Shown here: piece after piece, positions 1 through 64,000 of the stretch | Numbering within the stretch: the stretch's first letter is position 1 | How the letters are laid out: the number at the start of each line of letters is the position of its first letter | From: Bacillota bacterium | Lineage (GTDB): Bacteria > Bacillota > SHA-98 > Ch115 > JABLXJ01 | Direction: 5' to 3' | Assembly: GCA_012839815.1 (NCBI GenBank) | Contig: DUMQ01000136.1 | Span: forward strand, 19,125 to 83,124 | DNA length: 64,000 bases | Notes under the pieces: model-generated | Told to the model about the DNA's origin: nothing | Databases searched by the model: none | The model's input: the letters and a program-made list of their open reading frames with translations, nothing else | Position numbers and translations under genes: made by a program

Positions 1-1250
1 CCACCGGACGGGAGGTAATGCCTCGGCCTAGATGCTCTCTGGAACTGGCCGGACCATATCTGCGTCAGGCCGCAGCCTACCGTGAAGATGGCATCATCTC
101 CAAAGAACTCATTTAGCTCATAAAACACCCTCTGGGGTTTGATCGGAACATTATCGAACTCGAGCCTTCGCTCCATCTCCTGGCGTAGTTTAGGGATATC
201 CTTAACCCACCCCTGCGGCTCCCTCTTCTTGGTCTTCTCCTTTGCTGCACTAAGCAGCGCCTCGAGCGCAAGTCTTGCATCCGATACTATCCCGAGCTCT
301 GTGGGGACGATCCTGCCTATCTGCGTCGATTCTATGTCAACATGGATGAACTTCCGGCCTTTGGTGTAAACGTCAAGCCCTCCTGTGTGGCGGTCGCTAA
401 ACCTGCATCCTATCCCCACTACAAGATCTGAATCCAAAAACGCCTTATTCCCAAACCTCGTGTTACACTGGATGCCAACCTGCCCGCAGTAGAGCGGGTG
501 ATCAGGCGATATACCGCCTTTACCCATGTAGGTCGTCACAACCGGAAGGGACATGTATTCTGCAAACTTGATGAACTCCTCCGTTGCATCTGCTAATATA
601 ACCCCGCCTCCTAAAAGCAGAATGGGGGACTTGGCAGAGAGGATCATATCGATAGCCTTCTCGATCTTCTTGGGATCCGGCTTTGGCTTCTCCCAGGCAA
701 GCGGGGAGTCAGTATCAGGGTCATAAGAGATATCCGCCATCTGCACATCCAAAGGCAAATCTATGAGGATAGGCCCCGGTCTACCCTCCCTTGCGAGTTT
801 AAAGGCCCCTCTCATTATCCCAGGCACCTGGGCAGGCTCGGTTATGCACCATGACCCTTTCACAACAGGTCTTGCTATGGTGGCTATATCAACACACTGG
901 AATGATTCCTTGCCGAGCTGAGCCCTTGTGTTCTGGCCCGTTATCGCGACAATCGGAATCGAATCTATCTGCGCTGTATAGAGGCCTGTCACGAAATTGG
1001 TCGCCGCAGGCCCGCTTGTTGCTATGGCACATGCCATCCTGCCGCTAGCCCTTGTATAGCCATCAGCGGCGTGTGCCGCCCCCTCTTCATGCCTTGCGAT
1101 GTAGTGGCGTATCCTTGAGGATTGGCCAAGGTACTTATACACTGGGTTTATTGATGCCCCAGGTATACCGAATGCAGTATCTATCCCTTCGCTCTCTAAA
1201 ATCTTTACTACAGCCTCTGCTACCTTCAATATAAACACTCCCTTGATCAT
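1..1250 (-). CDS. gcl: Glyoxylate carboligase (tartronate-semialdehyde synthase), TPP enzyme. The N-terminal ~416 aa are present and the 3' end runs off the window edge.
   Basis: Reverse-strand translation begins at the ATG at 1248-1250. It reads MIKGVF..GIPGASINP..ATSGPAATNF..ITGQ..GRPGPILIDLP..EFDNVPIKPQRVF, which is near-identical in pattern to E. coli Gcl. The neighbours are an IclR regulator and a tartronate semialdehyde reductase. Confidence 0.85.
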   Translation of the reverse strand, partial: MIKGVFILKVAEAVVKILESEGIDTAFGIPGASINPVYKYLGQSSRIRHYIARHEEGAAHAADGYTRASGRMACAIATSGPAATNFVTGLYTAQIDSIPIVAITGQNTRAQLGKESFQCVDIATIARPVVKGSWCITEPAQVPGIMRGAFKLAREGRPGPILIDLPLDVQMADISYDPDTDSPLAWEKPKPDPKKIEKAIDMILSAKSPILLLGGGVILADATEEFIKFAEYMSLPVVTTYMGKGGISPDHPLYCGQVGIQCNTRFGNKAFLDSDLVVGIGCRFSDRHTGGLDVYTKGRKFIHVDIESTQIGRIVPTELGIVSDARLALEALLSAAKEKTKKREPQGWVKDIPKLRQEMERRLEFDNVPIKPQRVFYELNEFFGDDAIFTVGCGLTQIWSGQFQRASRPRHYLPSG

Positions 1251-1299
1251 GACCTCTGAGTCTTCTTATATCTATCTATGCTAACGTATGCTGACGGCC

Positions 1300-2151
1300 T
1301 TATTCCCCGGATACCTGAGCTAACTTGTGTAGCTTGGCTTTAGGGTCATTCACCCCGCTGATCTCCTTTCCTCTATAGCCCATCCTTCTTGATATTTCGG
1401 CTGCGACCTCTATGGTCTGCCGGATAAGCTCAGGCAGCCTCGCATCAGTGAACCTGACCGATGGGCCAGATACGCTTATAGCTGCAATTATACGGCCTGT
1501 GTGATCCCTCAAGGGGGCTGCAACACACCTCGCCCCGGGCTCGCACTCCTCATTATCAAGGGCATATCCGCGCTCGCGAGTCTTCTTGAGCTCCTCCAGG
1601 AAATCAGATACACTGCAGATCGTGTTTTGAGTCAGCCGTTCCATGCCGCTCTTTAAGAGGATCGCCTTGACTTCATCTTCTGGCATCTCTGAGGTGAGCA
1701 CCTTGCCTACGCCCGTACAATATATCGGGGCGCGCTTGCCTATCTTGACAAACATACCGAGAGAGGCGCTACTTTGAACCTTGTCTATGTACACAACCTC
1801 GTCTCTGTCCAGCACTACAAGGTTCGCAGTCTCTCCAGTGGACTCCATAAGCCTTCTGAGATATGGCGCAGCCTCCTCACGCAGATCTATTTGACTGAGG
1901 GCTGCGATTCCAAGCTCAATAGCCTTCATGCCCAGCCTGTATTTTTTGCTGCCGGGCACCTGCTCAACAAGGCCTAAGGAGATAAGGGTGGCAAGAATCC
2001 TGTGGACCGTGGCAACATGCATACCTAGCGCCGAAGTTATGGATGTAAGCGTTACTTCCCTTGGCCCGCTGGCCATGAATTCAATGATCTTGAATGCGCG
2101 TTGAATGGATTGTACGAGCCCTGAACGTTTATCTTTATCCAAATTGAGCAC
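1300..2151 (-). CDS. IclR-family transcriptional regulator (AllR/KdgR-like).
   Basis: 283 aa with an N-terminal winged HTH (VQSIQRAFKIIEFMAS..LTSITSALGMHVATVHRIL) and a C-terminal IclR effector domain. It sits between gcl and the reductase gene. Confidence 0.85.
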   Translation of the reverse strand: MLNLDKDKRSGLVQSIQRAFKIIEFMASGPREVTLTSITSALGMHVATVHRILATLISLGLVEQVPGSKKYRLGMKAIELGIAALSQIDLREEAAPYLRRLMESTGETANLVVLDRDEVVYIDKVQSSASLGMFVKIGKRAPIYCTGVGKVLTSEMPEDEVKAILLKSGMERLTQNTICSVSDFLEELKKTRERGYALDNEECEPGARCVAAPLRDHTGRIIAAISVSGPSVRFTDARLPELIRQTIEVAAEISRRMGYRGKEISGVNDPKAKLHKLAQVSGE

Positions 2152-2576
2152 CCTCTAGCTCGTCTAAGTTTTCCGCATAGCGATAATGATTATTGCATTG
2201 TGCTATCATCTGTATTCGATGGAGGCATCTAAAATCCTTCTACATCACAAAAATATTTTTTGCCAAACGGATATATTGAGAGATATGTGAGCTACGCCAA
2301 GACTATTGCTCGACGTGGCGGATCATGTGGACTCGCGGTATGGTTGATAAGGTATGAACCAATAGGCATGTTCTTCCGGAGGGTTTAGGGATATGATTCA
2401 CACCATAGCCAAATAAACTTGAAGGAGATCTAACAATCCTGTGGAAGTTTCGTTAAGTACAGACTCCAAATGGGTCATAAATATATCCACAGGTTAAATC
2501 AGCTCTTATCGCAAGGGAGGGAAGGGCGTCTCCTCTCAAAGTTCTGAGCCTTGAGATAAGGGACGCCGGAATCCAA

Positions 2577-3482
2577 GTGAAACCAAAGGTAGGCTTTATC
2601 GGCCTCGGGATCATGGGAAAGCCGATGGCAAAGAATGTGCTTAAAGCAGGCTATGAGCTTACAGTCTTCAACCGTACATCATCCAAGACAGAAGAATTGA
2701 AGCGGACAGGAGCCAAGGTGGCCTCTTCCCCTGCGCAGGTAGCCAGGGAATCCGACATAGTTATAACGATGGTGAGTGATTCCCCTGATGTCAGAGAGGT
2801 GGTTCTTGGAAAGAACGGCATAATAGAGGGATCGCGCCCGGGTCTGATTCTCATTGACATGAGCACCATTTCCCCTCAAGTAACCGTGGAGATCAATCAC
2901 GAACTCGGACGAAGAGGCGTAGAGATGCTTGACGCCCCGGTAAGCGGTGGGGAAAAGGGTGCGATCGAGGGAACCCTATCAATTATGGTGGGGGGCAAGA
3001 AGGAAGTATTTGAAAGGTGCCTTCCCATATTGAAATCCATGGGAAGGAAGATAACCCACATTGGACCGAGCGGCGCTGGTCAGTGGGCAAAGCTCTGTAA
3101 CCAGGTGCTAGCCTCTCTTAACCTCCTTGCCGTATGTGAGGGATTGGTGCTAGCAGCCAAGGCCGGCCTCGATATCAATAAGGTGATCGAAGCCCTGTCC
3201 GGAGGGGCGGCACAATCATGGGCGCTCTTGAATCAAGCCCCTAAGATCGTTGAGCGGGATTTCTCGCCGGGCTTTCTGGTAAAGCTCCACCAAAAGGATT
3301 TAAGGCTTGTCCTATCCGCAGCGGAGAGTGTTGGCGTATCTCTACCTGGTACGAGTTTGGTTCACCAGCTTTACAATTCCATAGAGAGTGAGGAAGGCGC
3401 CAGCATGCTTGGTAATCATGCCCTTATTAAGTCATTGGAAAAACTTGCCGGGTGTGAGGTTAAGTCGCAAGTGTCCTCGTGA
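2577..3482 (+). CDS. garR: 2-hydroxy-3-oxopropionate (tartronate semialdehyde) reductase, 3-hydroxyisobutyrate-DH family.
   Basis: GTG start. The N-terminal Rossmann motif is GFIGLGIMGKPMAKN and the length is 301 aa. The gene sits in the context of gcl. Confidence 0.8.
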   Translation: MKPKVGFIGLGIMGKPMAKNVLKAGYELTVFNRTSSKTEELKRTGAKVASSPAQVARESDIVITMVSDSPDVREVVLGKNGIIEGSRPGLILIDMSTISPQVTVEINHELGRRGVEMLDAPVSGGEKGAIEGTLSIMVGGKKEVFERCLPILKSMGRKITHIGPSGAGQWAKLCNQVLASLNLLAVCEGLVLAAKAGLDINKVIEALSGGAAQSWALLNQAPKIVERDFSPGFLVKLHQKDLRLVLSAAESVGVSLPGTSLVHQLYNSIESEEGASMLGNHALIKSLEKLAGCEVKSQVSS

Positions 3483-4075
3483 GGGATCCGTGAGACAACA
3501 AACAGCACCTCTTCCGCCAAAAGGGCGTGGCCTTCGCCGAATGGTTGTACTTTCCCGTCTACCCACGAAAGGCCGCGCTCCACCATGACACCTTTTGCCT
3601 TCGCCCAATCGAGAAAGTCACTCACAGTAAAAAGATGTATATTCGGAGTATCATGCCACTGATATGGGAGGACCGGTGTTATCGGCATTCGACCGGTGCG
3701 CACAAAGGACGCTATGATGCCCCAGTGGCCAAAATTGGGAAAGCTGACTATGCCAGCCCTTCCGACCCTCAGCATCTCCTCAAGGACGAGGAGCGGCTTG
3801 TGGACCGCTTGGAGGGTCTTCTCGAGGACTACATAATCAAAAAACCCGTCCGGGAACCCCGCAAGTCCCTGATCGAGGTCAGCATGGTATACGGGCACCC
3901 CTCTGGCAACACATTCCATAACATGATCGATATCCTTTTCAATTCCCTGACCCTGCACGCCCTTATACCTAATAAGCTTGGAGAGCAGTTCCCCATCTCC
4001 ACATCCTAAATCGAGGACCGACGAGCCTGCAGGAATTATCTCGTAAATCGCCTGATGATCCCATCGGATACTCAT
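3416..4075 (-). CDS. metW: Methionine biosynthesis protein MetW.
   Basis: MSIRWDHQAIYEIIPAGSSVLDLGCGDGELL matches the MetW N-terminus. The gene lies immediately downstream of metX. Its 3' end overlaps the convergent garR 3' end by about 67 nt. Confidence 0.75.
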   Translation of the reverse strand: MSIRWDHQAIYEIIPAGSSVLDLGCGDGELLSKLIRYKGVQGQGIEKDIDHVMECVARGVPVYHADLDQGLAGFPDGFFDYVVLEKTLQAVHKPLLVLEEMLRVGRAGIVSFPNFGHWGIIASFVRTGRMPITPVLPYQWHDTPNIHLFTVSDFLDWAKAKGVMVERGLSWVDGKVQPFGEGHALLAEEVLFVVSRIPHEDTCDLTSHPASFSNDLIRA

Positions 4076-4079
4076 ATCA

Positions 4080-5306
4080 CTACTCCCCCTTCAAGAAGAC
4101 ACCGTCAAGGAAAGACCGTATCAAGGGTTCCAGCTTCTCAACTTCAAGAAGGAAGGCATCATGCCCATATGATGAAGGGATGTTGACATAGGTTACTGGT
4201 TTCCTGTTACGACATAGGGCAAGGGCCAATTCCTTCATCTGCTCGGGTGTGTAGAGCCAATCTGAGGAAAATGAAACTAAAAGGAATTTTGAATCTACCC
4301 TGCTGCATGCCTTGTCGAGGTCTCCATCCCCCCATGAAGCGGCGTCATAGTAATCCATGGCCCGGCTTATGTATAGATAGCTGTTAGCATCAAATCTCTC
4401 GACAAAGGCCTGCCCCTGGTGCTGGAGGTAGCTTTCCACCTCGAAGTCAATCCCCAGGTGGAACCCTGGTGCGTTGGTGCCGTTACGGTATCGACGGCCG
4501 AACTTCTGGCGCATAGATACCTCTGAGAGATAAGTTATATGGCCCAGCATCCGGGCTATGGCAAGCCCTCGATCCGGGGTTGGGCCCCCGTAGTAGTTGC
4601 CGTCCTTGAAATTGGGATCATTGATAATGGCATGCCGTCCCACCGCATTGAAAGCAAGGCCTTGATCGCTTAATCGCGCGGAGGATGCGAGGATTATGGC
4701 CAGCTTCGCTCTTCCGGGATATGCAAGGGTCCATTCCAGAGCCTGCTGTCCCCCAAGGGAACCCCCGGCTACGGCAAACAGGCGTTCTATACCCAGATAA
4801 GTAACCAGCCGCTCTTGGAGCCTGACCCAGTCTCCCACGGTGACGATTGGGAATCGAAGCCCGTATGGGCGACCCGTGGCGGGGTCTATTGAAGAAGGGC
4901 CGGTCGTCCCATAACAGCTCCCCAAGACATTGGAACATATGACACAGTATTTCCGAGTATCAAAGGCCTTCCCAGGACCGACCATCATGTCCCACCACCC
5001 GGGGCGGGCCTTGCGCCACAGCCGGCCGTATTCCTCGGCCCTAGCATCCCAGCCTGCTACATGAGCGTCTCCCGAAAGTGCATGTAGGATGAGTATCACA
5101 TTGTCGCGGTTCTCGTTCATCTCCCCGTAGACTTCGTATTCGACGTCGACTGGTGCAATACTCTCACCGCAGTCCAGGAGAAGTGGATTACCTTCATCGG
5201 CCAACCGGACGCGAAGGGGCTCGGTCCAGCCCACCGACCTAGGAGAATCGGGGCCATCATACCGCTTGGGTTTCTTGCCAACAAGGGCGTTTATGGGATC
5301 GCTCAT
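4080..5306 (-). CDS. metX: Homoserine O-acetyltransferase.
   Basis: 408 aa alpha/beta hydrolase with a GGSLGGQQALEW nucleophile-elbow motif. It sits between metY and metW. Confidence 0.9.
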   Translation of the reverse strand: MSDPINALVGKKPKRYDGPDSPRSVGWTEPLRVRLADEGNPLLLDCGESIAPVDVEYEVYGEMNENRDNVILILHALSGDAHVAGWDARAEEYGRLWRKARPGWWDMMVGPGKAFDTRKYCVICSNVLGSCYGTTGPSSIDPATGRPYGLRFPIVTVGDWVRLQERLVTYLGIERLFAVAGGSLGGQQALEWTLAYPGRAKLAIILASSARLSDQGLAFNAVGRHAIINDPNFKDGNYYGGPTPDRGLAIARMLGHITYLSEVSMRQKFGRRYRNGTNAPGFHLGIDFEVESYLQHQGQAFVERFDANSYLYISRAMDYYDAASWGDGDLDKACSRVDSKFLLVSFSSDWLYTPEQMKELALALCRNRKPVTYVNIPSSYGHDAFLLEVEKLEPLIRSFLDGVFLKGE

Positions 5307-5345
5307 CTGGCATCTCCTCCGACTCTTCTTCTTATCGCTGACTCT

Positions 5346-6885
<1,540 letters not shown>

Positions 6886-7106
6886 TAAACTAAGTATTTT
6901 GATAGGTTTAATTGATTTAACCTAAATATATATGATCATCCTCCACCTGTCAATAGGCAACAATAACTCAACATGGTGGAGCGTATAACTCCGGTCGTCC
7001 TCCATGCAGGCCACGAAGTGAGGAATACGCTGATGATGCAGTCTTTGTTTTCCTAAGGATGAGCGTTTCACACCTCACCTCCGCATTGACGAATCTCCAT
7101 ACTTCG

Positions 7107-8306
7107 TCAACAAACCGTAGGTCGAGTGTATCGCAGGTTGGAAAGGACTGCTGCGAGGAAACAGATCCCTGATGCCGTGATAAATACACCGGGCAAGCCT
7201 ATGTTTTCTCCAATGGCACCCGAAATCGTGGGACCCAAAAACATTCCCAGGGAATAGATTGATTGAAAGAACCCCATTGCCGTAGCCCGTCGATCAGGCT
7301 CCACGGCCTGTATACTCAGGCCCATGAGCACAGGGTAGACCAATCCCCTTCCGAAACCCCCTATGGCTTGGGATATATATAAAAAGGGAAGAGTCTCGAT
7401 CACAGGGATAATAATTGTGGTCAGGCCGGCAACAAGAGATCCGATGGCGGCGATCTTCCCTTCCTCCATATACCTCGCAAGCCACGTCCCACCTATGAGG
7501 GAAGCTACAGTATAGGGAACAAGGGTGACCAGTGAAAGGATGCCTAGCTCGGCCTTTGAGGCGCCAATCCGTGATGCATACAGTGGCGTGAAGCCGTAAA
7601 CGGTTGCAAAAGTAACGTATTGAGTGAGGGCCCCTAGGAAGGAGACGTAAAGGAGTCTAGTATCCTTACCCACCTGCATAAGATGAGCGATGGAGAGCGC
7701 CTCTCCTGAAACCTTGCGTTTCTCCTTTAGAGCCAGGCTACATAAAGTCCCAAATCCACCCAGCATCGCAGCCCCCAGGAAAGGCGCAAGCCATCCATAG
7801 CGTTCCGCAATGAGCCCGCCAATAAAGGTCGCGAGCGTTTGCCCAAGCGAATTGCAGAAGACTATAGTGCTCATTGCATGGGTCGCCTCGCGTGGATTAA
7901 AATAGCTCGAGAAAAGAATGGTAAATGCAACCCAGGTGGTGGCAGCTACGCCGCTGAATGCACGGAAGACAACGAGAAGGTAGGGCGTACGCGATAAGGC
8001 GAGGCCAACCGCGCTTCCGGTGGCGGCTACGAAGCCAGCGACTACGAAGGGCTTTCGAAGTCCGAGCCGATCAGACCAGATCCCTGTCGGGATACGTAGG
8101 ATTAACTGCGTAAATCCGTAGGAGCCGGTGACGATGCCGACGATGGTAAGAGAACCGCCAATAAATTGGGTATAGGATGGCAGAATCGGAACATAAAGGT
8201 AAAGGGATGCCCAAAATACTATAGTCAGAACTGCGAGGAGAATTCCGCTAGCGGCCTCCTCGCTCGAGCGTGTGTACACATCTTCTCCTGTAATGTCTGT
8301 AATCAT
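7107..8306 (-). CDS. MFS transporter.
   Basis: 399 aa with about 12 predicted TM helices and an MFS-like loop motif (LSDRLGLRKPF). Confidence 0.8.
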   Translation of the reverse strand: MITDITGEDVYTRSSEEAASGILLAVLTIVFWASLYLYVPILPSYTQFIGGSLTIVGIVTGSYGFTQLILRIPTGIWSDRLGLRKPFVVAGFVAATGSAVGLALSRTPYLLVVFRAFSGVAATTWVAFTILFSSYFNPREATHAMSTIVFCNSLGQTLATFIGGLIAERYGWLAPFLGAAMLGGFGTLCSLALKEKRKVSGEALSIAHLMQVGKDTRLLYVSFLGALTQYVTFATVYGFTPLYASRIGASKAELGILSLVTLVPYTVASLIGGTWLARYMEEGKIAAIGSLVAGLTTIIIPVIETLPFLYISQAIGGFGRGLVYPVLMGLSIQAVEPDRRATAMGFFQSIYSLGMFLGPTISGAIGENIGLPGVFITASGICFLAAVLSNLRYTRPTVC

Positions 8307-8418
8307 GGTTTGTATATTATCTCCTGATAATGGCTATACCCCTGCGATGCGTTAGGCGAGAAGGAGGCCATAACCCTCCAAGGAATCGGGTTACGGCCAT
8401 CCTCGCGTAACCAACCAA

Positions 8419-9324
8419 TCAAACAAAATATGGATCTAGAAGCTTCTTGGCCAGGTAAATACCGTCTAAGATATTCTCCTCGTCCTTCTCCCAGCCCCTG
8501 TCCTCGTGCTCCACGCTCACCACATAGTCATAGCCAACCTCGTAAAGCGCCCTCAGATACCCCTTCCAGTCAATATCCCCCAGCCCCGCTATCTTGTCCA
8601 TATAGAACCCGAAGCCATATATCCCTTTCCTGCCGAGCTTATCCTTGAGTATCTTCGTGTCCTTGGCGTGGGTGTGGAATATCTTCTCCTTGAAGTCGTA
8701 GACCGCCTGGATGTAGTCGATCTGCTGCCAGATGAGATGCGAGGGATCCAGGTTGAGCCCAAGGTAATCCGAGGGGATCAGCTCAAACATCCTCTCCCAT
8801 ATCTCAGGCGTGGATGCCAGGTTCGACCCGCCCGGCCACCTGTCTTCATAGAGCATGGGGCAGTTCTCTATCGCTAGCTTCACCCCGTGATCCTCGGCGA
8901 ACTTCACAAGGTCAGGGAACACCTTTTTATACTCTTCAAGGCTTTCCTCGACGCTCGCCCTCGGGTCCCTGCCCACGAAGGTGCCTACCACACCGACACC
9001 AAGCATCTGGGCCGCGACTATAACCCGTTTGAGATGTTCATGCGCCTCCCGCCTGGCATCAAGATTGGGATCGAGGTTATTGGGGTAGTACGCAAGAGAT
9101 GATATCTGCATGTTCTTCTCGGCGAACATCGCCTTGATCTCTGATGCCTTATCTGCCGTGAGGTTGACTACATCAATATGCTGGGTGCCGGCGTATCTCC
9201 TCTTCTCGTAGGACGCAGGCCAGCATGCAACCTCCAGCATCTTGAAGCCCTTGCTCGAACCCCACTCCACAAGCTCCTTCAGGCTCTTGTTGGGCAGCGC
9301 CGCGGTCAGAAAACCCAATTTCAT
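8419..9324 (-). CDS. Sugar phosphate isomerase/epimerase (xylose isomerase-like TIM barrel), copy 1.
   Basis: TIM-barrel family pattern (KLGFLTAAL.., HTHAKD, EHED). Start ATG at 9324 is preceded by a GAGGAGGG RBS and is 15 nt downstream of the upstream gene's stop. Confidence 0.8.
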   Translation of the reverse strand: MKLGFLTAALPNKSLKELVEWGSSKGFKMLEVACWPASYEKRRYAGTQHIDVVNLTADKASEIKAMFAEKNMQISSLAYYPNNLDPNLDARREAHEHLKRVIVAAQMLGVGVVGTFVGRDPRASVEESLEEYKKVFPDLVKFAEDHGVKLAIENCPMLYEDRWPGGSNLASTPEIWERMFELIPSDYLGLNLDPSHLIWQQIDYIQAVYDFKEKIFHTHAKDTKILKDKLGRKGIYGFGFYMDKIAGLGDIDWKGYLRALYEVGYDYVVSVEHEDRGWEKDEENILDGIYLAKKLLDPYFV

Positions 9325-9338
9325 CGTAGGTCCCTCCT

Positions 9339-10496
9339 CTATTTTACTTCCACCCATTTGCGCTCGCGCGCGCTCTTCAGGATGACCTCGCACATCATGA
9401 TCTCCCGGTGCCCGTCCTTGAACGTCGGGAATTTGGGGGCTATGCCCCTCTTGTAGTCCCCTGAGGCAATGTATGAATACACCTGCTTGAACATCTGCTT
9501 TGTCGTATCTGGGAACCCTTCGGTGTGCCCTCCCGGGAAGCTCACTATCTCTCTCGCCTCAGGATACATGAGCGACGGGTCCTTGATCATGACCTCGTTG
9601 TTACCATCGCGCCTCCCTATCCAGAGCTCATTGGGCTTCTCCGAATCCCATGCCAGGGCTTTCTTTGAGCCGTCGATCTCAAAGTAAATCCTGTTCTTCC
9701 GGCCGGCCGCAACCTGGTTTACGGTCATAACGCCCTTCGCCCCGCCCTCGAACTCCAGGAGCACCGTGGCGTAATCCTCGGTGTTTATGGGGACATCCTG
9801 GTAGTCCTCCGGGCTCAACATCTTACCCGCATAGGTCTCAACAGGCTTTAGGGGCTTCTTCCTGATGGGATGGAAGGTGGCGAAGTCAGCGCACACAGCC
9901 TTCACCCTGAGCCCTGAGATGAACTCTATGAGGTCAAGCCAGTGGGAGCCTATATCTGCCACTGCCCTCGACTCCCCGCTATACTCGGGCTCGAGCCGCC
10001 AGTTATAGTCGGTCTCGTAGAAGAGCCAGTCCTGGAGATAAGACCCATGGATCGCAAATATCTTCCCGATATCACCCTTTTCAACCATCGCACGGGCCTG
10101 ATGGACAAGCGGGTAGTAACGCACATTGAAGTGAATCGCGTTTACGAGCCCGGTGCGGCTGGCCACGTCAACGAGGTCCTCAGCCTCTTTAGAGTTCATG
10201 GCGAGGGGCTTTTCGCAGACCACATGCTTACCCGCCTCGAGAGCTGCTTTGCTCATGGGATAATGGAGATTGTTGGGTGTGCAGATGTGAACAGCCTCGA
10301 TATCGGGATCGGCCAGGATCTTCTGCCAATCCCCATAGGCTTTCTCGATGCCGAGCTGTTCTGCCTTGCGATCTGCGACCTCCTGGTCGATATCTGCAAT
10401 AGCAACAACATCCACAAGCCCCGTGCGCCGCAAAGCCTCAACGTGCGCAGGCCCGATAAAACCCGTACCTATGACCCCGACTGGAATTTTCTTCAT
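9339..10496 (-). CDS. Gfo/Idh/MocA-family NAD(P)-dependent oxidoreductase.
   Basis: The N-terminus [22 protein letters not shown] is a Rossmann motif. The protein is 385 aa with a C-terminal alpha/beta domain. Confidence 0.85.
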
Positions 10497-10542
10497 CCTA
10501 TCTCAACCCCCATCTAAGAATGGATCCGATAAAGGCGAATCT

Positions 10543-11550
10543 TTAACGCCCCAGGCGCTCTTTGGCCCACAGGGCAGCACCTATCATGCCTGCATCCGGG
10601 CCAAGCTCGGCTGGCACCACCTGGATTTTCTCGCCTGGGACTATATGAACTCGGGCGTGGATCACCTCTCTGATCTTGTTTATAAGCCTCTCGCCTGCCT
10701 GCGCCACACCTCCCCCGATTACGATCATCTGGGGATTGATGGTGGTCGCCGCGCTTGAGAGGGCTATTCCTATGTACTCTGCCGCCTTCTCAATAACGTC
10801 GATTGCAACCCTGTCACCTTTCCCGGCAGCCTCCGCTATGACCTTTGGGGTGACCTTATTCAAATCTCCCTCGACAAGATCCCGTATCAAAGTATCGTTC
10901 TGTTGCACTATCGCCCTGATCGCCATGGCCACCATAGCTGGCCCGCTCGCGTACGCCTCGAGGCATCCCCTGTTGCCGCACCCGCACAGGATACCGCCGG
11001 GCTCCACGATGATATGGCCGACCTCACCAGCACCACCGTCCGCTCCAAGGTAGAGGTCGCCGTTTACAACAACGCCCCCGCCTATACCCGTCCCAACTGT
11101 GGCCAGCACCAGGCTATCCACGGATTTCCCCGCGCCAAGGCGCTTCTCTGCCAGCGTGGTCGCCCTGGCATCGTTTATCACGTAGACGGGTAGGCCCAGG
11201 GCAGCCTCAAGAAGGGATTTTAGCCGGACCCCTTCCCACTTCCCGGGGAAGTTGGGCAGCATGATGCAGACGCCCGCATCCCAGTCTATGAGACCCGGAA
11301 TGCCCGTCCCAACGGCCCGCGCTTCATAGCCTCTTTCCCTAGCCTCATTCATGACCCTTCTAGCCATCCCGGCCATCGTCTCAACCACAGCCTGCGGTGG
11401 ACGGTGGACGTCGGTTGGACCTGTCGTCTTTGAAATTACCTGTCCTTCTTCAGATATTGTAACTACCTTGATGTTAGTGCCTCCAAGGTCGATGCCGATG
11501 AAGCAATCCATCCGATGCACCCCCACACGTTTATCCAGATCATCTCTCAT
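10543..11550 (-). CDS. ROK-family sugar kinase. It has no N-terminal HTH, so it is more likely a kinase than a regulator.
   Basis: Carries an ATPase motif (GIDLGGTNIKV) and the ROK zinc motif (CGCGNRGCLEAYASG). An alternative start lies at 11511 (MDCFIGIDLGG), which has a GGGGGTG RBS. Confidence 0.8.
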   Translation of the reverse strand: MRDDLDKRVGVHRMDCFIGIDLGGTNIKVVTISEEGQVISKTTGPTDVHRPPQAVVETMAGMARRVMNEARERGYEARAVGTGIPGLIDWDAGVCIMLPNFPGKWEGVRLKSLLEAALGLPVYVINDARATTLAEKRLGAGKSVDSLVLATVGTGIGGGVVVNGDLYLGADGGAGEVGHIIVEPGGILCGCGNRGCLEAYASGPAMVAMAIRAIVQQNDTLIRDLVEGDLNKVTPKVIAEAAGKGDRVAIDVIEKAAEYIGIALSSAATTINPQMIVIGGGVAQAGERLINKIREVIHARVHIVPGEKIQVVPAELGPDAGMIGAALWAKERLGR

Positions 11551-11583
11551 ACGCTATCTTTTCTGTGCCTCTTTACTGAGTTA

Positions 11584-12414
11584 TTAGGGCTGGCCGGGGT
11601 TCAATTTCCGCGTAATCTGCGCGTTATTCGCCCAAAGCTCGACAACGAATTTGCACTTATCGCCGCGAGTTATTGAGTTCGTGAGCTCAATGGGCTCACC
11701 TGTTTCCAGGTAAGCTATCCGCTCGATCGAGAAACCGCTCGTGCCGGGTTTACACTTAAGCAGCTTGGCTTCTGAGGGAGCGAGAGAGATCGCCTCATGC
11801 GTCTCCACAGCTCTATACGGCTCCAGGCCATACTCGGTCCTGAGGATGTGATAAAGAGATTGCCTCGAGAGGTCACGCTCGATAAGGCCCGGACACAGAT
11901 AATACGGGACACATGTGGTCTCAATCAACAGAGGTTCATCATTGGCCATCCTTATTCGCGTATACTTGGTCACCTTTTTGTCACTAGCGGGTAATGCCAG
12001 GTTTTTGCTGATATCCTCACTGGCCTCTGTTACTACCGCCTCGAGTATCTTTGAGCTGGGGACGAGCCCCATCCTGTACATGTCGTCCGTGAAGCTATAT
12101 AGGTGCTGCAGGTGACGCTGTATCTTGGATCGACCTATGAAGGTCCCCTTGCCCTGCCTCCTGTAGACCAAGCCTTCGCTCACAAGTGCATCAATTGCTT
12201 GCCTTACGGTCGAGCGGCTCACCTTGTATCTCTCGCAAAGGTCGCGCTCGGATGGCAGCATATCCCCTGGTTTAAATATGCCCGCCATTATCCCCCGCTT
12301 TATTATTCCTAAAAGCTGGTGATAGAGAGGCACAGCGCTCTCTTCGCTCAAGCTCCCTCCAAATTCCAGTCGCCTATCAGCCACTTTTTCCATCACTCCA
12401 AATCGATTTAGCAA
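11584..12414 (-). CDS. GntR-family (HutC subfamily, UTRA effector domain) transcriptional regulator.
   Basis: Contains the GntR HTH (LPSERDLCERYKVSRSTVRQAIDALVSEGLVYRRQGKGTFI) and a C-terminal UTRA-like domain. Confidence 0.8.
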   Translation of the reverse strand: MLNRFGVMEKVADRRLEFGGSLSEESAVPLYHQLLGIIKRGIMAGIFKPGDMLPSERDLCERYKVSRSTVRQAIDALVSEGLVYRRQGKGTFIGRSKIQRHLQHLYSFTDDMYRMGLVPSSKILEAVVTEASEDISKNLALPASDKKVTKYTRIRMANDEPLLIETTCVPYYLCPGLIERDLSRQSLYHILRTEYGLEPYRAVETHEAISLAPSEAKLLKCKPGTSGFSIERIAYLETGEPIELTNSITRGDKCKFVVELWANNAQITRKLNPGQP

Positions 12415-13316
12415 GGCATCAGCACTTCTAGATATTTTTTAGCAAAGAGTATACCTCTTTGAACCTTCTCGGTGCTGCCTTCCCAGTTTCGATCCTCGTG
12501 TTCAATGCTGATTACCCCGTCATACCCTGCGTTGACTAACGCACTGATCCATTTGCGCCAGTCTATATCGCCCAGCCCGGGAAGACGATCCACCCACCAC
12601 CGCGTGCTGCTGTAAACCCCTACACGCCCGCGAACATCCGGGAGGATCTTTGTATCCTTAGCATGAGTGTGGAAGATCCTGTCCCGATAATCCGAAGCCG
12701 CTTTCTCATAATCTATCCCCTGCCAGATAAGGTGCGAGGGATCCATATTTATTCCAAGGTTTTTGCTGGGCAGGATCTCGAAAACAGCGTCCCATATCTC
12801 AGGAGAAAAGAAAACGTTGGTTCCACCGGGCCAGGTATACATCATGGGACAGTTCTCGAACATAAGCCGTACCCCATTATCCTCAGCAAATTTGACCAGG
12901 TCGGGCCATACAACCTTCACTAACTCCAAATTCTCCGGTACAGTCTTATTAGGGTCTCGCCCGACGAAGGTTCCCACGAGGTTCACCCCGAGCAAGGAAG
13001 CTGCCCTGATGACCTTTTTCAGGTGATCGTGGTGCTCCGCTCTCCGTGCAGGATCAGGATCCAGGTTGTTGGGGTAATACGCCAGGGAGGAAATATCCAG
13101 GCCGGACTCGGAAAAGAGCATTTTGATTTCGTCAGCCATTGTGGGTGTAAGCGCCGCTACATCGATGTGCGAGGCATTGCCGTATCTTCTCTTCTCCGTC
13201 GGAACCACCGGCCAACATGCTAATTCAAGAGCTTCGAGACCGTTGTCTCGCGCCCAGCTCACTAATTCTCTCAGGCTTAATTCTGGAAGGCATGCTGTCA
13301 TCAACCCTATTTTCAT
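12408..13316 (-). CDS. Sugar phosphate isomerase/epimerase (xylose isomerase-like TIM barrel), copy 2, a paralog of 8419-9324.
   Basis: Aligns with copy 1 throughout (MKIGLMTACLP.., HTHAKD, IEHED). ATG at 13316 with an AGGAGG RBS. Confidence 0.8.
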   Translation of the reverse strand: MKIGLMTACLPELSLRELVSWARDNGLEALELACWPVVPTEKRRYGNASHIDVAALTPTMADEIKMLFSESGLDISSLAYYPNNLDPDPARRAEHHDHLKKVIRAASLLGVNLVGTFVGRDPNKTVPENLELVKVVWPDLVKFAEDNGVRLMFENCPMMYTWPGGTNVFFSPEIWDAVFEILPSKNLGINMDPSHLIWQGIDYEKAASDYRDRIFHTHAKDTKILPDVRGRVGVYSSTRWWVDRLPGLGDIDWRKWISALVNAGYDGVISIEHEDRNWEGSTEKVQRGILFAKKYLEVLMPC

Positions 13317-13471
13317 ACTTGATCCTCCTGCCTTGTATTTCATGCCTTATATTCCATTTCATGCTTACATTCCAGAGTGTAGAAATAATAGAGCGCATTC
13401 TATAATACAACAATACTATTCCCGGTCAACTAAGTTCAAGATAACCACTAAAGAAAGACGGCAAGGCGACA

Positions 13472-14254
13472 TTAGTGGGGATGTATACCGCCGCATACTG
13501 AGATAGCCTGTGCTGTCACATAGCTTGCATCGTCGCTGACCAAAAACCTTATAACCTTGGCAATATCATCAACCTGGCCAACCCTCCCCAAGGGGATCGA
13601 CTCAGCCGTTTGTTTCAACTGGTCTTCGGCAGAAACGCCGGTGCGCTCGGCAAAGCCCTCGCGGGTGTCCCTCCACATCTCAGTATCCACCGCCCCCGGG
13701 CAGACCGCGTTCACTGTTATGCCGTATTTCCCGACTTCCAGGGCCAGCGCCTGGGTGAAGCCAATCACACCAAATTTACTCGCCGAGTAACTCAACATGA
13801 AAACCACTCCGGTCAAGCCCGCTGATGACCCGAAGTTAATAATCCTTCCATATCGCCTTGGGATCATCCGCTTGCAGGCTTCCTGGCAGCAGAGGAAGGT
13901 CCCCTTTGTGTTCACGGCCATGAGCTTATCCCAGACCTCCTCTGTCTCCTCCAGAATGCCCGCCACCCTTTGAATTCCTGCAGCATTGACCAGGATGTCT
14001 ATTCTACCACCGAACCTATCATCTATCTTGGCGAACGCCTTCTTCACCTCATCCGAGTTCGAAACATCCACCTGCAAGCCGATCGCCTCTCCACCGCGTT
14101 TCACTATCTCCTCGGCTACAAGGCGCGCATTTTCACCGTTTACATCGATAACAACCAAAGCCGCTCCATCTTCTGCCAGACGCAAGGCAGCAGCCTTGCC
14201 CATTCCTCTTCCACCGCCAGTTACTACGGCTACCTGCCCTTTAAGGTTCATCAT
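13472..14254 (-). CDS. Short-chain dehydrogenase/reductase (SDR).
   Basis: The N-terminus carries TGGGRGMG. The YxxxK catalytic motif (YSASK) is present. Length is 260 aa. Confidence 0.85.
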   Translation of the reverse strand: MMNLKGQVAVVTGGGRGMGKAAALRLAEDGAALVVIDVNGENARLVAEEIVKRGGEAIGLQVDVSNSDEVKKAFAKIDDRFGGRIDILVNAAGIQRVAGILEETEEVWDKLMAVNTKGTFLCCQEACKRMIPRRYGRIINFGSSAGLTGVVFMLSYSASKFGVIGFTQALALEVGKYGITVNAVCPGAVDTEMWRDTREGFAERTGVSAEDQLKQTAESIPLGRVGQVDDIAKVIRFLVSDDASYVTAQAISVCGGIHPH

Positions 14255-14317
14255 CTAAAAAACGCCTCCCTATCTCTTTATCAAGTCAGTTAATTCCTTT
14301 ACTCGCTTACTGTGTTT

Positions 14318-15271
14318 CTAGGGTTTAATAGCTATCTTGACTACCCTTTCATCACCCTTGCGCAATAGATCAAAGGCATCTTCAATCTGGTCAAGGGAAT
14401 ACCAATGGGTAATCAACGGTTTCAAGCTGATCTTGCCGCTGGTGTAGAGCTCGAGCGCTCTCACGAAAGTACCCTTTGAATACGCCCATTTAAAACCCGT
14501 AGAAAGAATTCGGGCCCACTTTTGATGAAATGCAAAGAAGTCAAAGGAAACGGGTTGAACACACGCCCCGAAGATGCCGATAGTCCCTTGTTGCTTTACC
14601 AGCTGAGGACACGCGGCAATCGTTGAAGGGACCCCTGCGCACTCCAGGACTACATCTACACCACAGGAGCCTGTGATCTTTCCAACCTCTTCGATCACAT
14701 CCTTTTCACGGGGATCGATCGCTATGTCAGCACCGAATTGAAGCCCGAGATCCCGTTTCATCTTATTTCTCGACGTTACAATTATCCGGCCCGCACCGGC
14801 AGCCCTGGAAATTTGCGTAGCCAGCAGCCCCGAAACCCCCTGCCCGAGTATAACCACGCTATCGCCGAGCCGGACGCATTGGTCAACCAGGCCAAATACG
14901 CAGCTCGTTATCTCAAGCATCGACCCCTCTTCAAAGCTCATGTTGTCAGGGATCTTAAGGGCGTCATCCACCCGGACCTTTACGTATTCTGAAAAGGTAC
15001 CGTCGCTCCATGCCCTCAGGGCCACCCTATCGCCGGGCACGAAATCCTTGACACCCGGCCCGACGTCAGCTACGACCCCAGCTCCCTCATGACCCAAGAC
15101 ACACGGAAACGGAGTGGCACCGGGATGCAAACCTTCTATTATATGAAGATCGGTTTGTCCGCAAATGGTAGCCACTTCAATCTTCACCAGTATAGTCCCG
15201 GGTTCCAATTTGGGAATCGGGACGTTTCTGATAGCGATTTTCCCACGTTCTTCTACAAACACTTGCTTCAT
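14318..15271 (-). CDS. Zn-dependent medium-chain dehydrogenase (polyol/alcohol dehydrogenase).
   Basis: Contains CGQTDLH, GHEGAG and a GxGxxG Rossmann motif (ILGQGVSGL). Length is 317 aa. Confidence 0.85.
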   Translation of the reverse strand: MKQVFVEERGKIAIRNVPIPKLEPGTILVKIEVATICGQTDLHIIEGLHPGATPFPCVLGHEGAGVVADVGPGVKDFVPGDRVALRAWSDGTFSEYVKVRVDDALKIPDNMSFEEGSMLEITSCVFGLVDQCVRLGDSVVILGQGVSGLLATQISRAAGAGRIIVTSRNKMKRDLGLQFGADIAIDPREKDVIEEVGKITGSCGVDVVLECAGVPSTIAACPQLVKQQGTIGIFGACVQPVSFDFFAFHQKWARILSTGFKWAYSKGTFVRALELYTSGKISLKPLITHWYSLDQIEDAFDLLRKGDERVVKIAIKP

Positions 15272-15383
15272 TATCTTCGTCCGCTCCCTCGTATTAGGTA
15301 AAATATTATTAGATTCTATAACTTCCTGAGATTCCTGCAGGGCTAAATAGCAAAGTCCATATATTACTTCCCTCTTTAGTTCG

Positions 15384-16193
15384 CTACCCCTTTAGTCCGC
15401 TCATCACTACGCCCTGTATAAAGTACCGCTGGAGGAGTATGAAGAGTATCAGAATGGGGATGATCGCTATTACACATAATGCCATAAGATAGTTCCATTC
15501 CACGAACCACTCATGTTGAAACAAGGCTATTGCAACCTGAATGGTTCTTTGCGCCTCACCGGAACCAACTACCAGGGGCCAGAGCAGTTCATTCCATCTC
15601 CATAGAAACATGAATAGGCCGGTTACAGTTAAAGGAGGAAGGGATAGCGGCAAAACTACCTTCCATAATATACCGAACTCCGAGCATCCATCTATCCTCG
15701 CTGCATCCAGGAAATCATCAGGTATGGTTTTAAAATGCTGCCTCAGCAAGAATATACCAAATGGCTCCACGACGCGGGGGAGAATCATCCCGTGAAAGGT
15801 ATTTACCCAACCCAGGCTCTTAAGGAGCATAAAAAGTGGAGCAATGATGACTTCTATAGGGATTATCACCGTGCCGAGCACAAGCAGGAATAAAATAGAG
15901 TCTCCCGGGAACTTGTATTTTGCAAACCCGTAGCCTGCAAGGGATGCAACAATAAGGTATAAGACAATACATCCTACCGTATAAATTGAACTAACCAAAA
16001 GCGCCCGGATCGCATTTGAACGTTGTACCGATATAGGAAAATTTTCAAGGCTCCAGTCATGAGGTATCAAATAGGGCGGCCAGCTGAAAGTCTCTTTCAG
16101 GGGCTTTACCGCTGTGCTGAACATCCAAAGAAAGGGTAGCAGCACAAACAAGGCTAAACCAATAGCGAGTATGTAGGGAATAACTTTTTTCAT
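15384..16193 (-). CDS. ABC transporter permease (CUT1 family, MalG-like).
   Basis: 6 TM helices. The EAA loop (DAARIDGCSEFGILWKVVLP) is present. Confidence 0.85.
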   Translation of the reverse strand: MKKVIPYILAIGLALFVLLPFLWMFSTAVKPLKETFSWPPYLIPHDWSLENFPISVQRSNAIRALLVSSIYTVGCIVLYLIVASLAGYGFAKYKFPGDSILFLLVLGTVIIPIEVIIAPLFMLLKSLGWVNTFHGMILPRVVEPFGIFLLRQHFKTIPDDFLDAARIDGCSEFGILWKVVLPLSLPPLTVTGLFMFLWRWNELLWPLVVGSGEAQRTIQVAIALFQHEWFVEWNYLMALCVIAIIPILILFILLQRYFIQGVVMSGLKG

Positions 16194-16242
16194 ACGATTT
16201 CCTCCCGAATTCCGCGATACTCTTTAGGCTGGGAATTTACAA

Positions 16243-17127
16243 TCAATAGCTTACCTCACCTTTGAAGAAACGGAGCTGCAACACTGTAAAGAAGAAAACT
16301 ACGACAAATAAGATGAGAGCTACCGCGCTTCCCTGGCCCATGCGAAGCATTATAAACGCCTGCCGGTAGAAGTACATCATTAGTACCATTGTAGAAGTTC
16401 CCGGCCCGCCCATAGTCATAACATAAACCAAATCGAACATCCTGAAGGCGTAGATAACCGCCATCACGACGACAAATAAGGAGATCGGCTTTAATAGCGG
16501 CAAAGTTATGAACCGAAAGGCCGCCCATTTACTCGCTCCATCTATGGCCGCGGCCTCATAGTATTGGTCGGGGATATTTTGGAGGCCTGCTAAGAAAATA
16601 ACCATGTTCCAGCCAAATCCATACCAAACGCTAGTAAGCATCAGTGACCACGGCGCCCAAGCGGGGTTTGCCAGCCAATCCTTCGGATGTCCCCCAAAAA
16701 GGGTGATTATATAATTGATGATTCCATAATCGGTAGAATACATATATTTCCATAGCATGCCGATAGCCACCATTGATGTGAAGGCTGGGAAGAAGATAAT
16801 GCTTCGAAACAGGTTCCGTAAAGCTAAGCGCCCATTTAAAAGAATCGCCGTCAACAAAGCAAGCGTTACATTTACAGGGACCGTCACCCCGACAAACAAG
16901 AAAGTGACAAGCAGGGCGTGCCTGAAAGTCATATCGGATAAAGTAGTGGCGTAGTTTCTTAGTCCAATGAAGCGTGGCGTGCCAATGATATCCCATTCGC
17001 AAAGGCTCATTCGAATGGAGGAGATTATAGGATAGAATGTAAATATCGCCAAAAGTAGCATGGCGGGGGCGATGAAAATATATGGAACTATCCGCCTCTG
17101 TGTTTTCCAGGAAACCAGCTTTATCAT
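16243..17127 (-). CDS. ABC transporter permease (CUT1 family, MalF-like).
   Basis: 6 TM helices. The EAA-like loop (EAAAIDGASKWAAFRFITLP) is present. Confidence 0.85.
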   Translation of the reverse strand: MIKLVSWKTQRRIVPYIFIAPAMLLLAIFTFYPIISSIRMSLCEWDIIGTPRFIGLRNYATTLSDMTFRHALLVTFLFVGVTVPVNVTLALLTAILLNGRLALRNLFRSIIFFPAFTSMVAIGMLWKYMYSTDYGIINYIITLFGGHPKDWLANPAWAPWSLMLTSVWYGFGWNMVIFLAGLQNIPDQYYEAAAIDGASKWAAFRFITLPLLKPISLFVVVMAVIYAFRMFDLVYVMTMGGPGTSTMVLMMYFYRQAFIMLRMGQGSAVALILFVVVFFFTVLQLRFFKGEVSY

Positions 17128-17269
17128 GGTACGTTTTCCGTCCCTTCTTGCTTCCTACTACCAGGACCAGACCACTTTAAGGGAAATAAGACAACCGCAA
17201 ACCCGGGGTCGTGGACGTGATGCTCAAACAAACGTCCACGACCCCATGAAATTTTAGAAGTCTACTACC

Positions 17270-18541
17270 TTAATCTATTAGTCGTCTGAGTTCCTTGTCG
17301 AGCATCTTAACAGCCTGCTCGACAGTAATCTGTCCATGCATCGCAGGGCCTATAGTCTCAATAAAGACCTGCACCATACCCGCATAATTCTTTTGTTTAT
17401 ACTGGGTTACGACGATTGGAGGGATTTGTGCATACTGCTGGAGAGCTGCCTTCATTACTCCATTAATTGTAGGATCCTTATAAGATATTCGTTTCGCAAG
17501 AGGCACCGATGTTGGGATAAATCCTAATTGACAGAACCTCTCCATGACTTCATCTGTATTTAGCCACTCCAGGAATTTCGCAGCTTCCTTAGGATGCTTT
17601 GATTGAGGGGATATCACATTCAAACAACCACCCAGAGCCGTGGAAAAACCGGCTGGCCCCTTCGGGACGAATGTCGTCCCCCATTTGAATTTATCACCGA
17701 TTTGGTCCTTCAGCCACTCTGCCATCCAAGTCCCACTAAAGATTACGCCTATCTGGCCGAGCGCAAACAACTGTTCATGGCTATCCGGTTTTAGGAAGAG
17801 CGTATTTATAGGCTCCAAACCCTCATCATACCATTTCTTCTGGAGCTTTAATCCCTTTATTACCTCCGGTTTATTCACGTCCGGCTTCTTGCCGTCAGGT
17901 GTAACGAATCCACCACCCCATGTATTGATATACCAAGGTTCTCCGTTATACAGAGCCCCGGCGAAGCCGTATTTGGCAGGCGATTTGCTCTTCAGCTTTC
18001 GTCCGATGTTCTCCCAATCTTCCCATGTCCAGGCTTTATCAATTGTAGCAGGAGCTTCTATTCCAGCGGCCTTGAAGTAGTCGATATTGTAGAATACTAC
18101 ATGCGTATCCGTCATCTGCGGTACTCCATAGAACTTCCCGTCGGATTCAACGAATTGCCTGAGGTTTGGCCAGAATCTTTTACGATATTCTTTTAATAGA
18201 TGCGGCGATAAATCAAGGGCCTGTTTAGCCTTGATATACCTACCGACGTACGGAAAGGTAGTACGATAGATATCAGGTGCGTTGCCGCCAGCTATCCGCA
18301 CATCCAACGTCCTGTGGTGCTCATCCCATCCGGTCTCCGTAAGCTTGATACGGATTCCCGGGTTCTTCTTTTCAAATTCGGCGATTGCCTGGTGGAAGAA
18401 CTCTACCTCGGCAGGCCTTCCCCATGCATACCACTCTATTTCTACCGCCTTGCCCGCGGCCAGGACCATAGATATAGATGAGGAGAACATTGCTATCACG
18501 ACTAGCGATAACAGCCCGAGGCACAAAATTCTCTTTGACAT
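17270..18541 (-). CDS. ABC transporter extracellular solute-binding protein (family 1, carbohydrate).
   Basis: The internal start ATG at 18541 (MSKRILCLGLLSLVVIAMFSS) gives a signal peptide and has a GGGGAGGG RBS. The remainder is SBP_bac_1-like. Confidence 0.85.
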   Translation of the reverse strand: MSKRILCLGLLSLVVIAMFSSSISMVLAAGKAVEIEWYAWGRPAEVEFFHQAIAEFEKKNPGIRIKLTETGWDEHHRTLDVRIAGGNAPDIYRTTFPYVGRYIKAKQALDLSPHLLKEYRKRFWPNLRQFVESDGKFYGVPQMTDTHVVFYNIDYFKAAGIEAPATIDKAWTWEDWENIGRKLKSKSPAKYGFAGALYNGEPWYINTWGGGFVTPDGKKPDVNKPEVIKGLKLQKKWYDEGLEPINTLFLKPDSHEQLFALGQIGVIFSGTWMAEWLKDQIGDKFKWGTTFVPKGPAGFSTALGGCLNVISPQSKHPKEAAKFLEWLNTDEVMERFCQLGFIPTSVPLAKRISYKDPTINGVMKAALQQYAQIPPIVVTQYKQKNYAGMVQVFIETIGPAMHGQITVEQAVKMLDKELRRLID

Positions 18542-18782
18542 TCTACAGACCCTCCCCAGATAACGTTTAAAACGATCTTCATAATCTTTGAGACTGGTTG
18601 AGACTGATCCCTGCCCTACGTCCGTTGTACCATTCCGATTCCCCATACCCTTTTGACTCCGTTAGAATTCCGTAACAAACCCGCCTTACGAAAAGCTCAT
18701 CACCTCCTGATCCGTATATTTCGCCTTGCTATATTTCACCTGGTAAAGATTTTTTCTCTTCGCCTATCCGTGATGTATGTAA

Positions 18783-19841
18783 TTAATCACCTAGCCGAAC
18801 ATGATCAAAGTATTCTTTATCCGGCACGATCAAGACTTTCACTGCAGGCTCACGCTTCTCCATGAGCAGCTTAAAAGCTTCAGCCACATCGTCGATATAG
18901 AATTTATGAGTAAGAAGTGGGCGCATCTTGATCTGGCCCGATGCTACGAGATCCACTCCGCGTTGCAGGCCGGCTTTGGTGTACCCGAGCGTCGTGGCGC
19001 CCGCGGTGACTACATGGGCTCCCTTGAAGTGCAGTTCAAAGAAATCGAAGGGCACCGGATCCCAGCAAGCTCCAAAGACCGCTATCGTGCCCGGCCGCGT
19101 CCCACCCAGGTGGGGCTCACGCTTGCGGACCAGCTGCGTGCAGATGCGGATTGTATCCGGTATACCCGCACATTCCACTACCGTATCCACGCCCTTGCCA
19201 TCAGTTAGTCTCTCTATTTCCTTGACTATGTCCTGGGAGGTTGGATCCAGGGCTATATCAGCACCAAGTTTCAAAGCGAGCTCACGTTTTTCCCGCACAG
19301 GGTCTGAGACAATTATCCTCCGGGCCCCTGCTACTTTAGCGCACTGAGTCGCCATAAGCCCTGAGGACCCCTGACCGAGGATCGCTACTACGGTGCCCGG
19401 GCGCACGGTATCTTCCACCAAAATATTCACCCAGCTAAGTAGCTCTATTGGAGAAGCCTCCTCGTATGATACACTATCAGGGAGTTTTGCCAGCCACTCC
19501 GGACGGGCTTTAACATACTCGGACATGGTTTCGCTGGCGTGGATTGTACACACACGGTCACCCGGGGCAAATTCTCTGGCCGCGTATTTACCCACCTTTA
19601 CTACCTCTCCTGCTGACTCATGGCCCAGCGGAGCGGGCCAGGCATGAGCGGGGGTTCTCAGATAACCTTCTGCCCAGACATGATGGGGCGGGTGGGTTCC
19701 TTCGATTGTATGTACGTCTGTAAGGTTACAAATGCTTGCCACCTTTACTTTAATTAGAACTTCTTCATCAGTGATCTCCGGAACTTCCACATCACGGACG
19801 ACAGGAAGTCTGCCAAGACCATCAAGAAAAACTCGTTTCAC
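18783..19841 (-). CDS. Zn-dependent medium-chain dehydrogenase, second copy (threonine/sorbitol-DH-like).
   Basis: Contains GHESAG and a GQGSSGL Rossmann motif. GTG start at 19841 is preceded by AAGGAGG. Confidence 0.8.
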   Translation of the reverse strand: MKRVFLDGLGRLPVVRDVEVPEITDEEVLIKVKVASICNLTDVHTIEGTHPPHHVWAEGYLRTPAHAWPAPLGHESAGEVVKVGKYAAREFAPGDRVCTIHASETMSEYVKARPEWLAKLPDSVSYEEASPIELLSWVNILVEDTVRPGTVVAILGQGSSGLMATQCAKVAGARRIIVSDPVREKRELALKLGADIALDPTSQDIVKEIERLTDGKGVDTVVECAGIPDTIRICTQLVRKREPHLGGTRPGTIAVFGACWDPVPFDFFELHFKGAHVVTAGATTLGYTKAGLQRGVDLVASGQIKMRPLLTHKFYIDDVAEAFKLLMEKREPAVKVLIVPDKEYFDHVRLGD

Positions 19842-19919
19842 TGAATATCCTCCTTTGCTTCTCCTCTGCACTGTGGCCCCACAATTCGGGCTCCGGTATA
19901 CTCTGCCTCTTTTCAATTC

Positions 19920-20621
19920 TTAAATTTCTCTTAATGTCCCGTTCTTCTCTCTGCTTATTGCCTCCTCCATAATCGCCTCCGTTGCTGTCGCGCCGAACCT
20001 GGTACAGCCGGCGGCTCTCACCTGGAGTGCCGCATCGAGCGTCCTCACCCCTCCCGCGGCCTTGATCTTCACCTTTGCACTCACCGAGCGCCTCATAAGC
20101 TCTAAATCCGGTATCGTAGCCCCGCTCGTCCCAAAACCTGTCGAGGTCTTCACATAGTCGGCTCCTGCCCGCTCAGAGATCTCGCAGGCTTTCACCTTCA
20201 ACTCGTCCGTTAAGTAGCAGTTCTCAAGGATAACCTTGACTATAACCCCTCTGGAGTGCGCCATGTCAACGATCGCCTTGATCTCTCTCTCAACGTAGTC
20301 ATAATCCCGCGAAAGCAGCTTGCCGATGTTGAGCACCATATCAAGCTCAACTGCGCCGTTGTTTATCGCCTCCTCGGCCTCGAAGAGCTTGGTTGCGGTG
20401 GTATGCGCCCCGTGGGGGAAACCGATGACCGTGGTCACGAGGACCTCACTACCCTCGAGAAGCTCCTTTGCGCGGGCCACATCGCTCGGCCTCACACAGA
20501 CTGAGGCAACGTTATACTTCCTCGCAAGCTCGCAACCCTTTACGATATCGTCATCCGTGAGATTGGGTCGCAAAAGTGAGTGATCAATCATCTTGGCTAT
20601 ATCCCTGCTGGTAATGCTCAT
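19920..20621 (-). CDS. deoC: Deoxyribose-phosphate aldolase (DeoC family).
   Basis: Motifs VIGFPHG, KVILE, VKTSTGF and KAAGGVRT are present. The ATG at 20621 has an AAGGGGATGG RBS. The ORF as called to 20762 carries an implausible N-terminal extension. Confidence 0.85.
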   Translation of the reverse strand: MSITSRDIAKMIDHSLLRPNLTDDDIVKGCELARKYNVASVCVRPSDVARAKELLEGSEVLVTTVIGFPHGAHTTATKLFEAEEAINNGAVELDMVLNIGKLLSRDYDYVEREIKAIVDMAHSRGVIVKVILENCYLTDELKVKACEISERAGADYVKTSTGFGTSGATIPDLELMRRSVSAKVKIKAAGGVRTLDAALQVRAAGCTRFGATATEAIMEEAISREKNGTLREI

Positions 20622-21431
20622 AAATCCATCCCCTTTAGTTGCCGAGGGATGCACCCTCATATCATAACCTGATATGAAGATCACATCGGTCGACTTATGT
20701 GAATATATAATGATTGTTATACCGGTACGTACATCATGGTAACTACGATATAAAGATACCACTGATACATATCCTAATCAACATAGGACAAGTATGGTCT
20801 ACCGGCGCTAGAGATGACTTAGGACTGGTATAGACAAAATCCTGAGCTATATCCGTATATTCCTGGGGATGCATCCTGTATAACTCCTTAGTGTACTAAA
20901 CTAAAAAAATTAACCACTTCTACGAGGCCGAAGGTAATCGCAGCAGTCTCAGCTTATGGGCAACATAACTTTGTAGCGCGCATAAGGTGCAGGATAAGAC
21001 AGTGGGTAGGTAAGGCGGGTATGCTCCAACATAAAGGTGCGAGGTGGTTCGCAATAGTCATCGTCAGCTTAAGGTAGGTACTAAGTTTAGCGTTATCAAT
21101 GACGTCAGGTCGCTTTCTGCAAGGCTTGCAGGAAGGACTTTATCCCGCCCAACAGTATCCTCCCTGAGTATAATGGGATGGTCATAACGAGGGGATTACA
21201 GGAATTGGCCTGCCTTTTCCCCTGTTTTCCTCCCATAGGATCGCACAGTGACAGTGACTTAAGGAGGCCGAAATTAGCAGGGATGAGTTGGTCAAGAGAG
21301 GGGTTCGATCTTTTGCAATAAAGGGGGTAAAAGTATAAATCTTCTAGCGGGACTTTAGTATGATTCTCACCAAATTTGCACCATCTTAGCGAAGAATGAA
21401 GGCCCGGAAACCCCGGACCCCTAGAAATACT

Positions 21432-21507
<76 letters not shown>

Positions 21508-21525
21508 ACACACATGAAAAAATTA

Positions 21526-21602
21526 TGGTAGCGGCGACTGGATTCGAACCAGTGACGCCACGGGTATGAACCGTGTGCTCTGACCAGCTGAGCTACGCCG
21601 CC
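21526..21602 (-). tRNA. tRNA-Met (CAT), elongator type.
   Basis: The anticodon arm CACGG-TTCATAC-CCGTG matches Bacillus elongator tRNA-Met. TTCGAAT T-loop and an encoded CCA. Confidence 0.8.
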
Positions 21603-21629
21603 ATTTATACAGCTTATAATAATGAAACA

Positions 21630-21704
<75 letters not shown>

Positions 21705-22166
21705 GTCGTTTCCGCTGGCCGCATCCACCAGCTACATATTTATTATAGCAAAAAAAACTCTCCCGTCAAGGGGTTATCCGGGTGTTTTCCCGAGCCACTA
21801 ACGTCAAATCAACTCCGCTAACGGCTATTCAACCGCGAAAAAGTAGCATGCCGCCAGACTCTATCACTAAGTATAATCCGGGGCCACGCATAGCGCAGGT
21901 CAGCTTAGGTAACAAATATATATTCAAGTATAGATTCAGGCAATAACATTAAGCCAATAGTCAATAAAGCCAATAGCATTAAGGCATCAAGGGCGGGATC
22001 TCCGAGGATGGCGACGGAGCTCACTCTTGCGGGTCCGCCTCGCTCTTTAATAGGCCCCAACTGTGCGGCAAACTGTGCGGGTCCTAACCGCCAATCACGC
22101 CCTGAACATGAACAGGCGGCCGCAAACACGAAGACCGCGAAATCTCAAGGCAATAAGCTCACGGCC

Positions 22167-22335
22167 ATGATGGTGGTCAGAAACGAGGCGGACAGGTTTC
22201 TCGTTCCAGTCCTCGATGATCTTACTCAATGGGTCGACGAGATCGTAATCCTGGACGATGCCTCGACAGATTCAACGCCGGACATATGCAGGAGCTACGC
22301 CAAGGTCGTGAAATTCCAGCGCAACTCCTACCCGG
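22167..22335 (+). pseudogene. Remnant of the N-terminus of a family-2 glycosyltransferase, about 55 aa of homology inside a 164-aa ORF.
   Basis: MMVVRNEADRFLVPVLDDLTQWVDEIVILDDASTDSTPDI resembles the start of a GT2 fold. The flanking ORF sequence has no recognisable homology. Confidence 0.35.
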
Positions 22336-22645
22336 GATTATGGTCTGTTCGATTCCTGAAGGTGATGTTACCTCACCAGACCCCGCGACGCTTCCGGGCC
22401 CGGGGGGGAGACCAGATGGTGGTTTGGTGGCCTTTGCGCGAGAGGAGTTGCCCTTTTCGGCGTTGCTTACTGCCCCTGAAATCACCCTGGATGGATCAAT
22501 AAGGGCTGACCCGGGGATTGCGGCCTTTTCTCGAGGGTATCATATGACCCCCCGTACCCCCTAGAAATCGCAACATTTCTAGGGCCGGGAGCAGGATCCT
22601 CGATCTTATAGACAGATGCTTCCCGGCGCGAAAAGTTTAGAGGAT

Positions 22646-22906
22646 CTAAGTTAGTGCGCAAAAATATCCAGACCTTTCCCAAGTGACAGCCACCAGTGCC
22701 GCACAGTGGCCGGGGTGTCTCGCATCTCTCCGCCCGGCGGACGCGGCTAAGTGTAAGTTCGAAGATTACTAACGTTTTTCCACGGGTTGCCGGTGCTTGC
22801 GTGACGGGGCCTTTTGAAATTTGGCAAGGCCCTCACGCCAAATTTCAACGGAGGCGCGCCGCAAGCGCGCCGTCCCCGGAACGCAAGCACCGGCAACCCA
22901 TGGGAC
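22646..22906 (+). repeat. Structured GC-rich repeat element, copy 1. It consists of a 5' module, a left arm, an inner hairpin and an inverted right arm.
   Basis: Shares about 185 nt with the reverse complement of 38713-38890 and about 95 nt with 63600-63712. The 3' 55 nt (cggaggcgcgccgcaagcgcgccgtccccggaacgcaagcaccggcaacccatgg) is the exact inverse of the arm seen in copy 2. That makes a long stem of about 23 bp. Confidence 0.7.
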
Positions 22907-22969
22907 GTGCTAGTAAACTGGCACAAATTACGGCATGAGATAGCCAGGCGAGTTCCTGCATACTGGCCA

Positions 22970-23962
22970 TCAGAAGTTAAACTTATCTATATTGCTCTTA
23001 TCGAAGACGAAAGGAGGGCCGAGGACAAGCATCTTATCCTTCTCCCTGTATTCAACCTTGCCGATCTTGGGGACGTTATTAACGGGTGCGAAGCCCTTGC
23101 CTTCGACAAGCTGCTTTGCTGCCCAGACCGTAAGGTAACCGAGATCTACAGGGTTCCAGAGCAGGAACCTTTTTACGGTCCCGTCTTTGACGTACTCCCT
23201 CATCAGGGATGGCGTTGATATGCCGGTCGCGACGACCTTTCCTGACTTGCCGGCCTGGCGCACAGCCTCCGCCACGCCAGGAGCGGAAGTGCTGCACTGG
23301 CCGATTATCCCCTTAATCTTGGGGAACGCCGTGAGGATATCCAGGGTCACGCTAATCGCAAGCTGTATGTCCTCCTCGGCGTAGCGAATCGTCACCAGCT
23401 TCATCTTGGGGTACTTGGCCAGCCGCTGCTGCTCATACATTATCCAGGTATTCAGATTCCACGCCGTAGGGCCGCATGAGACGATGGCAAACTCGCCCTC
23501 ATATCCCATATCCTCGGCGAGCACATCCATCATGCTGTAGCCTATCTGGTCCTGGAGGGCCTGGTTTACGAAGACCTGGCGCACGGAGTCCGGCGCGTCT
23601 GTATCAGAAGTCATAACCACGATTCCCTTATCCCTGGCCTTTTTCAGGATTGGAGCGATTGATGTGGGGTCGTTCGGGGCAACGGCGATGGCGTCGACAC
23701 CCCTTGTGATGAGGTTATCGATGATCTCCACTTGTTTGGTCGGGTCCGCAGTGACGGGGCCTGTATAGATGAATTCAACACCCAGGTCCTTGGCGGCTTG
23801 TTTCCCGCCTTCCTCCATGGCGTTAAAATACGGGATCCCGACGAGCTTGGGCACAAATGCTATCTTGATGGGCTTGGAGCCAGCCGTCGCCGTCCCGAAG
23901 ACGAGCACGAGAGACAACACGGCCAGCAGGAGCGTCAGGAGAATCTTCCGGCGGAACAACAT
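22970..23962 (-). CDS. Periplasmic sugar-binding protein (PBP type I; ribose/AI-2/rhamnose-binding family), an orphan with no adjacent permease or ATPase.
   Basis: 330 aa with a signal peptide (MLFRRKILLTLLLAVLSLVLVFGTATA) and a Peripla_BP-like core. Confidence 0.85.
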   Translation of the reverse strand: MLFRRKILLTLLLAVLSLVLVFGTATAGSKPIKIAFVPKLVGIPYFNAMEEGGKQAAKDLGVEFIYTGPVTADPTKQVEIIDNLITRGVDAIAVAPNDPTSIAPILKKARDKGIVVMTSDTDAPDSVRQVFVNQALQDQIGYSMMDVLAEDMGYEGEFAIVSCGPTAWNLNTWIMYEQQRLAKYPKMKLVTIRYAEEDIQLAISVTLDILTAFPKIKGIIGQCSTSAPGVAEAVRQAGKSGKVVATGISTPSLMREYVKDGTVKRFLLWNPVDLGYLTVWAAKQLVEGKGFAPVNNVPKIGKVEYREKDKMLVLGPPFVFDKSNIDKFNF

Positions 23963-24298
23963 TTCTAAAGACCTCCTCTTCTTTCCCTTTTTCCCATTCT
24001 TACCTTTTTGTCTCTTCAGATTTTTTCGTCCTCAAAACTAATGGGAGCCTGCACGATCTCTCGATCTCTTAAATAATTAAGGAACAAGGTTGCCGCCCTC
24101 CATCCATCACCTCCTGAGCGCTTATTTTTTTAGATACCAGTTGTAGCAGTAGCAACTGTATAGCTCTATAATTAACCTTATTAATATTTCACTAATATAT
24201 AATTATAACTACACCAACATTACAACTGAAATCGACTATAAATATTAATTCTATTTTTACCATTAGAATCCTTCTATGGGGGGACAAAAATATCGTAA

Positions 24299-27103
24299 CT
24301 ACCTGAGGAGCTTCTGGCGGAGCTCGTGGAGCCTCTGGAGCGCCTGGATGGGGGTCATATTATCAAGGTCAAGGTCCCTGATGCAATCGAGAACCTCCTG
24401 ACCGGCGCAATCCCCCATGATTCCGCCATCTCCGGCCTCCCCGGCCGCGGCAGCATCGCCCCCGCCGATGCCACGCTGGTCACACTCCCCCTCTTGCTGC
24501 GCAGATTTTAACTGCTCCGCTAACTCCACCCGCTCCGCGGGTACCGCCATATCGAAGGGTGCCGCCATATCGAAGAAGGATAGCTGGAGCCTCTCCGGGT
24601 TCCTCCTCTCCAGGTCCTTCAAGATCTGCTCCGCCCGCCTGCAAAATGCGGCATCAAAGCCGGCCATCCGCGCCACGTTGATGCCGAAGCTCCGCGCCAC
24701 GGGCCCTGGAGCTATCTTGTAGAGGAACACAGGCTTGCCCTCCTCGACGACGGTTTCCATGTGATAATTCCTGACCCCCTCGACCTCCCCTTCAAGCCTG
24801 GTCAGCTCGTGAAAGTGGGTGCTGAAAAGCACCTTGCACCCGCCCGCCCGGGCCATTGCTTCCACATAGGCCTGGGCTATGGCTATGCCGTCATATGTGG
24901 ATGTCCCCCTGCCCAGCTCGTCCACTAGCACGAGCGAGTGCTTGGGGAGCCGGTCGGCATGTTGTCCGGCTCCAGGGCGAGGGCGGCGACGCGCGGCGGC
25001 CACTAGGTGTTCCCGGGCCTCGATCATCTCCATCATGAAGGTGCTATAGCCAGCGGAGACATCATCACCCGCCCCGATGCGCGTGAGAACCTGATCCACG
25101 ATGCCTATCCTGGCTTCCCTGGCGGGCACGAAGCTCCCCATCTGGGCCATTATGACGATCAGCGCGACCTGCCTGATGTATGTCGATTTACCGGCCATGT
25201 TGGGACCCGTAATCAGCATGACCTGGTTCTCCTGGGGGATGAGGACTGTATCGTTGGGCACGAAGACTCCATCGAGCATCGCCTCAACCACGGGGTGGCG
25301 GCCGTCTTTGATTATGATGGAATCCCCGGCGTTCACCTCGGGCCGCACATAGCCGCGCCGCTCAGCTACCTCCGCCAGGGAGGCGAAGACATCGAGTTCG
25401 GCAATGAGCGTGGCGACCTTCAGAATTCTCTCAGCCTGGGCGCTCACCTTATCGCGGATATCTACAAAAAGGTTATATTCGATCTCGATGATACGCTCCT
25501 CCGCGCCGAGGACCTGGGACTCAAACTCCTTCAGCTCGGGGGTTATGAAACGCTCGGCGTTGGCCATGGTCTGCTTGCGGATATAATCCTCAGGGACGAG
25601 GTGGAGGTTTGGTCGGGTCACTTCTATATAATATCCAAACACTTGGTTGTAGCCGACCTTCAGGGACTTGATGCCCGTCCGCTCGCGCTCGCGCGCTTCG
25701 AGGTCCGCAATCCACGTCTTACCCTCGTTCTTTACCCTGCGGAGGCGGTCGAGCTCTGCATCATACCCGTCCCTGATCATGCCGCCCTCCCTCACAGTGG
25801 CTGGCGGATCGCTGACCAGGGATTTGTCGAGCAGGTCATGAATATCCTTCAGGTCGTCGAACCGGGACGCGATCCCCTCAAGAGCCGGCGAATCACACCC
25901 CTGGAGCGCCATTTTGATGCCCGGCAAGGCCCCGAGCGACGTAGACAGCGCCACAAGGTCGCGGGCGCTGCCCAGCCCGCAGGAGATCCGGCCGATGAGG
26001 CGTTCTATGTCGCGGATGTCCTTCAGGAGCCGTCTCAGGTCATCCCTCAGCATCAGGTTGCCCACAAACTCCTCAACAGCTGAGAGCCTCCTGTTGATCT
26101 CATCGAGATCGAGCGAGGGCTGTTCGATCCACCTGCGAAGCAGCCTACCTCCCATGGGGGTGACAGTGAGATCGAGCACAGAAAGGAGGGAGCCCTTGCG
26201 CGACCCGTCCCTTGCGTTCTCGGTGAGCTCCAGGCTCCTGCGCGTCGAGGCGTTCATCGTCATATAGTTGGCCGTCGAGTAGACCTTTAGCTCCACAATG
26301 TGGGCAAGCGAGGATTTCTGCGTCTCCCTCAGGTAGGCCATAAGCGCCCCTGCCACGCTCACGGCAAGCCCGGAGGTGTCCCTGGAGTCCCTGGAGGAAT
26401 CAGGGTCATGGATACCGAACGCCTCCAGCGATGCGACCTGGAAGTGCTCGAGCAAGACGCGCCGGGCCGTCCCCGGCGAGAAATGCTCCGCTCCGTAGTA
26501 CGTGCAGGAAAGCCCACGGAGGCCGCTGAGAAACTCGTGAAGCCTCTCGTTCTCCCGCACGCCGGGCCCCACCAGGCATTCGGAAGGCTCGATCCGGGCT
26601 ATCTCATTCACCAGGCGCCTTTCGACATCCTCGCCCGTGATCTCCGTGACGATGAACTCGCCTGTCAAAACGTCGCAGGCGGCCAGGCCGGCCTTACCGC
26701 GGTCAAGGGCGATCGCTGCGATGTAATTATTGACCTTCTCCTCCAGCATGGAGAAGTCGGTGACCGTGCCGGGCGTAACGACCCGGATGACCTCCCTCCT
26801 GACGATCCCCTTTGCAAGTCTCGGGTCCTCAACCTGCTCGCAGATGGCGACCTTATGGCCGTTCTTCACGAGCTTGCCGATATACATCTCGGCAGCGTGA
26901 TAGGGGACCCCGCACATCGGCATGCGCTGCCCCTTCCCAGCCTCGCGGGATGTGAGGGTGATCTCGAGCTCGCGGGATGCAAGCTCAGCATCTTCATAGA
27001 ACATCTCGTAAAAATCGCCGAGGCGAAAGAAGAGTATAGCGTCGCTATACTGCTCCTTTATTGCCTTGTATTGCCGGAGCATAGGGGTCAAGGCATCACT
27101 CAA
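24299..27103 (-). CDS. mutS: DNA mismatch repair protein MutS.
   Basis: The N-terminus MSDALTPMLRQYKAIKEQY..FYEMFYEDA matches MutS. Walker A is GPNMAGKST. At 934 aa it carries an extra low-complexity stretch near the C-terminus. Confidence 0.95.
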   Translation of the reverse strand: MSDALTPMLRQYKAIKEQYSDAILFFRLGDFYEMFYEDAELASRELEITLTSREAGKGQRMPMCGVPYHAAEMYIGKLVKNGHKVAICEQVEDPRLAKGIVRREVIRVVTPGTVTDFSMLEEKVNNYIAAIALDRGKAGLAACDVLTGEFIVTEITGEDVERRLVNEIARIEPSECLVGPGVRENERLHEFLSGLRGLSCTYYGAEHFSPGTARRVLLEHFQVASLEAFGIHDPDSSRDSRDTSGLAVSVAGALMAYLRETQKSSLAHIVELKVYSTANYMTMNASTRRSLELTENARDGSRKGSLLSVLDLTVTPMGGRLLRRWIEQPSLDLDEINRRLSAVEEFVGNLMLRDDLRRLLKDIRDIERLIGRISCGLGSARDLVALSTSLGALPGIKMALQGCDSPALEGIASRFDDLKDIHDLLDKSLVSDPPATVREGGMIRDGYDAELDRLRRVKNEGKTWIADLEARERERTGIKSLKVGYNQVFGYYIEVTRPNLHLVPEDYIRKQTMANAERFITPELKEFESQVLGAEERIIEIEYNLFVDIRDKVSAQAERILKVATLIAELDVFASLAEVAERRGYVRPEVNAGDSIIIKDGRHPVVEAMLDGVFVPNDTVLIPQENQVMLITGPNMAGKSTYIRQVALIVIMAQMGSFVPAREARIGIVDQVLTRIGAGDDVSAGYSTFMMEMIEAREHLVAAARRRPRPGAGQHADRLPKHSLVLVDELGRGTSTYDGIAIAQAYVEAMARAGGCKVLFSTHFHELTRLEGEVEGVRNYHMETVVEEGKPVFLYKIAPGPVARSFGINVARMAGFDAAFCRRAEQILKDLERRNPERLQLSFFDMAAPFDMAVPAERVELAEQLKSAQQEGECDQRGIGGGDAAAAGEAGDGGIMGDCAGQEVLDCIRDLDLDNMTPIQALQRLHELRQKLLR

Positions 27104-27180
27104 GGAGGCTCACCTGCTCAGTATGCGCATATCACTGAAGCATCGCATACGCCGGCCCACAGGCCAATCAATAATCAATA

Positions 27181-27203
27181 TCGCATCTCTCCGCCCGGCG
27201 GGC
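27181..27203 (+). repeat. 23-nt fragment (tcgcatctctccgcccggcgggc) shared with the repeat family.
   Basis: An exact 22-23-nt match to the core of copies 1 and 2. It lies in the mutS/mntR intergenic region. Confidence 0.4.
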
Positions 27204-27288
27204 GCGACTGTATATACATTTATTATACATCTATGCACCTGCTTGTCCAGCCCCGGGCCGGACAGCCACAAAGAGCATGTCGCCGCAC

Positions 27289-27801
27289 TTACCCATCATC
27301 CCTAACATGCCGGTAGTTCCAGGCCCGTAACTCCGCAAGCTCAATACCGTCAGGGTATTTCAGCGAGCCGCCGCCGCTCGCCATCACCCTCAATTCCAGA
27401 GCCCGCTCGGGGTTATCATGGAGGTAATCTACGAGATTTCGGATGAGGCACATGGTAGCAGGGGTTATATAGTGCTCGATTCCCTCAACCTGCCCGTCGA
27501 CATCCACCCCGCGGGCCGCCCCGAGGGCGCGCAGGAACGCTTTGAGCATCCTGTCGCGCCACACAAGGAACCGCCCTATCTCCTCGCCCCTGTGCGTGAG
27601 GACGATATTTCTATACTTCTCGTACCGCACAAGGCCGGCCTCGTCAATCTTCTGGATCATGCGTGTGATGGACGAGGGCTGGACGTCGAGCGCCTCTGCA
27701 AGCTCGACCATGCGGAGAGAGCCCCGCTCCCGGATCATCCTGTAAATCATTTCAAGATAGTCCTCCATACTCTCCGTCAGCATGATATCACATCTCCTCA
27801 A
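27289..27801 (-). CDS. DtxR/MntR-family metal-dependent transcriptional regulator.
   Basis: MLTESMEDYLEMIYRMIRERG..VELAEALDVQPSSITRMIQKI matches MntR/DtxR. The likely start is M7 at 27783. It lies downstream of feoB. Confidence 0.85.
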   Translation of the reverse strand: MRRCDIMLTESMEDYLEMIYRMIRERGSLRMVELAEALDVQPSSITRMIQKIDEAGLVRYEKYRNIVLTHRGEEIGRFLVWRDRMLKAFLRALGAARGVDVDGQVEGIEHYITPATMCLIRNLVDYLHDNPERALELRVMASGGGSLKYPDGIELAELRAWNYRHVRDDG

Positions 27802-29363
27802 CGCATCCCAAGCAATCTAGCTAGCCACGTTACGCCAAGACACGCAGCCGATGCGACAAGCAACGGCAGGATGACGGCGATGAGCGCCCACTTGGCACTC
27901 CCTGCCTCCTTGCGTATGGTCCAGAGCGTCGTGCCGCAAGGGTAATGGAGGAGCGAGAAAAGCATCATCGAGAGGGCCGTCAGCCACGTCCAACCGTGCC
28001 CCTCCACGAGCAGTGCCCTGAGGGATTCGAAGCTTTCGACCTCCAGCATCTTCCCGGCCGAGAGATAGCTCATGAGCAAAATGGGAAGGACGATTTCATT
28101 GGCCGGGAGGCCGAGGATAAAAGCCATTATAATGAAGCCATCCAGCCCCAGAGCGCGTCCAAAGGGGTCGATGAAAGCTGCAGCGTGAGCTATGATGCTC
28201 TTGCCCTGAATAAAGGTGTTGGCCAGGACCCAGGCGATGCCCCCGGCAGGGGCCGCCACAGTAACGGCCCTCTGCAGGACAAATGCCGTCCTGTCAATTA
28301 ACGACCGGATGAGGATCCGCCCCACCTGAGGTTTTCGATACGGGGGCAATTCGAGCGTAAACGATGATGGCACGCCGCGTAATATCGTCCCAGCGAGAAG
28401 CCAGGACACCAGGAGCGTTATGGCGATCCCGACCAGCACGAGCCCCACAACTACGGCCGCGGCCACGGCTGTGCTGTAAGCGGGCATCACGGCCCCACCC
28501 ATGAAAATCGTAGCAAGCGTAATCAGCAGAGGGAAGCGGCCGTTACAGGGAACGAAATTATTCGTAAGAATTGCGATCAGCCGCTCCCGTGGTGAATCTA
28601 TGATACGGCACGCAATGACGCCCGCCGCGTTGCAGCCGAAGCCCATGCTCATCGTTAGCGCCTGCTTGCCGTGCGTCCCCGCGCGTTTAAAGAGGCGGTC
28701 AAGGTTGAAGGCCACGCGTGGGAGATAGCCCAGGTCCTCAAGCAGGGTGAAGCACGGGAAGAATATGGCCATGGGAGGCAGCATGACCGAAACAACCCAT
28801 GCCACGGCCCGGTAAACGCCGAAAACGAAAAAGCCGTGAAACCAGCCCGGTACGCCCAGCCTCACGCACAACTCGGATAGGCGCGCCTCGATCCCGAAAA
28901 ACAGCGACGCCAGCACCCGGGATGGGTAATTCGCCCCTGAAAGTGTTATCCAGAACACGATGCCGAGCAACAGGAGCATTATGGGGTAGCCCCACAGGCG
29001 TGAGGTCAGGATATCGTCGAGCCTTTGGTCCCAGTCGATCACCCGTGACCCCGGGGACCGGGCGCCCTGCCTGCCCGCCCCGCCTGCAACCACCTTGCGG
29101 GCGATGGCTTCGGCTTGCCTGTAGATGCTGCCTACTATGCGATCATGGATATCGCCCTCCAGGATATCGCCATCCGGCTGACGGCCTGGCATCCCCGTCC
29201 TACCTGGCCCCCGGGGCTGGCCCAGACTGCCGCTACTATCATTTGCCGGCTTATTTGGCTTATTTGTAGTTACCGGCTTATTTGCCGGCTGTTTAGGCTT
29301 CCTGGTAACCGCGCATGTACTGGAGTCGATGCTCTTTATCCTGTCCGTGAAGGTCCTGTCCAT
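27798..29363 (-). CDS. feoB: Ferrous iron transporter FeoB, membrane (gate/nucleoside-recognition) portion.
   Basis: Multi-TM protein with FeoB core motifs (MSMGFGCNAAGV, SPRERLIAILTNNFVPCNGR). Its first 75 aa are a low-complexity K/P/N-rich stretch, and the ORF overlaps the G-domain ORF in another frame. Confidence 0.8.
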   Translation of the reverse strand: MDRTFTDRIKSIDSSTCAVTRKPKQPANKPVTTNKPNKPANDSSGSLGQPRGPGRTGMPGRQPDGDILEGDIHDRIVGSIYRQAEAIARKVVAGGAGRQGARSPGSRVIDWDQRLDDILTSRLWGYPIMLLLLGIVFWITLSGANYPSRVLASLFFGIEARLSELCVRLGVPGWFHGFFVFGVYRAVAWVVSVMLPPMAIFFPCFTLLEDLGYLPRVAFNLDRLFKRAGTHGKQALTMSMGFGCNAAGVIACRIIDSPRERLIAILTNNFVPCNGRFPLLITLATIFMGGAVMPAYSTAVAAAVVVGLVLVGIAITLLVSWLLAGTILRGVPSSFTLELPPYRKPQVGRILIRSLIDRTAFVLQRAVTVAAPAGGIAWVLANTFIQGKSIIAHAAAFIDPFGRALGLDGFIIMAFILGLPANEIVLPILLMSYLSAGKMLEVESFESLRALLVEGHGWTWLTALSMMLFSLLHYPCGTTLWTIRKEAGSAKWALIAVILPLLVASAACLGVTWLARLLGMR

Positions 29364-30096
29364 GAAAATACCTCCAACCCAGAGGTAGCTGGGTCAGCGT
29401 CTGCGGCGCTATATCCCGTATCGCATTGATCATAGTCGTGTCGCCCTCGATAAACCGGAGAGCCACCCAGCGGGGGTTCAATCGATCGCCGATAGCCCTG
29501 GAGAGGCCTGGCAACAACTCCTGAATAGCACGCTCCAGCTCGGGTTCGTAGGCGACACACCTTGGGGAGGTTGCATACACGCCGGTTACAATATCGTAGA
29601 CAATGTCTTTCAGCGCGACCAACCCCTCCCCGCTGCGAGCGACCGTGGCCACGGCTGGGACGCCAAGCTCGTGTTCCAGGGCCTCAACATCCACATATAT
29701 TCCCTTGCGCTGTGCCTCATCTATTAGATTTACGCCCACCACCACCCTGCCGGTGATCTCGATGACCTGGAGAACGAGATTCAGGTTTCGTTCAAGGCAT
29801 GTCGCGTCAACCACAACGATGACGGCATCCGGCCGCCCAAAGCATAAGAAGTCGCGTGCGATTTCCTCCTCTACGGAGTTGGCAAGAAGTGAATACGTCC
29901 CGGGGAGGTCCACCAGGGTGAACGTCCTGCCCCTATGAGTGTATCTCCCCTCAGCCCGTGATACGGTCTTCCCGGGCCAGTTTCCCGTGTGCTGGCGCAG
30001 CCCGGTGAGGGCGTTAAAGATCGTGGTCTTTCCTGTATTAGGGTTTCCCATCAACGCGACAACGGGTTGGAGGCGCTTGCCGTCCACCTGGGTCAT
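29293..30096 (-). CDS. feoB: Ferrous iron transporter FeoB, N-terminal GTPase (G-domain) portion. It is split from the membrane portion.
   Basis: G1 GNPNTGKTT, G3 DLPG, G4 NLID. 267 aa, ending 71 nt inside the downstream ORF. Confidence 0.85.
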   Translation of the reverse strand: MTQVDGKRLQPVVALMGNPNTGKTTIFNALTGLRQHTGNWPGKTVSRAEGRYTHRGRTFTLVDLPGTYSLLANSVEEEIARDFLCFGRPDAVIVVVDATCLERNLNLVLQVIEITGRVVVGVNLIDEAQRKGIYVDVEALEHELGVPAVATVARSGEGLVALKDIVYDIVTGVYATSPRCVAYEPELERAIQELLPGLSRAIGDRLNPRWVALRFIEGDTTMINAIRDIAPQTLTQLPLGWRYFHGQDLHGQDKEHRLQYMRGYQEA

Positions 30097-30129
30097 CTCC
30101 CTTCACTCATTCGCCATCTCCAGGGTTGC

Positions 30130-30405
30130 TCATTCGCCATTTGCAGGACGCACGAGAATCCGGGCGGACTCCTCCCTGCGAAGGGCGATGATCGCCCCGC
30201 GAATGCGAAACGCGACCGGGTCACCGATCGGGCTGTGCCGCACGGCCTGGACCCGAGTGCCAGGCACCAGGCCGAGATCGAGAAGCCTCCGCCTTACGGC
30301 GCCGCCTACCAGTATCTCATCTACAATGCCTACCCCACCGACCGGCAGGTCGCATAGGCGCAGGCGCAACTCATGGCCGGCCATCGCTTGCGTCGCACCA
30401 GTCAT
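30130..30405 (-). CDS. feoA: FeoA.
   Basis: 91 aa SH3-like FeoA (LCDLPVGGVGIVDEI..RRLLDLGLVPGTRV). Confidence 0.85.
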   Translation of the reverse strand: MTGATQAMAGHELRLRLCDLPVGGVGIVDEILVGGAVRRRLLDLGLVPGTRVQAVRHSPIGDPVAFRIRGAIIALRREESARILVRPANGE

Positions 30406-30635
30406 AGCCGCGTCACCACTCTCCCTCGCTTCCCCGTCCCCATCACTGCGAGGCCATTACTATTCATTATGGGGATCATGGGGATCCTGACCTTTATACC
30501 TCTATACCCCAGTGCAAAAGAATTGCATATTGCTAAATCTCGAGCCCGGGTACGACCAGAGCCACTCCAACTTCGCCTCGAACTTCGCCGTCGGTTACCG
30601 CTACATACTATGTCTCCGGGGCACCACATGGTACC

Positions 30636-31487
30636 TTGTCATGGCGGCCTATCGCCGGCAGGATGTCACGTCGGCAGGATTTCTACCTCACGGCCAGAAT
30701 CTTATACCTACGAGACGCCCTATACGAGTGCCAAAAAGGGCAGAGATTTATGCACACTAACTTGGGAGCGCCAGGGGTACCAGGAGTGACTACGGCAAAG
30801 CGACCACGGCGATATGTATCTCAGTCGGGTCCCCCGGGCGATGGATGTGCTTATATGCTTACGAGGGATTACCTCCTCACTATGCTCGAGGATATCCGGG
30901 AAAAGTTGTGTATTTTTCCACAGCGCGCTGCGGAGTATGCCGCGCAGGAGGCAATCCTGGTGCGGATGCTACGCGCGACCGGGCCGCGGGAATGCGGGGA
31001 ATCCAGGGCCGGAGATCATGGATGCATAAGTAATGAGCGGGATGCTCTCGCGGGCGCTCTGGAACAGGAACTCTCAGCCCTCATGGACACGCCGCTGGGG
31101 CCTGAAGTAAGGTTTATTCAAAGGGTTGAGGAATGGAAGGCGCAGGGCTTCTGCGTGGTCCCAGTTGATGACAGCGATCGCGATACCGCTGCGATCGCGC
31201 CCGGAGGAACCCAGGTCCAGCTCACGCTGCCCCTCTTTGGCGATGTAGACGTGGTCATCACCCCAGAGGCAGCCCCTGTAGAGGGCAGAGTGCCTGGACA
31301 TGATGACAAAGCAACGAGTTGCCCCGGTCTCGTGAAGGCCCTGGCGATAGCTGCAGGAAAAGGAAGTGGCCAGGTGCAATCCAGCATGGCGAGAGCCGGC
31401 ATACCAGAGCAGGAACGGAAGATCCTCCTGGGAAGGGCCAGGCTCCTGGTCCTGCTATATGAAGAAATGCATAAAGAGATCAAATAA
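30636..31487 (+). CDS. Hypothetical protein with no recognisable domain. A more likely start is near 30855.
   Basis: This is the longest protein-like frame in a GC-rich 1.2-kb gap. The opposite-strand frames are S/T/P-rich shadows. The RBS is weak. Confidence 0.35.
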   Translation: MSWRPIAGRMSRRQDFYLTARILYLRDALYECQKGQRFMHTNLGAPGVPGVTTAKRPRRYVSQSGPPGDGCAYMLTRDYLLTMLEDIREKLCIFPQRAAEYAAQEAILVRMLRATGPRECGESRAGDHGCISNERDALAGALEQELSALMDTPLGPEVRFIQRVEEWKAQGFCVVPVDDSDRDTAAIAPGGTQVQLTLPLFGDVDVVITPEAAPVEGRVPGHDDKATSCPGLVKALAIAAGKGSGQVQSSMARAGIPEQERKILLGRARLLVLLYEEMHKEIK

Positions 31488-31700
31488 CTGGAGCCCCTTG
31501 CTTCCAAATCGGTGTATCATTTGTTACGTGCTGTCCATCCCAAATCCGCGGGGGAAATACGAATAATATATAAAGGCAAGCAGGCGGGTATCGCTATGCC
31601 ACTGTAGATACTGTCCTGGCACAGAGAGTGTGACTGTGCTATGTGTTATCGCAGAAATCATGCTGTCGCAGGGAACGTAGAACGCGAGGGGGCATCTAGC

Positions 31701-34184
31701 ATGAGATTCGTGAAACCCGGGGGAAGGCGGGGGATTATACATATACTCATTCTGGGGACAGTCCTCCTGGGGGTAGTCCTTGTAGTCCTGACATCGGCCG
31801 CTCCTGCGGGGGGACCCCTGGGGAAGCTCCAGGACGCCGTGAACCTCCAGCAGGTCGAGAAGCTAGGCCTGACCCTTGAGGCCCGCACGCGGCTCTCGGA
31901 GGACGGGTTCGTCATCTTACCATCAAACAGTTTCGAGGTGTATGACGTGTACCTGCAGGCCAAGAAGATGGGCATACCAGCCTTCGTCACGAGCGACGCG
32001 GTGCTGCACATCTCCCACCAGCTCTTTGATTATGCCCTGCGCCTGGCGGAACATGATTATCTCCTGCCGGAGATAACCAAGTTAACACACGACCTCCTCA
32101 CCAGCTTTGATTCCGCCTATCTCCGGGCTCAGCGCGACTTAAAAGTCCCGCTGAATAATCCGCCGGATAGCCGTGGAAATAGCACCACCAATAGTACCGC
32201 TAACCCCGCTGACCTGGGTCTCGTATGCCTCCGCGAGAATGTTGCGTTTTTTGCCGTCGCCGCGAGGCTCCTGAATCCTCATACCAAGGTCCCGGACTAT
32301 GTGAAAGACATCGTGGACAAGGAAATGGCTCTCATCGAAGGTCACTCAGGGGTCGCATCTTCGCCACTCTTTGGGATTGAGGAGGACTATACCCAGTATA
32401 TCCCGCGGGGCCATTATACGCGGGCGGAGGAATTCAAACGTTATTTCAAAGCCATGATGTGGTACGGCAGGATGTCCTTCGTCCTCGATGCAAGGGAACC
32501 CATAGGCGACCAGGCGCGTAAGAATGCCCTCAAGGTCATATTGCTGGCCCGGGCATTGGACGGCGCGGTGGAGGGAGCCCGGGCACGCTGGCAAGGCATC
32601 TATGATATTACATCCTTCTTCGCCGGCGCCTCGGACGACCTGTGCCTGGAAGACATCGCGTCTGTCGTGTGCGAGGTGCTCGGCCCTGCTGCCGCGGTCG
32701 GGCCCGCGCCAGCGCTCGCGCCCGCACCCGGCCACGGGCACGACCCGGCTACCGAGCTTAGCCGCCTGAGCCGAGAGTTGAGCCGCGACAAGGATAAGAT
32801 AGATGCGTTTCTGCGACGCGTTAAGAGCCTAAGACCGTCACGCATCTCATCGATCACGGGTGCCAGTGCTGGCGACTCAAGTGGGCCTGGACGGCCTGGC
32901 CAGCCACCAGTCGGGCCTGCATCATCGCCGGGGGCTGGCGGAACGGATGGCGATAAGGATACGGCGCCGCCGCTCAGGACGCTCCGGTTCATGGGTCAGA
33001 GGTTCATCCCGGATTCATATATATTTGAACAGCTCGTATTCAGGAATGTCGGGCGCTATACCGGGTATGATAAGCATGGCAATAACCATAACAAGGTTAA
33101 AGGCAAGAGCCAGCCGCCATTTACACTGGGCGGGGCCGGCATCAGGGCATTCCCGCGGGGACTCGATGTCATGGCGGTGCTTGGCTCGGACCTTGCCCTC
33201 GACATTCTGAGGCGGGACGGCGATACCTCCTATGAAGGCTACGATGAGCAGATGACGAAGCTGCGGGCGGAATTCGGGGCGCTTTCCGAGGCTGACTGGC
33301 AGCAAAACCTGTATTACTCGTGGCTTTACGCGATCAAGCCCCTGCTCTCGGTTGAGGGCGTGGACCGCCTGCCATTCGCGCGGGACGCCTGGCTCAGGAA
33401 GCAGCTCACCACGGCGCTGGGCGCCTGGACTGAGCTGAGGCACGATACCGTGCTCTACGCCAAACAGAGCTATACCAGTAAAGGTTTCCCGGTGCAGAAA
33501 CCCGGGCTGGCCAGGGGCTACGTTGAGCCCGTGCCGGAGGTTTACTCGAGAATACGGAGCCTTATAGACCGCCTCTCCGCGATGCTTGATGCCGAAGCCA
33601 GAACCAACCCGGCGGCCAGCCGCGGTCAGCCTGGACAGGGCGGGCAACGTGAGCAACGTGGGCAGGGCGTGCAGAGCGCGAGCGTGAGCGTGAGCACAAG
33701 CCCGTCGTCGTCTGGCTGGGATGAATTCATTGCGAAGCTCGATTCCTTCGCAAACCTCCTCGGCCAGCTCGAGGTCATCTCCCGCAAGGAGCTCGCAGGT
33801 AAACAGCTGACGGAAGCGGAGTACAGGACCATTGATGAGATCGGGCAATTCCTCAAGGGGATAGCTACGCTCTCGCCCGCCCTCAGCCAGCGCGTCGGGG
33901 GAGCGAGCACAGGCTCAGGCCCGGGTGGAGGCCCGGGCACGGGGAGTGCGGGCGGGCGGATGGCGCTCGTCGTGGACGTGCATACTGACTCTAATAGTCG
34001 CATGGTCCTTCAGGAAGCAGTCGGCGACCCGGCAACCATCCTCGCCCTCGTGAAGGTCGATGGGCGATGGACGGTGTGCCAGGGCGCGGTTTATACCCAC
34101 TATGAATTCAAAAGACCGGCATCAAACCGCATGACTGATGAAGAATGGCAGGATCTAAACCACGACCCCGGCAAGCTCCGCTAG
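31701..34184 (+). CDS. Large secreted or membrane-anchored hypothetical protein (about 827 aa; possibly a DUF3160-type protein).
   Basis: ATG at 31701 with a GAGGGGGC RBS. It has an N-terminal TM/signal (IIHILILGTVLLGVVLVVLTSAAPA). There are several low-complexity inserts rich in A/P/G/S. No catalytic motif was recognised. Confidence 0.7.
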   Translation: MRFVKPGGRRGIIHILILGTVLLGVVLVVLTSAAPAGGPLGKLQDAVNLQQVEKLGLTLEARTRLSEDGFVILPSNSFEVYDVYLQAKKMGIPAFVTSDAVLHISHQLFDYALRLAEHDYLLPEITKLTHDLLTSFDSAYLRAQRDLKVPLNNPPDSRGNSTTNSTANPADLGLVCLRENVAFFAVAARLLNPHTKVPDYVKDIVDKEMALIEGHSGVASSPLFGIEEDYTQYIPRGHYTRAEEFKRYFKAMMWYGRMSFVLDAREPIGDQARKNALKVILLARALDGAVEGARARWQGIYDITSFFAGASDDLCLEDIASVVCEVLGPAAAVGPAPALAPAPGHGHDPATELSRLSRELSRDKDKIDAFLRRVKSLRPSRISSITGASAGDSSGPGRPGQPPVGPASSPGAGGTDGDKDTAPPLRTLRFMGQRFIPDSYIFEQLVFRNVGRYTGYDKHGNNHNKVKGKSQPPFTLGGAGIRAFPRGLDVMAVLGSDLALDILRRDGDTSYEGYDEQMTKLRAEFGALSEADWQQNLYYSWLYAIKPLLSVEGVDRLPFARDAWLRKQLTTALGAWTELRHDTVLYAKQSYTSKGFPVQKPGLARGYVEPVPEVYSRIRSLIDRLSAMLDAEARTNPAASRGQPGQGGQREQRGQGVQSASVSVSTSPSSSGWDEFIAKLDSFANLLGQLEVISRKELAGKQLTEAEYRTIDEIGQFLKGIATLSPALSQRVGGASTGSGPGGGPGTGSAGGRMALVVDVHTDSNSRMVLQEAVGDPATILALVKVDGRWTVCQGAVYTHYEFKRPASNRMTDEEWQDLNHDPGKLR

Positions 34185-34590
34185 GCCTTCTCGGGGCCTC
34201 GTCAGATAAACAATGTTATCCTATTATGGTTATTTCCCAAAAGAATTAGAGCGGCGAAAAACGGTAAAAGATGAAGAAAGGATGAGAATAAAGACCATTA
34301 AGTATGGGCGTTTCAGCGGTACAATGTTGTTAAACATGGGTCTCAGGTCGCCGGATCTGAATGCGGAGGCGTCGGGCTTTGACCTAACCGCCTTTGACAA
34401 TAGCAGGAAGATATATAGTTCCCTATTAAAATTGACACCTCCATACGGATCAGCTATGATAGATTACAGCTGGCTGCCGAAGGCGAGGGATTGGCCAGGG
34501 ACCTCCGGGATGTGATCAAACCTGATAGAATGTCATAACCTGACTAAGAAATTTAACGGCAAGGTCGCGGTCGATGGCATCTCATTTGCG

Positions 34591-35718
34591 GTGCCCGACG
34601 GCGGCATCATGGCTCTGCTGGGCCCCAACGGCGCCGGTAAAACGACAACGGTGCGGATGCTGACGGGCCTCATCTCCCCCACCGAGGGAGAGGCTACTGT
34701 GGCGGGGCTCCCGCTCCGCGGGAATGAGAACCGCATCCGGGCACAAGTGGGGGTCCTCACTGAGACTCCAAGCCTCTACGATAGGATGCGCGTAGCCGAC
34801 TACCTCGCATTTTTCGGGCGGCTCTACGGGATACCAGGCGTCGAACTGGGTCCGCGCATTGAGCAGTTTTTGAGGCTTTTTGACCTCCAGGATCACCGGG
34901 ACAAGAGGATCGGGAGCTTTTCAAAGGGCATGAAGCAGAAGGTCGCCCTGGCACGGGCCCTTCTGCACGACCCAAGGGTCATCTTCTTGGATGAGCCTAC
35001 CTCGGGCTTGGACCCCGAAAGCGCCAGGGTGTTGCGGGATTACATTCTATTTCTCAAAGAGGAACGAAGGCGCACCATACTGGTCTGCACGCACAACCTG
35101 GACGAGGCGGAGCGCCTCGCTGACTATATAGGGATAATAAGCAGGGGGAGGCTCCTGAGGTATTCGCGCGCCGAAGAGCTGAAGACGGAGGGTCTAAGAG
35201 AGAGGGAGTTCAGGATCACGATAGACCTGAGAGAATCGAGGAACCTGAGGGTCTTAAAGGCAGGCCCAGGTGAGAGCCTCAAGGGGAATACCGCCAATGT
35301 CACCGCTAATATCACCACTAATGTCACCCCTGGTGTCTCCGTGGATATCAGCGATGTCATCGTTGATGCCGTTGAACTCGTTAAGAACACCGCGGGCGTA
35401 AAAAAGGTGACAAATGCGAGACAAGAAAGCACATCAAGGCAAATACAAGGGCGAAGACAGGATCCCGAAGGTCAATATCCTGGCACCCCGTCGCGCCTCT
35501 CTATATCTATAGTCTTTTCTACAGAGGATCCTCGCTCGACAAACCCGCAGGTCCTGCGTAGCCTCCTGGACCGGGGTTTCGCCGTGATATCCTGCGAGGA
35601 GACCACGCGGAGCCTGGAGGATGTCTACCTCGAAATCGTGGGCCATGAAGAGATGGCCAATGGGAGATCGTGGACCTCGATGGCTCCTGAGGAGGGCCGG
35701 AGCTATGGCCGTAAATAG
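34591..35718 (+). CDS. ABC transporter ATP-binding protein (ABC-2/DrrA-like) with a roughly 130-aa C-terminal extension.
   Basis: Walker A GPNGAGKTT, signature FSKGMKQKVAL, Walker B IFLDEPTSGLD. The frame stays open upstream to 34516 (..IECHNLTKKFNGKVAVDGISF) with no canonical start codon, so the N-terminus is probably about 20 aa longer. The C-terminus contains the NxT repeat NTANVTANITTNVT. Confidence 0.85.
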   Translation: MPDGGIMALLGPNGAGKTTTVRMLTGLISPTEGEATVAGLPLRGNENRIRAQVGVLTETPSLYDRMRVADYLAFFGRLYGIPGVELGPRIEQFLRLFDLQDHRDKRIGSFSKGMKQKVALARALLHDPRVIFLDEPTSGLDPESARVLRDYILFLKEERRRTILVCTHNLDEAERLADYIGIISRGRLLRYSRAEELKTEGLREREFRITIDLRESRNLRVLKAGPGESLKGNTANVTANITTNVTPGVSVDISDVIVDAVELVKNTAGVKKVTNARQESTSRQIQGRRQDPEGQYPGTPSRLSISIVFSTEDPRSTNPQVLRSLLDRGFAVISCEETTRSLEDVYLEIVGHEEMANGRSWTSMAPEEGRSYGRK

Positions 35719-36433
35719 AGCCTTTTTAGTTGCAGCGCGTGAATTAAGAGAGACCATCCAGGACACCAGGTTTGTGTATACAACCGTGGTAACTGGCCTG
35801 GCCCTTCCCGTCTTCTACGCCTATATCAGCATGAGCACGGTGAGGGCCCTCCCCACAGGGGTGGCAAGCACCATGTTCCCGGTATGGTTTTTGCTTTCGA
35901 GCATACTACCGGCTTCATTCTCGATGCAGCTTGCCCTGGCGAGCTTCGTCGGCGAAAAGGAGAACCGGACCATCGAGCCGCTCCTGGCCGCGCCCATGAG
36001 CAACCGGGAGCTATTCGTGGGCAAGGTCATAAGCTCGTTCATCCCCCCGCTCGTGCTGGTCGCAATCGTCCAGGCGGTTTTTCTCGGGGCGAGCTTTGGT
36101 TTTGCGCGGCTCAAATACAGGATGCCGTTCTCGCCCGACCTGGCCGTGATCGGCCGCACCGCCCTGCTCGTCCCGCTCGTTATCCTTTTCATGGTCGCCT
36201 GTGCCGTATTGATCTCGGCGCGCTCCACCAGTATGAGGTCGGCGCAGCAGGTCGGGGCCTTTATAAACCTCCCCATCATTTTCCTGGTCGTTTATAAAGC
36301 CCCGCAAATCCTGGATATTATGGGTAAGAGCGCGCCGGATGTGCTGGCCGTGGGCGTGGCGGTGAATATACTGCTCCTGCGCATCGGCATCAGGTTATTT
36401 AACAGGGAGAGCATTCTCACACAGATTGGCTGA
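35705..36433 (+). CDS. ABC-2 family transporter permease.
   Basis: Its ATG overlaps the ATPase stop (ATGGCCGTAAATAG), which suggests translational coupling. Six TM helices. Confidence 0.8.
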   Translation: MAVNRAFLVAARELRETIQDTRFVYTTVVTGLALPVFYAYISMSTVRALPTGVASTMFPVWFLLSSILPASFSMQLALASFVGEKENRTIEPLLAAPMSNRELFVGKVISSFIPPLVLVAIVQAVFLGASFGFARLKYRMPFSPDLAVIGRTALLVPLVILFMVACAVLISARSTSMRSAQQVGAFINLPIIFLVVYKAPQILDIMGKSAPDVLAVGVAVNILLLRIGIRLFNRESILTQIG

Positions 36434-36449
36434 CATGACATTGACGTGA

Positions 36450-36527
36450 CGGGGTGGCGCGCCTCTATTCCTCTGTCTTGCGGCCGGCGTCGGCCAGGCT
36501 GAATAGAGGCGCGCCACCTGTTTATCT
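36450..36527. terminator. Bidirectional intrinsic terminator between convergent genes.
   Basis: An 18-bp perfect stem, GGTGGCGCGCCTCTATTC...GAATAGAGGCGCGCCACC, followed by a T-rich tail. Confidence 0.55.
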
Positions 36528-36538
36528 CTAGCGCATTT

Positions 36539-36760
36539 TTAGTGAGCCGGCTCGACCGGGTACCAGCCCCGGGCGTTCATGGTGTCAAAGAGGGTCTTCG
36601 CCTGCTGGATCTGGTCATCATGGAGCTTCTTGAACGTCTGGCGAATCCCGTCGTTTGCCGACTCGAGAACCGCCATATGATAGCCACTTGACATGCTCTT
36701 TATGCTGGAAAGCAAATCACCCACCATATCCTTGTCATTGAGCCCTGCCTGAAAAGGCAT
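36539..36760 (-). CDS. Spore coat protein F-like (Coat_F domain) small protein.
   Basis: MPFQAGLNDKDMVGDLLSS..SSGYHMAVLESANDGIRQTFKKLHDD..ARGWYPV. ATG at 36760 with a perfect AAAGGAGGA RBS. Confidence 0.6.
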   Translation of the reverse strand: MPFQAGLNDKDMVGDLLSSIKSMSSGYHMAVLESANDGIRQTFKKLHDDQIQQAKTLFDTMNARGWYPVEPAH

Positions 36761-36910
36761 ATTACTTCCTCCTTTCATTTCACCCATTTTACCTTTCCTT
36801 TGGCTTACCTTGGCCTGTCCATCCTTTGAATGTTCATAACCTGTGCCTACTCTTGTGTCTACAGTTGCCATATCTACTACATCAGCTACATCAACTATGA
36901 CATCAATCCG

Positions 36911-37138
36911 CTACGACATCATCTGCTGTGGGTTATACCCGGCCTGCTGCAGGGTGCTCGACAGGGTATTTACATGGCTCTGGCACACATCCCTGGTTTG
37001 CTGGATCACGCTCTTCAAAGCCGGATCCTGGATCTGGTTTAGATAATTGTTGCATTTTGCAAGGCACAGCTGTTCCATATTAAGCTGCTCCTTTAAATAG
37101 TACTTCTCGAGCTGGGTCAGTCTCCCGGCTACTGGCAT
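36911..37138 (-). CDS. Spore coat protein F-like small protein, second copy.
   Basis: 75 aa: LTQLEKYYLKEQLNMEQLCLAKCNNYLNQIQDPALK.. has the Coat_F pattern. It is adjacent to the other coat gene. Confidence 0.5.
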   Translation of the reverse strand: MPVAGRLTQLEKYYLKEQLNMEQLCLAKCNNYLNQIQDPALKSVIQQTRDVCQSHVNTLSSTLQQAGYNPQQMMS

Positions 37139-37362
37139 CTGTAATTACCCTCCTTTATGTCTTTGTTTGTCTTTGTTTCATCTGGTCTACTTGTGGTCTA
37201 CCAGTGGCCTACTTGTGATTCCTACTGGTGATCGCATTAAGCTCCACCACACAAGAGTAGTGTTCCATGACTGCAGGGGAGCTATTCGTGGTATTTTACG
37301 TTCCCCCTCGATGTCATGACTGACATCCTGGCGATATGGCGGCATCTCGATGCGACCCGGGG

Positions 37363-38664
37363 TCACAGCACGCCGTACACCAGGGCCGGCGGGGCGGGCC
37401 TGGATGCTTCAATGCGATAACATTTCGCGAGTTCGGCGGCTGCCGCTCCCGCCCTCTCACTGGAGCTTGCGTGGACCTCGGCGATGACCTCGCCCGCCGC
37501 GACGCCATCGCCGACCTTCTTTTTCAATACCATGCCGACCGAGTAATCTATGGGGTCCCCGACCCTCTCGCGGCCAGCCCCGAGCTCCATAGCCAGCCGG
37601 CCAACCTTCAAGGCATCTATCTCGTGCACGTAGCCCTCGCCCGGCGAGGCAACCTCCTTTACAACCCTCGCCCCCGGCAGGCGCGATGGCTCGGCGATGA
37701 TCCCGGCGTCACCGCCCTGCGCCTGGATGAGCTCCTCAAACTTCCTGAGGCCGGCGCCCGATGCCAGGCAGTCCTCAAGCCTGGCTCTACCCTCGTCCGC
37801 ATCGCGCGCGATGCCGGCGAGCACAAGCATGTGACTCCCGAGGACCAGGCAAAGCTCTGTAAGATCGGGCGGGCCCGAGCCTTTAAGCGTCTCGATAGCC
37901 TCCTTCACCTCCAACGCGTTTCCAATGGCCCTCCCGAGAGGCTGATTCATATCTGACACCACGGCGACCACCCGCCTACCGGCCTCGTGGCCTATGGCTA
38001 TCATCGCCGTGGCAAGGCCGAATGCCTCATCCAGGGTCTTCATAAACGCGCCCTTTCCAGCCTTGACGTCCAAAACGATCGCGTCGGCCCCGGCGGCTAT
38101 CTTCTTGCTCATGATGCTGCTGGCGATAAGTGGTACGCTCTCCACTGTGGCGGTGACATCCCTGAGGGCATATATCTTTTTGTCAGCGGGTGCCAGGTTT
38201 CCGGTCTGTCCTGAGATCGCGATCCCGATGCGGTTGACATTTGAGATGAATTCCTCCCTCGATAAGGAGACACGAAACCCCGGGATCGACTCAAGTTTAT
38301 CAATGGTCCCCCCTGTGTGGCCGAGGGCCCTCCCGGACATCTTGGCCACAGGCGCGCCAGCCGCGGCCACAAGCGGGCCGAGGACCAGGGTTGTCTTGTC
38401 GCCCACGCCGCCCGTGCTGTGCTTGTCCACCTTTCTCCCGCGAATGGACCCAAGATCGATGGTCTCGCCGGACCTGACCATGGCGAGCGTGAGGGCCCCT
38501 ATCTCCCGCGGCGTCATACCTTTAAGGTAGATTGCCATCAGGAATGCCGACATCTGGTAATCGGGGATCTCCCCCTTCACGAAACCGTCAACCATAAAGT
38601 TGATTTCACCGGCATCAAGCTCATGCCCGTCACGTTTACGGGCTATGATCCACCTGGCTTTCAT
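37363..38664 (-). CDS. pdp: Pyrimidine-nucleoside (thymidine) phosphorylase.
   Basis: 433 aa with [13 protein letters not shown] and the glycosyl-transferase family 3 fold. Confidence 0.9.
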
Positions 38665-38712
38665 GCTTCTGCCCCTCCTTCACGTGCCTCACAAGCTTCG
38701 CCTGTTCTTCAC

Positions 38713-38890
38713 ACGGAGGCGCGCCGCAAGCGCGCCGTCCCCGGAACGCAAGCACCGGCAACCCATGGAAAAACGTCAGTAATCTTCGAACTTCGAACTT
38801 ACACTTAGCCGTGTCCGCCGGGCGGAGGGATGCGAGACACCCCGGCCACTGTGCGGCACTGATAGCTGTTACCTGCGAAAGGTCTGGGTA
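38713..38890 (-). repeat. Structured GC-rich repeat element, copy 2, in inverted orientation relative to copy 1.
   Basis: Its reverse complement aligns with 22646-22830 at about 90% identity. It lies in the divergent pdp/prs promoter region. Confidence 0.7.
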
Positions 38891-38948
38891 TTTTTTTGCG
38901 CACTAACTTAGCTGCAGAGAAACCCTTCACATATGGACAACTTTCATG

Positions 38949-38990
38949 TAAGATTATAGCTGTGACTTTAAGATTATAGCTGTGACTCGA
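38949..38990 (+). repeat. Perfect 21-bp tandem duplication (gtaagattatagctgtgact x2), 40 bp upstream of the prs start.
   Basis: Read directly from the sequence. Confidence 0.6.
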
Positions 38991-39032
38991 GGTCTTATTC
39001 CATTCTTTAACACTCTTCAAGGGGGCATTCCC

Positions 39033-39977
39033 GTGTTACGAGACCTGAAGGTTTTTAGCGGCCGGGCTCATCCCGAGCTCGCAAGGGAAATATGTTCTCA
39101 TCTTAATACTACGCTCGGCCAAGCCGAGGTGACGACCTTCGCCAATGAAAACATCTTTGTCAAGATCAACGAAAGCGTGCGCGAGGCCGATGTCTTCGTC
39201 GTGCAGCCTTCATGCTCGCCCGTAAACGACGGGCTCATGGAGCTCCTGATAATGATCGACGCCCTGAAAAGGGCCTCGGCGGGCCGGATAACGGCTGTGA
39301 TACCATACTACCCGTACTCGCGCTCCGATAAAAAGGACCAGCCCCGCGTGCCGATCACGGCAAGACTCGTGGCAGACCTGATCACTGTCGCCGGCGCCAA
39401 CAGGGTCGTGACGATCGACCTACATGCAAGCCAGATTCAGGGCTTCTTTTCGGTGCCTCTCGATCACCTGACCGCCCTGCCCATTATAGCCTCCTATTTC
39501 AAGGAAAAGCAGATTCCAAACCTCGTGGTGGTCGCGCCGGACGCCGGGCGGGCGAAGCTCGCGGCGAAATACGCAGACCGCCTCGCGGCGCCCATGGCCA
39601 TCATAGACAAGCGACGAATCGGAAATGTGGACAGGGCCGAGAGTAGCCACGTCGTCGGCGACGTCGAAGGTATGAATACACTCCTTGTTGATGATGAGAT
39701 TACGACGGGCGGCTCACTCATAGGCGCCCTGGAGATCCTCCAGGATCACGGGGCCCGCGATATGTATTTTGCCTGTACGCACGGGATTCTAACCGAGGGA
39801 GCCATCGAGCGCATCCGCTCCTCGCAACTCAAGGAGGTTGTGGTGACAAACTCCGTTCCTGTGCCGGACAGCAAGCGCTGCGGGAGGGTGGTGGTACTTT
39901 CCGTTGCGAAGCTGATCGCGGAGGCCATATGGCGAATCCATACGGGCGGCTCCATCAGCAAGCTCTTCGAGCCCTGA
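39033..39977 (+). CDS. prs: Ribose-phosphate pyrophosphokinase.
   Basis: GTG start at 39033 with an AAGGGGG RBS. Prs motifs are present (VIPYYPYSRSDKK, LLVDDEITTGGSL). Confidence 0.9.
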   Translation: MLRDLKVFSGRAHPELAREICSHLNTTLGQAEVTTFANENIFVKINESVREADVFVVQPSCSPVNDGLMELLIMIDALKRASAGRITAVIPYYPYSRSDKKDQPRVPITARLVADLITVAGANRVVTIDLHASQIQGFFSVPLDHLTALPIIASYFKEKQIPNLVVVAPDAGRAKLAAKYADRLAAPMAIIDKRRIGNVDRAESSHVVGDVEGMNTLLVDDEITTGGSLIGALEILQDHGARDMYFACTHGILTEGAIERIRSSQLKEVVVTNSVPVPDSKRCGRVVVLSVAKLIAEAIWRIHTGGSISKLFEP

Positions 39978-39988
39978 CCGCGCCGGAT

Positions 39989-41620
39989 TCACTTACGCTG
40001 GATATACCCGCCATGCACGGTGCCGGCGAGCCGGGCGAGGCCGGGGCCGATAACGGGGATGAGGCGGAGCTCCCTCGGCGTGAGCTCCCCCATGAGGACG
40101 ATGATGGCACCGTACACCAGCGCGCCGGCAAATATGGCCGCAATGGTCGCCAGCGAGTTGCTGAATGTAGCCTGGACGAGCTTGTTGTAGAATACCTTCA
40201 CTATCGCTCCCATGACAAGCGCGGCGAGGCCCGATTTAAATGCGGCTCTCGCCGCGCTCGCGCCAACCCTTGCCCGGTCGAAAATCCAAACGCCGGCGAA
40301 GTTCAAGATCCCGGCAGTCATAAATCCGAGCGCCGTCCCCAGGGCCGCCCCGCGTATTCCAAGCCCGGGCACGGCCGTGAACATAAAATTGAGCGATGCC
40401 CCGACGGTAGCCCCGATAAGTAAGCTCCTGACAGGGACCAGCGTCCACCCGAGACCTTGAAGGATGCCGGATGAGGTCTGCTGGACACACAGGAATAAGG
40501 CCCCTATGGAGAGGATGGCAAGCGGCTCCCCCGCTTCGGGACAAGCGAATAGCATGCCGCATATCTGCCTCGCCAGGATGCGAAGCCCCACAAAGGATGG
40601 CACCCCTATTAAAATGGTTAGCCTGATCGCCTCTTGAATGCGCTCACTCACAAGCCTTCGATTGCCGGTGGCCCATGCCGCTGATATGGATGGAACCAGG
40701 CTCGTGGCAAAGGCCGTGGTGATCACGGTCGGGAGGCCCACGAGGCTCATTGCCATGACAGCGAACTGGCCGTAGAGTCTTGTTGCCTCAGGGATATCGA
40801 ACCCCGCCACCTTTAGCCGCGCAGGAACTATAGCCGCGTTTGTAAGGTCCGTCAGCGGCACGACGAGCGAGGCGATGGTTACAGGCAGCGCGAGCGCCAT
40901 GATTTCCCTGAGGATGCTCAGGGCCGGAACATCATCCCCCGGTCCGGGTCCGGGTATTGTCCTCGCCGTGCCCACCAGGGCTCCGGGTGCCCTCTCTTTG
41001 AAGTAGATCCCGAGAAGCAACACAAGCCCGGCCAGGGCTCCGGTCACCGCCCCGAAAGCCGACCCAGCGGCCGAGAATTCCACGCCGCCCGGCAGGAGCA
41101 TGTATGCCAGCAGAAGGGCGGTAATGACCCTGACAACCTGTTCGATGATTTGCGAGGTCGCCGTTGGAGTCATAGTTTGAAGACCCTGGAAATAGCCGCG
41201 CAATGCCGACATGGCCGCGACAAGCACGATTGCCGGGGAGATGGCCCTTATTGAGTAGTAGGACCGGGGGTCCCCTAGCACCCTCGTAGCCAGGAACCTC
41301 GCCCCGGCGAAAAGGGAATACGACAGAACGGCACCAACGGCGATCAAGATAACCGTTGCAATCCTGAAAACCCTCGCCGCCCCCCTTGGATCGCCGTGGG
41401 CGATACGCTCGGCGACGAGCTTGGAGATGGCGACGGGGAGGCCTGACACCGATATGACGAGCATCGTGCCGTAGACGGGGTAAGCCATCTGGTAAAGGCC
41501 GACGCCCTCTGCACCAATGAGCCTGGTGAGGGGGACGAGATAGATGGCACCGAGCACCTTGCTTATGAACCCGGCCACAGTCAAAACCATGGCCCCGCGC
41601 AGGAACGACTGCTTCCGCAT
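39989..41620 (-). CDS. MOP-superfamily polysaccharide/lipid-II-type flippase, SpoVB-like (stage V sporulation protein B family).
   Basis: 543 aa with about 14 TM helices. The N-terminus FLRGAMVLTVAGFISKVLGAIYLVPLTRLIGAEGVGLYQMAYPVY matches the SpoVB/MurJ-like pattern. Confidence 0.75.
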   Translation of the reverse strand: MRKQSFLRGAMVLTVAGFISKVLGAIYLVPLTRLIGAEGVGLYQMAYPVYGTMLVISVSGLPVAISKLVAERIAHGDPRGAARVFRIATVILIAVGAVLSYSLFAGARFLATRVLGDPRSYYSIRAISPAIVLVAAMSALRGYFQGLQTMTPTATSQIIEQVVRVITALLLAYMLLPGGVEFSAAGSAFGAVTGALAGLVLLLGIYFKERAPGALVGTARTIPGPGPGDDVPALSILREIMALALPVTIASLVVPLTDLTNAAIVPARLKVAGFDIPEATRLYGQFAVMAMSLVGLPTVITTAFATSLVPSISAAWATGNRRLVSERIQEAIRLTILIGVPSFVGLRILARQICGMLFACPEAGEPLAILSIGALFLCVQQTSSGILQGLGWTLVPVRSLLIGATVGASLNFMFTAVPGLGIRGAALGTALGFMTAGILNFAGVWIFDRARVGASAARAAFKSGLAALVMGAIVKVFYNKLVQATFSNSLATIAAIFAGALVYGAIIVLMGELTPRELRLIPVIGPGLARLAGTVHGGYIQRK

Positions 41621-41733
41621 GATATATGGGTGCCCCCTCCGCTACTTATCCACCGCCCCCAAGCGAGATTCTCTGGATAAAGACGCACACCCCTTCAGCC
41701 TGGCGAAGCGAGGCGAGCCGCCAGGTGCGATTC

Positions 41734-43335
41734 CTAGAAGCGGCGCACAGGCTTCAGGACAACGATCGGGGTTTGCTGGTCATCATTGCCGAAGGGATTG
41801 TCCGAGAGCAGTTGGTGGAGCACCGCCTGGTCGATGCCATCCGAGGCTGCGAGGATGTCGACGCAACCCTTGTCGTTCACGTCAGCTATAAAGGCATCAA
41901 CGCCGGTCTCCCTCTTTATCCTGGCCACGACCTCCTCGGGGTGGGCAGGCCCAAGCACCACATGCTCGTCGTAAGGGGGCATGGTCCCGGCTATATCATC
42001 GATAAAAGCCAGGGAACGACCGGCAACCCTGTAGAAATCCCCTTTTCGCCCCACCATCTTCCCAAGCGCAGCGGCGGCCGCGCCCAGCAACACCCGGACA
42101 GCGCCGACCTCATTTATCGCGAGCTGCATGGCCGGCGGGGTAGCCAGGCTCCCATCCTTCCCCGGGAATTTGCTCAGAAATCGCGCCAGCCTCCTCGGCC
42201 GGACGGTCTTGGGCAGGATCGCGCGGCCCTGGGTTATCGCCACGACGCTCTCGGCTATTCCAATAACATCCCCGGGCGCGGCTATATCCCGGGTATACAT
42301 CTTGACAACCTCGACAATATCGTCTTTTTCCGTTATTATGTGAGTCCGGATGGGTATCCGCTCTATTCTCCCCATCTGTGCACCGCCGGCGCCACCTTCA
42401 ACCTGCTCCCCCGCCCCCGGCTTCCCGCGCTCCCGCCCGGCGAAGAAGCGTTTGATGCCGTTGAAGATCCCCTCGGCAACCCGTTCCTTGAAAACAGGGC
42501 TTCGTAACAGCCCCTCCTCCACCCAGTTGGAGATGCAGACAGCCTCAACTATTATGACGGGAATGCCAATATTACCAGGAAGCCTGGTCGCATCCCTTGC
42601 CACCCCTCTATCTTTCAGGCCAAGCCTCTGGATGACGGCATCGTGTACAAAGACGGCAAGCTCCTCGCTTGCGGGCTGTGAGGGGTTGTAAAGGGTTCTG
42701 AGGCCGCCGAGTTCCGCGTTCCCAGAGGAATAGGTATGTATGCTCACAAAAACCTCCGCGCCAAACCTGGCAGCAAGATCGAATCTTTGCTTAAGAGACA
42801 TGCCCACGTCGTGGGTGCGCGTCAAAAAAGGCGTCGCCCCGGCCTCTTTCAAATATCTGTGAAGGTAGCGCGCAATATCGAGCACGACATTCTTTTCGAC
42901 GAGGTTTACCGGCCCCCTGCCGCCAGCATCCATCCCGCCATGACCGGGATCTATCACGATAACCTTATCGGACATGATCCTCCTGATCGCTGAGCGGTCA
43001 AACGCTATTACCAGACGCACGGGAAGCGACGGGGACGATCCATCCTGGAAGAAGGTGAACTGCGATGGATGTTCGAGCCCAATGGCCATAAACACCCCGC
43101 GCCTCGCCGCCCGGCTGACCTCAATCTCGGTGAGGAGGCCGTCATTCACCTTGATCGGGCCTTCAGGCATGTTGAGCTCGCAGTCAGGAATCGTGACCGC
43201 CGCCGTGAGGGCATCTTTCCACCGGATGTCGCATTTTATAGGCGTAGTGGCCTCTACGATAACCCTCGAGGTCGCCTGCCCCGAGACATCATCGACGTGT
43301 TTTTTCGACCAGATATTGGTTACCTTCCCGGCCAT
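41734..43335 (-). CDS. Fusion ORF with three parts. It has a roughly 110-aa N-terminal region of unknown function, an N-acetylmuramoyl-L-alanine amidase (Amidase_3) domain, and a C-terminal domain resembling F420-0:gamma-glutamyl ligase (CofE-like). No signal peptide.
   Basis: The Amidase_3 pattern is present (IVIDPGHGG, EVFVSIHTYS, LKDRGVARD, PVIIVEAVCISN). After a Gly-rich linker, the sequence MGRIERIPIRTHIITEKDDIVEVV..GDVIGIAESVVAITQGRA..ADVNDKG..NPFGNDDQQTPIVVLKP follows the CofE-like pattern. This CofE assignment rests on comparison with a CofE sequence recalled from memory and carries the most uncertainty in this record. Confidence 0.7.
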   Translation of the reverse strand: MAGKVTNIWSKKHVDDVSGQATSRVIVEATTPIKCDIRWKDALTAAVTIPDCELNMPEGPIKVNDGLLTEIEVSRAARRGVFMAIGLEHPSQFTFFQDGSSPSLPVRLVIAFDRSAIRRIMSDKVIVIDPGHGGMDAGGRGPVNLVEKNVVLDIARYLHRYLKEAGATPFLTRTHDVGMSLKQRFDLAARFGAEVFVSIHTYSSGNAELGGLRTLYNPSQPASEELAVFVHDAVIQRLGLKDRGVARDATRLPGNIGIPVIIVEAVCISNWVEEGLLRSPVFKERVAEGIFNGIKRFFAGRERGKPGAGEQVEGGAGGAQMGRIERIPIRTHIITEKDDIVEVVKMYTRDIAAPGDVIGIAESVVAITQGRAILPKTVRPRRLARFLSKFPGKDGSLATPPAMQLAINEVGAVRVLLGAAAAALGKMVGRKGDFYRVAGRSLAFIDDIAGTMPPYDEHVVLGPAHPEEVVARIKRETGVDAFIADVNDKGCVDILAASDGIDQAVLHQLLSDNPFGNDDQQTPIVVLKPVRRF

Positions 43336-43460
43336 ATATCTACTGCCCTTCTGCCCGGATGGGTTTCTTGTGTCTCCTGTCTGAATAGGTCCTGGGTTAG
43401 TTTATGCACAGGCGGCACATTACATGTTATTCAGAAACCCACGAGTTGTGAATCAGGCGT

Positions 43461-45263
43461 TCATATGGCCAGCTTCAACCTGGTCGCAAGTGAAAGCATC
43501 TCCTCTGCATGCCTGAGGGTGATATCGGTAAGGTTGTTGCCTGCCAGCATGCGCGCGATCTCGGTGACCTGCTCGTCCCCGGCCAGCTTGCGGACGCGCG
43601 TCCGCGTCCTGTCGCTGGAGACTTCCTTCGATATATGAAAGTGAATATCCGCCATGCTGGCTATCTGGGGCAGGTGGGTGACGCAAATGACCTGCCTCAG
43701 CTTGCTGACCTTTACGAGTTTCTCGGCAACGGCTTGGGCGGCGCGGCCACCCACACCGGAATCTATTTCATCAAAGACCATCGTAGGAATCTCGTCGTGG
43801 ACGGCAAGCACGGCCTTGATGGCAAGCATGATGCGCGAAAGCTCGCCTCCGCTCGCTATGCGCGCAAGAGGCCGGGGTTCCTCGCCCGGATTCGCGGAGA
43901 GCAGGAATTCAACGAAGTCCGCGCCCTTTCCATTGACCTCGACGCGTCGTCCCCCGTGTCCGTCAACGCCGGCACCGGCACCCGCGCCAGCGTCGGCATT
44001 GGTGCCAAACGGGATGCCGCCCGTAGATTCGCGCTGCACGATATCGACTTTGAACACAGCGCCCGGCATGCTGAGCGCCTCGAGCTCCCTCATAACCTCG
44101 CCTTCGAGCGCCCTTGCGACGCGCCCCCGCGCCTCGCTCAGGGTAGCACATAGCCTGCCCAGGTCGGCTTCGAGCGACCCGATCTCGCCCTTGAGCTCCT
44201 CGATCCTCTCCCCGCTCCGCTCGATCTCTCCTAGCTCAGCCTCGACCCTGGCCTTATACTCGAGGATGGCATCCACCGTATCCCCGTATTTCCTCTTGAG
44301 CCGGGCGATCAAGGCAAGCCTGTCCTCTATCTCGGCGAGCCTCTCAGGATTGAATTCCAGGTCATCCCTGTAAGACCGAAGCCGCAGCGCGGCCTCCTCG
44401 ATTCCAATGGCTGCATCCTCAAGGAGCTCGACAACGCCTCCCAGCGAGCTGTCTATCCTGCTGGCGCCTCTCAACTCGCTCAGGGCGAGAGCGACGAGGT
44501 CACGCGCAGGCATGCCCTGGAAACCATCCCCCGCGCCGCCATCGCCCCCGTTCAGGCAAACATAGGCGCGAGAGCACTGTTCGAAGAGCTTCTCGGCGTT
44601 CGCCAGGACCGATCGCTCCCGGGCGAGCTCCTCCTCTTCACCGCGCTTGAGCCGCGCTTCCCCTATCTCCCCGACCTGAAACCGGAGAAGATCAAGCCTC
44701 TGCATCTTATCCCTATCGTCCTGCAGGAGCCCGGAGAGCTCTGCCTTAAGAGCCTGCAGGGTATGAAATTTCGAGGCAACCTCGGCGCGCAGGGCGAGGA
44801 GCTCATCCCCGCCGAAATTATCCAGGAGGTCCAGGTGCTTGCTTGGAGAGAGCAGGGACTGGTGCTCATGTTGCCCGTGAATATCTACCAGATAGTCACC
44901 GATCGAGGAGAGTGTAGCAACGGTAACCGTCCTGTCATTAATACGGCAACGGTTCCGGCCCGAACTCGTGACCTCCCGGGATACGATCACGGTACCTCCA
45001 TCGGTTTCTATACCCAGATCAAGCAGTGCAGCGTGCGCCGGGGAACCCTCGTCAACGGCAAAGACGGCCTCCGCATACATCGCCTCGGCGCCGGACCGTA
45101 TTGCATCGGAGCTTGCCCTCCCCCCCAGAAGGAGACCCAGGGCATCTATTATGATGGATTTGCCGGCGCCCGTCTCGCCGGTGAGGATATTGAGGCCTGG
45201 TGCGAATTCCAAGGAAAGCTCATCGATAAGCGCAAAATTCTTAACATGCAGCTCAAGCAGCAT
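43461..45263 (-). CDS. recN: DNA repair protein RecN.
   Basis: MLLELHVKNFALIDELSLEFAPGLNILTGETGAGKSIIIDAL. The likely start is at 45263, and the ORF as called extends to 45332. It contains a Gly/Ala-rich insertion. Confidence 0.9.
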   Translation of the reverse strand: MLLELHVKNFALIDELSLEFAPGLNILTGETGAGKSIIIDALGLLLGGRASSDAIRSGAEAMYAEAVFAVDEGSPAHAALLDLGIETDGGTVIVSREVTSSGRNRCRINDRTVTVATLSSIGDYLVDIHGQHEHQSLLSPSKHLDLLDNFGGDELLALRAEVASKFHTLQALKAELSGLLQDDRDKMQRLDLLRFQVGEIGEARLKRGEEEELARERSVLANAEKLFEQCSRAYVCLNGGDGGAGDGFQGMPARDLVALALSELRGASRIDSSLGGVVELLEDAAIGIEEAALRLRSYRDDLEFNPERLAEIEDRLALIARLKRKYGDTVDAILEYKARVEAELGEIERSGERIEELKGEIGSLEADLGRLCATLSEARGRVARALEGEVMRELEALSMPGAVFKVDIVQRESTGGIPFGTNADAGAGAGAGVDGHGGRRVEVNGKGADFVEFLLSANPGEEPRPLARIASGGELSRIMLAIKAVLAVHDEIPTMVFDEIDSGVGGRAAQAVAEKLVKVSKLRQVICVTHLPQIASMADIHFHISKEVSSDRTRTRVRKLAGDEQVTEIARMLAGNNLTDITLRHAEEMLSLATRLKLAI

Positions 45264-45270
45264 GAATCCC

Positions 45271-45762
45271 TCATCCCCTAAGCTTGTTGAATCTCTCAAG
45301 GAGCTCAGGCACGGCAGACTTGGGCCGCACAACTACAAGTATGGTATCATCGCCAGCGATCGTCCCTAGTATTTCCTTCCAGTTGAGGTCATCAATAACA
45401 TCCGCCACGGCATGGGCGTTGCCCGTCAAGGTCTTTATGACGAGCAGGTTCTCGCTGTAGTCAAGGCTTACCACGGAATCATGGAACAAGTGCTCAAGCC
45501 TTGAGAGCACATCCCCGATAGCCTGCTCGTGGGCAACGGCATAGCGGTACCCGCCGTCCCCCGTCGGCAGCTTTGTGAGGCGCAGTTCCTTTATATCCCT
45601 TGAAACCGTGGCCTGCGTTACGTCTATCCCCTGGCTCCTGAGCGCCTGCGCGAGCTCCTCCTGGGTCTCTATGCTCCTGCTCCCTATGATCTCGAGGATC
45701 TTGGCATGCCGGATCGCCTTAGCGCTCTCAACCCTACCGATCATATATTCCCCTCTCTTCAC
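45271..45762 (-). CDS. argR: Arginine repressor.
   Basis: [42 protein letters not shown] matches ArgR/AhrC. Confidence 0.9.
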
Positions 45763-45792
45763 CTATTCCGCTCGCTATATATATTCCTTCCG

Positions 45793-46707
45793 CTATATAT
45801 TCCCCTCGCTCAGCTTCGTCTTTAAAACCTCGTAAAAACTCCTCGAGGTGAGCTTGACCAGCCTTGTCTTGTGCCCGGCCTTTTTTATCGTGACCTCGTC
45901 CCCGTCCCCGAGCCTGTACCCAAGCTGCCCGTCTACTGTCACCATGACATCGTCATGTGAGGAATGCACGACGACTCTGACAGTTTCGGAGCCGGATATG
46001 ACAAATGCCCGGGCGAATAACGTATGGGGGCATATGAAGGTAATGATCAATGTATCCATGCGCGGGTTGACAATCGGACCCCCCGCCGAGAGCGAATAGG
46101 CTGTGGACCCCGTTGGGCTCGCAACGATGACGCCGTCAGCCGGGTAGGTTCCTATGTGGTGGTCGTCAATGTAAGTCTCGAGGCGGATCATCCGCGAAAA
46201 TGCACCTTTCGTGACCACTATATCGTTCAGGCCCGTAAACTTCTCGACATCCTTCGCGTGGCGCCGTATCGTCGCGGCCACCATCATGCGCTCCTCCACC
46301 TCATAATCCCCGTTTATCACCCTTTCAAGGGAATCATAGACCTCGGTGAGCTCGATCTCAGTCAAGAAACCTAGGTGCCCGACGTTTACCCCAAGGACCG
46401 GGAGACCCGAAGGCGAAAGCATCCTCGCCGCGTACAGGAGCGCCCCGTCCCCGCCCAGGACCACGGCGACATCCATCTTCTTTTTGAGGTCGCCCCCCTC
46501 GCCGAACGAGAGTTCGGGTAGGCCGAGAGCCTCCGCGCTTCTCGGGTCGAGTAGCCCCTTTACGCCGCGCTCGCCGAGCCAGTCCAGTATCTCTCGAGCG
46601 CTCCTGACCGCCTCCCGCTTTTTTAGATGGGGGATCAAGCCGATTTTCGTTACCCTGGTTTTAGTAGTCATAGGAACACCCGATCTCCGGTAGTAAGATT
46701 CAATCAT
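45793..46707 (-). CDS. nadK: NAD+ kinase.
   Basis: GGDGALL and NVGHLGFLTE motifs. An alternative start lies at 46671 (MTTKTRVTKIGLIP). Confidence 0.9.
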   Translation of the reverse strand: MIESYYRRSGVPMTTKTRVTKIGLIPHLKKREAVRSAREILDWLGERGVKGLLDPRSAEALGLPELSFGEGGDLKKKMDVAVVLGGDGALLYAARMLSPSGLPVLGVNVGHLGFLTEIELTEVYDSLERVINGDYEVEERMMVAATIRRHAKDVEKFTGLNDIVVTKGAFSRMIRLETYIDDHHIGTYPADGVIVASPTGSTAYSLSAGGPIVNPRMDTLIITFICPHTLFARAFVISGSETVRVVVHSSHDDVMVTVDGQLGYRLGDGDEVTIKKAGHKTRLVKLTSRSFYEVLKTKLSEGNI

Positions 46708-47536
46708 TCAATGCCGCATGAGCGCGCCGGACCACATCATCGATATCCACGCCAGCATCGCCATGACACACGCATGAAGCCTCCGCGCTACCTGATTCCA
46801 GGTCAAGATGCAAAAAATATTCTATGTTCCCTTCCGGTCCCTTTATGGGCGAGAACATCAGGCCCCTTACATGGAAACCATTAACATCAGCAAAGTCTAT
46901 TATATCACTTAATGTCTTCTTATGCACCCCGGGATCCCTGACCACACCCCTCTTGCCGACCTGGTCCCTCCCCGCCTCGAACTGCGGCTTTATCAGGGAG
47001 ATGATCCCACCCCCCGGAGCAAGGAATTCCTTCAGGCGGGGCAAGAACTTCCTGATGGAGATAAATGAGACATCGATTGTTATGATATCCGCCTTCTCCG
47101 GCACGCGCTCCGGCTCGAGGTAGCGGATATTGGTCCGCTCGATATTCACAACCCGCGGGTCCTGCCGGAGCTCCCATGCCAGCTGGCCGTAGCCCACATC
47201 TATAGCATAAACCTTACGCGCACCATGCTTCAGCAGGCAGTCAGTGAATCCGCCCGTTGAGGCCCCGATATCGATGGCCACCTTGCCCTCCACGCTCACG
47301 TTAAACTCCCTGAGCGCGGCCTCGAGCTTGATCCCGCCCCTGCTCGCGTATTGCACCGCCGGCCTGTCAACTTCAAGCTCGCAGTCGACGGGGACCCTGG
47401 TCCCCGGCTTGTCAACCCGCTCGCCGTTTACCCGGACCTCCCCGGCCATTATAGAGCGCCGGGCCTGTTCGCGTGATTTATACAGGCCTCGCTCGACCAG
47501 CAGGATATCCAGGCGTTCCTTCGCCTTCAACGCCAA
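46700..47536 (-). CDS. tlyA: TlyA-family rRNA 2'-O-methyltransferase (S4 + FtsJ domains).
   Basis: RLDILLVERGLYKSREQARRSIMAGEVRVNG is the S4 domain. The FtsJ fold carries DIGASTGGFTD. The probable start is a TTG at 47534-47536, abutting the dxs stop. The ORF as called runs to 47611. Confidence 0.85.
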   Translation of the reverse strand: MALKAKERLDILLVERGLYKSREQARRSIMAGEVRVNGERVDKPGTRVPVDCELEVDRPAVQYASRGGIKLEAALREFNVSVEGKVAIDIGASTGGFTDCLLKHGARKVYAIDVGYGQLAWELRQDPRVVNIERTNIRYLEPERVPEKADIITIDVSFISIRKFLPRLKEFLAPGGGIISLIKPQFEAGRDQVGKRGVVRDPGVHKKTLSDIIDFADVNGFHVRGLMFSPIKGPEGNIEYFLHLDLESGSAEASCVCHGDAGVDIDDVVRRAHAALND

Positions 47537-49494
47537 TGCGCCGCCACCCTCCCCCGGCCTTCCGTGAGCTGGCGTGCTGCACGCGCTATGGCGCTGGCTG
47601 TCAGGCCGCACTTTTCGAGCAGGATATCCCGCGCTCCGTGTTCGATAAACCTGTCAGGAACGCCGAGCCTCATCACGCGCACCCCGGCCGCCCCTGCGTC
47701 ATTGAGGGCTTCAAGGACCGCGCTGCCGAAACCTCCCTGGAGCACCCCTTCCTCGACCGTCAGGACCTGTCCTGTCCTGGTGGCGATGCCGGTGAGCGTC
47801 TCGACGTCGAGGGGCTTCACGAAACGAGCATTAACAACAGCTGCGTTGATCCCATGGCTGTCGAGGAACTTCGATGCCTCAACCGATGGCCCGACCATGC
47901 TGCCGACGGCGAAGATTGCGAGGTCGTTCCCGGGTTTGATCACGTGCGCCCGGCCCGACCTCCGTGTATCTGGAGTATTCAGAGGTTCCAGGACTCCCGC
48001 GGTTGTAGTCTGACTATACCGCTCGGCCGGGAGCCCCGACCTCGGGTACCTGAGGGCCACCGGGCCGTCGCACGCAACGGCGAACCTCAACATGGATACG
48101 AGTTCATCCCCGTCAGCCGGGGCCATGAGGCTCATGTTGGGCATATGCCTGAGAAACGCCATGTCGAATACCCCATGGTGCGTCGGGCCGTCCTCACCAA
48201 CCAGGCCCGCCCTGTCGATCGCAAAAATAACGTGGAGTTTCTGCAGGCACACATCGTGCAGTATCTGGTCGTATGCCCTCTGCAGAAAAGTGGAGTATAT
48301 CGCTACCACAGGGACGAAGCCCTGAACGGCCAGGCCCGCGGCAAACGTGACCGCGTGCTGCTCGGCTATGCCCACATCAAAGAAGCGGCCGGGGAACCTG
48401 CGGGCAAACTTCTCAAGTCCCGTCCCATCGGGCATAGCCGCCGTTATGGCGACTACCCTGTCGTTGCAGGCACCGAGCTCAACGAGGGCCTCTTCGAAGA
48501 CATCGGTATAGGTCTGTGTCTTCACCTGGACTCCTGATCTCTGGGCTCCCGTGGCGATATCAAAGGGCCCGACCCCGTGAAATGCCCTGGGGTTTCGTTC
48601 TGCAGGGCCATAACCCTTGCCCTTTTGCGTCACGACGTGGATCAGGACCGGACCGCCCCTATCGCAAGCATCCTCCACCGTCCGCCTGATTGTGGCGATA
48701 TCATGGCCGTCGATGGGCCCCAAATATGTGAATCCCAGCTCCTCGAAGAGCATCCCCGGCACGACCAGGTATTTCACGCTGCCCTTGACCCGTTTCACGA
48801 GTGTCGACAGGTCATCGCCCATTAAAGGTACTCGCTCGACAAACTCCTCGAGCTTGCCCTTGACCCTGCGCACGCCGGGATTCATCCTCAGCCGGCTTAA
48901 ATAAGAGGCAAGGGCCCCGACATTCCGTGAGATCGACATCTCGTTATCATTCAAGACAACAATGAGGTCCGTCCCGACATGTCCTGCGTGATTGAGCGCC
49001 TCAAAGGCCATGCCCCCGGTCATCGAGCCATCCCCTATCACCGCGGCGACAGTGAAGTCCTCGCCCCTGAGATCCCGGGCTATCGCTATACCGAGCGCAG
49101 CCGAGATCGACGTGCTCGAATGCCCCGTGTTAAAAATGTCATGGATGCTCTCATCGCGCCTGGGGAAGCCGCTTATGCCCCCGTACTGCCTCAAGGTGGA
49201 GAACCTGTCACCCCGCCCGGTCAGGATCTTGTGGGCGTAGCATTGGTGCCCCACATCCCAGATGATCTTATCGCGCGGGCTTTCAAGCACTGCGTGGAGG
49301 GCAATGGTCAGCTCAACCACCCCGAGGTTGGGAGCCAGGTGCCCCCCTGTGGATGCGGTCGTTTCTATTATGATAGACCGGAGCTCACCGGCAAGCTGGG
49401 CCAGCTCGCGATTGTTCATCGATCTTAACTTTAAGTGCGCACCGGCACCGAGCGCATCGAGCACGCTGCCGGTTTCATACGAGTCGCCTGACAT
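47527..49494 (-). CDS. dxs: 1-deoxy-D-xylulose-5-phosphate synthase.
   Basis: TPP motifs are present (GHLAPNLGVVELTIALH, GDGSMTGGMAFEALNHAG) and the length is 655 aa. Confidence 0.95.
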   Translation of the reverse strand: MSGDSYETGSVLDALGAGAHLKLRSMNNRELAQLAGELRSIIIETTASTGGHLAPNLGVVELTIALHAVLESPRDKIIWDVGHQCYAHKILTGRGDRFSTLRQYGGISGFPRRDESIHDIFNTGHSSTSISAALGIAIARDLRGEDFTVAAVIGDGSMTGGMAFEALNHAGHVGTDLIVVLNDNEMSISRNVGALASYLSRLRMNPGVRRVKGKLEEFVERVPLMGDDLSTLVKRVKGSVKYLVVPGMLFEELGFTYLGPIDGHDIATIRRTVEDACDRGGPVLIHVVTQKGKGYGPAERNPRAFHGVGPFDIATGAQRSGVQVKTQTYTDVFEEALVELGACNDRVVAITAAMPDGTGLEKFARRFPGRFFDVGIAEQHAVTFAAGLAVQGFVPVVAIYSTFLQRAYDQILHDVCLQKLHVIFAIDRAGLVGEDGPTHHGVFDMAFLRHMPNMSLMAPADGDELVSMLRFAVACDGPVALRYPRSGLPAERYSQTTTAGVLEPLNTPDTRRSGRAHVIKPGNDLAIFAVGSMVGPSVEASKFLDSHGINAAVVNARFVKPLDVETLTGIATRTGQVLTVEEGVLQGGFGSAVLEALNDAGAAGVRVMRLGVPDRFIEHGARDILLEKCGLTASAIARAARQLTEGRGRVAAHWR

Positions 49495-49510
49495 CTGAAT
49501 CCTTCACCTT

Positions 49511-50113
49511 CTATGACTCCCGCTTTCCCCGCCTGGATCTCGTCCCTTTTGAACTATTTCTTCCCTTCTTGTCTCCCAGGATAGTGATGCCTGTTAAACC
49601 CTGGAACCACCTCAAGGCTTCACCAACCCAGAGTATGACCCTGTTCGCCTCATTAATGGCCAGCTCCTTGCTAAAGGCTTTCCCCCCCACGGTGATGGCG
49701 GCGATCAGGCCCGTCATGAGTACACCTGCGATGACATCGTTAGTGGCGGACCTGGAGACTATGAGCCTGAATACGATGCTCGCCCCGACCGCCCCGCTCA
49801 CGGTCCCCGAGATATCCCCTATGACATCGTTACAGAAATTCGCAACCTTGTCGGCGTTCCGGACGACCCGTAGCGCCTCCCTGGCACCGTAAATCTTGTT
49901 GGCCGCCATGGCGTGAAAGGGCTTCTCGCTGGCGGCTGCGGCGGCCGTCCCGATGATATCGAAAACGATCCCTATCAAGACAATAATAAAAAGAATCAGG
50001 AAGCTTAAAACAAGGCCTACGCGGGCAAGGAGGATCCGCGAAATAAGATTCATACTCATCGATAAAAAAAAGGTCAGCAGCCCGACCTTTAAAACTTGCT
50101 TGATACGCCTCAA
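49511..50113 (-). CDS. Hypothetical integral membrane protein (about 200 aa, 4-5 TM helices, basic C-terminal tail).
   Basis: Clean ORF with TM segments. No family was recognised. Confidence 0.55.
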   Translation of the reverse strand: MRRIKQVLKVGLLTFFLSMSMNLISRILLARVGLVLSFLILFIIVLIGIVFDIIGTAAAAASEKPFHAMAANKIYGAREALRVVRNADKVANFCNDVIGDISGTVSGAVGASIVFRLIVSRSATNDVIAGVLMTGLIAAITVGGKAFSKELAINEANRVILWVGEALRWFQGLTGITILGDKKGRNSSKGTRSRRGKRES

Positions 50114-50908
50114 GAGATTGCTACCCTCCGGAACTCAAATGAGATTCTGGGATCAAACGAGATTCTGGAAAAGGGATCAGGGGGCAGGTGGCCTCACGCT
50201 GAGTAAATATTGTGGCTTCAGGTCTAGCTGGTTTTCCCAGAACGATTCTCCTGTGCGTTACCGCCAGGCGGTTCCCCTTTATGATCGTTTCCCCGTGTCG
50301 CCATCGGGGATGCTAGATTACCACTTAGTCCACACTGTAATCCCCAGCGTGCCCCACTTACCGCGGACAGCCTAGGAGTTTTCCTCACCAGCACGCTCCA
50401 TCCTCTAGCCTCTTTTGCAGCCAGGGTTTCAGGCGACGGGATGTCGCCATCCCACTCTGACCACTCAAGGCAGGCTACGCTGCACCCAGCACGATATGTA
50501 CGGCCCCAAGGAACCCATACGCTCGCACCGATGTGCAGGTTAACCCCAAGCCGTAGTTACGCGCACGCACCTCAACGCGATGGGCGGGCGCCGGCGCGAT
50601 CACCACGCACTTGGGCCTCCACGGAGACGGGGTCAACGCCTACATGCCATTGTAGATCGCCCCATCTCCTTAACCCCCAGCACCAACCCCCGACTGGGCG
50701 TCGGCAGCCGGCACCAGGGACTTCATCGATGTGCCCTTGACGGATTTTTAGGCCCGTCCTCAAAGATGGGCATGCCGACTAGGATACTGCGCCACCTGTC
50801 GTTAGCATCTCAGATTATAGCATAAACCCTCTCGCACTTCAAGTTTACCGGAGCCGTGGCTGAACCATCTAACCCTGACCAGCCTTGGGAGGGCGCAAGC
50901 AAGAGGGA

Positions 50909-51808
50909 TTACTGCTTGCACAGCAAATCAGTCAATGAACGGAGAATCCTCGCTCGCTCGCCGAGGAAACCCAGCTCAGATATGGCCCGTTCCCTGAAAT
51001 CCCGGATCACCGAACGCGTTTTAGCCGCACCATATGCCCTGGCCAGGGATACGCTATCATCATCCGAGTCCATGTCAGCGAGGTCGTCGGCCGCCTGGAA
51101 GGCAAGGCCGAAGTACCCGGCGAACCTGGTCAGCGCGTCGAGGGTGCGATCATCGGCGCCTGCCACAATCGCACCGCACCGGAGGGACGCCTTAAAAAGC
51201 GCCCCTGTTTTGAGCATGGCAACCTTTTCAAGTTTTTCCAGCTGTACATCGAGATGCCCAGCTTTTCCCGCGCACGAAAGCTCCAGGGCCTGCCCGCCAA
51301 CCATGCCGAGCCCGCCTGAGGCACGGGCCAGCTCATCAACCAGCCTCACGCATGTTTCCGCCCCGAGCTCGGCAACGGCCCCGGGGGAAGACAACACCTC
51401 AAAGGCGAGGGATATAAGCGCATCACCGGCGAGGAGGGCGAGGGCTTCGCCAAACGCCCTGTGGACGGTGGGACGCCCCCTCCGAAAATCATCATCATCC
51501 ATGCAGGGGAGGTCATCGTGAACGAGGGAGTATGAATGGATGAGCTCCAGGGCGCACGCGGGGCGTATCGCCCGGCTGTGAGAAACGCCCAGCGCCTCGG
51601 CGGCGGCCATGGTGAGGATGGGCCTGAGGCGCTTGCCCCCGGGAAACAAACTATAGTATACAGCCTCATAAACCGGGGAGCCGCCCGCCTCGAGGTCCGC
51701 AATAAACTTCTTGAGAGCTGTGTTAATAATCTCCACCCTGTCCGATATATAATCTGATATGTAATCTGATATGTAATTCGAAGAAGAATCGGCCATCGCC
51801 AGCATCAA
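50909..51808 (-). CDS. ispA: Polyprenyl (farnesyl/geranylgeranyl) diphosphate synthase.
   Basis: FARM (LVHDDLPCMDDDDFRRG) and SARM (FQAADDLAD) motifs. The N-terminus contains an SDYISDYISDYIS repeat encoded by a 12-bp x3 tandem DNA repeat. Its start overlaps the xseB stop. Confidence 0.85.
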   Translation of the reverse strand: MMLAMADSSSNYISDYISDYISDRVEIINTALKKFIADLEAGGSPVYEAVYYSLFPGGKRLRPILTMAAAEALGVSHSRAIRPACALELIHSYSLVHDDLPCMDDDDFRRGRPTVHRAFGEALALLAGDALISLAFEVLSSPGAVAELGAETCVRLVDELARASGGLGMVGGQALELSCAGKAGHLDVQLEKLEKVAMLKTGALFKASLRCGAIVAGADDRTLDALTRFAGYFGLAFQAADDLADMDSDDDSVSLARAYGAAKTRSVIRDFRERAISELGFLGERARILRSLTDLLCKQ

Positions 51809-52104
51809 CCCGCGCTTTCCTCAACGTCAAAGGGCTTTACCAGGGGCTTTCTATCCTCGCCTCCTGCATCCTTAACCAACATGAGAATCCTGCCCTCCGC
51901 GTCATCGAGCTTTTGCGTGCAAAACCGGAAAAGCCCCATCCCCTCCTCGAAAAGGGCCAGGGACTTATCAAGATCGGCCTGTCCACCCTCGAGCGCCGCG
52001 ACGATCTCCTCGATCCTCCTCATGGCCTCTTCAAAGCTTAGCTTGCTTGAATTTGGCTCCGGCCTTTTTGTCTCCACCGCCATTCTCATTTGCCCCCTCG
52101 ACAA
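51805..52104 (-). CDS. xseB: Exodeoxyribonuclease VII small subunit.
   Basis: FEEAMRRIEEIVAALEGGQADLDKSLALFEEGMGL. The likely start is at 52083. Confidence 0.85.
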   Translation of the reverse strand: MSRGQMRMAVETKRPEPNSSKLSFEEAMRRIEEIVAALEGGQADLDKSLALFEEGMGLFRFCTQKLDDAEGRILMLVKDAGGEDRKPLVKPFDVEESAG

Positions 52105-53242
52105 ACTTGACCCCGCATTCTATCCGGCCATCAGCCAGGATAACCTCGACATCCGACCCAACCGCGACCTCTCGCGCAGCCCGCACAACCATCCGGCCCG
52201 GCAGGGCGCGGCAGATGGCATAACCCCTCGCCAGGGTCGCGAGCGGGCTCAGGGCGTGCAGGCGGCCTGCAAGAGCCGCAAGCTTCTCGCGCCGCAACCT
52301 TATGGAATAATCAACTGAAGCCATGATGGCTCTTAGCTCCTCATCAACGGCCTGCCGGTGTGCGCGCAGCCTCTCCTCCACGGCCCCGCGCATGCGGGCA
52401 GCGCTCACATCGAGCCGCCTGGCCAGCTCAATCACATCGGGGACGGCCATTTCCGCCGCAGCCGACGGTGTCGGAGCCCTCCTGTCGGCGACGAAATCAG
52501 CTATGGTAAAATCCGTCTCGTGACCGACTGCCGATATCACCGGTATCTTCGAATTGGCGATGGCCCTCGCAACCCTCTCATCATTAAAGGCCCAGAGTTC
52601 CTCGATTGCACCGCCCCCGCGCCCGACGATCAAGACATCGACGCCGTGGTATTCGTCTGCATATCTATTTATGGCCTCTATCGCGTTCACAATGCTCTCA
52701 GGGGCGCCATCGCCCTGGACCAGCGCCGGCGATAAAATCACTGTAACGCCGGGCCAGCGGCGGCGCAGCACGGTCACAATATCCCGGATGGCCGCCCCTG
52801 TCGGGGACGTTACCACGCCAACCACGGAGGGAAAGGCTGGCAGCGGTCTCTTTCGCCCCGGAGCCAGGAGCCCCTCCCTCTCTAGCTTCTCCTTCAGCTG
52901 GAGAAAGGCCAGGTACAATGAACCAAGCCCAGCGGGCTCGATCTCCTCGACGTAGAGCTGGTAATCCCCGTTCCTGTCATATACCCTCACCGAGCCGTAG
53001 GCAAACACCGACATTCCGTCCTCGAGCTTGCACGAGAGCCTGCTGTTCCAGGTCTTGAACATCACGCACTTGAGCCGGCCTATCTCGTCCTTGAGGCTGA
53101 AATACATGTGCCCTGATGTATGGTGGTTGAAGTTGGATATCTCTCCCCTCACCCATATGCCCGAGAGGATATCGTCGCTCTCGAGGAGCGCGCCTATGTA
53201 GCGGTTCACTTCGCTTACTGTATAAACCCTAATTCCCTGCAT
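52031..53242 (-). CDS. xseA: Exodeoxyribonuclease VII large subunit.
   Basis: The OB-fold N-terminus (VSEVNRYIGALLESDDILSGIWVRGEISNF) and the catalytic core are present. The ORF as called extends to 53293, and the likely start is around 53242. Confidence 0.9.
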   Translation of the reverse strand: MQGIRVYTVSEVNRYIGALLESDDILSGIWVRGEISNFNHHTSGHMYFSLKDEIGRLKCVMFKTWNSRLSCKLEDGMSVFAYGSVRVYDRNGDYQLYVEEIEPAGLGSLYLAFLQLKEKLEREGLLAPGRKRPLPAFPSVVGVVTSPTGAAIRDIVTVLRRRWPGVTVILSPALVQGDGAPESIVNAIEAINRYADEYHGVDVLIVGRGGGAIEELWAFNDERVARAIANSKIPVISAVGHETDFTIADFVADRRAPTPSAAAEMAVPDVIELARRLDVSAARMRGAVEERLRAHRQAVDEELRAIMASVDYSIRLRREKLAALAGRLHALSPLATLARGYAICRALPGRMVVRAAREVAVGSDVEVILADGRIECGVKFVEGANENGGGDKKAGAKFKQAKL

Positions 53243-53681
53243 CATCCCTGGGCCTGTCCAGCCTTTCCTCATTATCGACGATATTCCGCGCAACGCTCGC
53301 CAGGATGCCGTTGACGAACCTCCCCGAATCCTGGTCGCCGTATTTCTTGGCCAGCTCTACGGCTTCATTTATGGCAACCCCTGGGGAGGTTTCATTCATA
53401 TAAAGCATCTCGTATATTGCCAGGCGCAAGACATTCCGGTCTATGGAGCCCATTCGTTCGATAGTCCACCCGCGCGCAAACCTGGATATGATTTTATCGA
53501 TGCTTTCAAGGTGCTGCGCGGCGCCCGATACCAGCGTCGTAAGGAATCTCTCGTTAGCCGCGGAGATCTTGCCCTCGCCTGAAAGAAGGGCCCACTTCAG
53601 GGCATCCTTCACGGGGGTGCGAGCAATATCAACCTGGTAAAGCGCCTTCAGGGCAACTTCTCTTACTTCCCGTCTTGTCAC
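53229..53681 (-). CDS. nusB: Transcription antitermination factor NusB.
   Basis: REVALKALYQVDIA..RLAIYEMLY... Length is 150 aa. Confidence 0.9.
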   Translation of the reverse strand: MTRREVREVALKALYQVDIARTPVKDALKWALLSGEGKISAANERFLTTLVSGAAQHLESIDKIISRFARGWTIERMGSIDRNVLRLAIYEMLYMNETSPGVAINEAVELAKKYGDQDSGRFVNGILASVARNIVDNEERLDRPRDDAGN

Positions 53682-53693
53682 GAACTCCTCATC

Positions 53694-53924
53694 CTATCTC
53701 TCGATCGGGGGGAGCACCCTTTCAAAGAATTCCCTCAAGCTTTCCTTCTTATCGACCTGCTTCCCGAGAAGGTAGCCGGCTATCACACAGACAGCAAAGG
53801 AAATGGCATCAAACCACCCATAAAAGATTACAATAATACCCACGATGAAACCAAAGAAGGTACCACAGACCTTCCCCCGGTGTTCGATAAGGATGCGAAT
53901 CAACTCGGCGATCTCAGGGCGCAT
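53694..53924 (-). CDS. Small integral membrane protein (DUF2273-like) of the asp23 operon.
   Basis: 76 aa with 2 TM helices, positioned between the amaP-like gene and nusB. Confidence 0.55.
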   Translation of the reverse strand: MRPEIAELIRILIEHRGKVCGTFFGFIVGIIVIFYGWFDAISFAVCVIAGYLLGKQVDKKESLREFFERVLPPIER

Positions 53925-53980
53925 CCTGGCTACACCTCTTTCCTTGCTTCCCTGACCATCCCATGCACTCCCGCGGTCAT

Positions 53981-54547
53981 CTACTCGACACGGGCCCTCG
54001 ACTCGGTGGCGATATTGCGAACGTTGACCTTGATCCTGGTTGCCTCCACGCCGACCGTCTCTCGGATGTATCGTTCAAGCCTCGCCTGGGTCTCGTCGCA
54101 TATCTCGGGGATATTGAGGTCCGGAGCTACGAGCACGGATAGCACCACCTCGATGCCCTCCGGCGATGCATTGACGAACGTATCAACCTCCCGTATCCCT
54201 CTCACCTGTCTTGCTGCCCGCCTCACGAGGTTTTCTATGGCCGCGAGTGAGATACTCACATCACCAAGGCTTGTCCCCCTTATAATCGCACGAGGGCCGC
54301 GCCTCGTACGAAAGCCGAGTTCCAGGAGGTAAATGCCGATTAGAAGTGCCACAAAAGCTATGGCGGCAAGCCCCCCGCGCGCTCCCCTTCCCCACGCCTC
54401 GATCAACACCAGGGCCCTATCGAGAAAGTACCCGCTTGAAACAACGCCAAACACGGCAAGCGCAAATGCCGCCATAATAAGGCCTGCCAAAATTGCTACG
54501 AGCCTATCAAGGGTCCTCATAGGGGGTGCGCTCCTTTCCTTGCTCAT
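53981..54547 (-). CDS. AmaP-like alkaline-shock-response membrane anchor protein.
   Basis: An N-terminal TM helix followed by a soluble domain, immediately downstream of asp23. Confidence 0.55.
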   Translation of the reverse strand: MSKERSAPPMRTLDRLVAILAGLIMAAFALAVFGVVSSGYFLDRALVLIEAWGRGARGGLAAIAFVALLIGIYLLELGFRTRRGPRAIIRGTSLGDVSISLAAIENLVRRAARQVRGIREVDTFVNASPEGIEVVLSVLVAPDLNIPEICDETQARLERYIRETVGVEATRIKVNVRNIATESRARVE

Positions 54548-54599
54548 ACTTACTTACGCTCATACCTATGTTTATGCTTACGTTATATAATTTATCTAT

Positions 54600-55022
54600 C
54601 TATCGCACGCGCTGCTGTGGCTCACCCTTCTCCTCCTGCGGGAAATGCACGCCCTGCACGTGGACGTTTACCTCCACAACCTCCCGGCCCGTCATGCTCT
54701 CAATAGCCCTCTTGACGTTCTGCTGCACCTTCCAGGCCACATCGGGGATTCGCACACCGTAGTCCACGATGACGAAGAGGTCAACAGCTGCCTCCTTCTC
54801 TCCCACCTCGACCTTGACACCCTTGGCAAGGTTGCGTCTTCCAAGTATTTCCGCTATCCCACCCACGACGCCGCCGCTCATCCCGGCGATTCCTTCAACC
54901 TCCGTGGCCGCAAGGCCCGCAATGATACCGACGACTTCGTTGGCTATGCGTATGCTACCCAGCCCTTCCCCCCGGCCAACCGCCTCTATGCTGGTCTCGT
55001 TCTCCACCCTCGCCACCCCCAA
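54600..55022 (-). CDS. Asp23/Gls24 family (alkaline shock protein; YqhY-like).
   Basis: The N-terminus follows the Asp23 family pattern. Its synteny position is after accC, as with Bacillus yqhY. Confidence 0.85.
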   Translation of the reverse strand: MGVARVENETSIEAVGRGEGLGSIRIANEVVGIIAGLAATEVEGIAGMSGGVVGGIAEILGRRNLAKGVKVEVGEKEAAVDLFVIVDYGVRIPDVAWKVQQNVKRAIESMTGREVVEVNVHVQGVHFPQEEKGEPQQRVR

Positions 55023-55079
55023 TAGGGTTTACTGGAAAGTATCCCGTTTTATCAAGTATATTATACCAGCATTTGTTTT

Positions 55080-56444
55080 TTATGACAACGAACGGCCCTC
55101 CCTGCCAAGAATGGATAGGATATCATCGTCAGAGTAAATCTTCGCCGCCCGGAATGACCGACTTCTCACAATCCTCTTCTGGAAATCCAGATTGGTCGCT
55201 ATACCATCGATTATCAACTCATCCAGGGCGCGGTCCATCCTCGCTATAGCCTCTTCCCGGTCTTTACCCCACGTCACTACCTTTGCGACCATGGAGTCAT
55301 AGAACGGGACCACAGTGTAGCCTTGATAGAGGGCGCTATCAACCCTCAGACCCGGGCCGCCGGGGACATGGTAAAAGCTCACGGTCCCGGGTGAAGGCAG
55401 AAAACCCCGGGCAGGGTCCTCCGCGTTGATCCTGCATTCGATGGCGTGGCCCGTGATCTTGATATCAGACTGGGAGAGGCCGAGTTCCTCGCCAGCGGCA
55501 ATGCGGATCTGGTGTTTCACCAGGTCAACACCGGTGACAAACTCCGTCACAGGGTGTTCAACCTGGATGCGCGTATTCATCTCCATGAAGTAAAAATCGC
55601 CGTTCCTGTCAACCAAGAACTCGATGGTCCCGGCGCTCGTGTAACCGGCGGCCAGGGCCCCCTTTACCGCAAGCTCCCCGAGCTTCTTTCGAAGACTGCT
55701 CGTGACAACGGGGGAGGGTGCCTCCTCGAGAACCTTCTGGTGCTTTCTTTGTAATGAGCAATCGCGCTCGCCGAGGTGGATGGCGTTTCCCTTCTCATCA
55801 ACGAGGAGCTGGACCTCGACATGCCTCGGCTTCTCGATGAACTTCTCCACATACACGGCCGGGGTTCCGAATGCGGCGTTGGCCTCGACCTGGGCAACCT
55901 TTATGGCCTTTTCCAGCTCCTCCTTGCTCCGGGCTATTCGCATACCCTTGCCGCCCCCGCCGCCCGCGGCCTTGACTATCACCGGGTACCCTATCTCCCC
56001 CGCGAAGCGCAGGGCCTCCCTCTCATCCTCGACAACCCCATCCGTGCCGGGTATTATCGGGAGGCCCGCAGCCTTCATCGTCCTCTTGGCCTCCGCCTTG
56101 TCGCCCATGGCCTCGATGGCCTCCGCCGACGGTCCTATAAACTTGATGTCGTGTGAGGCGCATATCTCAGCGAAGTATGCATTTTCCGCCAGAAACCCGT
56201 AACCCGGGTGAATGGCATCTGCCCCTGAAAGCACAGCCGCGCTAATTATATTGGGGATGTTCAAATAACTCTTGGAACTGGGGGCCGGGCCGATGCAGTA
56301 GGCCTCATCCGCCAGCCGGACGTGAAGGGCATCCACGTCCGCCTCAGAGTAGACTGCAACAGTTTTAACGCCAAGCTCCCAGCATGCCCTCATAATTCTT
56401 AGAGCGATCTCGCCACGGTTTGCAATTAGAATCTTGTCAAACAC
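55080..56444 (-). CDS. accC: Acetyl-CoA carboxylase biotin carboxylase subunit.
   Basis: [21 protein letters not shown].. ATP-grasp fold, 454 aa. Confidence 0.95.
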
Positions 56445-56525
56445 AGCCTGCGTACCTCGCCCATCAAATGATTATGTCTACAACCGCTCTAATCGTAAAT
56501 TGCTTAATCGTAGAATGCTTAATCC

Positions 56526-57119
56526 TTATAACCGCTCCAGCCTGAAAAGTACCTGCCCATATTCAACGGGCTCACCATTTTCAACGGGTATCTCCACCAC
56601 CCTGCCCCTGACCTCGGACTGTATCTCGTTCATGAGCTTCATCGCCTCAATGATGCAGACCGTCTGACCTTGCTCAACAACATCGCCGACTTCTACGTAG
56701 GGAGGTTCCTCAGGTGAAGGAGCCCGGTAAAATGTGCCCACCATCGGAGCCGTTATTACCAGGTAATCCTTCTGAGGCGCTTCGACGCCCACGCCTACCC
56801 CGGCGGGCGGGGCGGCGTCCTTGGGGCCATGCTCAACCGCACCCGCCCCGGTCCTGTCCGGGGGTAAGGCCTGGTTAGCCGCTGGCAGGGCCCTAACCTG
56901 CATGCCATCGTGTGTCCCTGCGAACCCCCTCTTTATAGTGAGCTTAAGGTCCTCGGTCTCTATATCCAGCTCGGAGACATCTGTACCCTCCAACACCCTT
57001 ATGATTTCTTTAAGTTCGCGGCGAACATCCTTTAAACCCATGTAAAAACTTAATACCTCCCGGCCGGGAAAATCTTCCGCTACAAGCATAGTTTTCGTCT
57101 TATGTCTTCGTATATTCAC
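56526..57119 (-). CDS. accB: Biotin carboxyl carrier protein.
   Basis: The C-terminal biotinyl domain carries EAMKLMNEI. There is a Pro/Ala-rich linker. The start may be internal, at 57041. Confidence 0.9.
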   Translation of the reverse strand: MNIRRHKTKTMLVAEDFPGREVLSFYMGLKDVRRELKEIIRVLEGTDVSELDIETEDLKLTIKRGFAGTHDGMQVRALPAANQALPPDRTGAGAVEHGPKDAAPPAGVGVGVEAPQKDYLVITAPMVGTFYRAPSPEEPPYVEVGDVVEQGQTVCIIEAMKLMNEIQSEVRGRVVEIPVENGEPVEYGQVLFRLERL

Positions 57120-57197
57120 CGCGAACTTAGTATTTCCTGCTTTCGCTTATTATTCCTGTCATCAACCCGCTTATTGTTTCTGTCACCACCCCCAACC

Positions 57198-57776
57198 CTA
57201 ATTGCTCCCCCTTTTCTCTGTTATTGTTACGGCCTGGGGCCCGAGGCCTGTCGTGCGCGCGGCTATATCCCCGATTTGCCGCGCATCAACCTGAGTCAGG
57301 CCGGAAGTCTCAATTATGATATCGCACGAGTTATCTGACACAAACACGACCGCATCAGCGTAGCCTTTAGCCTTGATCAGGGCCTCGATCCGCTCCTCGC
57401 TTTCCATCGCAGCAGATAGTCTCAAGAGCTCGCGCTGGATGGCGGCGCGTTCCTGGGACCCCTCGGGCGAGCCTTCGAGCATGGCGTGGAGCAGCTCCAT
57501 ACGCCTTGAGCGAGCGCGGTCCCTCTCCAGGCGCGACTCTGCGAAGAAATCGCGTGGCCCGGCCGCCCCTGCGGCCCCCGGTACCCCGAGCGCCCCGGGG
57601 GTTCCAATTGTTATGCCGCCGGTCCCACCAGCCCCGCCCGGCACGACGCTATCAGGCTGGCTGCCCGCCGCATCCGGCTGGTGAGGGGTTATCGTCCTCG
57701 CGCCAACGACGATGCCCACTATCGCCGCAATGAAAGTAACCCAGGCAAGAATCCTTTTCTTAGTCAAAACCCTCAC
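57198..57776 (-). CDS. spoIIIAH: Stage III sporulation protein AH.
   Basis: An N-terminal TM helix, a Gly/Ala-rich linker, and a YscJ-like C-terminus. Its position at the end of the spoIIIA operon, before accB, supports the call. Confidence 0.7.
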   Translation of the reverse strand: MRVLTKKRILAWVTFIAAIVGIVVGARTITPHQPDAAGSQPDSVVPGGAGGTGGITIGTPGALGVPGAAGAAGPRDFFAESRLERDRARSRRMELLHAMLEGSPEGSQERAAIQRELLRLSAAMESEERIEALIKAKGYADAVVFVSDNSCDIIIETSGLTQVDARQIGDIAARTTGLGPQAVTITEKRGSN

Positions 57777-57803
57777 GCCCGATAACCCCCCTGTTACCCA
57801 CTA

Positions 57804-58508
57804 TTACCGTTTCCTGGGAAGAACAAGGACCTTATGGGGTGGCACGCCTAAAAGCGTCTCTACTGCCCTTGTGATGATGAGCTTCACGCCGGGATCCGCC
57901 GCCCCGTCGGCCATAACGATGACACCCCTTATCTCAGGCTCGCGCGTTTCCAGCAAAACCGGGGATTCCTGCCCCTGCGGGCCACCGCGGATCAGGACCA
58001 GCTGATCCGAATCCCGGGCGTCCGTCGTAACCCTCGTCACCCCCTCTTTGTCCCTTTCCTCGGTTGTCTTCTTCTCCTGGATAAGATTCGAAGCGTATTC
58101 ATTCACCCTTGTCCCGGCAAATGTTATGCTCACAGTCACCTTGCCGGCCCCCCTTATCTCAGAAAGCGCAGCCGTTACGCTCCTCTCGAGCTGGGTCTTG
58201 CGCTCCAGCTCGGCCCCTGAAGCGACGTACCGGAGGTCCTGCACGCCCTCATCGCTCCCGGCCCCGCTCCCGGGGTCGCTGTTGCGGTCGTCGCCCCCGG
58301 GCATGATTTGTCCTTGGGATGGAGCGCGCCCCATCCCGCCGGGGCCGGACCCGGACTTGAATGCCCCGCCCCCAACCATCAGCAGGTATATCCCTACGAG
58401 CCCCAGGAGGATTATCAAGAACAGGGATTTCACCTGAGGCTCCTTGAAATTGAAAGGCAAATTAACCGGCAACTTGCTTTTCTTAACGTCCAAGAGAATC
58501 CCTCCCAC
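57804..58508 (-). CDS. spoIIIAG: Stage III sporulation protein AG.
   Basis: The C-terminus IRGVIVMADGAADPGVKLIITRAVETLLGVPPHKVLVLPRK closely matches Bacillus SpoIIIAG. Confidence 0.85.
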   Translation of the reverse strand: MGGILLDVKKSKLPVNLPFNFKEPQVKSLFLIILLGLVGIYLLMVGGGAFKSGSGPGGMGRAPSQGQIMPGGDDRNSDPGSGAGSDEGVQDLRYVASGAELERKTQLERSVTAALSEIRGAGKVTVSITFAGTRVNEYASNLIQEKKTTEERDKEGVTRVTTDARDSDQLVLIRGGPQGQESPVLLETREPEIRGVIVMADGAADPGVKLIITRAVETLLGVPPHKVLVLPRKR

Positions 58509-59103
58509 CAGGCCTCATCACGACCGACACGCGCTCGCGGTCCAGCCCGTAAAAATCGGCGACGGTGCGCCGGAGCCTCTCTATATCCCGCTCCTCCCGG
58601 GCGTATCCTGCCCCTGCCTCGTCGCACCCGATGATAATCTCTATCCCGGCTATGTCTATACCAGCCATATCTCCGGGGGAAGGCGCGATTTCGACCCTGG
58701 CTGATATATCCCGCCCCGCGCCTTGCATACCGTTACCAAGGCTGACAAGCGCCTCTACCTGTCGCTCAATCCGCTTCCTGGTCTCCTCGGTTAGCAGGTG
58801 CGTACCGGCGGCCCGCATGGCCTCGCCGCGGGCTATATACTCCTCGCTCGTAGTCGCCGCCAAATCGACCTGGCGGCCCAGGCCCTCTTGGAGTTGGGAT
58901 TGCCCGGGGAGCCCGGGGGCTCCCCAGCCAGCATACTGGATTTTCGTAAGTGGGGCTATGATCACAGCTATTGTGGCCAGCCCAACAACGATGCGAGCCG
59001 CCTTCTTGATCTCACCCCGGGGGAGGAGCGTCTCCAGCATCGCCAGGGAGAAAACCATTATGATGACATCCCTTATCCATGCCTTCAGGGCTTCAAGGAT
59101 CAT
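58483..59103 (-). CDS. spoIIIAF: Stage III sporulation protein AF.
   Basis: The N-terminal two-TM pattern MILEALKAWIRDVIIMVFSLAMLETLLPRGEIKKAARIVVGL matches SpoIIIAF. Confidence 0.8.
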   Translation of the reverse strand: MILEALKAWIRDVIIMVFSLAMLETLLPRGEIKKAARIVVGLATIAVIIAPLTKIQYAGWGAPGLPGQSQLQEGLGRQVDLAATTSEEYIARGEAMRAAGTHLLTEETRKRIERQVEALVSLGNGMQGAGRDISARVEIAPSPGDMAGIDIAGIEIIIGCDEAGAGYAREERDIERLRRTVADFYGLDRERVSVVMRPGGRDSLGR

Positions 59104-59176
59104 GGCTTTGGCCCCCCTAAGTCAGTGCGCAGGAGCGGCCTGCCCCTGGCCGCGTCCAGCCCCACCCGGTCCTATC

Positions 59177-60373
59177 TCATCTTAGGGCTGCCGTAACATT
59201 GCCAAGGGCGGCAACGACGGCGATGCACACAAAGAACATCAATGCTACGCTCGCCACAGTCACGAAGATCAAGATGAGTCCATTTCCAAGAGAGTTTAAA
59301 GCACCTGATAATCTTTCATCCCCGAGGGGCTGCGTAAGTGCCCCGGCCACCTTATACATTATAATCACCGCGAGGAGCTTCATAAGAGGGTGGAGGCAGA
59401 CCATGACAACACCGAGAAGGCCCGCTATGCTCACGGCGCTCTGAATCAAGAGGGAACAGCCCGCCACCACGCCTACGGCATCGGAAAACATCTTGCCAAC
59501 CACGGGCACAAATGTATTACTCACAAACTTCGCGGCCCTGATGGATACCCCGTCGGTAACAGACGCCCCCACCCCCCGGATCGAGATGATTCCAAGGAAA
59601 ATGCAGAGAGCAAAACCGAGTGACATCACGGCGGCATCACGCAACAACCCGGCAAGCCTCCCGATCTGGATGCGCTCGAAAACCCTGCCGGCAACATCAA
59701 CCGTTATGGAGAGGAGGACCAGGGGAAATACTATATTCTTGATCAGCGTGCCAACCCCGCCCGTTACCATTACAATGATGGGATTGACGGCGGCGACAGT
59801 GGCGACCCCCCCGAGGGCTGCGAGGGCCGTAAAGAGAACAGGCATAAGGACATACATCAGCGACGTCATGTTTTCTATAGTAGCCATCGCCAGGCTCGTC
59901 GCCATGCCGAAGCTGTTGAGCCCCATAATGGCCAGCACGACAAAGGCCATCCCGTGGGCGAGCGATGTTACCGTTTGCGCCTCAAAACCTGACGAGAAGG
60001 TCATAAGCAGGGTGCAGAGCACGGCCAGGACGATAAGCTGCCCCAGGAGGTGAAGGTTGGCCACGACCTCCCTGGCCAGGATGCGTAAAACTCCGCCAAC
60101 GAGGGATGAAACGCTGATACTGATCTTGTTGCCCGCTCCTGGCGCGTGGAGGATTTCCGTCAGAGATAGCTCGGGGAAATAATCCTTCATACTCTGGTCG
60201 ACGTTCTGCAAAAAGCTTTCAAGCCCGCTCATATCCAGCGTCTTGAGTTGCTCATTTACCACCTCGTCCCAGGCCAAGCAGGTGGCAGGGGCGACCATTG
60301 CCGATCCAATCATGATCCAGGCCGCTGCGATGAAGATCACGCAGTGAATTCTATCACGGATCATTACGGCCAA
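59177..60373 (-). CDS. spoIIIAE: Stage III sporulation protein AE.
   Basis: 398 aa polytopic membrane protein in operon position AE. Confidence 0.85.
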   Translation of the reverse strand: MAVMIRDRIHCVIFIAAAWIMIGSAMVAPATCLAWDEVVNEQLKTLDMSGLESFLQNVDQSMKDYFPELSLTEILHAPGAGNKISISVSSLVGGVLRILAREVVANLHLLGQLIVLAVLCTLLMTFSSGFEAQTVTSLAHGMAFVVLAIMGLNSFGMATSLAMATIENMTSLMYVLMPVLFTALAALGGVATVAAVNPIIVMVTGGVGTLIKNIVFPLVLLSITVDVAGRVFERIQIGRLAGLLRDAAVMSLGFALCIFLGIISIRGVGASVTDGVSIRAAKFVSNTFVPVVGKMFSDAVGVVAGCSLLIQSAVSIAGLLGVVMVCLHPLMKLLAVIIMYKVAGALTQPLGDERLSGALNSLGNGLILIFVTVASVALMFFVCIAVVAALGNVTAALR

Positions 60374-60403
60374 CTCCCTGGTCCTAAATTGGCGCGCCCA
60401 AAA

Positions 60404-60790
60404 TCAAGGTATCAGCCGTGTAATGGTCTCAAGTATGGCGATCATGATCGGGAGGGCCATCACCATAATCAGGACCTTGCCGGCGAATTCAATCTTGGAG
60501 GCGATCGCGTTCTCACCGGCATCCCGCGAAACCTCCGCCCCGAATCCGACGATATATGCAACGCCAATGACTTTGAGCACCGTTACAAAGTATACGTTGT
60601 CCACATTTGCCCGGGAGACGAGCGTCGAGAGGATTGAGATAAGCTCTCCTATTCTGGGCAGCATGGCCGAAAAGATTATGAGGCCTATGACGATGCTGAG
60701 CTGCATTGCAATCTCCGGTTTCTTGCTGCGGACTATTACGGTAAGGATGGTTCCAATGAGACATACGCCTACAATCCTGAGTATCTCCAT
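60404..60790 (-). CDS. spoIIIAD: Stage III sporulation protein AD.
   Basis: 128 aa with 4 TM helices. MEILRIVGVCLIGTILTVIV matches SpoIIIAD. Confidence 0.85.
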   Translation of the reverse strand: MEILRIVGVCLIGTILTVIVRSKKPEIAMQLSIVIGLIIFSAMLPRIGELISILSTLVSRANVDNVYFVTVLKVIGVAYIVGFGAEVSRDAGENAIASKIEFAGKVLIMVMALPIMIAILETITRLIP

Positions 60791-60876
60791 AACGGGCGCC
60801 CTCCCCTCTCACGCGGCCCACACCAGCAGGTTTAGCACTGCTGCTATAACCGGGTCGGACGGCTATAATAACCGGG

Positions 60877-61077
60877 TTACCATAGCCGGAATACGCTGAT
60901 TACCTGCTGAAATAGCGCACCCATTCTTTGCATCACCATTGCCAGGACTATTAAGGTCCCGGCCAGGGTCGCTATGAATGCATAGTCTTTCTTACCCACC
61001 TGTTCCAGGATCATGTGAATGACGGCCACGAGAATCCCGATGCCCGTTATCTTTAGAATCAGGTCGATCTCAGACAT
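60877..61077 (-). CDS. spoIIIAC: Stage III sporulation protein AC.
   Basis: MSEIDLILKITGIGILVAVIHMILEQVGKKDYAFIATLAG.. The protein is about 66 aa. The ORF as called to 61230 is over-extended. Confidence 0.8.
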   Translation of the reverse strand: MSEIDLILKITGIGILVAVIHMILEQVGKKDYAFIATLAGTLIVLAMVMQRMGALFQQVISVFRLW

Positions 61078-61175
61078 GTCCCTGCTCCTTTCACGGGGCG
61101 GCTCATGGGGGAGGTGAGCTTTGCCCACCTGCCTCGTAGGATGCTCCGCCATACGACGGAATAGCAGCCGGTGCG

Positions 61176-61697
61176 TCAGTAGAGAAGCAGGACAAGTATA
61201 AGCCCAGCTCCGATGGCCAGAAACCTCCACATCCGCGCCCCCTTCTCCGCTTCCTCCACCGCTCTAGCCTCCCGATCCCTCAATTGCTCGCAAACCAGCC
61301 TGATATGCCGCACCTGGTCATCCCTGTCGGATGCACCGAGAAACTGCCCGAGCGATTCCAGGATCTCCCGGTCCCCCAGGTCCATGGCCGTAAACTCGTA
61401 AGTTTTATCCAGTGTAAGCTCCCACGCCTCGCCCGCAGTATAACCCTGGGATGACACGAGAAGCTCTCTCGCCCCTGTAAATATGGCGCTTATCTGGGGA
61501 GGCGAGCCCCTGGCGACCCTCAAAAAGGCCTCGGGGAGCGGGGTTGCTGCATATGATATCTCCGTCTCAAGCAGCGCAAAACAGCGTCTAATGCTCCTGA
61601 GCTCCTGCACCCTCCTCTGCAAGTTGCCGGCTATGGCATTGCCGGCAAGCCACGATGCGAGTACAACGAGCATAGCGCCAAATAGCTTCACAACCAT
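61176..61697 (-). CDS. spoIIIAB: Stage III sporulation protein AB.
   Basis: MVVKLFGAMLVVLASWLAGNAIA..RRVQELRSIRRCFALLETEISYAATPLPEAF matches SpoIIIAB. Confidence 0.85.
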   Translation of the reverse strand: MVVKLFGAMLVVLASWLAGNAIAGNLQRRVQELRSIRRCFALLETEISYAATPLPEAFLRVARGSPPQISAIFTGARELLVSSQGYTAGEAWELTLDKTYEFTAMDLGDREILESLGQFLGASDRDDQVRHIRLVCEQLRDREARAVEEAEKGARMWRFLAIGAGLILVLLLY

Positions 61698-61719
61698 GAA
61701 GCGAGCCTCCTGCCTTCAT

Positions 61720-62772
61720 CTACCGGACTGGACCATTTAATACAACGGCGCCCGATATGCCGTCAACGATCTTTTCAACAGTTCCGGGCCCGAGGGTCTG
61801 GCCCAGGAAAATAAGCCGCTCAAAAGCCTTCCAGCTCAGGAGCCTATTCAACGTGGGACGCCTCGCGAGCTCATCGAGGGATGAGCCGTGAGCGGTTGCA
61901 AGGACACTCACCCCGGCGTTTATGGCCTCCTCGACGCTCTCGGCGTCCTCGGCCCTCCCCAGCTCGTCTGTGGCGATAACATCGGGAGACATGGCCCTGA
62001 TAAGCATCATTATCCCCTCGGCCTTCGGGCAGGAATCGAGCACATCCGTTCGCACGCCCACGTCATTTTGCGGCTCGCCCTGGTAGCAGGCTGCTATCTC
62101 TGACCGTTCATCCACCACGGCCACTTTAAAACCCCGGATGTTTAAACCAGGGCCACCGCCGCCAGGGGGGATCCTGAACCCGTTGCTCAGCTGGCGTATC
62201 ATATCCCTCAGGAGTGTGGTCTTGCCACACCTCGGCGGGGAGATGATTAGCGTATGCAAAAACCGCCCCGTGCCGGGCTGGATGCAGTAAGGCATTACCT
62301 TATCGGCCGCCCCGATGACCTGCCTAGATATCCTGATACAAAACCCGGCTATATCCCTCTGGGTCTTTATATGCCCACCCTCGAGCACAGCGCGGCCGGC
62401 GATGCCGACCCGGTGCCCCCCGCGGAGCGTGATGTAGCCATTCCTGAGTTCCTCCTCCACGGCATAGACCGAACCCGAACACATCAGCTGGAGGGTCTTA
62501 TGGGCATCATCACGGGTAAACAGGTAAGCCTCGCCGGGGTCCATGGTGATGCCGCCATTTCTCGCAAGGTAGAGATCCCCTCGTGACGTGACAAGCATAA
62601 CGGGCCTCCCGAGCCTTAACCTGATCTCCTCGAGGCTGGCCACAACGCCCGGCTCGATACTAGCCAGGAGGTCACGGATCCTCTGGGGCACGAGCATGGT
62701 GACCGTGGCGACCTGTCCGGTAGATCCGGTAGATATAGATCCGGTAGATAATGATGCTTCAGACACTGCCAA
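61720..62772 (-). CDS. spoIIIAA: Stage III sporulation protein AA (ATPase).
   Basis: Walker A ISPPRCGKTTLLRDMIRQLS. The N-terminus carries the repeat STGSISTGSTG, encoded by ccggtagat x3. The real start may be at 62697. Confidence 0.85.
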   Translation of the reverse strand: MAVSEASLSTGSISTGSTGQVATVTMLVPQRIRDLLASIEPGVVASLEEIRLRLGRPVMLVTSRGDLYLARNGGITMDPGEAYLFTRDDAHKTLQLMCSGSVYAVEEELRNGYITLRGGHRVGIAGRAVLEGGHIKTQRDIAGFCIRISRQVIGAADKVMPYCIQPGTGRFLHTLIISPPRCGKTTLLRDMIRQLSNGFRIPPGGGGPGLNIRGFKVAVVDERSEIAACYQGEPQNDVGVRTDVLDSCPKAEGIMMLIRAMSPDVIATDELGRAEDAESVEEAINAGVSVLATAHGSSLDELARRPTLNRLLSWKAFERLIFLGQTLGPGTVEKIVDGISGAVVLNGPVR

Positions 62773-62821
62773 GGCACGTCCCCCCTGTACCTATATAGAT
62801 ATTGCGGCAGGCAAAATTTAT

Positions 62822-62880
62822 GACAAAAAAACAGGACAGGCTTTCGAATCTGAAACCCAGATCTGAAAACCTGTCCCGGC
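62822..62880 (-). terminator. Intrinsic terminator downstream of efp.
   Basis: On the minus strand the hairpin is GGACAGG..CCTGTCC, followed by CTGTTTTTTTGTC. Confidence 0.55.
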
Positions 62881-62948
62881 TTCCTGGCTCGCCCTACCGG
62901 CCTCCCGGGTGATTTTGAACGGTAGCTGGCCGCGCCCGGTCTACCCGG

Positions 62949-63506
62949 TCAGACCCGCTCGAGGTACTGGCCCGTCCTCGTATCAACGCGTATCACATCG
63001 CCGACGTTAACGAAGAGGGGAACCTGCACAACCGCGCCAGTCTCAAGCTTGGCGGGCTTGGATCCGCCCGTGGCGGTATCGCCCTTAATGCCCGGATCTG
63101 TCTCCGTAACCTTCAGCTCCACAAAGTTCGGGAGCTCCACCCCAATCGGCGTCCCTTCATACATGAGCACACCGAGGACCATATTCTCCTTCAAATACTT
63201 TATGTTATCCCCGAGCTTCTCCTTGTTCAAGGAGAGCTGCTCATATGTGGTCATATCCATGAAAAAGTAATCATCGCCCGAGCTGTAGAGGTATTGCATC
63301 TCCCTGTATTCTATGTGAGCCTTTGGGAGCTTCTCCCCCGCGCGAAAAGTCTTTTCAATAACGTAGCCCGTCTTTATGTTCTTGAGCCTGGACCTGACAA
63401 ACGCCGAACCCTTTCCCGGCTTGACATGCTGGAAGTCGACAACAGTGTAGAGTTCACCATCAACCTCGATGGTGAGGCCTGTCCTGAAATCATTGGTCGA
63501 GATCAT
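62949..63506 (-). CDS. efp: Elongation factor P.
   Basis: [43 protein letters not shown].. ATG at 63506 with a GGGGTG RBS. Confidence 0.9.
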
Positions 63507-63599
63507 GCCCGCACTGCACCCCCATGAGAACACAAAAATTACCAATTTATAGAAACCAACAATCCTATTATATCATTTCCATCCAGTCATGAAAACTAT

Positions 63600-63712
63600 T
63601 AAGTTAGTCCGCAAGAATACCCGGACCTTTTGCAGGTAACAGCTACCAGCGTCGCACAATGGCCGGGGTGTCTCGCATCTCTCCGCCTGGCGGAGAGATG
63701 CGAGACACCCTA
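63600..63712 (+). repeat. Structured GC-rich repeat element, copy 3 (short form). It ends in a perfect 19-bp hairpin.
   Basis: taagttagtccgcaagaatacccggacc..ggccggggtgtctcgcatctctccgcc-tggc-ggagagatgcgagacaccc. The first roughly 95 nt match the 5' module of copies 1 and 2. Confidence 0.65.
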
Positions 63713-63737
63713 GGTCATTATCCAGGATCAGGCAGGG

Positions 63738-64000
63738 TCAAATCTCAATCAGCGTCTTGTCGGAATGGGTGAAAACGCTGCAACCATCGCCGGTAACGGC
63801 CACCAGGTCCTCGATCCTTACCCCGCCCAGCTCTGGCAGGTAGATCCCGGGCTCGACGCTCACAACCATTCCGGGTCCAAGCACAACGTCGCCAGAAGGG
63901 GAAAGCCTGGGCTCCTCGTGGACGGCGAGCCCGACACCATGCCCAAGCCCGTGGCCGAAGGCACTGGCATACCCTTCGCGAGCGATGCGATCCCTGGCTA
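63738..64000 (-). CDS. Xaa-Pro aminopeptidase/dipeptidase (M24 family; Bacillus yqhT-like). Only the C-terminal part is in the window, and the 5' end runs off the edge.
   Basis: The reverse translation ends ..GHGLGHGVGLAVHEEPRLSPSGDVVLGPGMVVSVEPGIYLPELGGVRIEDLVAVTGDGCSVFTHSDKTLIEI*, which carries the M24 metal-ligand motifs. Confidence 0.8.
   Translation of the reverse strand, partial: ARDRIAREGYASAFGHGLGHGVGLAVHEEPRLSPSGDVVLGPGMVVSVEPGIYLPELGGVRIEDLVAVTGDGCSVFTHSDKTLIEI

Follow-up and report, generated by a model that had tools for sequence, protein, structure and literature searches.

What does a Gfo/Idh/MocA dehydrogenase paired with a xylose-isomerase-like TIM barrel do beside a deoxyribose-phosphate aldolase, and is the 12 kb locus that holds them one unit? 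The initial annotation had proposed an uncharacterised glycoside or polyol pathway on a possibly acquired island. Domain searches of the window (the whole 64 kb stretch of DNA that was analysed) recovered every gene that it had named, all on the minus strand. From the upstream end, the features are as follows.

21432-21705: tRNA-Lys/Met/Met, adjoining the deoC end of the locus
19920..20621 (-): deoC, class I deoxyribose-phosphate aldolase (DERA); backbone, upstream end of the locus
18783..19841 (-): ADH1, Zn-type MDR dehydrogenase (Pfam ADH_N + ADH_zinc_N); first gene of the variable cassette
17270..18646 (-): SBP, CUT1-type solute-binding protein (Pfam SBP_bac_1/8)
16243..17127 (-): ABC permease 1 (BPD_transp_1)
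15384..16193 (-): ABC permease 2 (BPD_transp_1)
14318..15271 (-): ADH2, second MDR dehydrogenase, paralogue of ADH1
13472..14254 (-): SDR oxidoreductase, last cassette gene as conserved in L095
13402..13429 (-): promoter-like site TTGACC-16-TATTAT in the 155 nt SDR/TIM2 gap (consensus scan)
12408..13316 (-): TIM2, xylose-isomerase-like metal TIM barrel (PF01261)
11584..12393 (-): GntR/UTRA (HutC-type) regulator (domain match)
10543..11511 (-): ROK sugar kinase, glucokinase-like
9339..10496 (-): Gfo/Idh/MocA sugar dehydrogenase, NAD-dependent, levoglucosan dehydrogenase relative
8419..9324 (-): TIM1, xylose-isomerase-like metal TIM barrel (PF01261)
7107..8306 (-): MFS transporter (PF07690), directly downstream of TIM1
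6769-6879: metY promoter-like site and SAM riboswitch after the MFS gene, marking the end of the unit

TIM2 lies 14 nt upstream of gntR and TIM1 14 nt past gfo. The promoter-like site upstream of TIM2, which fits the consensus at ten of 12 positions by consensus scan only, may be the start of a TIM2-gntR-rok-gfo-TIM1 transcription unit. The importer had been described as CUT1-type without its own ATPase, and no sugar-importer-type ABC ATPase was found within the 64 kb window, where the sole ABC ATPase (34591-35718) is of the ABC-2 exporter type. Domains of glycoside hydrolases and of IolB, IolC and IolD were likewise absent from the locus and its flanks in the window, as had been stated.

The locus is a composite sugar-catabolic locus made of a recurrent backbone and a variable slot. 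The backbone, deoC … gntR-rok-gfo-TIM1, is an uncharacterised module shared by several phyla; the slot is the segment from deoC to gntR, occupied here by ADH1-SBP-perm-perm-ADH2-SDR and TIM2. The middle cassette from ADH1 to SDR was swapped in, probably together with TIM2. In L099, a close relative (85, 88 and 92% identity for DeoC, GntR and ROK, respectively), this cassette is replaced by a BaiCD-like ene-reductase and another ABC system, the ene-reductase occupying exactly the position of ADH1. The ADH1-to-SDR cassette occurs on its own in L095 (ADH1, ADH2 and SDR 65, 64 and 63% identical, respectively), where it additionally holds an Fe-ADH, and the ABC permeases are 57–63% identical to those of L093 and L095. 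TIM2 is present neither in L095 nor in the part of L099 that was seen. The gene content and Gfo/TIM pairing of the proposed 12 kb locus were thus borne out, but its treatment as a single unit was not: the backbone is common to L099 and other phyla and only the middle part was swapped in.

An acquired island had been suggested by lower GC content at 12.4–20.7 kb and by the adjacent tRNA cluster. The GC3 values of the genes from TIM2 through ADH1 are indeed 0.50–0.61, compared with a window mean of 0.65; they are lowest in the transporter genes (0.50–0.56, with the locus minimum of 0.50 in ABC permease 2), and those of TIM1 and Gfo are 0.70–0.71. Similarly low values (0.54–0.60) are, however, found in metX, metY and the MFS gene, which flank the locus on the other side, so that composition alone is weak evidence. 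An integrase and an att-like repeat of the tRNA were looked for and neither was found. The tRNA adjacency comes without a mobile-element signature. The locus is not one island.

DeoC, Gfo, TIM and a sugar kinase were found together in 17 of 80 GTDB species-level loci, and further metagenome loci show the same four-gene co-location. The carriers include Atribacterota, Anaerolineae, Thermomicrobiales, Gaiellaceae, Verrucomicrobiota and Bacillota, and the backbone gene order differs among taxa. DeoC is linked to Gfo-TIM in 24 loci, and in 56 of 82 loci the Gfo and TIM genes are direct neighbours. L087 and L014 show a 4 bp overlap between deoC and gfo, and a hexokinase-family kinase takes the place of ROK in L006. 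The same make-up, deoC-gfo-TIM-gntR/rok with an ABC system, is built from distant paralogues (Gfo 28%, TIM 29% and ROK 29% identity) on the Chloroflexota ZRK35 plasmid. The GntR regulator is present in Atribacterota loci and L098. An extra redox enzyme almost always lies beside the backbone, its family varying by lineage: Atribacterota, L098 and L099 have a 705-residue BaiCD/FadH-like flavoenzyme, Anaerolineae a second Gfo that is IolG-like, and the window MDR/SDR enzymes. Transporters of other loci are of the Peripla_BP_4 CUT2 type, closest to ribose- and polyol-binding proteins. Most Gfo-TIM pairs of soil Actinomycetota and Chloroflexota lack DeoC; DeoC-linked loci are mostly from anaerobic lineages, for which a reductive step would be useful as an electron sink. 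Inclusion of DeoC in the initial annotation was well judged, since the comparative locus data make it the most unexpected conserved partner.

DeoC is, by its sequence, a canonical DERA (TIGR00126, 245 bits against a cut-off of 117, with the KTSTGF and KAAGGVR motifs present), from a very conserved, ordinary DERA family that shares 67–85% identity with many Clostridia and Atribacterota proteins. TIM1 is orthologous to the TIM gene that the module carries in other phyla, with 69–75% identity to Atribacterota homologues. TIM2 is 57% identical to TIM1, keeps all family-invariant residues and is sister to the TIM1/Atribacterota clade; the family gives a weak IolE match and retains invariant residues of the Glu-Asp-His-Glu type. 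The structures nearest to the AF2 model of TIM1 (pLDDT 84.5) are those of SCO6571 and, next, of the 2-hydroxy-3-keto-glucal hydratase AtHYD. Gfo matches NF052479 over its full length with 214 bits (cut-off 650) and, in the PDB, 4gqa, 4h3v and 6a3f (levoglucosan dehydrogenase, LGDH; E 3e-49). ROK lacks a DNA-binding domain, retains the ExGH and CxCGxxGC motifs and scores 240 bits against TIGR00744 (cut-off 260); in the PDB it is best matched by the glucokinases 3vgk, 2qm1 and 3vov. Family cut-offs are thus reached by none of Gfo, TIM and ROK for their nearest characterised relatives. ADH1 lacks the structural-Zn loop but keeps the Cys and GHE ligands, is 43% identical to ADH2 and has IolM as its best NCBIfam match (152 bits, under the cut-off of 450). 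SBP has only 11 relatives at E < 1e-30 and weak best PDB matches. An uncharacterised pathway built on the Gfo/TIM-barrel pair is supported by these data, with glycosides or polyols as a possible substrate class; the locus does not amount to a full iol, Dgp, Lgd or Ycj system and the NCBIfam equivalog scores for such systems are all far below cut-off, in agreement with the earlier statement that no described route is matched completely.

The reading that we prefer, at a probability of roughly 0.4, is that keto-sugar chemistry (oxidation, elimination and reduction) produces a 2-deoxy-aldose that is then phosphorylated and cleaved by DERA. A sugar would be imported with an ATPase encoded elsewhere, and Gfo would oxidise a ring hydroxyl with NAD+, assisted in the window by the MDR and SDR enzymes. 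A metal-dependent TIM barrel, IolE-like or lyase/hydratase-like, would then catalyse E1cB elimination beside the new ketone. The resulting enone or diketone would be reduced, in relatives by the ene-reductase or second Gfo and in the window by MDR/SDR enzymes, after which the first ketone would be reduced back. The 2-deoxy-aldose so formed would be phosphorylated by the glucokinase-like ROK and cleaved by DERA to acetaldehyde and glyceraldehyde 3-phosphate (erythrose 4-phosphate if a hexose), the GntR/UTRA protein acting as the presumed repressor of the locus. If true, the net result would be that a sugar is reductively 2-dehydroxylated, by a route that joins IolG/IolE logic to Bai-pathway logic, with DERA at the end. 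IolG and IolE carry out oxidation and then β-dehydration to a deoxy-diketone; BaiA, BaiE and BaiCD carry out oxidation, dehydration and ene-reduction; and TDP-2-deoxysugar synthesis uses Gfo-family 3-ketoreductases. Bile-acid 7-dehydroxylation (BaiA, BaiE, BaiCD/BaiH) is compared here for logic only: its order of oxidation, dehydration, ene-reduction and re-reduction is that proposed, and a BaiCD-like Fe-S flavoenzyme lies next to deoC in relatives of the window (383–385 bits against an equivalog cut-off of 825), but its substrates are steroids, it has no sugar enzymes and the window has MDR/SDR enzymes instead of the BaiCD-like one.

Against the 2-deoxy-aldose reading, we know of no precedent for a pathway of free-sugar 2-deoxygenation, and DERA action on a six-carbon substrate, which is hypothetical, was counted as a weak point. 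The closest characterised relatives of Gfo, TIM and ROK all point, moreover, to C3-keto/C1–C2 chemistry ending in glucose, as in the salvage of levoglucosan, 3-keto-glycosides or C-glycosides; a route of the levoglucosan dehydrogenase/AtHYD/glucokinase type needs no DERA. As an explanation of the whole locus this is a serious but doubtful alternative, in which Gfo oxidises C3 of a glycoside or anhydro-sugar (e.g. 1,5-anhydroglucitol), a second oxidation or lyase step gives a 2-hydroxy-3-keto-glucal, TIM1 and TIM2 lead on to 3-keto-glucose by elimination and hydration, reduction by Gfo or MDR/SDR gives glucose and ROK yields glucose 6-phosphate. DeoC would be merely a co-regulated neighbour; it could be, for example, a housekeeping DERA for deoxynucleosides, and may be so since its family is ordinary and a pyrimidine-nucleoside phosphorylase is also encoded in the window, 17 kb away.

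The paradigm of oxidation, elimination, hydration and reduction is documented (PMC7676230; PMC10628242; bioRxiv 10.1101/2024.03.25.586180), and several observations fit it. The levoglucosan system LgdA/LgdB1/LgdB2/LgdC of Bacillus smithii and Paenarthrobacter (PMC7676230; PMC10066097) shares with the window a Gfo, two 'sugar phosphate isomerase' TIM barrels, an ABC importer and the logic of oxidising, eliminating, hydrating and reducing. LGDH is closest to Gfo, yet the match is far under the family cut-off; the system also has a second Gfo (LgdC), which the window lacks, and the window adds DERA, ROK, GntR, two MDRs and an SDR. The Agrobacterium tumefaciens 3-keto-glycoside pathway (PMC10628242), with which the AL/BT2156-2160 clusters of gut Bacteroidota (bioRxiv 10.1101/2024.03.25.586180) are grouped, pairs the eliminase AtOGE and the hydratase AtHYD with a Gfo reductase. 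Among characterised structures AtHYD comes closest to TIM1 (Foldseek E 9e-16, TMq 0.72; profile E 1e-7), but the two are only 19% identical, and the window differs in lacking the periplasmic FAD/TAT dehydrogenase and DUF1080 protein and in linking DERA and a kinase. A relative of TIM1 with 45% identity directly follows a set like the C-glycoside deglycosidase DgpA/DgpB/DgpC (PMC8563793) in Enterococcus raffinosus, flanked by Gfo and ROK, and is probably the sugar-salvage arm; the window has no DgpB/C-type TIM barrel or DUF6379 subunit, and its Gfo is distant from DgpA (98 bits). In Niallia the neighbours of a family member are PTS-Glc, a second TIM, Gfo and a 'ROK glucokinase'; both this PTS-glucoside cluster and that of E. 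raffinosus have the TIM (45% identical) with glucokinase and without DeoC. The kinase is glucokinase-like, with hexokinase substituting in L006, SBP relatives at 52 and 43% identity adjoin GH4/GH1 genes, and the BaiCD-like enzyme could serve to desaturate a 3-keto-anhydroalditol. The glucose-yielding route nevertheless leaves DeoC, the most conserved unexpected feature, unexplained: DeoC is linked in at least five phyla despite rearrangements, is translationally coupled to gfo and was recruited anew alongside distant paralogues in ZRK35. The two TIM barrels of the window recall LgdB1/LgdB2 and AtOGE/AtHYD, but TIM1 and TIM2 are 57% identical, whereas LgdB1 and LgdB2 show no marked mutual similarity and the lyase/hydratase pairs of known systems are unrelated (PMC7676230).

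DeoC would be explained directly, and every conserved gene used, if 2-deoxyribosides (2'-deoxynucleosides, for instance) were cleaved by oxidation and without hydrolysis. Gfo would oxidise the 3'-OH, the base would be lost by β-elimination, TIM would hydrate the furanoid enone and a reductase would regenerate 2-deoxyribose for phosphorylation by ROK and cleavage by DERA; these protein families are known to perform such chemistry on glucosides. Atribacterota and Anaerolineae draw on DNA as a major nutrient, which would suit such a route. We consider it unlikely, however, as the transporters (CUT1 in the window, CUT2 elsewhere) belong to sugar types and not to the Bmp-type nucleoside binders, none of the linked genes handles nucleobases, the kinases resemble hexose kinases, the ene-reductase has no role and the phosphorylase already present in the window is canonical.

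Somewhat more improbable is a YcjQRS-like epimerisation, in which MDR, SDR and Gfo enzymes oxidise and re-reduce and the TIM barrels epimerise a keto-intermediate, converting a rare sugar, glycoside or polyol to a common hexose for ROK. The family make-up is that of Escherichia coli ycjNOPQRS (D-guloside to D-glucoside), with a CUT1 ABC system that lacks a functional ATPase, an MDR, a TIM barrel and a Gfo; ketose 3-epimerases and IolI are among the structural neighbours of TIM1, and two MDRs plus an SDR in one cassette (with Fe-ADH in L095) are reminiscent of polyol oxidation. The systems are not orthologous, however (YcjQ/ADH1 30% over part of the length, YcjS/Gfo 30% over the N-terminal half only and no match for YcjR), there are no phosphorylases in the locus, and neither DeoC nor the ene-reductase of relatives is accounted for. 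A variant inositol or cyclitol pathway of the IolG/IolE/IolM type is very improbable: the locus shares with myo-inositol catabolism (and Thermotoga IolM/IolO) Gfo oxidation followed by PF01261 β-dehydration, TIM1 and TIM2 weakly match IolE and IolO, ADH1 and ADH2 IolM and Gfo IolG, and the Anaerolineae Gfo2 and ZRK35 Gfo_A are IolG-like (168–188 bits), but every score is far under the equivalog cut-off, IolB, IolC, IolD, IolJ and IolN are all absent, and the hexose-type, glucokinase-like kinase and DERA downstream would have no role on cyclitols.

Two details of the gene models remain. The MFS gene is on the same strand as TIM1 and 112 nt past it, and its membership of the pathway is uncertain. 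Gene calls on the identical public contig place the true starts of deoC and TIM1 later than the longest-ORF starts, and SBP, which has 423 residues in the NCBI call, probably starts at about 18541.

The features of the locus are listed below in order of transcription. Every gene between the tRNA-Lys/Met/Met genes and the metY-metX-metW operon lies on the minus strand.

21432-21705: tRNA-Lys/Met/Met genes, upstream of deoC
19920-20621, minus strand: deoC, deoxyribose-phosphate aldolase (DERA), first in transcription order
18783-19841, minus strand: ADH1, Zn-type MDR dehydrogenase, second in transcription order
17270-18646, minus strand: CUT1 solute-binding protein (SBP)
16243-17127, minus strand: ABC permease
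15384-16193, minus strand: ABC permease
14318-15271, minus strand: ADH2, Zn-type MDR dehydrogenase
13472-14254, minus strand: SDR
12408-13316, minus strand: TIM2, xylose-isomerase-like metal TIM barrel (PF01261)
11584-12393, minus strand: GntR/UTRA regulator
10543-11511, minus strand: ROK kinase
9339-10496, minus strand: Gfo/Idh/MocA dehydrogenase (Gfo)
8419-9324, minus strand: TIM1, xylose-isomerase-like metal TIM barrel (PF01261)
7107-8306, minus strand: MFS transporter, last in transcription order before metY-metX-metW
6769-6879, minus strand: SAM riboswitch (S-box, 92 bits), preceding metY-metX-metW

The stretch is identical to a public contig from the metagenome of a biogas fermenter. The gene content reported in the initial annotation was recovered in full by gene calls and domain searches. 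Its statement that the importer lacks an ATPase of its own was also borne out: no sugar-type ABC ATPase is encoded in the 64 kb window, and the sole ABC ATPase, encoded at 34591-35718, is of exporter type and has an ABC-2 membrane protein as its partner. Likewise, no glycoside hydrolase and no iolB, iolC or iolD was found in domain searches of the window. The SAM riboswitch, which is accompanied by a strong promoter-like site (6953-6925) upstream of metY-metX-metW, bounds the sugar locus on its downstream side. A promoter-like site (a consensus match only) in the 155-nt gap 5' of TIM2, together with the spacing of 14 nt between TIM2 and gntR, suggests that TIM2 is co-transcribed with gntR-rok-gfo-TIM1. 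The interval between deoC and the tRNA genes (20622-21431, about 810 nt) is AT-rich in parts, contains no ORF of at least 100 aa, no Rfam match at the gathering score and no att-like repeat, and may hold the deoC promoter or a regulatory region. Just past the tRNA genes, adjoining mutS, is an orphan CUT2-type sugar-binding protein (Peripla_BP_4; 22970-23962, minus strand) with no permease or ATPase alongside.

DeoC is, by its sequence, a canonical deoxyribose-phosphate aldolase. It scored 245 bits against TIGR00126 (cut-off 117) and retains the Schiff-base lysine and phosphate-binding motifs (KTSTGF, KAAGGVR and the Asp of ELDMV); no other protein of the locus passes an equivalog cut-off. The family is very conserved; annotated DERAs from Ruminiclostridium, from Thermatribacter and from numerous MAGs share 67-85% identity with the window protein. 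Fusions with Gfo, TIM or ROK domains were absent among its best 120 relatives. A pyrimidine-nucleoside phosphorylase (37363-38664, minus strand) and a ribose-phosphate pyrophosphokinase (38982-39977, plus strand) lie 17 kb from deoC, so an ordinary route feeding DERA is also present in the genome.

For comparison with other genomes, 80 species-representative loci were collected via an alignment of TIM1 relatives and the window proteins were mapped onto them. The Gfo-TIM pair was the tightest unit (neighbours in 56 of 82 loci). A link to DeoC, which was unexpected, was seen in 17 of the 80 species loci, where the gene lies no more than about 6 kb away, and in further metagenome loci; the linked DeoCs were 56-73% identical to that of the window. 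The order deoC-OYE-gntR-rok-gfo-TIM, where OYE is a BaiCD/FadH-like ene-reductase, was found in Atribacterota (L003, L007-9 and L046) and OYE-deoC-gntR-rok-gfo-TIM in L098. Anaerolineae have a ROK regulator and a CUT2 ABC system followed by gfo2-deoC-gfo-TIM-rok, with a 4-bp overlap of deoC with gfo in L087 and L014. Locus L006 has deoC-TIM-gfo and then a hexokinase-family kinase instead of ROK; single DeoC-linked examples were found in Thermomicrobiales, Gaiellaceae and Verrucomicrobiota. The plasmid of ZRK35, a cultured member of the Chloroflexota (L100; CP069395.1, 1-12824), carries two sets of DeoC, Gfo, TIM and ROK. One set is orthologous to the window genes, and the other consists of distant paralogues (Gfo 28%, TIM 29%, ROK 29%) arranged as CUT2 ABC-deoC-gfo-TIM-gntR/rok, with its own CUT2 ABC system and GntR. 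The pathway is experimentally accessible in ZRK35. Since the same four families have been assembled repeatedly, in differing orders and from different paralogues, gene context argues that DERA would be a member of the pathway and not a passenger. The neighbours of Gfo-TIM in soil clades without DeoC were left unused, as ORF clustering was too noisy there (antisense ORFs, high-GC DNA).

The segment between deoC and gntR is variable. The closest relative found, a Bacillota locus (L099, GCA_013178125.1; DeoC 85%, GntR 88% and ROK 92% identical), has deoC followed directly by a 705-aa BaiCD/FadH-like Fe-S flavoenzyme, then a distinct CUT1 system that includes two MalK-type ATPases, and finally gntR-rok; the window has ADH1-SBP-permease-permease-ADH2-SDR-TIM2 at this position. 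The two loci provide a clean natural example of slot swapping, with an ene-reductase and ABC system exchanged for an MDR/SDR cassette and another ABC system on the same backbone. The six genes from ADH1 to SDR recur in the same order, with 56-65% identity, in locus L095, where an Fe-ADH comes next and there is no TIM barrel; by this conservation the segment is a unit of its own. ADH1 and ADH2 (43% identical to each other) are Zn-type MDRs that lack the structural-zinc loop and weakly resemble IolM, threonine dehydrogenase and GatD. The SBP is rare (11 relatives at E < 1e-30), its more distant relatives adjoin GH4 and GH1 glycosidases, and a metagenome scan with it returned no close relative.

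The initial annotation had read the 12 kb as one uncharacterised glycoside/polyol locus compatible with an acquired island. Its view of the locus as uncharacterised, of the chemistry as Gfo/TIM-based and of DeoC as relevant is supported, but instead of a single island the comparison shows a backbone conserved across phyla into which a cassette has been swapped. At 0.50-0.61, the GC3 of the cassette is the lowest in the window (gfo and TIM1 stand at 0.70-0.71), and the cassette is missing from L099, in which deoC, gntR and rok are retained; this much of the island reading still stands. However, the GC3 of metX, metY and the MFS gene is equally low, and neither an integrase in domain searches of the window nor an att-like repeat of the tRNA 3' end was found. 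The backbone looks old at its position, judging from gene order, because in L006 too metY and metX lie a few kb from the deoC-TIM-gfo module.

The best model for Gfo was levoglucosan dehydrogenase (NF052479), with 214 bits over the full length against the 650 bits or more that define an LgdA ortholog, and its best characterised PDB relative was LGDH (6a3f, 171 bits). ROK scored 240 bits against the ROK glucokinase model TIGR00744, slightly under the cut-off of 260; its ExGH and Zn CxCGxxGC motifs are intact, and three glucokinases head its PDB matches. The family of TIM1 and TIM2 is large (over 7,500 relatives at E < 1e-20), and Glu, Asp, His and Glu positions are strictly conserved across it. 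The nearest solved proteins to TIM1 by profile and predicted structure (pLDDT 84.5) were SCO6571, a protein without an assigned function, and AtHYD, the 2-hydroxy-3-keto-glucal hydratase of Agrobacterium; IolI, Art22 and ketose 3-epimerases came next. AtHYD, the second-best structural match, was a weak profile match (E 1e-7, 19% identity). TIM1 may be a metal-site barrel of the AtHYD type, as used in the AtOGE/AtHYD and AL/BT systems; it keeps the invariant Glu, Asp, His and Glu residues of its own family.

As the initial annotation had held for Dgp-like and inosose routes, none of the iol, Lgd or Dgp pathways is matched completely; NCBIfam scores below the cut-offs and missing genes rule out such an assignment. 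The levoglucosan pathway has a second Gfo, the reductase LgdC, whereas the window locus has one Gfo. Its TIM barrels LgdB1 (eliminase) and LgdB2 or LgdB3 (hydratase) are described as mutually dissimilar, whereas TIM1 and TIM2 are 57% identical to each other. The DgpB-type TIM subunit and the small DUF6379 subunit of DgpA/B/C are absent from the window and present in an Enterococcus raffinosus megaplasmid, where a TIM family member with 45% identity is the last gene but one in a longer cluster, AraC-MFS-Gfo-(Dgp-like TIM)-DUF6379-Gfo-TIM-ROK; the Dgp-like TIM scored 435 bits against PDB entry 9m3b ('P581a DgpC1'). On a Niallia plasmid, the family member accompanies a PTS-glucose transporter, a second unrelated TIM barrel, Gfo and a 'ROK glucokinase'. 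Both clusters are without DeoC, and their contexts fit the published scheme of C3 oxidation, 1,2-elimination, hydration of 2-hydroxy-3-keto-glucal and reduction to glucose (PMC7676230; PMC10628242; bioRxiv 10.1101/2024.03.25.586180). For the window, a corresponding route would make glucose from a glycoside or anhydro-sugar (e.g. 1,5-anhydroglucitol) as in known systems, with DeoC co-regulated only. No other reading agrees as well with the closest characterised relatives of Gfo, TIM and ROK, but the DeoC linkage then goes unexplained, and we consider this route a serious but doubtful possibility. Were DeoC only co-regulated, the module, which is widespread, would remain a candidate for how anaerobes use anhydro-sugars or glycosides, and a testable one.

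Readings in which the module ends in DERA are, as a class, plausible but short of an even chance; in these a 2-deoxy-aldose phosphate must be an intermediate. The specific reading within this class, to which we give a probability of about one in four, is an undescribed sugar fermentation in which an aldose would be reductively 2-deoxygenated, phosphorylated and split by DERA into acetaldehyde and a triose- or tetrose-phosphate. Gfo would oxidize a ring hydroxyl in an NAD-dependent step and the TIM barrel would perform a β-dehydration adjacent to the ketone, a reaction carried out in the same superfamily by IolE. An extra redox enzyme of varying family (a BaiCD-like ene-reductase, a second Gfo or, in the window, an MDR/SDR) would then reduce the enol-enone or diketone, and the first ketone would be reduced back to a hydroxyl. 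After phosphorylation by ROK or hexokinase, DERA would yield acetaldehyde and glyceraldehyde-3-P or erythrose-4-P. The scheme would erase the stereochemistry at C2-C4. It would give every conserved component a role, and would account for the changing family of the extra reductase, for transporters and kinases of sugar type and for the anaerobe bias of the DeoC-linked loci. We know of no precedent for a free-sugar version of this oxidation, dehydration and reduction to a DERA substrate.

A variant that also uses DERA, 3'-oxidation and base elimination from deoxynucleosides, fits the transporters, kinases and ene-reductase poorly and is unlikely. Epimerization as in Escherichia coli YcjQRS, which has the same family make-up as the locus, is very unlikely; orthology was rejected by BLASTP (YcjQ/ADH1 30% over 219 aa, YcjS/Gfo 30% over 207 aa, YcjR no hit). 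An inositol variant is highly improbable: the window proteins scored 129 against the IolG cut-off of 355 and 30-50 against that of 290 for IolE, and no IolB, IolC, IolD or IolJ domain is present in the window. Ring opening of 1,5-anhydroglucitol-6-P, the ascopyrone route from anhydrofructose, retro-Claisen cleavage of 3-keto-glucose, pentitol dehydration via pentuloses and AI-2-like processing were discarded, as none yields a DERA-type substrate. Assignment of a substrate from SBP homology was also dropped: among PDB entries the window SBP resembles, and only weakly, binders of cycloalternan, raffinose-family sugars, maltose and other sugars, and the CUT2 SBP of Anaerolineae is nearest, with low scores, to ribose-, xylitol- and threitol-binding proteins.

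Keto-sugar systems built on Gfo and a TIM barrel are increasingly recognised as a general means of opening recalcitrant sugars (levoglucosan and C-, S- and O-glycosides) without hydrolysis. The locus is a variant of this known kind, and its coupling to DERA is the feature worth an experiment. Full-text literature searches found no paper on a cluster of DeoC, Gfo/Idh/MocA, TIM and ROK, and to our knowledge no keto-sugar system consistently wired to DERA has been described before. The module is carried by Atribacterota, Anaerolineae and digester Bacillota, anaerobes that abound in sediments and biogas reactors, are for the most part uncultured and have poorly known substrates. If 2-deoxygenation is correct, DERA would have a catabolic role beyond nucleoside breakdown in these groups; with DERA as its terminal enzyme, the module would be a new way for sugars to enter central metabolism, in the form of acetaldehyde and a sugar phosphate, and a new source of biocatalysts forming 2-deoxy-sugars.

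Several neighbouring features were recorded. A URO-D/MtaA-like protein is encoded directly upstream of deoC in L099 (8194-9366) and in the Atribacterota locus L003 (2962-4071), with 25% identity between the two, and another is close to an SBP relative in L094. Divergently upstream of deoC-gfo-TIM-rok, L087 (2058-7747) encodes an aldehyde:ferredoxin oxidoreductase, a split transketolase, LarA and an IclR regulator (Pfam); L014 (4524-7830) also has divergent upstream genes, of which only two ORFs were matched to those of L087 by sequence clustering. These enzymes, seen in two related Anaerolinea genomes only, could process acetaldehyde and tetrose or triose phosphate. In the deoC-gfo-TIM unit of the Chloroflexota locus L088 (8675-9769), gfo is split into two ORFs of 197 and 161 aa, which is a frameshift or pseudogene. 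The DERA-ending locus on plasmid pA of Peribacillus sp. R9-11 (L101, 3005-10681) comprises a SorC-type regulator, a GatD-like MDR, an FGGY pentulose-type kinase, a CUT2 ABC system and deoC. Like deoC-ADH1 of the window, it joins an MDR to DERA and is uncharacterised. Elsewhere in the window, a full-length OLE (ornate large extremophilic) RNA (50172-50811, minus strand, 449 bits) is flanked by a polyprenyl synthetase gene (50909-51808) and an ORF of 200 aa; dxs (47527-49494) is close by. Polyprenyl synthetase and dxs are the usual neighbourhood of OLE RNA, and both the RNA and its surroundings are consistent with an anaerobic Bacillota host.

Follow-up and report, generated by a model that had tools for sequence, protein, structure and literature searches.

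A probable two-gene form of the ferrous-iron transporter FeoB with a long gene overlap in a member of the Bacillota

Introduction

The canonical ferrous-iron transporter FeoB is a single polypeptide, described as an equivalog by TIGR00437 and represented here by the crystallised NFeoB fragments of E. coli, Thermotoga, and Klebsiella and by the fused Bacillota proteins P0077 and P0044. In other Bacillota, including Crassaminicella, Desulforamulus, Marinisporobacter, Sporomusa, and Paenibacillus species, FeoB is split into two proteins. The first contains FeoB_N and half of FeoB_Cyto, the second contains the other half of FeoB_Cyto followed by Gate, FeoB_C, and Gate, and the genes are arranged in the order feoA, GTPase gene, permease gene, with a permease start that is preceded by a Shine-Dalgarno (SD) sequence and overlaps the GTPase stop. 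NCBI names the homologues "FeoB small GTPase domain-containing protein" and [quoted passage not shown], respectively. A search of a literature library for two-gene FeoB yielded no paper treating this form.

The window analyzed in this study, a 64,000-nt stretch of a Bacillota contig, contains a feoB locus of two overlapping reading frames, for which an earlier note had offered three readings: a genuine two-piece FeoB, a gene inactivated by a frameshift, or a slippage-prone phase switch. Comparison with the split and single-chain systems suggests that it is very probably a functional two-gene FeoB ferrous-iron transporter, rather than a dead gene or a phase switch.

Results

Organization of the locus

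The GTPase ORF (G piece; 30096..29293, minus strand, 267 aa) and the permease ORF (M piece; 29363..27798, minus strand, 521 aa) have 71 nt in common (29293-29363), and the M piece is read in frame +1 with respect to the G piece; the coordinates, strand, frames, and overlap reported in the earlier note are all exact. The two genes lie in a predicted operon of the order feoA - feoB (G piece) - feoB (M piece) - dtxR-like repressor, with the following features:

30130..30405, minus strand: feoA, first gene of the operon, 91 aa, Pfam FeoA E=3.2e-20; the same position is filled in the related loci L002 and L003
29293..30096, minus strand: feoB G piece, a stand-alone NFeoB of 267 aa with the GTPase domain and the N-terminal half of the cytosolic helical domain
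29370..29375, minus strand: candidate SD GGAGGT, read from the sequence, 6 nt 5' of ATG 29363 and within the G-piece coding sequence
29293..29363, minus strand: 71-nt overlap, shared by the end of the G-piece gene and the beginning of the M-piece gene
27798..29363, minus strand: feoB M piece, permease, 521 aa counting from M1; head at residues 1-67, helix at 68-95, then the Gate/FeoB_C membrane domain
29246..29296, minus strand: imperfect in-frame repeats coding for (K/N)(Q/K)P(A/V), the K/P/N-rich stretch
29190..29192, minus strand: alternative start codon M58, the ATG of public annotations, from which a protein of 464 aa would begin 100 nt past the end of the G piece
29147..29175, minus strand: in-frame 15-nt duplication (GDILE/GDIHD) directly 5' of the homology onset; Tandem Repeats Finder period 15, 1.9 copies
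27289..27782, minus strand: DtxR/IdeR-family iron-dependent repressor, last gene of the cluster; Fe_dep_repress 1.1e-19, Fe_dep_repr_C 6.1e-08

A dtxR-like gene is also found 3' of feoB in L002, L003, and L004. A search for a second feoB copy within the 64-kb window found none, and a search for an operator 5' of feoA returned two short palindromes only, neither of them convincing.

Domain content of the two pieces

The G piece, which starts at ATG 30096 or GTG 30087, matches Pfam FeoB_N over profile positions 3-154 of 156 (E=9.4e-60) and aligns with the crystallised NFeoB chains 3k53 and 3a1s, the motifs G1 (GNPNTGKT) and G3 (DLPG) being kept; by this match and this alignment it is an N-terminal FeoB-type G domain. 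Each of its best 120 homologues is a stand-alone protein, with a length of 230-313 aa (about 260 aa). The G piece is predicted to be a soluble GTPase, the counterpart of the crystallised NFeoB fragments.

The M piece has the features of the polytopic membrane domain, namely two stretches of Gate (1.2e-29), FeoB_C (1.4e-15), and the Cys/Pro/Asn pore residues, and the pore and gate invariants GFGCNAAG, PCNGRFP, and HxPC are all present. Stand-alone proteins of 442-498 aa (about 465 aa) account for 116 of its best 120 homologues. A comparison of the M piece with solved structures gave no match at E<=0.01. In an AlphaFold2 model (pTM 0.72) the permease is confident, and residues 1-67, with pLDDT<50, are predicted to be disordered. 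Homology to FeoB permeases begins at about residue 69-71 (DIHDRIV...), in agreement with the earlier observation that FeoB-like residues appear only after a low-complexity head.

On the G piece FeoB_Cyto is matched over profile positions 1-46 of 90 only. The M head of the window has no Pfam match to FeoB_Cyto, even at E<=10, and M helix 68-95 was assigned to this domain through its alignment with relatives. It aligns with the FeoB_Cyto helix of the fused P0077 and with the last helix of the NFeoB crystal 2wia; in P0077 this helix (RDxIVxxIYxxAExI) falls within FeoB_Cyto and itself lines up with that final helix of 2wia. In the split relative P0005, the head matches FeoB_Cyto profile positions 48-90. 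As judged from these alignments, the FeoB_Cyto helical domain appears to be present and divided between two predicted chains, its first half on the G piece and its last helices on the M piece.

The domain content of the two pieces appears complementary and complete. All domains and invariant motifs of canonical FeoB appear to be shared, the G piece corresponding to crystallised NFeoB and M helix 68-95 to the last NFeoB helix; the difference is that canonical FeoB is one polypeptide and the FeoB of the window is two. Neither piece reaches the TIGR00437 cut-off for a single-polypeptide equivalog (204.6 bits for G and 177.9 for M versus 315.65), and the ORF frames differ.

Distribution of split FeoB

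Among 94 related FeoB loci 46 are split, and in the tree of M proteins these form a deep clade holding both the window locus and L002; about four changes between split and fused forms suffice to explain the tree. The window locus has the arrangement of this form, with adjacent same-strand genes for a G piece of the ~260-aa class and then an M piece of the ~465-aa class, 3' of feoA. Of 45 split loci, 38 have an M start that lies within the end of the G gene (median overlap 11 nt, range -150 to +71 nt), and 37 have an SD match of at least 5 nt before the M start. The M frame is +1 relative to G in 24 of these loci and +2 in 18, and in the remaining three it is the same frame with a stop.

The split proteins of the Bacillota genera listed above are 60-68% identical to those of the window, which differ from them in three respects. 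The overlap is the longest in the sample (71 nt versus a median of 11); the M head is also the longest (70 aa versus a median of 25, that is, about 45 aa extra) and is K/P/N-rich; and a further small insertion, the second one, occupies residues 95-102 of the M piece. The peculiarity of the window locus is a matter of degree only, in the length of the overlap and of the head.

The closest relative and the integrity of both genes

Scans for closer relatives of the junction found at most 67% identity in genomes and at most 63% in metagenomes, so that L002, from a Bacillota metagenome-assembled genome (GCA_013178125.1, JABLXJ010000002.1), is the only close comparator. Its G and M proteins are 80% and 83% identical to those of the window, the gene order is the same (feoA-G-M-dtxR-mutS-mutL), and so is the +1 frame relation. 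L002 conserves the GGAGG-spacer-ATG arrangement within the G tail, with GGAGG 7 nt before the ATG and an overlap of 56 nt, and the G-tail motif QY(M/R)(R/H)GYQ is common to both loci. Its low-complexity regions are unrelated to those of the window: its G tail carries an N/G/Y-rich insertion of 46 aa, and its M head, 42 aa long, is S/T/E-rich.

Two overlapping frames with a low-complexity junction, in a sequence from a metagenome-assembled genome, could point to a single feoB inactivated by a frameshift, or to a frameshift introduced by a sequencing or assembly error. We consider this highly improbable. Purifying selection acts strongly on each half (dN/dS versus L002 of 0.142 for G and 0.163 for M, at dS 0.8-1.1), and a contig from an independent assembly (ENA ERZ925057, run DRR066655) is identical, base for base, through the junction. 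The frame relation and the start recur in L002, the split is ancestral and common to dozens of genera, no single indel fuses the frames in such a way that homology runs through the junction, and the M frame is closed by stops upstream of 29393. The earlier suggestion of an inactivated gene is therefore not upheld: dN/dS is about 0.15 in both halves, the catalytic and pore motifs are all intact, and the split goes back to the ancestor of the clade. Of the three original readings, it is the genuine two-piece FeoB that has strong support, as relatives share the two-ORF layout, in which the M piece has a ribosome-binding site of its own. This is the outcome that the earlier note had set as a refutation of the more exotic readings.

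Repeats at the junction

The 12-mer CCGGCTTATTTG occurs at the junction in two exact copies (29246 and 29273) and one copy with two mismatches (29255), at offsets of 9 and 18 nt; Tandem Repeats Finder reports a 9-nt unit in 2.1 copies. Thus the threefold tandem repeat described earlier holds as three similar 12-mers lying close together, two exact and one imperfect, and not as a clean array. Across the window the 12-mer has eight matches versus 6.1 expected, which is not above chance, and its local cluster of three alone is notable. The low-complexity stretch of the M head likewise exists, but spans approximately residues 22-66, not the 75 or so codons first estimated. The GC content at 29246..29296 is 44%, compared with 56% window-wide. 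The overlap holds a further in-frame 15-nt duplication (29367-29353 / 29352-29338, FHGQD/LHGQD) that L002 lacks, and the longest homopolymer at the junction is at most 5 nt.

The local cluster of similar 12-mers and the other short duplications at the junction might suggest phase variation, in which slippage in a contingency tract would turn FeoB expression on and off. Such loci are recognized by a long perfect repeat with a unit other than a multiple of three, or by a long homopolymer, within the ORF or promoter, and the junction has neither: there are only two exact copies, non-adjacent, and no homopolymer exceeds 5 nt. Moreover, every offset (9, 18, and 27 nt) is divisible by three, so that gain or loss of a unit keeps the frame and produces no phase switch. 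The tract lies downstream of the G stop, its length is the same in both assemblies, L002 has a wholly different low-complexity sequence here, and the DtxR-type repressor of the operon offers conventional iron regulation. With repeats that are few, imperfect, multiples of three, and past the G stop, and with the same length in a second assembly, the phase switch proposed earlier is extremely unlikely.

The K/P/N stretch is better seen as a lineage-specific, fast-evolving, and presumably disordered insertion in the M head, which would have arisen via small in-frame duplications within a structurally tolerant linker and would have no switching role. That in-frame changes of repeat length in this head would tune how tightly the free GTPase is coupled to the permease is conceivable but very unlikely.

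Translation start of the M piece

Two starts may be considered for the M piece: M1 (29363), with a strong and conserved SD, and M58 (29192), as annotated. At the predicted start ATG 29363, which overlaps the G stop, the M piece has an SD of its own, GGAGGT, at ideal spacing; M58 is preceded by a weak AGGA only, 5 nt upstream. According to the NCBI and ENA gene calls, which give a protein of 464 aa from MPGRQPDG (P0001, 100% identical), the same two-gene FeoB would begin its M piece at M58, and the K/P/N stretch would be an untranslated 100-nt spacer that is open by chance. This length fits the family norm of about 465 aa, and residues 1-67 show neither predicted structure nor homology beyond L002. 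The chance that the 57 extra codons stay open was estimated at p ~0.1 for this GC content, which is weakly significant.

Several observations argue for M1. M58 is absent from L002, whereas the M1 ATG and its SD are kept there. A 100-nt gap would be atypical, since 38 of 45 split loci overlap, and a start at M58 would leave 13 aa ahead of the homologous helix versus a median of 25. The reading-frame-preserving spacing of the repeats also speaks against an untranslated spacer. Before the homologous region L002 has, besides the SD-led ATG, a single ATG, which lacks an SD and also lies inside the G ORF; because no usable start lies beyond the G ORF, the low-complexity M head of L002 must be translated. 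Gene calling itself may bear on the annotation, as Prodigal disallows same-strand overlaps longer than 60 nt. We assume that this limit alone would force the M58 call here, yet permit the 56-nt overlap of L002. The M58 start is possible, though we regard it as the less likely one; it would imply that the translated regions do not share the 71 nt, which is doubtful to the same extent. The public permease start may be about 57 codons too short, with the Prodigal overlap rule as a possible cause.

Hairpins sequestering the SD were considered as a device coupling the two genes. The minimum-free-energy folds pair the SD both in the window and in L002, but no better than shuffled sequences (z = -0.07 and -0.38, respectively).

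The sequence just ahead of the M start, GGAGG-UAU-UUU-C (29375-29364), resembles the frameshift site of prfB. An SD-like element stands 3 nt ahead of UUU_C; here tRNA-Phe might slip forward by one nucleotide, after which reading would go on in the new frame at the ATG that opens the M ORF. Programmed +1 frameshifting of this kind could yield fused full-length FeoB in some rounds of translation. Against this, the A-site codon is an ordinary CAU, neither a stop nor rare, and the slippery codon is not conserved, being replaced in L002 by AAC-CUC-C. Ordinary initiation fully explains the SD geometry, and since split relatives use all three frame relations, a common recoding mechanism cannot apply. 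Programmed frameshifting at this site is very unlikely, and there is equally little reason to expect low-level +1 slippage at SD-UAU-UUU-C, 1 nt before the M-piece ATG, that would add a minor covalently fused FeoB to the separate G and M proteins.

Discussion

As judged from comparative sequence analysis, the two-gene form of FeoB is widely conserved, and the locus described here appears to be a normal case of it with an unusually long floppy linker. For the presumably functional two-gene transporter we propose the following scheme. The SD and ATG of the M piece are embedded at the end of the G-piece gene, around its last 71 nt, and ribosomes ending or crossing the G piece would initiate on the M piece by translational coupling. 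The G and M polypeptides would then re-associate, probably by completing the helical bundle, and the re-associated pair would work like single-chain FeoB.

For annotation, this means that the locus should not carry a pseudogene or frameshift flag. The wider implication concerns the whole clade and is no discovery specific to the window locus. Because about half of the clade is split within the helical domain and is under purifying selection, the GTPase can presumably act on the permease in trans. Natural split FeoB pairs could therefore offer a ready system in which to examine the gating of the pore by the G domain.

The feo operon and its two feoB reading frames

The feo genes of the window form a run of four consecutive genes on the minus strand, in which FeoB is encoded by two ORFs, one for the soluble GTPase half (the G piece) and one for the membrane permease half (the M piece).

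30405..30130, minus strand: feoA, first of the four genes
30096..29293, minus strand: feoB G piece, 267-aa ORF with FeoB_N (E=9.4e-60) and positions 1-46 of 90 of FeoB_Cyto, the Pfam profile of the helical domain
29375-29370, minus strand: Shine-Dalgarno (SD) sequence GGAGGT, 6 nt upstream of ATG 29363
29363..27798, minus strand: feoB M piece, 521-aa ORF with Gate (two stretches) and FeoB_C
within the G/M overlap: 15-nt in-frame duplication FHGQD/LHGQD, missing in the closest relative, L002
directly before the start of the homologous region: 15-nt in-frame duplication GDILE/GDIHD
27782..27289, minus strand: gene of a DtxR/IdeR-type iron-dependent repressor, last of the four genes

Re-reading of the sequence confirmed the ORFs, their 71-nt overlap and their differing frames as described in the earlier note; the M piece lies in the +1 frame. 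Stop codons close this frame just upstream of the M-piece ATG, so no single indel would restore an unbroken FeoB whose homology runs through the join. The feo-dtxR cluster is followed by mutS (window 24299-27103 and downstream; mutS and mutL at 6353-9497 in L002), and this synteny is kept in both loci despite about 20% protein divergence.

Distribution of split FeoB

The two-ORF FeoB is the norm for the FeoB clade of the window. When the M piece was searched against 5.8 billion proteins, 116 of the 120 matches listed (61-100% identity) were stand-alone permeases of 442-498 aa that lack a G domain, the others being two full-length fused FeoB and two fragments of fused proteins. The G piece likewise gave 120 listed matches, every one of them stand-alone (230-313 aa, no membrane domain). 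The NCBI names are "FeoB small GTPase domain-containing protein" for the G homologues, and "nucleoside recognition domain-containing protein" or "ferrous iron transporter B" for the M homologues. Among 97 related loci fetched, 94 have both parts, split in 46 and fused in 48. In a neighbour-joining tree of the permease domain, which requires only about four changes between the two states, the split loci form a deep and diverse group including Desulforudis, Syntrophaceticus, Symbiobacteriaceae, Aneurinibacillus, Paenibacillus, Virgibacillus, Marinisporobacter, and some Acidobacteriota, with the window and its sister L002 well within it.

FeoB seems to have passed between the fused and split forms repeatedly and with evolutionary ease. 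Congeneric Tepidibacter species differ in this respect (T. thalassicus P0044 versus T. formicigenes P0040/P0206), and the lone fused loci L006 and L086 fall inside split clades. Split FeoB also occurs in three acidobacterial MAGs (L053, L060, and L082; Bryobacteraceae, Terriglobia, Acidobacteriota) nested in the Bacillota split clade, with a conserved G tail ...IALQGAQ, a weak or absent SD and, in one case, a 150-nt gap; these genes may have been acquired by horizontal transfer.

Junction geometry

Of the 45 split loci free of N runs, 38 have a best-supported M start that overlaps the G stop, and 37 have an SD match of at least 5 nt ahead of the M start; for the 45 the overlap has a median of 11 nt (range -150 to +71 nt). 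The two-piece FeoB, one of three readings offered by the earlier note, is strongly supported by relatives that commonly share the layout, usually with a separate SD for the M piece. Relative to G, 24 loci have the M piece in frame +1 and 18 in frame +2; in three the frame is the same, with an intervening stop. The M head, counted up to the conserved RDxIVxxIY helix, is 25 aa long at the median. With an overlap of 71 nt and an M head of 70 aa, the window exceeds the rest of this sample in both measures, ahead of L002 (56 nt, 42 aa). The window is an outlier in degree within an ordinary arrangement that is probably translationally coupled.

A prfB-like +1 frameshift at GGAGG-UAU-UUU-C, joining the two frames, is formally possible, but the site has no slow A-site codon and is not conserved, L002 reading AAC-CUC-C; since relatives use all three frame relations, such a frameshift cannot be general. 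Minimum-free-energy folds pair the M-piece SD with downstream or adjacent CCUCC / ACCUUC (window 29330-29395; L002 3985-4005, where GGAGG-AA-CCUCC stands immediately ahead of AUG). Such a hairpin would suit translational coupling; in both loci its stability is no better than that of shuffled sequence.

The start codon of the M piece

Public calls (NCBI, ENA) start the window M piece at ATG 29192 (M58), giving 464 aa and no overlap (P0001, the identical public entry; L004 4001-5395), whereas the L002 M piece is called from an overlapping start with a 56-nt overlap. From the sequence features we consider ATG 29363 (M1) the probable start. It has a strong SD, compared with AGGA only at M58; L002 retains both this SD and this ATG, and does not retain M58; an overlapping, coupled start is the rule of the family; the repeats are spaced in frame; and a start at M58 would leave an M head of only 13 aa. 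The weaker candidate, M58, is favored by a product length equal to the family norm, by the lack of homology or predicted structure in residues 1-67, and by the weak significance (p about 0.1, an estimate) of an ORF that stays open for 57 further codons. Prodigal disallows same-strand overlaps of more than 60 nt, a limit that would force the M58 call in the window yet permit the 56-nt overlap of L002. The difference between the two calls fits this limit and suggests systematic mis-calling of long coupled overlaps.

L002 (MAG GCA_013178125.1), with 80% identity to the window in the G piece and 83% in the M piece, shares the order feoA-G-M-dtxR-mutS-mutL, keeps TGGAGG-spacer-CATG at the position homologous to M1, and conserves the G-tail motif QY(M/R)(R/H)GYQ. 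Ahead of the homologous region, L002 has just one further in-frame start, an ATG that lacks an SD and likewise lies within the G ORF; the low-complexity M head of L002 must therefore be translated.

Repeats, low-complexity sequence, and gene integrity

The tandem repeat noted earlier as threefold at 29245-29300 is indeed a cluster of three, but only two copies of the 12-mer CCGGCTTATTTG are exact (29246 and 29273), that at 29255 having two mismatches; Tandem Repeats Finder reports a 9-nt unit in only 2.1 copies. The copies are offset by 9 and 18 nt, both divisible by three, and the coding strand reads N-K-P-A/V units. Together with the two 15-nt duplications, these in-frame repeats indicate that the junction grew by small frame-preserving duplications.

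The low-complexity sequences of L002, an N/G/Y-rich 46-aa G-tail insertion and an S/T/E-rich M head, are unlike those of the window, as would be expected of a fast-evolving disordered linker. The L002 insertion, NSGNNNGYNDWNNGGYSGYSGYNGGNRNNGRN (L002 3900-4056), is prion-like, and the window has only a short tail there; in this lineage the two sides of the junction are both hot spots of low-complexity expansion. A second lineage-specific insertion in the window, AGGAGRQGARSPGS (29063-29087, M-piece residues about 93-106), comes after the last cytosolic helix, is linked with a 13-nt repeat (1.9 copies), has pLDDT<50, and has no counterpart in any compared relative, L002 included. A further insertion, peculiar to L002, is the 23-aa RMGETTASAVEPVDSGVQAACGS in a membrane-domain loop of its M piece (P0002 residues about 252-275), which neither the window nor any other relative shares.

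By the Nei-Gojobori method, comparison of the window with L002 gives dN/dS values of 0.142 (G piece) and 0.163 (M piece) at dS 0.8-1.1. The residues invariant in the FeoB family are present, and the feoB genes of the window are not decaying. An independently assembled biogas-fermenter metagenome contig (ENA ERZ925057, locus L004) equals the window at 3200 of the 3201 operon bases compared, the sole difference over 3.2 kb being at 28242, in the M piece and far from the junction. The proposal of a frameshift-inactivated gene, or of an assembly error, is contradicted by these values and residues, by the near-identical second assembly, and by L002, the junction geometry and the clade-wide split. 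A slippage-prone phase switch for iron uptake, also proposed, is at odds with repeats that are few, imperfect, frame-preserving and located after the G stop, with the identical junction in the second assembly, and with the conventional iron repressor in the operon.

The cut within the helical domain

FeoB_Cyto covers residues 176-260 of the fused relative P0077, whose helix RDQIVTAIYRQAEAIAAAV aligns with the last helix of crystallised NFeoB of the Klebsiella/E. coli type (2wia, to residue 259). The window G piece ends at profile position 46. Positions 48-90 are matched by the M head of P0005, a split relative, in register though short of the Pfam cut-off (E=0.004), and the natural cut therefore falls in the middle of the helical domain. 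The two chains would reassemble by completing the split helical bundle. AlphaFold2 (44-sequence alignment) modelled the permease confidently (pTM 0.72), with an M-piece helix at 68-95 and residues 1-67 and 95-102 below pLDDT 50.

Cysteine or histidine occurs within the last six G-piece residues in 21 of the 45 split loci. Short Cys/His-rich ends (...GHGVTACH, ...GGCCHGA, ...EADGCE, ...EAECYE, ...VACFYE) are found in L067, L069, L070, L088-L095 (Paenibacillus group), L048, L021, L064, and L007; the window tail has three His and no Cys. Such tails could be metal-binding or docking elements peculiar to the split form.

Two-gene FeoB is very widespread and already recognised by annotation pipelines; our literature search found no paper describing or testing it. 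The window locus belongs to this known type and is set apart by its overlap and its low-complexity head, each the longest among the loci sampled. The clade-wide natural split within the helical domain is modestly useful for studies of the FeoB mechanism.

Follow-up and report, generated by a model that had tools for sequence, protein, structure and literature searches.

A recurrent fusion of AMIN-fold, Amidase_3 and CofE-like domains: a candidate for peptidoglycan precursor editing inside the cell

What could a peptidoglycan amidase do in the cytoplasm, joined in one reading frame to a domain with the fold of the F420-0:gamma-glutamyl ligase CofE? The question is raised by a gene in a 64-kb stretch of Bacillota DNA, the whole of which is called the window here. 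The initial annotation had described a single 533-codon ORF in three parts, and all three can now be named as AMIN-fold, Amidase_3 and CofE-like domains. An identical protein is present in GenBank (HHV63042.1, from a Bacillota MAG), where it carries the label "hypothetical protein." The ORF and its parts are:

41734..43335, minus strand: fusion ORF, complete, 533 codons (stop codon included), with AMIN-fold, Amidase_3 and CofE-like domains
42997..43335, minus strand: N-terminal AMIN-fold beta-sandwich domain, residues 1-113, without a signal peptide
42451..42960, minus strand: Amidase_3 (N-acetylmuramoyl-L-alanine amidase) domain, residues 126-295
42940..42942, 42895..42897 and 42736..42738, minus strand: Amidase_3 zinc ligands H132, E147 and H200
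42544..42546, minus strand: Amidase_3 catalytic residue E264
42373..42423, minus strand: disordered Gly/Ala/Glu-rich linker, residues 305-321, the last of which is Met321 (42373..42375)
41737..42366, minus strand: CofE-fold (F420_ligase-like) domain, residues 324-533
42223..42273, minus strand: CofE-like domain motif GDVIGIAESVVAITQGR
residues 445-451, minus strand: CofE-like domain motif IDD...GT
41872..41883, minus strand: CofE-like domain motif DVND
41767..41799, minus strand: CofE-like domain motif NPFGNDDQQTP

The N-terminal domain, previously noted as a region of about 110 amino acids without a signal peptide, has the beta-sandwich fold common to the AMIN domains of AmiC and PilQ; its assignment to AMIN (PF11741) is by fold only, the Pfam profile giving no match at E<=0.01. 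Residues kept across the family are an ITN(I/V)W motif near the N-terminus, D65, G66, L67, H89, P105, and R114. AMIN domains elsewhere are periplasmic and bind polymerised peptidoglycan. The window protein and 70 family members were predicted to have neither a signal peptide nor an N-terminal hydrophobic segment, and since the partner domain has the fold of a nucleotide-dependent ligase, the fusion protein is probably cytoplasmic.

The central domain had been read as a canonical Amidase_3, and it matches PF01520 over profile positions 1-173 of 174 (132.4 bits, cut-off 27), with the fold confirmed. Among 42 alignable fused homologs, all keep the H-E-H zinc triad and 41 the catalytic Glu, which shows an active site that is intact as judged from its conserved residues. 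By sequence the domain is a canonical MurNAc-L-Ala amidase (35% identity to CwlV, E 2e-38), nearest to CwlV, CwlD, and LytH-type enzymes without an autoinhibitory helix, some of which depend on protein partners. Its fold relatives include poly-gamma-glutamate hydrolase and N-formylglutamate amidohydrolase. Between the amidase and the C-terminal domain, the linker is predicted to be disordered (pLDDT <50) and differs in length between homologs. The three-domain chain was predicted with a pTM of 0.89, which suggests a compact unit with a fixed arrangement of its domains.

The C-terminal half, whose motifs had already been likened to those of CofE, was assigned to the CofE/F420_ligase fold by two independent fold searches, in agreement with Pfam. 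PF01996 was matched with 33.0 bits by the full protein and 36.2 bits by the domain alone (cut-off 25), over profile positions 2-133 of 218 only, and all of 14 diverse family members passed the threshold. Single-sequence and profile searches against PDB sequences brought up CofE at no better than a non-significant E of about 0.9, together with a spurious Maf-like match at 0.028; sequence or profile search of this kind was insufficient, and the relation was detected through fold search and hhalign. Against the CofE motifs, the G-D, V-V, and G-R pairs and the Asp of TD align, whereas the Glu of SK(A/S)EGR is replaced by an invariant Gln (Gln369), a deletion removes the GRxxRxG loop, and the Asp of NAGID has no clear counterpart, with D446/D447 nearby. 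The domain differs from CofE and from FbiB's N-terminal domain (PDB 2PHN, 7ULD) in being 40 residues shorter (about 210 as against about 250 amino acids) and in having invariant motifs of its own, i.e., RTH, IDD..GT, and NPxGN. Its own subfamily, a separate non-F420 branch of the CofE fold, comprises at least 864 clusters at 50% identity. Members of this wider subfamily occur widely without an amidase and are fused to AsnB-like, MurF, PepV, GNAT, adenylate kinase, M20, or PgaB-like deacetylase domains; the MurF fusion (P0140) is given little weight because it is known from one 2.9-kb contig.

Passage of the PF01996 gathering threshold and the fold itself could be taken to mean that the domain is a genuine F420-0:gamma-glutamyl ligase and the gene part of F420 biosynthesis. 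This is very improbable. The CofE equivalog models fail (NF009809 at 15.9 bits against a cut-off of 274, TIGR01916 without a match), the shortening, the absent loop and the Gln in place of a conserved Glu argue in the same direction, and no F420 gene was found among the recurrent neighbour families identified in 88 loci, whereas comparator cofE genes (full-length, taken from plasmid records) adjoin npdG. True CofE was thus rejected on equivalog scores, motif differences and gene context. Because positions conserved in CofE are changed and the PDB profile match is weak, the domain may possibly catalyse a different reaction or have a non-catalytic role.

Is the fusion natural? The initial annotation had favoured neither a natural fusion nor a lost stop codon, and had pointed out that the third domain begins at an internal Met after a Gly-rich linker. 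That Met (Met321) is indeed equivalent to the start codon of a separate CofE-like gene in split relatives, e.g., the Pelotomaculum locus L005, where the two genes lie at 8001-8924 and 8921-9553; no convincing Shine-Dalgarno site for an internal start was found in the DNA at this position. The same single-ORF architecture is present in about 46 protein clusters (38-56% identity), and the reverse domain order in five proteins. Homologs are not always two genes: among 80 metagenomic loci with a close CofE-like relative, an amidase is present in 76, fused in 17 and encoded by a separate nearby gene in 59 (50 in tandem upstream, 6 in tandem downstream, and 3 divergent). As a negative control, 79 unrelated amidase loci were taken from a profile scan of genome contigs that matched generic Amidase_3 motifs, and none contained a CofE-like gene. 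The CofE-like domains of the fused locus L106 and the split locus L119 share 84% identity, which, together with the five reverse-order proteins, indicates that fusion arose repeatedly, in several lineages. An assembly artefact, in which a lost stop codon or a frameshift joined two genes, would fit the 59 of 80 loci with two genes and the junction at a Met, but hardly the single ORF in some 46 independent clusters and 17 metagenomic loci from many samples, nor the variable linker and the several independent lineages of fusion; its likelihood is next to nil, and it was rejected on the many independent fused homologs and their recurrence. The two-gene relatives rather support functional coupling of the units than a missed stop. 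On these comparisons, the fusion is best described as a natural, two-unit protein of a conserved module, in which an AMIN-fold plus Amidase_3 unit is paired with a ligase-like unit of the CofE fold.

The surroundings of the gene in the window contain the following features:

39989..41620, minus strand: SpoVB-like MOP-family (MurJ-like) flippase gene, 113 nt downstream of the fusion gene on the same strand
43398..43452, minus strand: tentative promoter region, in the 125-nt gap after recN
43424..43452, minus strand: sigma-70-like TTCACA-17-TAACAT, part of the tentative promoter
43398..43406, minus strand: CATAAACTA, which fits the mother-cell sigma factor -10 consensus CATAnnnTA

The flippase gene matches the Pfam families Polysacc_synt, MatE, and MurJ, and scores 348.9 bits against a cut-off of 372.3 with TIGR02900 (spore_V_B). 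A scan found no terminator-like site between it and the fusion gene. In L001, L089, and 10 of the 17 fused metagenomic loci, the fused gene is likewise followed directly by a SpoVB-like gene (in three of the other seven, the contig ends within about 700 nt); this gene is a conserved downstream partner in the window's lineage. Upstream, CATAnnnTA was found in two of eight homologous loci examined, and the evidence for a sporulation-type promoter is rated weak for that reason; L001 has a sigma-K/E-like -10 element. The window also carries spoIIIA and shows Bacillus-like synteny, a context that suggests a spore former and a module linked to sporulation. No decarboxylase was found within the 64-kb window, and the amine link described next therefore applies to the window by homology only.

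Neighbours were counted in 56 dereplicated locus groups. In 25 of these, an arginine or lysine decarboxylase is present, from one of two unrelated families (PvlArgDC in 14, OKR_DC_1 in 11); the genes directly adjoin the module, co-oriented with it, and the two families are a non-homologous replacement of the same function. Genes for lipid II or undecaprenyl-phosphate handling occur in 22 groups (SpoVB 8, Amj 4, DedA 9, PAP2 7), and either a decarboxylase or a lipid-carrier gene in 43. Further recurrent neighbours are CwlD-like amidases, Dac, YkuD, and YhcN/YlaJ, with Dac, YhcN/YlaJ, and CtpB at Pelotomaculum-type loci. One operon (L122) encodes CwlD-like, AMIN-amidase, YkuD, Amj, CofE-like, and PvlArgDC proteins, another (L136) CofE-like, CwlD-like, and PvlArgDC proteins, and in L088 the genes of the decarboxylase and the fusion protein overlap, and an SLH-domain protein is encoded close by. 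Neither flippase nor decarboxylase was found near the module in the Thermanaeromonas locus L003 and the permuted locus L087. The link of the module to arginine/lysine decarboxylases and to sporulation goes beyond the initial annotation, as does the placement of the C-terminal domain in a large non-F420 subfamily of the CofE fold.

We favour, with a probability of roughly one in three, the reading that lipid II is edited in the cytoplasm before it is flipped by SpoVB or Amj, the amidase freeing a lactyl carboxylate that the CofE-like unit re-amidates. From the three folds, the intact amidase site, the missing export signal, the recurrent fusion or adjacency, and the neighbourhoods, we infer the following course. 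The substrates would be muramyl-peptide precursors, most likely lipid II for the spore cortex, on which the protein would act at the membrane's cytoplasmic face prior to flipping by SpoVB (by Amj in other lineages). The AMIN plus amidase unit would bind the MurNAc-peptide and hydrolyse the D-lactyl-L-Ala amide, a step placed after lipid II synthesis because MraY needs the pentapeptide. The CofE-like unit would then activate the freed lactyl carboxylate with a nucleoside triphosphate to give an acyl phosphate, modelled on the action of CofE on the phospholactyl carboxylate of F420-0. An amine, probably agmatine, would attack the acyl phosphate and re-form an amide, so that the glycan would contain a muramic acid unit that is capped with an amine and has no peptide. 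An arginine or lysine decarboxylase adjoins the module in nearly half of the related loci, which puts agmatine first among the candidates. CofE uses GTP to activate a lactyl carboxylate, which is then coupled to an amine (PMC10861534). Amidase_3 enzymes cut a lactyl-carboxamide, and the two chemistries would fit together.

Several points count against this proposal. We know of no precedent for a cytoplasmic amidase that acts on lipid II, and such an activity is potentially toxic; nor, to our knowledge, has a stemless, amine-capped muramic acid ever been reported. The changes at positions conserved in CofE, the otherwise periplasmic location of AMIN, the weak promoter evidence, the lack of a decarboxylase in the window, and the two loci with neither flippase nor decarboxylase also weigh against it. 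In a wider form, stated tentatively, the module may stand for an undescribed cytoplasmic precursor-editing pathway in endospore-forming Bacillota, in which a lactyl or stem carboxylate is re-amidated after stem removal and before flipping. Intracellular processing or modification of muropeptides, as the initial annotation had suggested, would be consistent with neighbourhoods that contain lipid II flippases, CwlD-like amidases, Dac, and YkuD.

Other functions could be served by the same parts. An unlikely one is polyamination of the stem as in Selenomonas and Veillonella, where the CofE-like ligase would put agmatine, cadaverine, or putrescine on a stem carboxylate of lipid II, e.g., the D-Glu alpha-carboxyl or a free mDAP carboxyl, and the amidase unit would mainly dock MurNAc-L-Ala-D-Glu, or remove or proof-read modified stems. 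Attachment of a polyamine to the D-Glu alpha-carboxyl is well established and takes place at the stage of the lipid intermediate; neither report names the ligase (PMC10628300; PMC12826042). Adjacent decarboxylases in 25 of 56 groups, lipid II flippases in 12 of 56, the gene overlap and SLH-domain protein of L088, and the wider subfamily's fusions to enzymes that act on stem carboxylates (AsnB-type amidotransferases and MurF) all agree with such a role. However, it leaves a fully conserved hydrolytic site and a 95% co-occurrence with the amidase without clear reason, and no CofE-like gene lies within 7 kb of the amidase matches in the Veillonella, Selenomonas, Pelosinus, and Megamonas loci. The carriers named by source records (Pelotomaculum, Peptococcaceae, Desulfotomaculaceae, Thermanaeromonas) are moreover monoderm spore formers, in which we know of no polyaminated wall.

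Quite unlikely, too, is a signal-less sacculus hydrolase of sporulation like CwlC or CwlJ, i.e., a mother-cell product that would reach peptidoglycan without secretion, with the CofE-like domain as a regulatory or nucleotide-sensing partner that restrains the amidase. CwlC serves mother-cell lysis and CwlJ spore-associated cortex lysis; the models for such a partner are ActH for LytH and GerS for CwlD. The binding of AMIN to polymerised peptidoglycan, the nearest amidases being without an autoinhibitory helix and in part dependent on partners, the spore-former context with a sigma-K/E-like -10 element here and in L001, and a confident predicted inter-domain packing that could reflect autoinhibition would all be in keeping with it. 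The CofE-like domain is nevertheless the best-conserved portion of the fusion protein, and looks like an enzyme rather than a regulator since its 35 invariant columns are concentrated at CofE-motif positions; it is also widespread without an amidase, in fusions to AsnB-like, MurF, PepV, GNAT, and adenylate kinase domains, and the linkage to decarboxylases and flippases would be left without explanation. An improbable role outside the wall would resemble that of E. coli glutathionylspermidine synthetase/amidase (Gss), which combines a cytoplasmic hydrolase of peptidoglycan-amidase type with an NTP-dependent carboxylate-amine ligase. Here a small carboxylate metabolite would be conjugated to agmatine or a polyamine by the ligase and set free again by the amidase. 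The shared layout and the decarboxylases speak for this, as do the two Amidase_3 fold relatives named above and the GNAT, AsnB-like, and M20 partners in the wider subfamily, which resemble small-peptide pathways. The amidase is, however, a canonical MurNAc-L-Ala enzyme by sequence and is accompanied by AMIN, and the SpoVB, Amj, DedA, PAP2, CwlD-like, Dac, and YkuD neighbours are all wall-related.

Both halves of the protein belong to well-known enzyme families, while their combination and setting are undescribed: full-text literature searches returned no paper on an amidase/CofE-like combination, and the family is named in databases only as "hypothetical protein" or "N-acetylmuramoyl-L-alanine amidase." If lipid II editing were true, stem peptide removal and re-amidation of peptidoglycan precursors would occur inside the cell, giving a new cortex or cell-wall chemistry and a first function for a large non-F420 branch of the CofE fold. 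Peptidoglycan amide ligases would then include a second family, the CofE fold, independent of the Mur ligases, and it would become clear why spore formers have arginine/lysine decarboxylases from two unrelated families in their cell-wall operons. Attachment of amines to peptidoglycan is an activity known biochemically for decades in Negativicutes; the module would provide a cloneable candidate for it, with the CofE-fold ligase as a candidate polyamine-to-peptidoglycan ligase.

Among known systems, Gss is an analogy of architecture and function only, as a cytoplasmic bifunctional amidase and carboxylate-polyamine ligase with a link to polyamine supply. It is not homologous, combining a CHAP amidase and an ATP-grasp ligase that act on a soluble thiol substrate, whereas Pfam found Amidase_3 and F420_ligase only, and neither CHAP nor ATP-grasp, in the window protein. 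Polyamination in Negativicutes, which places cadaverine or putrescine on the D-Glu alpha-carboxyl, is likewise an amide formation on a lipid II carboxylate at the cytoplasmic face, with an amine from a dedicated decarboxylase (PMC10628300; PMC12826042), and MurT/GatD amidates a lipid II carboxylate at the same face; an amidase takes part in neither system, and MurT is a Mur-ligase homolog, not CofE-like. E. coli AmiC, the top Foldseek match (over 350 columns), shares the order of AMIN then Amidase_3. However, AmiC is Tat-exported to the periplasm, has an autoinhibitory helix and depends on NlpD, whereas the window protein has neither an export signal nor the helix insertion (Pfam profile 1-173 ungapped) and adds a C-terminal enzyme-like domain. 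CwlD, the spore-cortex MurNAc-L-Ala amidase that starts muramic delta-lactam formation, has an N-terminal membrane anchor or signal and acts outside the membrane, while the window protein has neither and adds the AMIN-fold and ligase-like domains; it falls below the CwlD equivalog cut-off (TIGR02883, 100.8 bits against 221.55) and its N-terminus is not hydrophobic. CwlD is still the best NCBIfam match of the fusion protein and among its top structural matches, with the same zinc site and a sporulation setting, and a CwlD-like gene shares an operon with the module in L122 and L136. CwlD gives rise to muramic acid without a peptide, and the lactyl carboxylate of this residue is subsequently turned into an amide, the lactam.

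The amidase-CofE-like gene, read from the first start codon past an upstream in-frame stop as the longest frame, encodes a protein identical to a database entry of a Bacillota metagenome-assembled genome, where its sole annotation is 'hypothetical protein'.

41734..43335, reverse strand: fusion gene, 533 aa

Pfam places Amidase_3 at residues 126-295 (E 2.4e-38) and F420_ligase at residues 329-475 (33.0 bits; gathering cut-off 25). The AlphaFold2 model, for which 70 family sequences were used, has high confidence (mean pLDDT 90.9, pTM 0.89), with a Gly/Ala-rich linker (residues 305-321) as its sole disordered stretch. Its top Foldseek match is E. coli AmiC over 350 aligned columns, thus including the AMIN domain, and A. 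fulgidus CofE is matched at E 8.4e-7. Together these results give the order AMIN-fold, Amidase_3, linker, CofE-fold. The nearest NCBIfam model for the amidase is CwlD (100.8 bits, well under the cut-off of 221.55). All alignable fused homologs retain the triad H132, E147 and H200, and 41 of 42 retain the catalytic E264. The first beta strand of the model begins at residue 3. Neither this protein nor any of 70 relatives has a hydrophobic segment at the N-terminus, and a cytoplasmic location is therefore predicted. The initial annotation, which described a canonical Amidase_3 domain, no signal peptide and a CofE-like C-terminus, agrees with this on all three points. The protein is an apparently active, predicted cytoplasmic MurNAc-L-Ala amidase with a peptidoglycan-binding-type domain.

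A natural fusion and a lost stop codon between two genes had both been considered initially. Searching the protein collection gave about 46 clusters with both domains (at least 89% query coverage, 38-56% identity), besides a ~300-aa family consisting of the AMIN and amidase part alone and stand-alone CofE-like proteins. The order is reversed (CofE-like, AMIN, amidase) in five proteins. The two halves are separate genes with overlapping stop and start codons in Pelotomaculum propionicicum, and divergent genes in the related locus L007. In a metagenome scan seeded with the CofE-like domain (80 loci, 58-74% identity), the amidase was fused in 17, in upstream tandem in 50, downstream in 6, divergent in 3 and absent in 4, two of these four being on contigs too short to tell. 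In the control, none of 79 loci with unrelated Amidase_3 genes had a CofE-like gene within 7 kb. Fused and split forms are interleaved by CofE-like domain identity (84% between fused L106 and split L119), and the closest relatives of the window by this domain are split forms (~70% identity). The clusters, the 17 fused loci, the reversed order and the interleaving exclude a missed stop codon; the fusion is natural, while many relatives (59 of the 80 loci) keep two genes. Recurrent fusion and adjacency, the empty control and the interleaving indicate that the two units are therefore functionally coupled, and the chance that an assembly artefact produced the fusion is negligible. In one protein, P0096 (387 aa, 2976-nt ENA contig), an initial DAO-type FAD oxidoreductase sequence gives way mid-motif (…LAESAVAITQRRAVLPES…) to the CofE-like domain (64% identity), which probably reflects an assembly chimera or frameshift, not a real fusion.

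In CofE itself, GTP serves to convert the phospholactyl carboxylate of F420-0 into an acyl phosphate, which the glutamate amine then attacks (PMC10861534; PMC8498797). The CofE-like domain is the most conserved region of the protein, with 35 invariant columns across 14 diverse members. Its profile retrieved only CofE structures from PDB sequences, at a non-significant E of ~0.9; in a profile-profile comparison, genuine cofE genes carried on plasmids of rhizobia and Streptomyces matched at E 4.2e-5 across 183 columns, aligning GDVIGIAESVVAITQGR with CofE GDIIVVAQKVVSKAEGR and DVND with CofE VTD. However, an invariant Gln replaces the conserved Glu of CofE, the GRxxRxG loop is gone, and the invariant motifs RTH, IDD..GT and NPxGN are peculiar to the family. 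Given these differences and a CofE equivalog score of 15.9 bits (cut-off 274), the domain is rejected as an F420 enzyme, and a role of the gene in F420 biosynthesis is very improbable despite the shared fold.

An exhaustive search related 864 clusters (50% identity) to the CofE-like domain, and for 132 the match reaches E<=1e-30. Besides Amidase_3, its fusion partners include AsnB-type glutamine amidotransferases (seven representatives, among them P0245, P0265 and P0230), MurF (P0140, resting on a single short contig), a PepV/Sapep-type M20 dipeptidase, a PgaB/IcaB-like deacetylase, GNAT, adenylate kinase and TPR repeats; P0185, P0182, P0199 and P0226 jointly represent the dipeptidase, deacetylase, GNAT and kinase fusions. 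Most partners are enzymes that form or cleave amide bonds at carboxylates, which fits a ligase role, and adenylate kinase fits nucleotide use. A further class of ~400 aa joins an N-terminal membrane helix to a 190-aa domain without family match; in Blackallbacteria (L095/L096) it is followed by an overlapping GNAT gene.

The window carries spoIIIAA-AF followed by accBC, xseA, ispA, dxs, tlyA, nadK, argR and recN, the same order as in Bacillus, and by this gene content its source is an endospore former. The fusion gene comes after recN and, together with a SpoVB-like MurJ-family flippase gene 113 nt downstream on its strand, stands where Bacillus has spoIVB-spo0A; no terminator-like site separates the fusion gene from the flippase gene. 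Upstream, CATAAACTA at 43398..43406 offers thin support for a sporulation-type promoter; of the eight loci, just one more has a comparable motif. In the fused, SpoVB-linked lineage (L001, L089, L144, L153, L161, L164, L171, L175, L177), a conserved block precedes the fused gene (ferredoxin, pyridine-nucleotide oxidoreductase, DAO, aldehyde:ferredoxin oxidoreductase, ThiS-like); the window has recN there instead. Other features of the window are as follows.

43461..45332, reverse strand: recN; the mechanical call from TTG adds 23 residues ahead of MLLELHVKNF, and the true start is probably the internal ATG
29293..30096, reverse strand: FeoB_N/GTPase, 267 aa
27798..29363, reverse strand: Gate/FeoB_C, 521 aa
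31641..34184, forward strand: uncharacterised DUF3160 protein, 847 aa (Pfam E 9e-160), beside an ABC transporter pair (34591..36433)

The two FeoB ORFs (27798..30096) overlap by ~70 nt; this may reflect a frameshift or pseudogene, or FeoB may be naturally split here.

ORFs were called and clustered in 88 related loci (56 groups after dereplication at 90% identity), and recurrent neighbours were identified with Pfam and NCBIfam. A pyruvoyl-dependent arginine decarboxylase (PvlArgDC; TIGR00286, 140 bits, cut-off 107) adjoins the pair, co-oriented, in 14 groups, and a PLP-dependent Orn/Lys/Arg decarboxylase takes the same position in 11 others. Such occupation of one position by two unrelated families is typical of functionally linked genes. 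SpoVB is present in 8 groups, Amj (an alternative flippase for lipid II) in 4, DedA/VTT in 9 and PAP2 phosphatase in 7; in all, 43 of the 56 groups carry a decarboxylase, a gene of this lipid-carrier set, or both. S11 D,D-carboxypeptidase, YhcN/YlaJ spore lipoprotein, CtpB-like protease and YkuD L,D-transpeptidase also recur.

L122, 1335..6119: CwlD-like (218.4 bits, near-threshold against 221.55), AMIN-amidase, YkuD L,D-transpeptidase, Amj, CofE-like, PvlArgDC
L136, 3955..6873: CofE-like, CwlD-like (177.6 bits, same cut-off), PvlArgDC; AMIN-amidase gene divergent
L005, 4157..11390, and ~9 similar groups (Pelotomaculum-type): CtpB-like protease, DUF7986, DedA/VTT, PAP2 (missing from L005 itself), AMIN-amidase, CofE-like, YhcN/YlaJ, S11 D,D-carboxypeptidase
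L088, 5559..8869: Orn/Lys/Arg decarboxylase gene with a 4-nt overlap into the start of the fusion gene; SLH-domain protein and M20 peptidase just downstream, opposite strand

L122 and L136 are candidates for a compact "cortex modification" operon. The uncharacterised DUF7986, with a SEC-C-like CPCGSGKPYEKCC motif, accompanies the module in 9 groups, and the fused homolog encoded by L088 (P0054, 622 aa) is the most divergent.

No family other than CofE is known to form an amide on a lactyl carboxylate. We consider that the pair may edit lipid-linked muramyl precursors on the cytoplasmic side, at about one chance in three. The amidase would strip the stem peptide, only after MraY and MurG had used the pentapeptide form; the ligase would use a nucleoside triphosphate to activate the lactyl carboxylate thus exposed and would cap it with an amine (first candidate, agmatine); and SpoVB or Amj would export the product. 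Such consecutive reactions best explain repeated fusion in either domain order, and precursor editing is preferred because it uses all the facts: amidase, ligase-like domain, amine supply, lipid II flipping, undecaprenyl-phosphate recycling and spore-cortex remodelling. Against it, no decarboxylase is adjacent in the lineage of the window (none lies within its 64 kb), and the ligase step is weakened by the departures from CofE at conserved positions.

Alternatively, the stem carboxylate could be polyaminated, with the amidase as a docking or proof-reading unit. A polyamine is carried on the D-Glu alpha-carboxyl in Negativicutes, neither report naming the ligase (PMC10628300; PMC12826042); this is unlikely here, the amidase residues being conserved as described. 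A third reading, in which the CofE-like domain regulates a signal-less autolysin of the spore or mother cell, would suit the sporulation genes nearby and leave the decarboxylases aside, and we regard it as quite unlikely. A soluble conjugate synthetase/amidase resembling Gss would pair amide formation with cleavage, and with lipid-carrier genes among the neighbours it is improbable.

Full-text literature on the domain pair, the Pfam accession and CofE-like proteins in sporulating Firmicutes yielded nothing relevant. The parts of the module belong to known kinds; their combination, cytoplasmic setting and gene partners are undescribed. There is a substantial chance that the module marks a new pathway of peptidoglycan-precursor modification.
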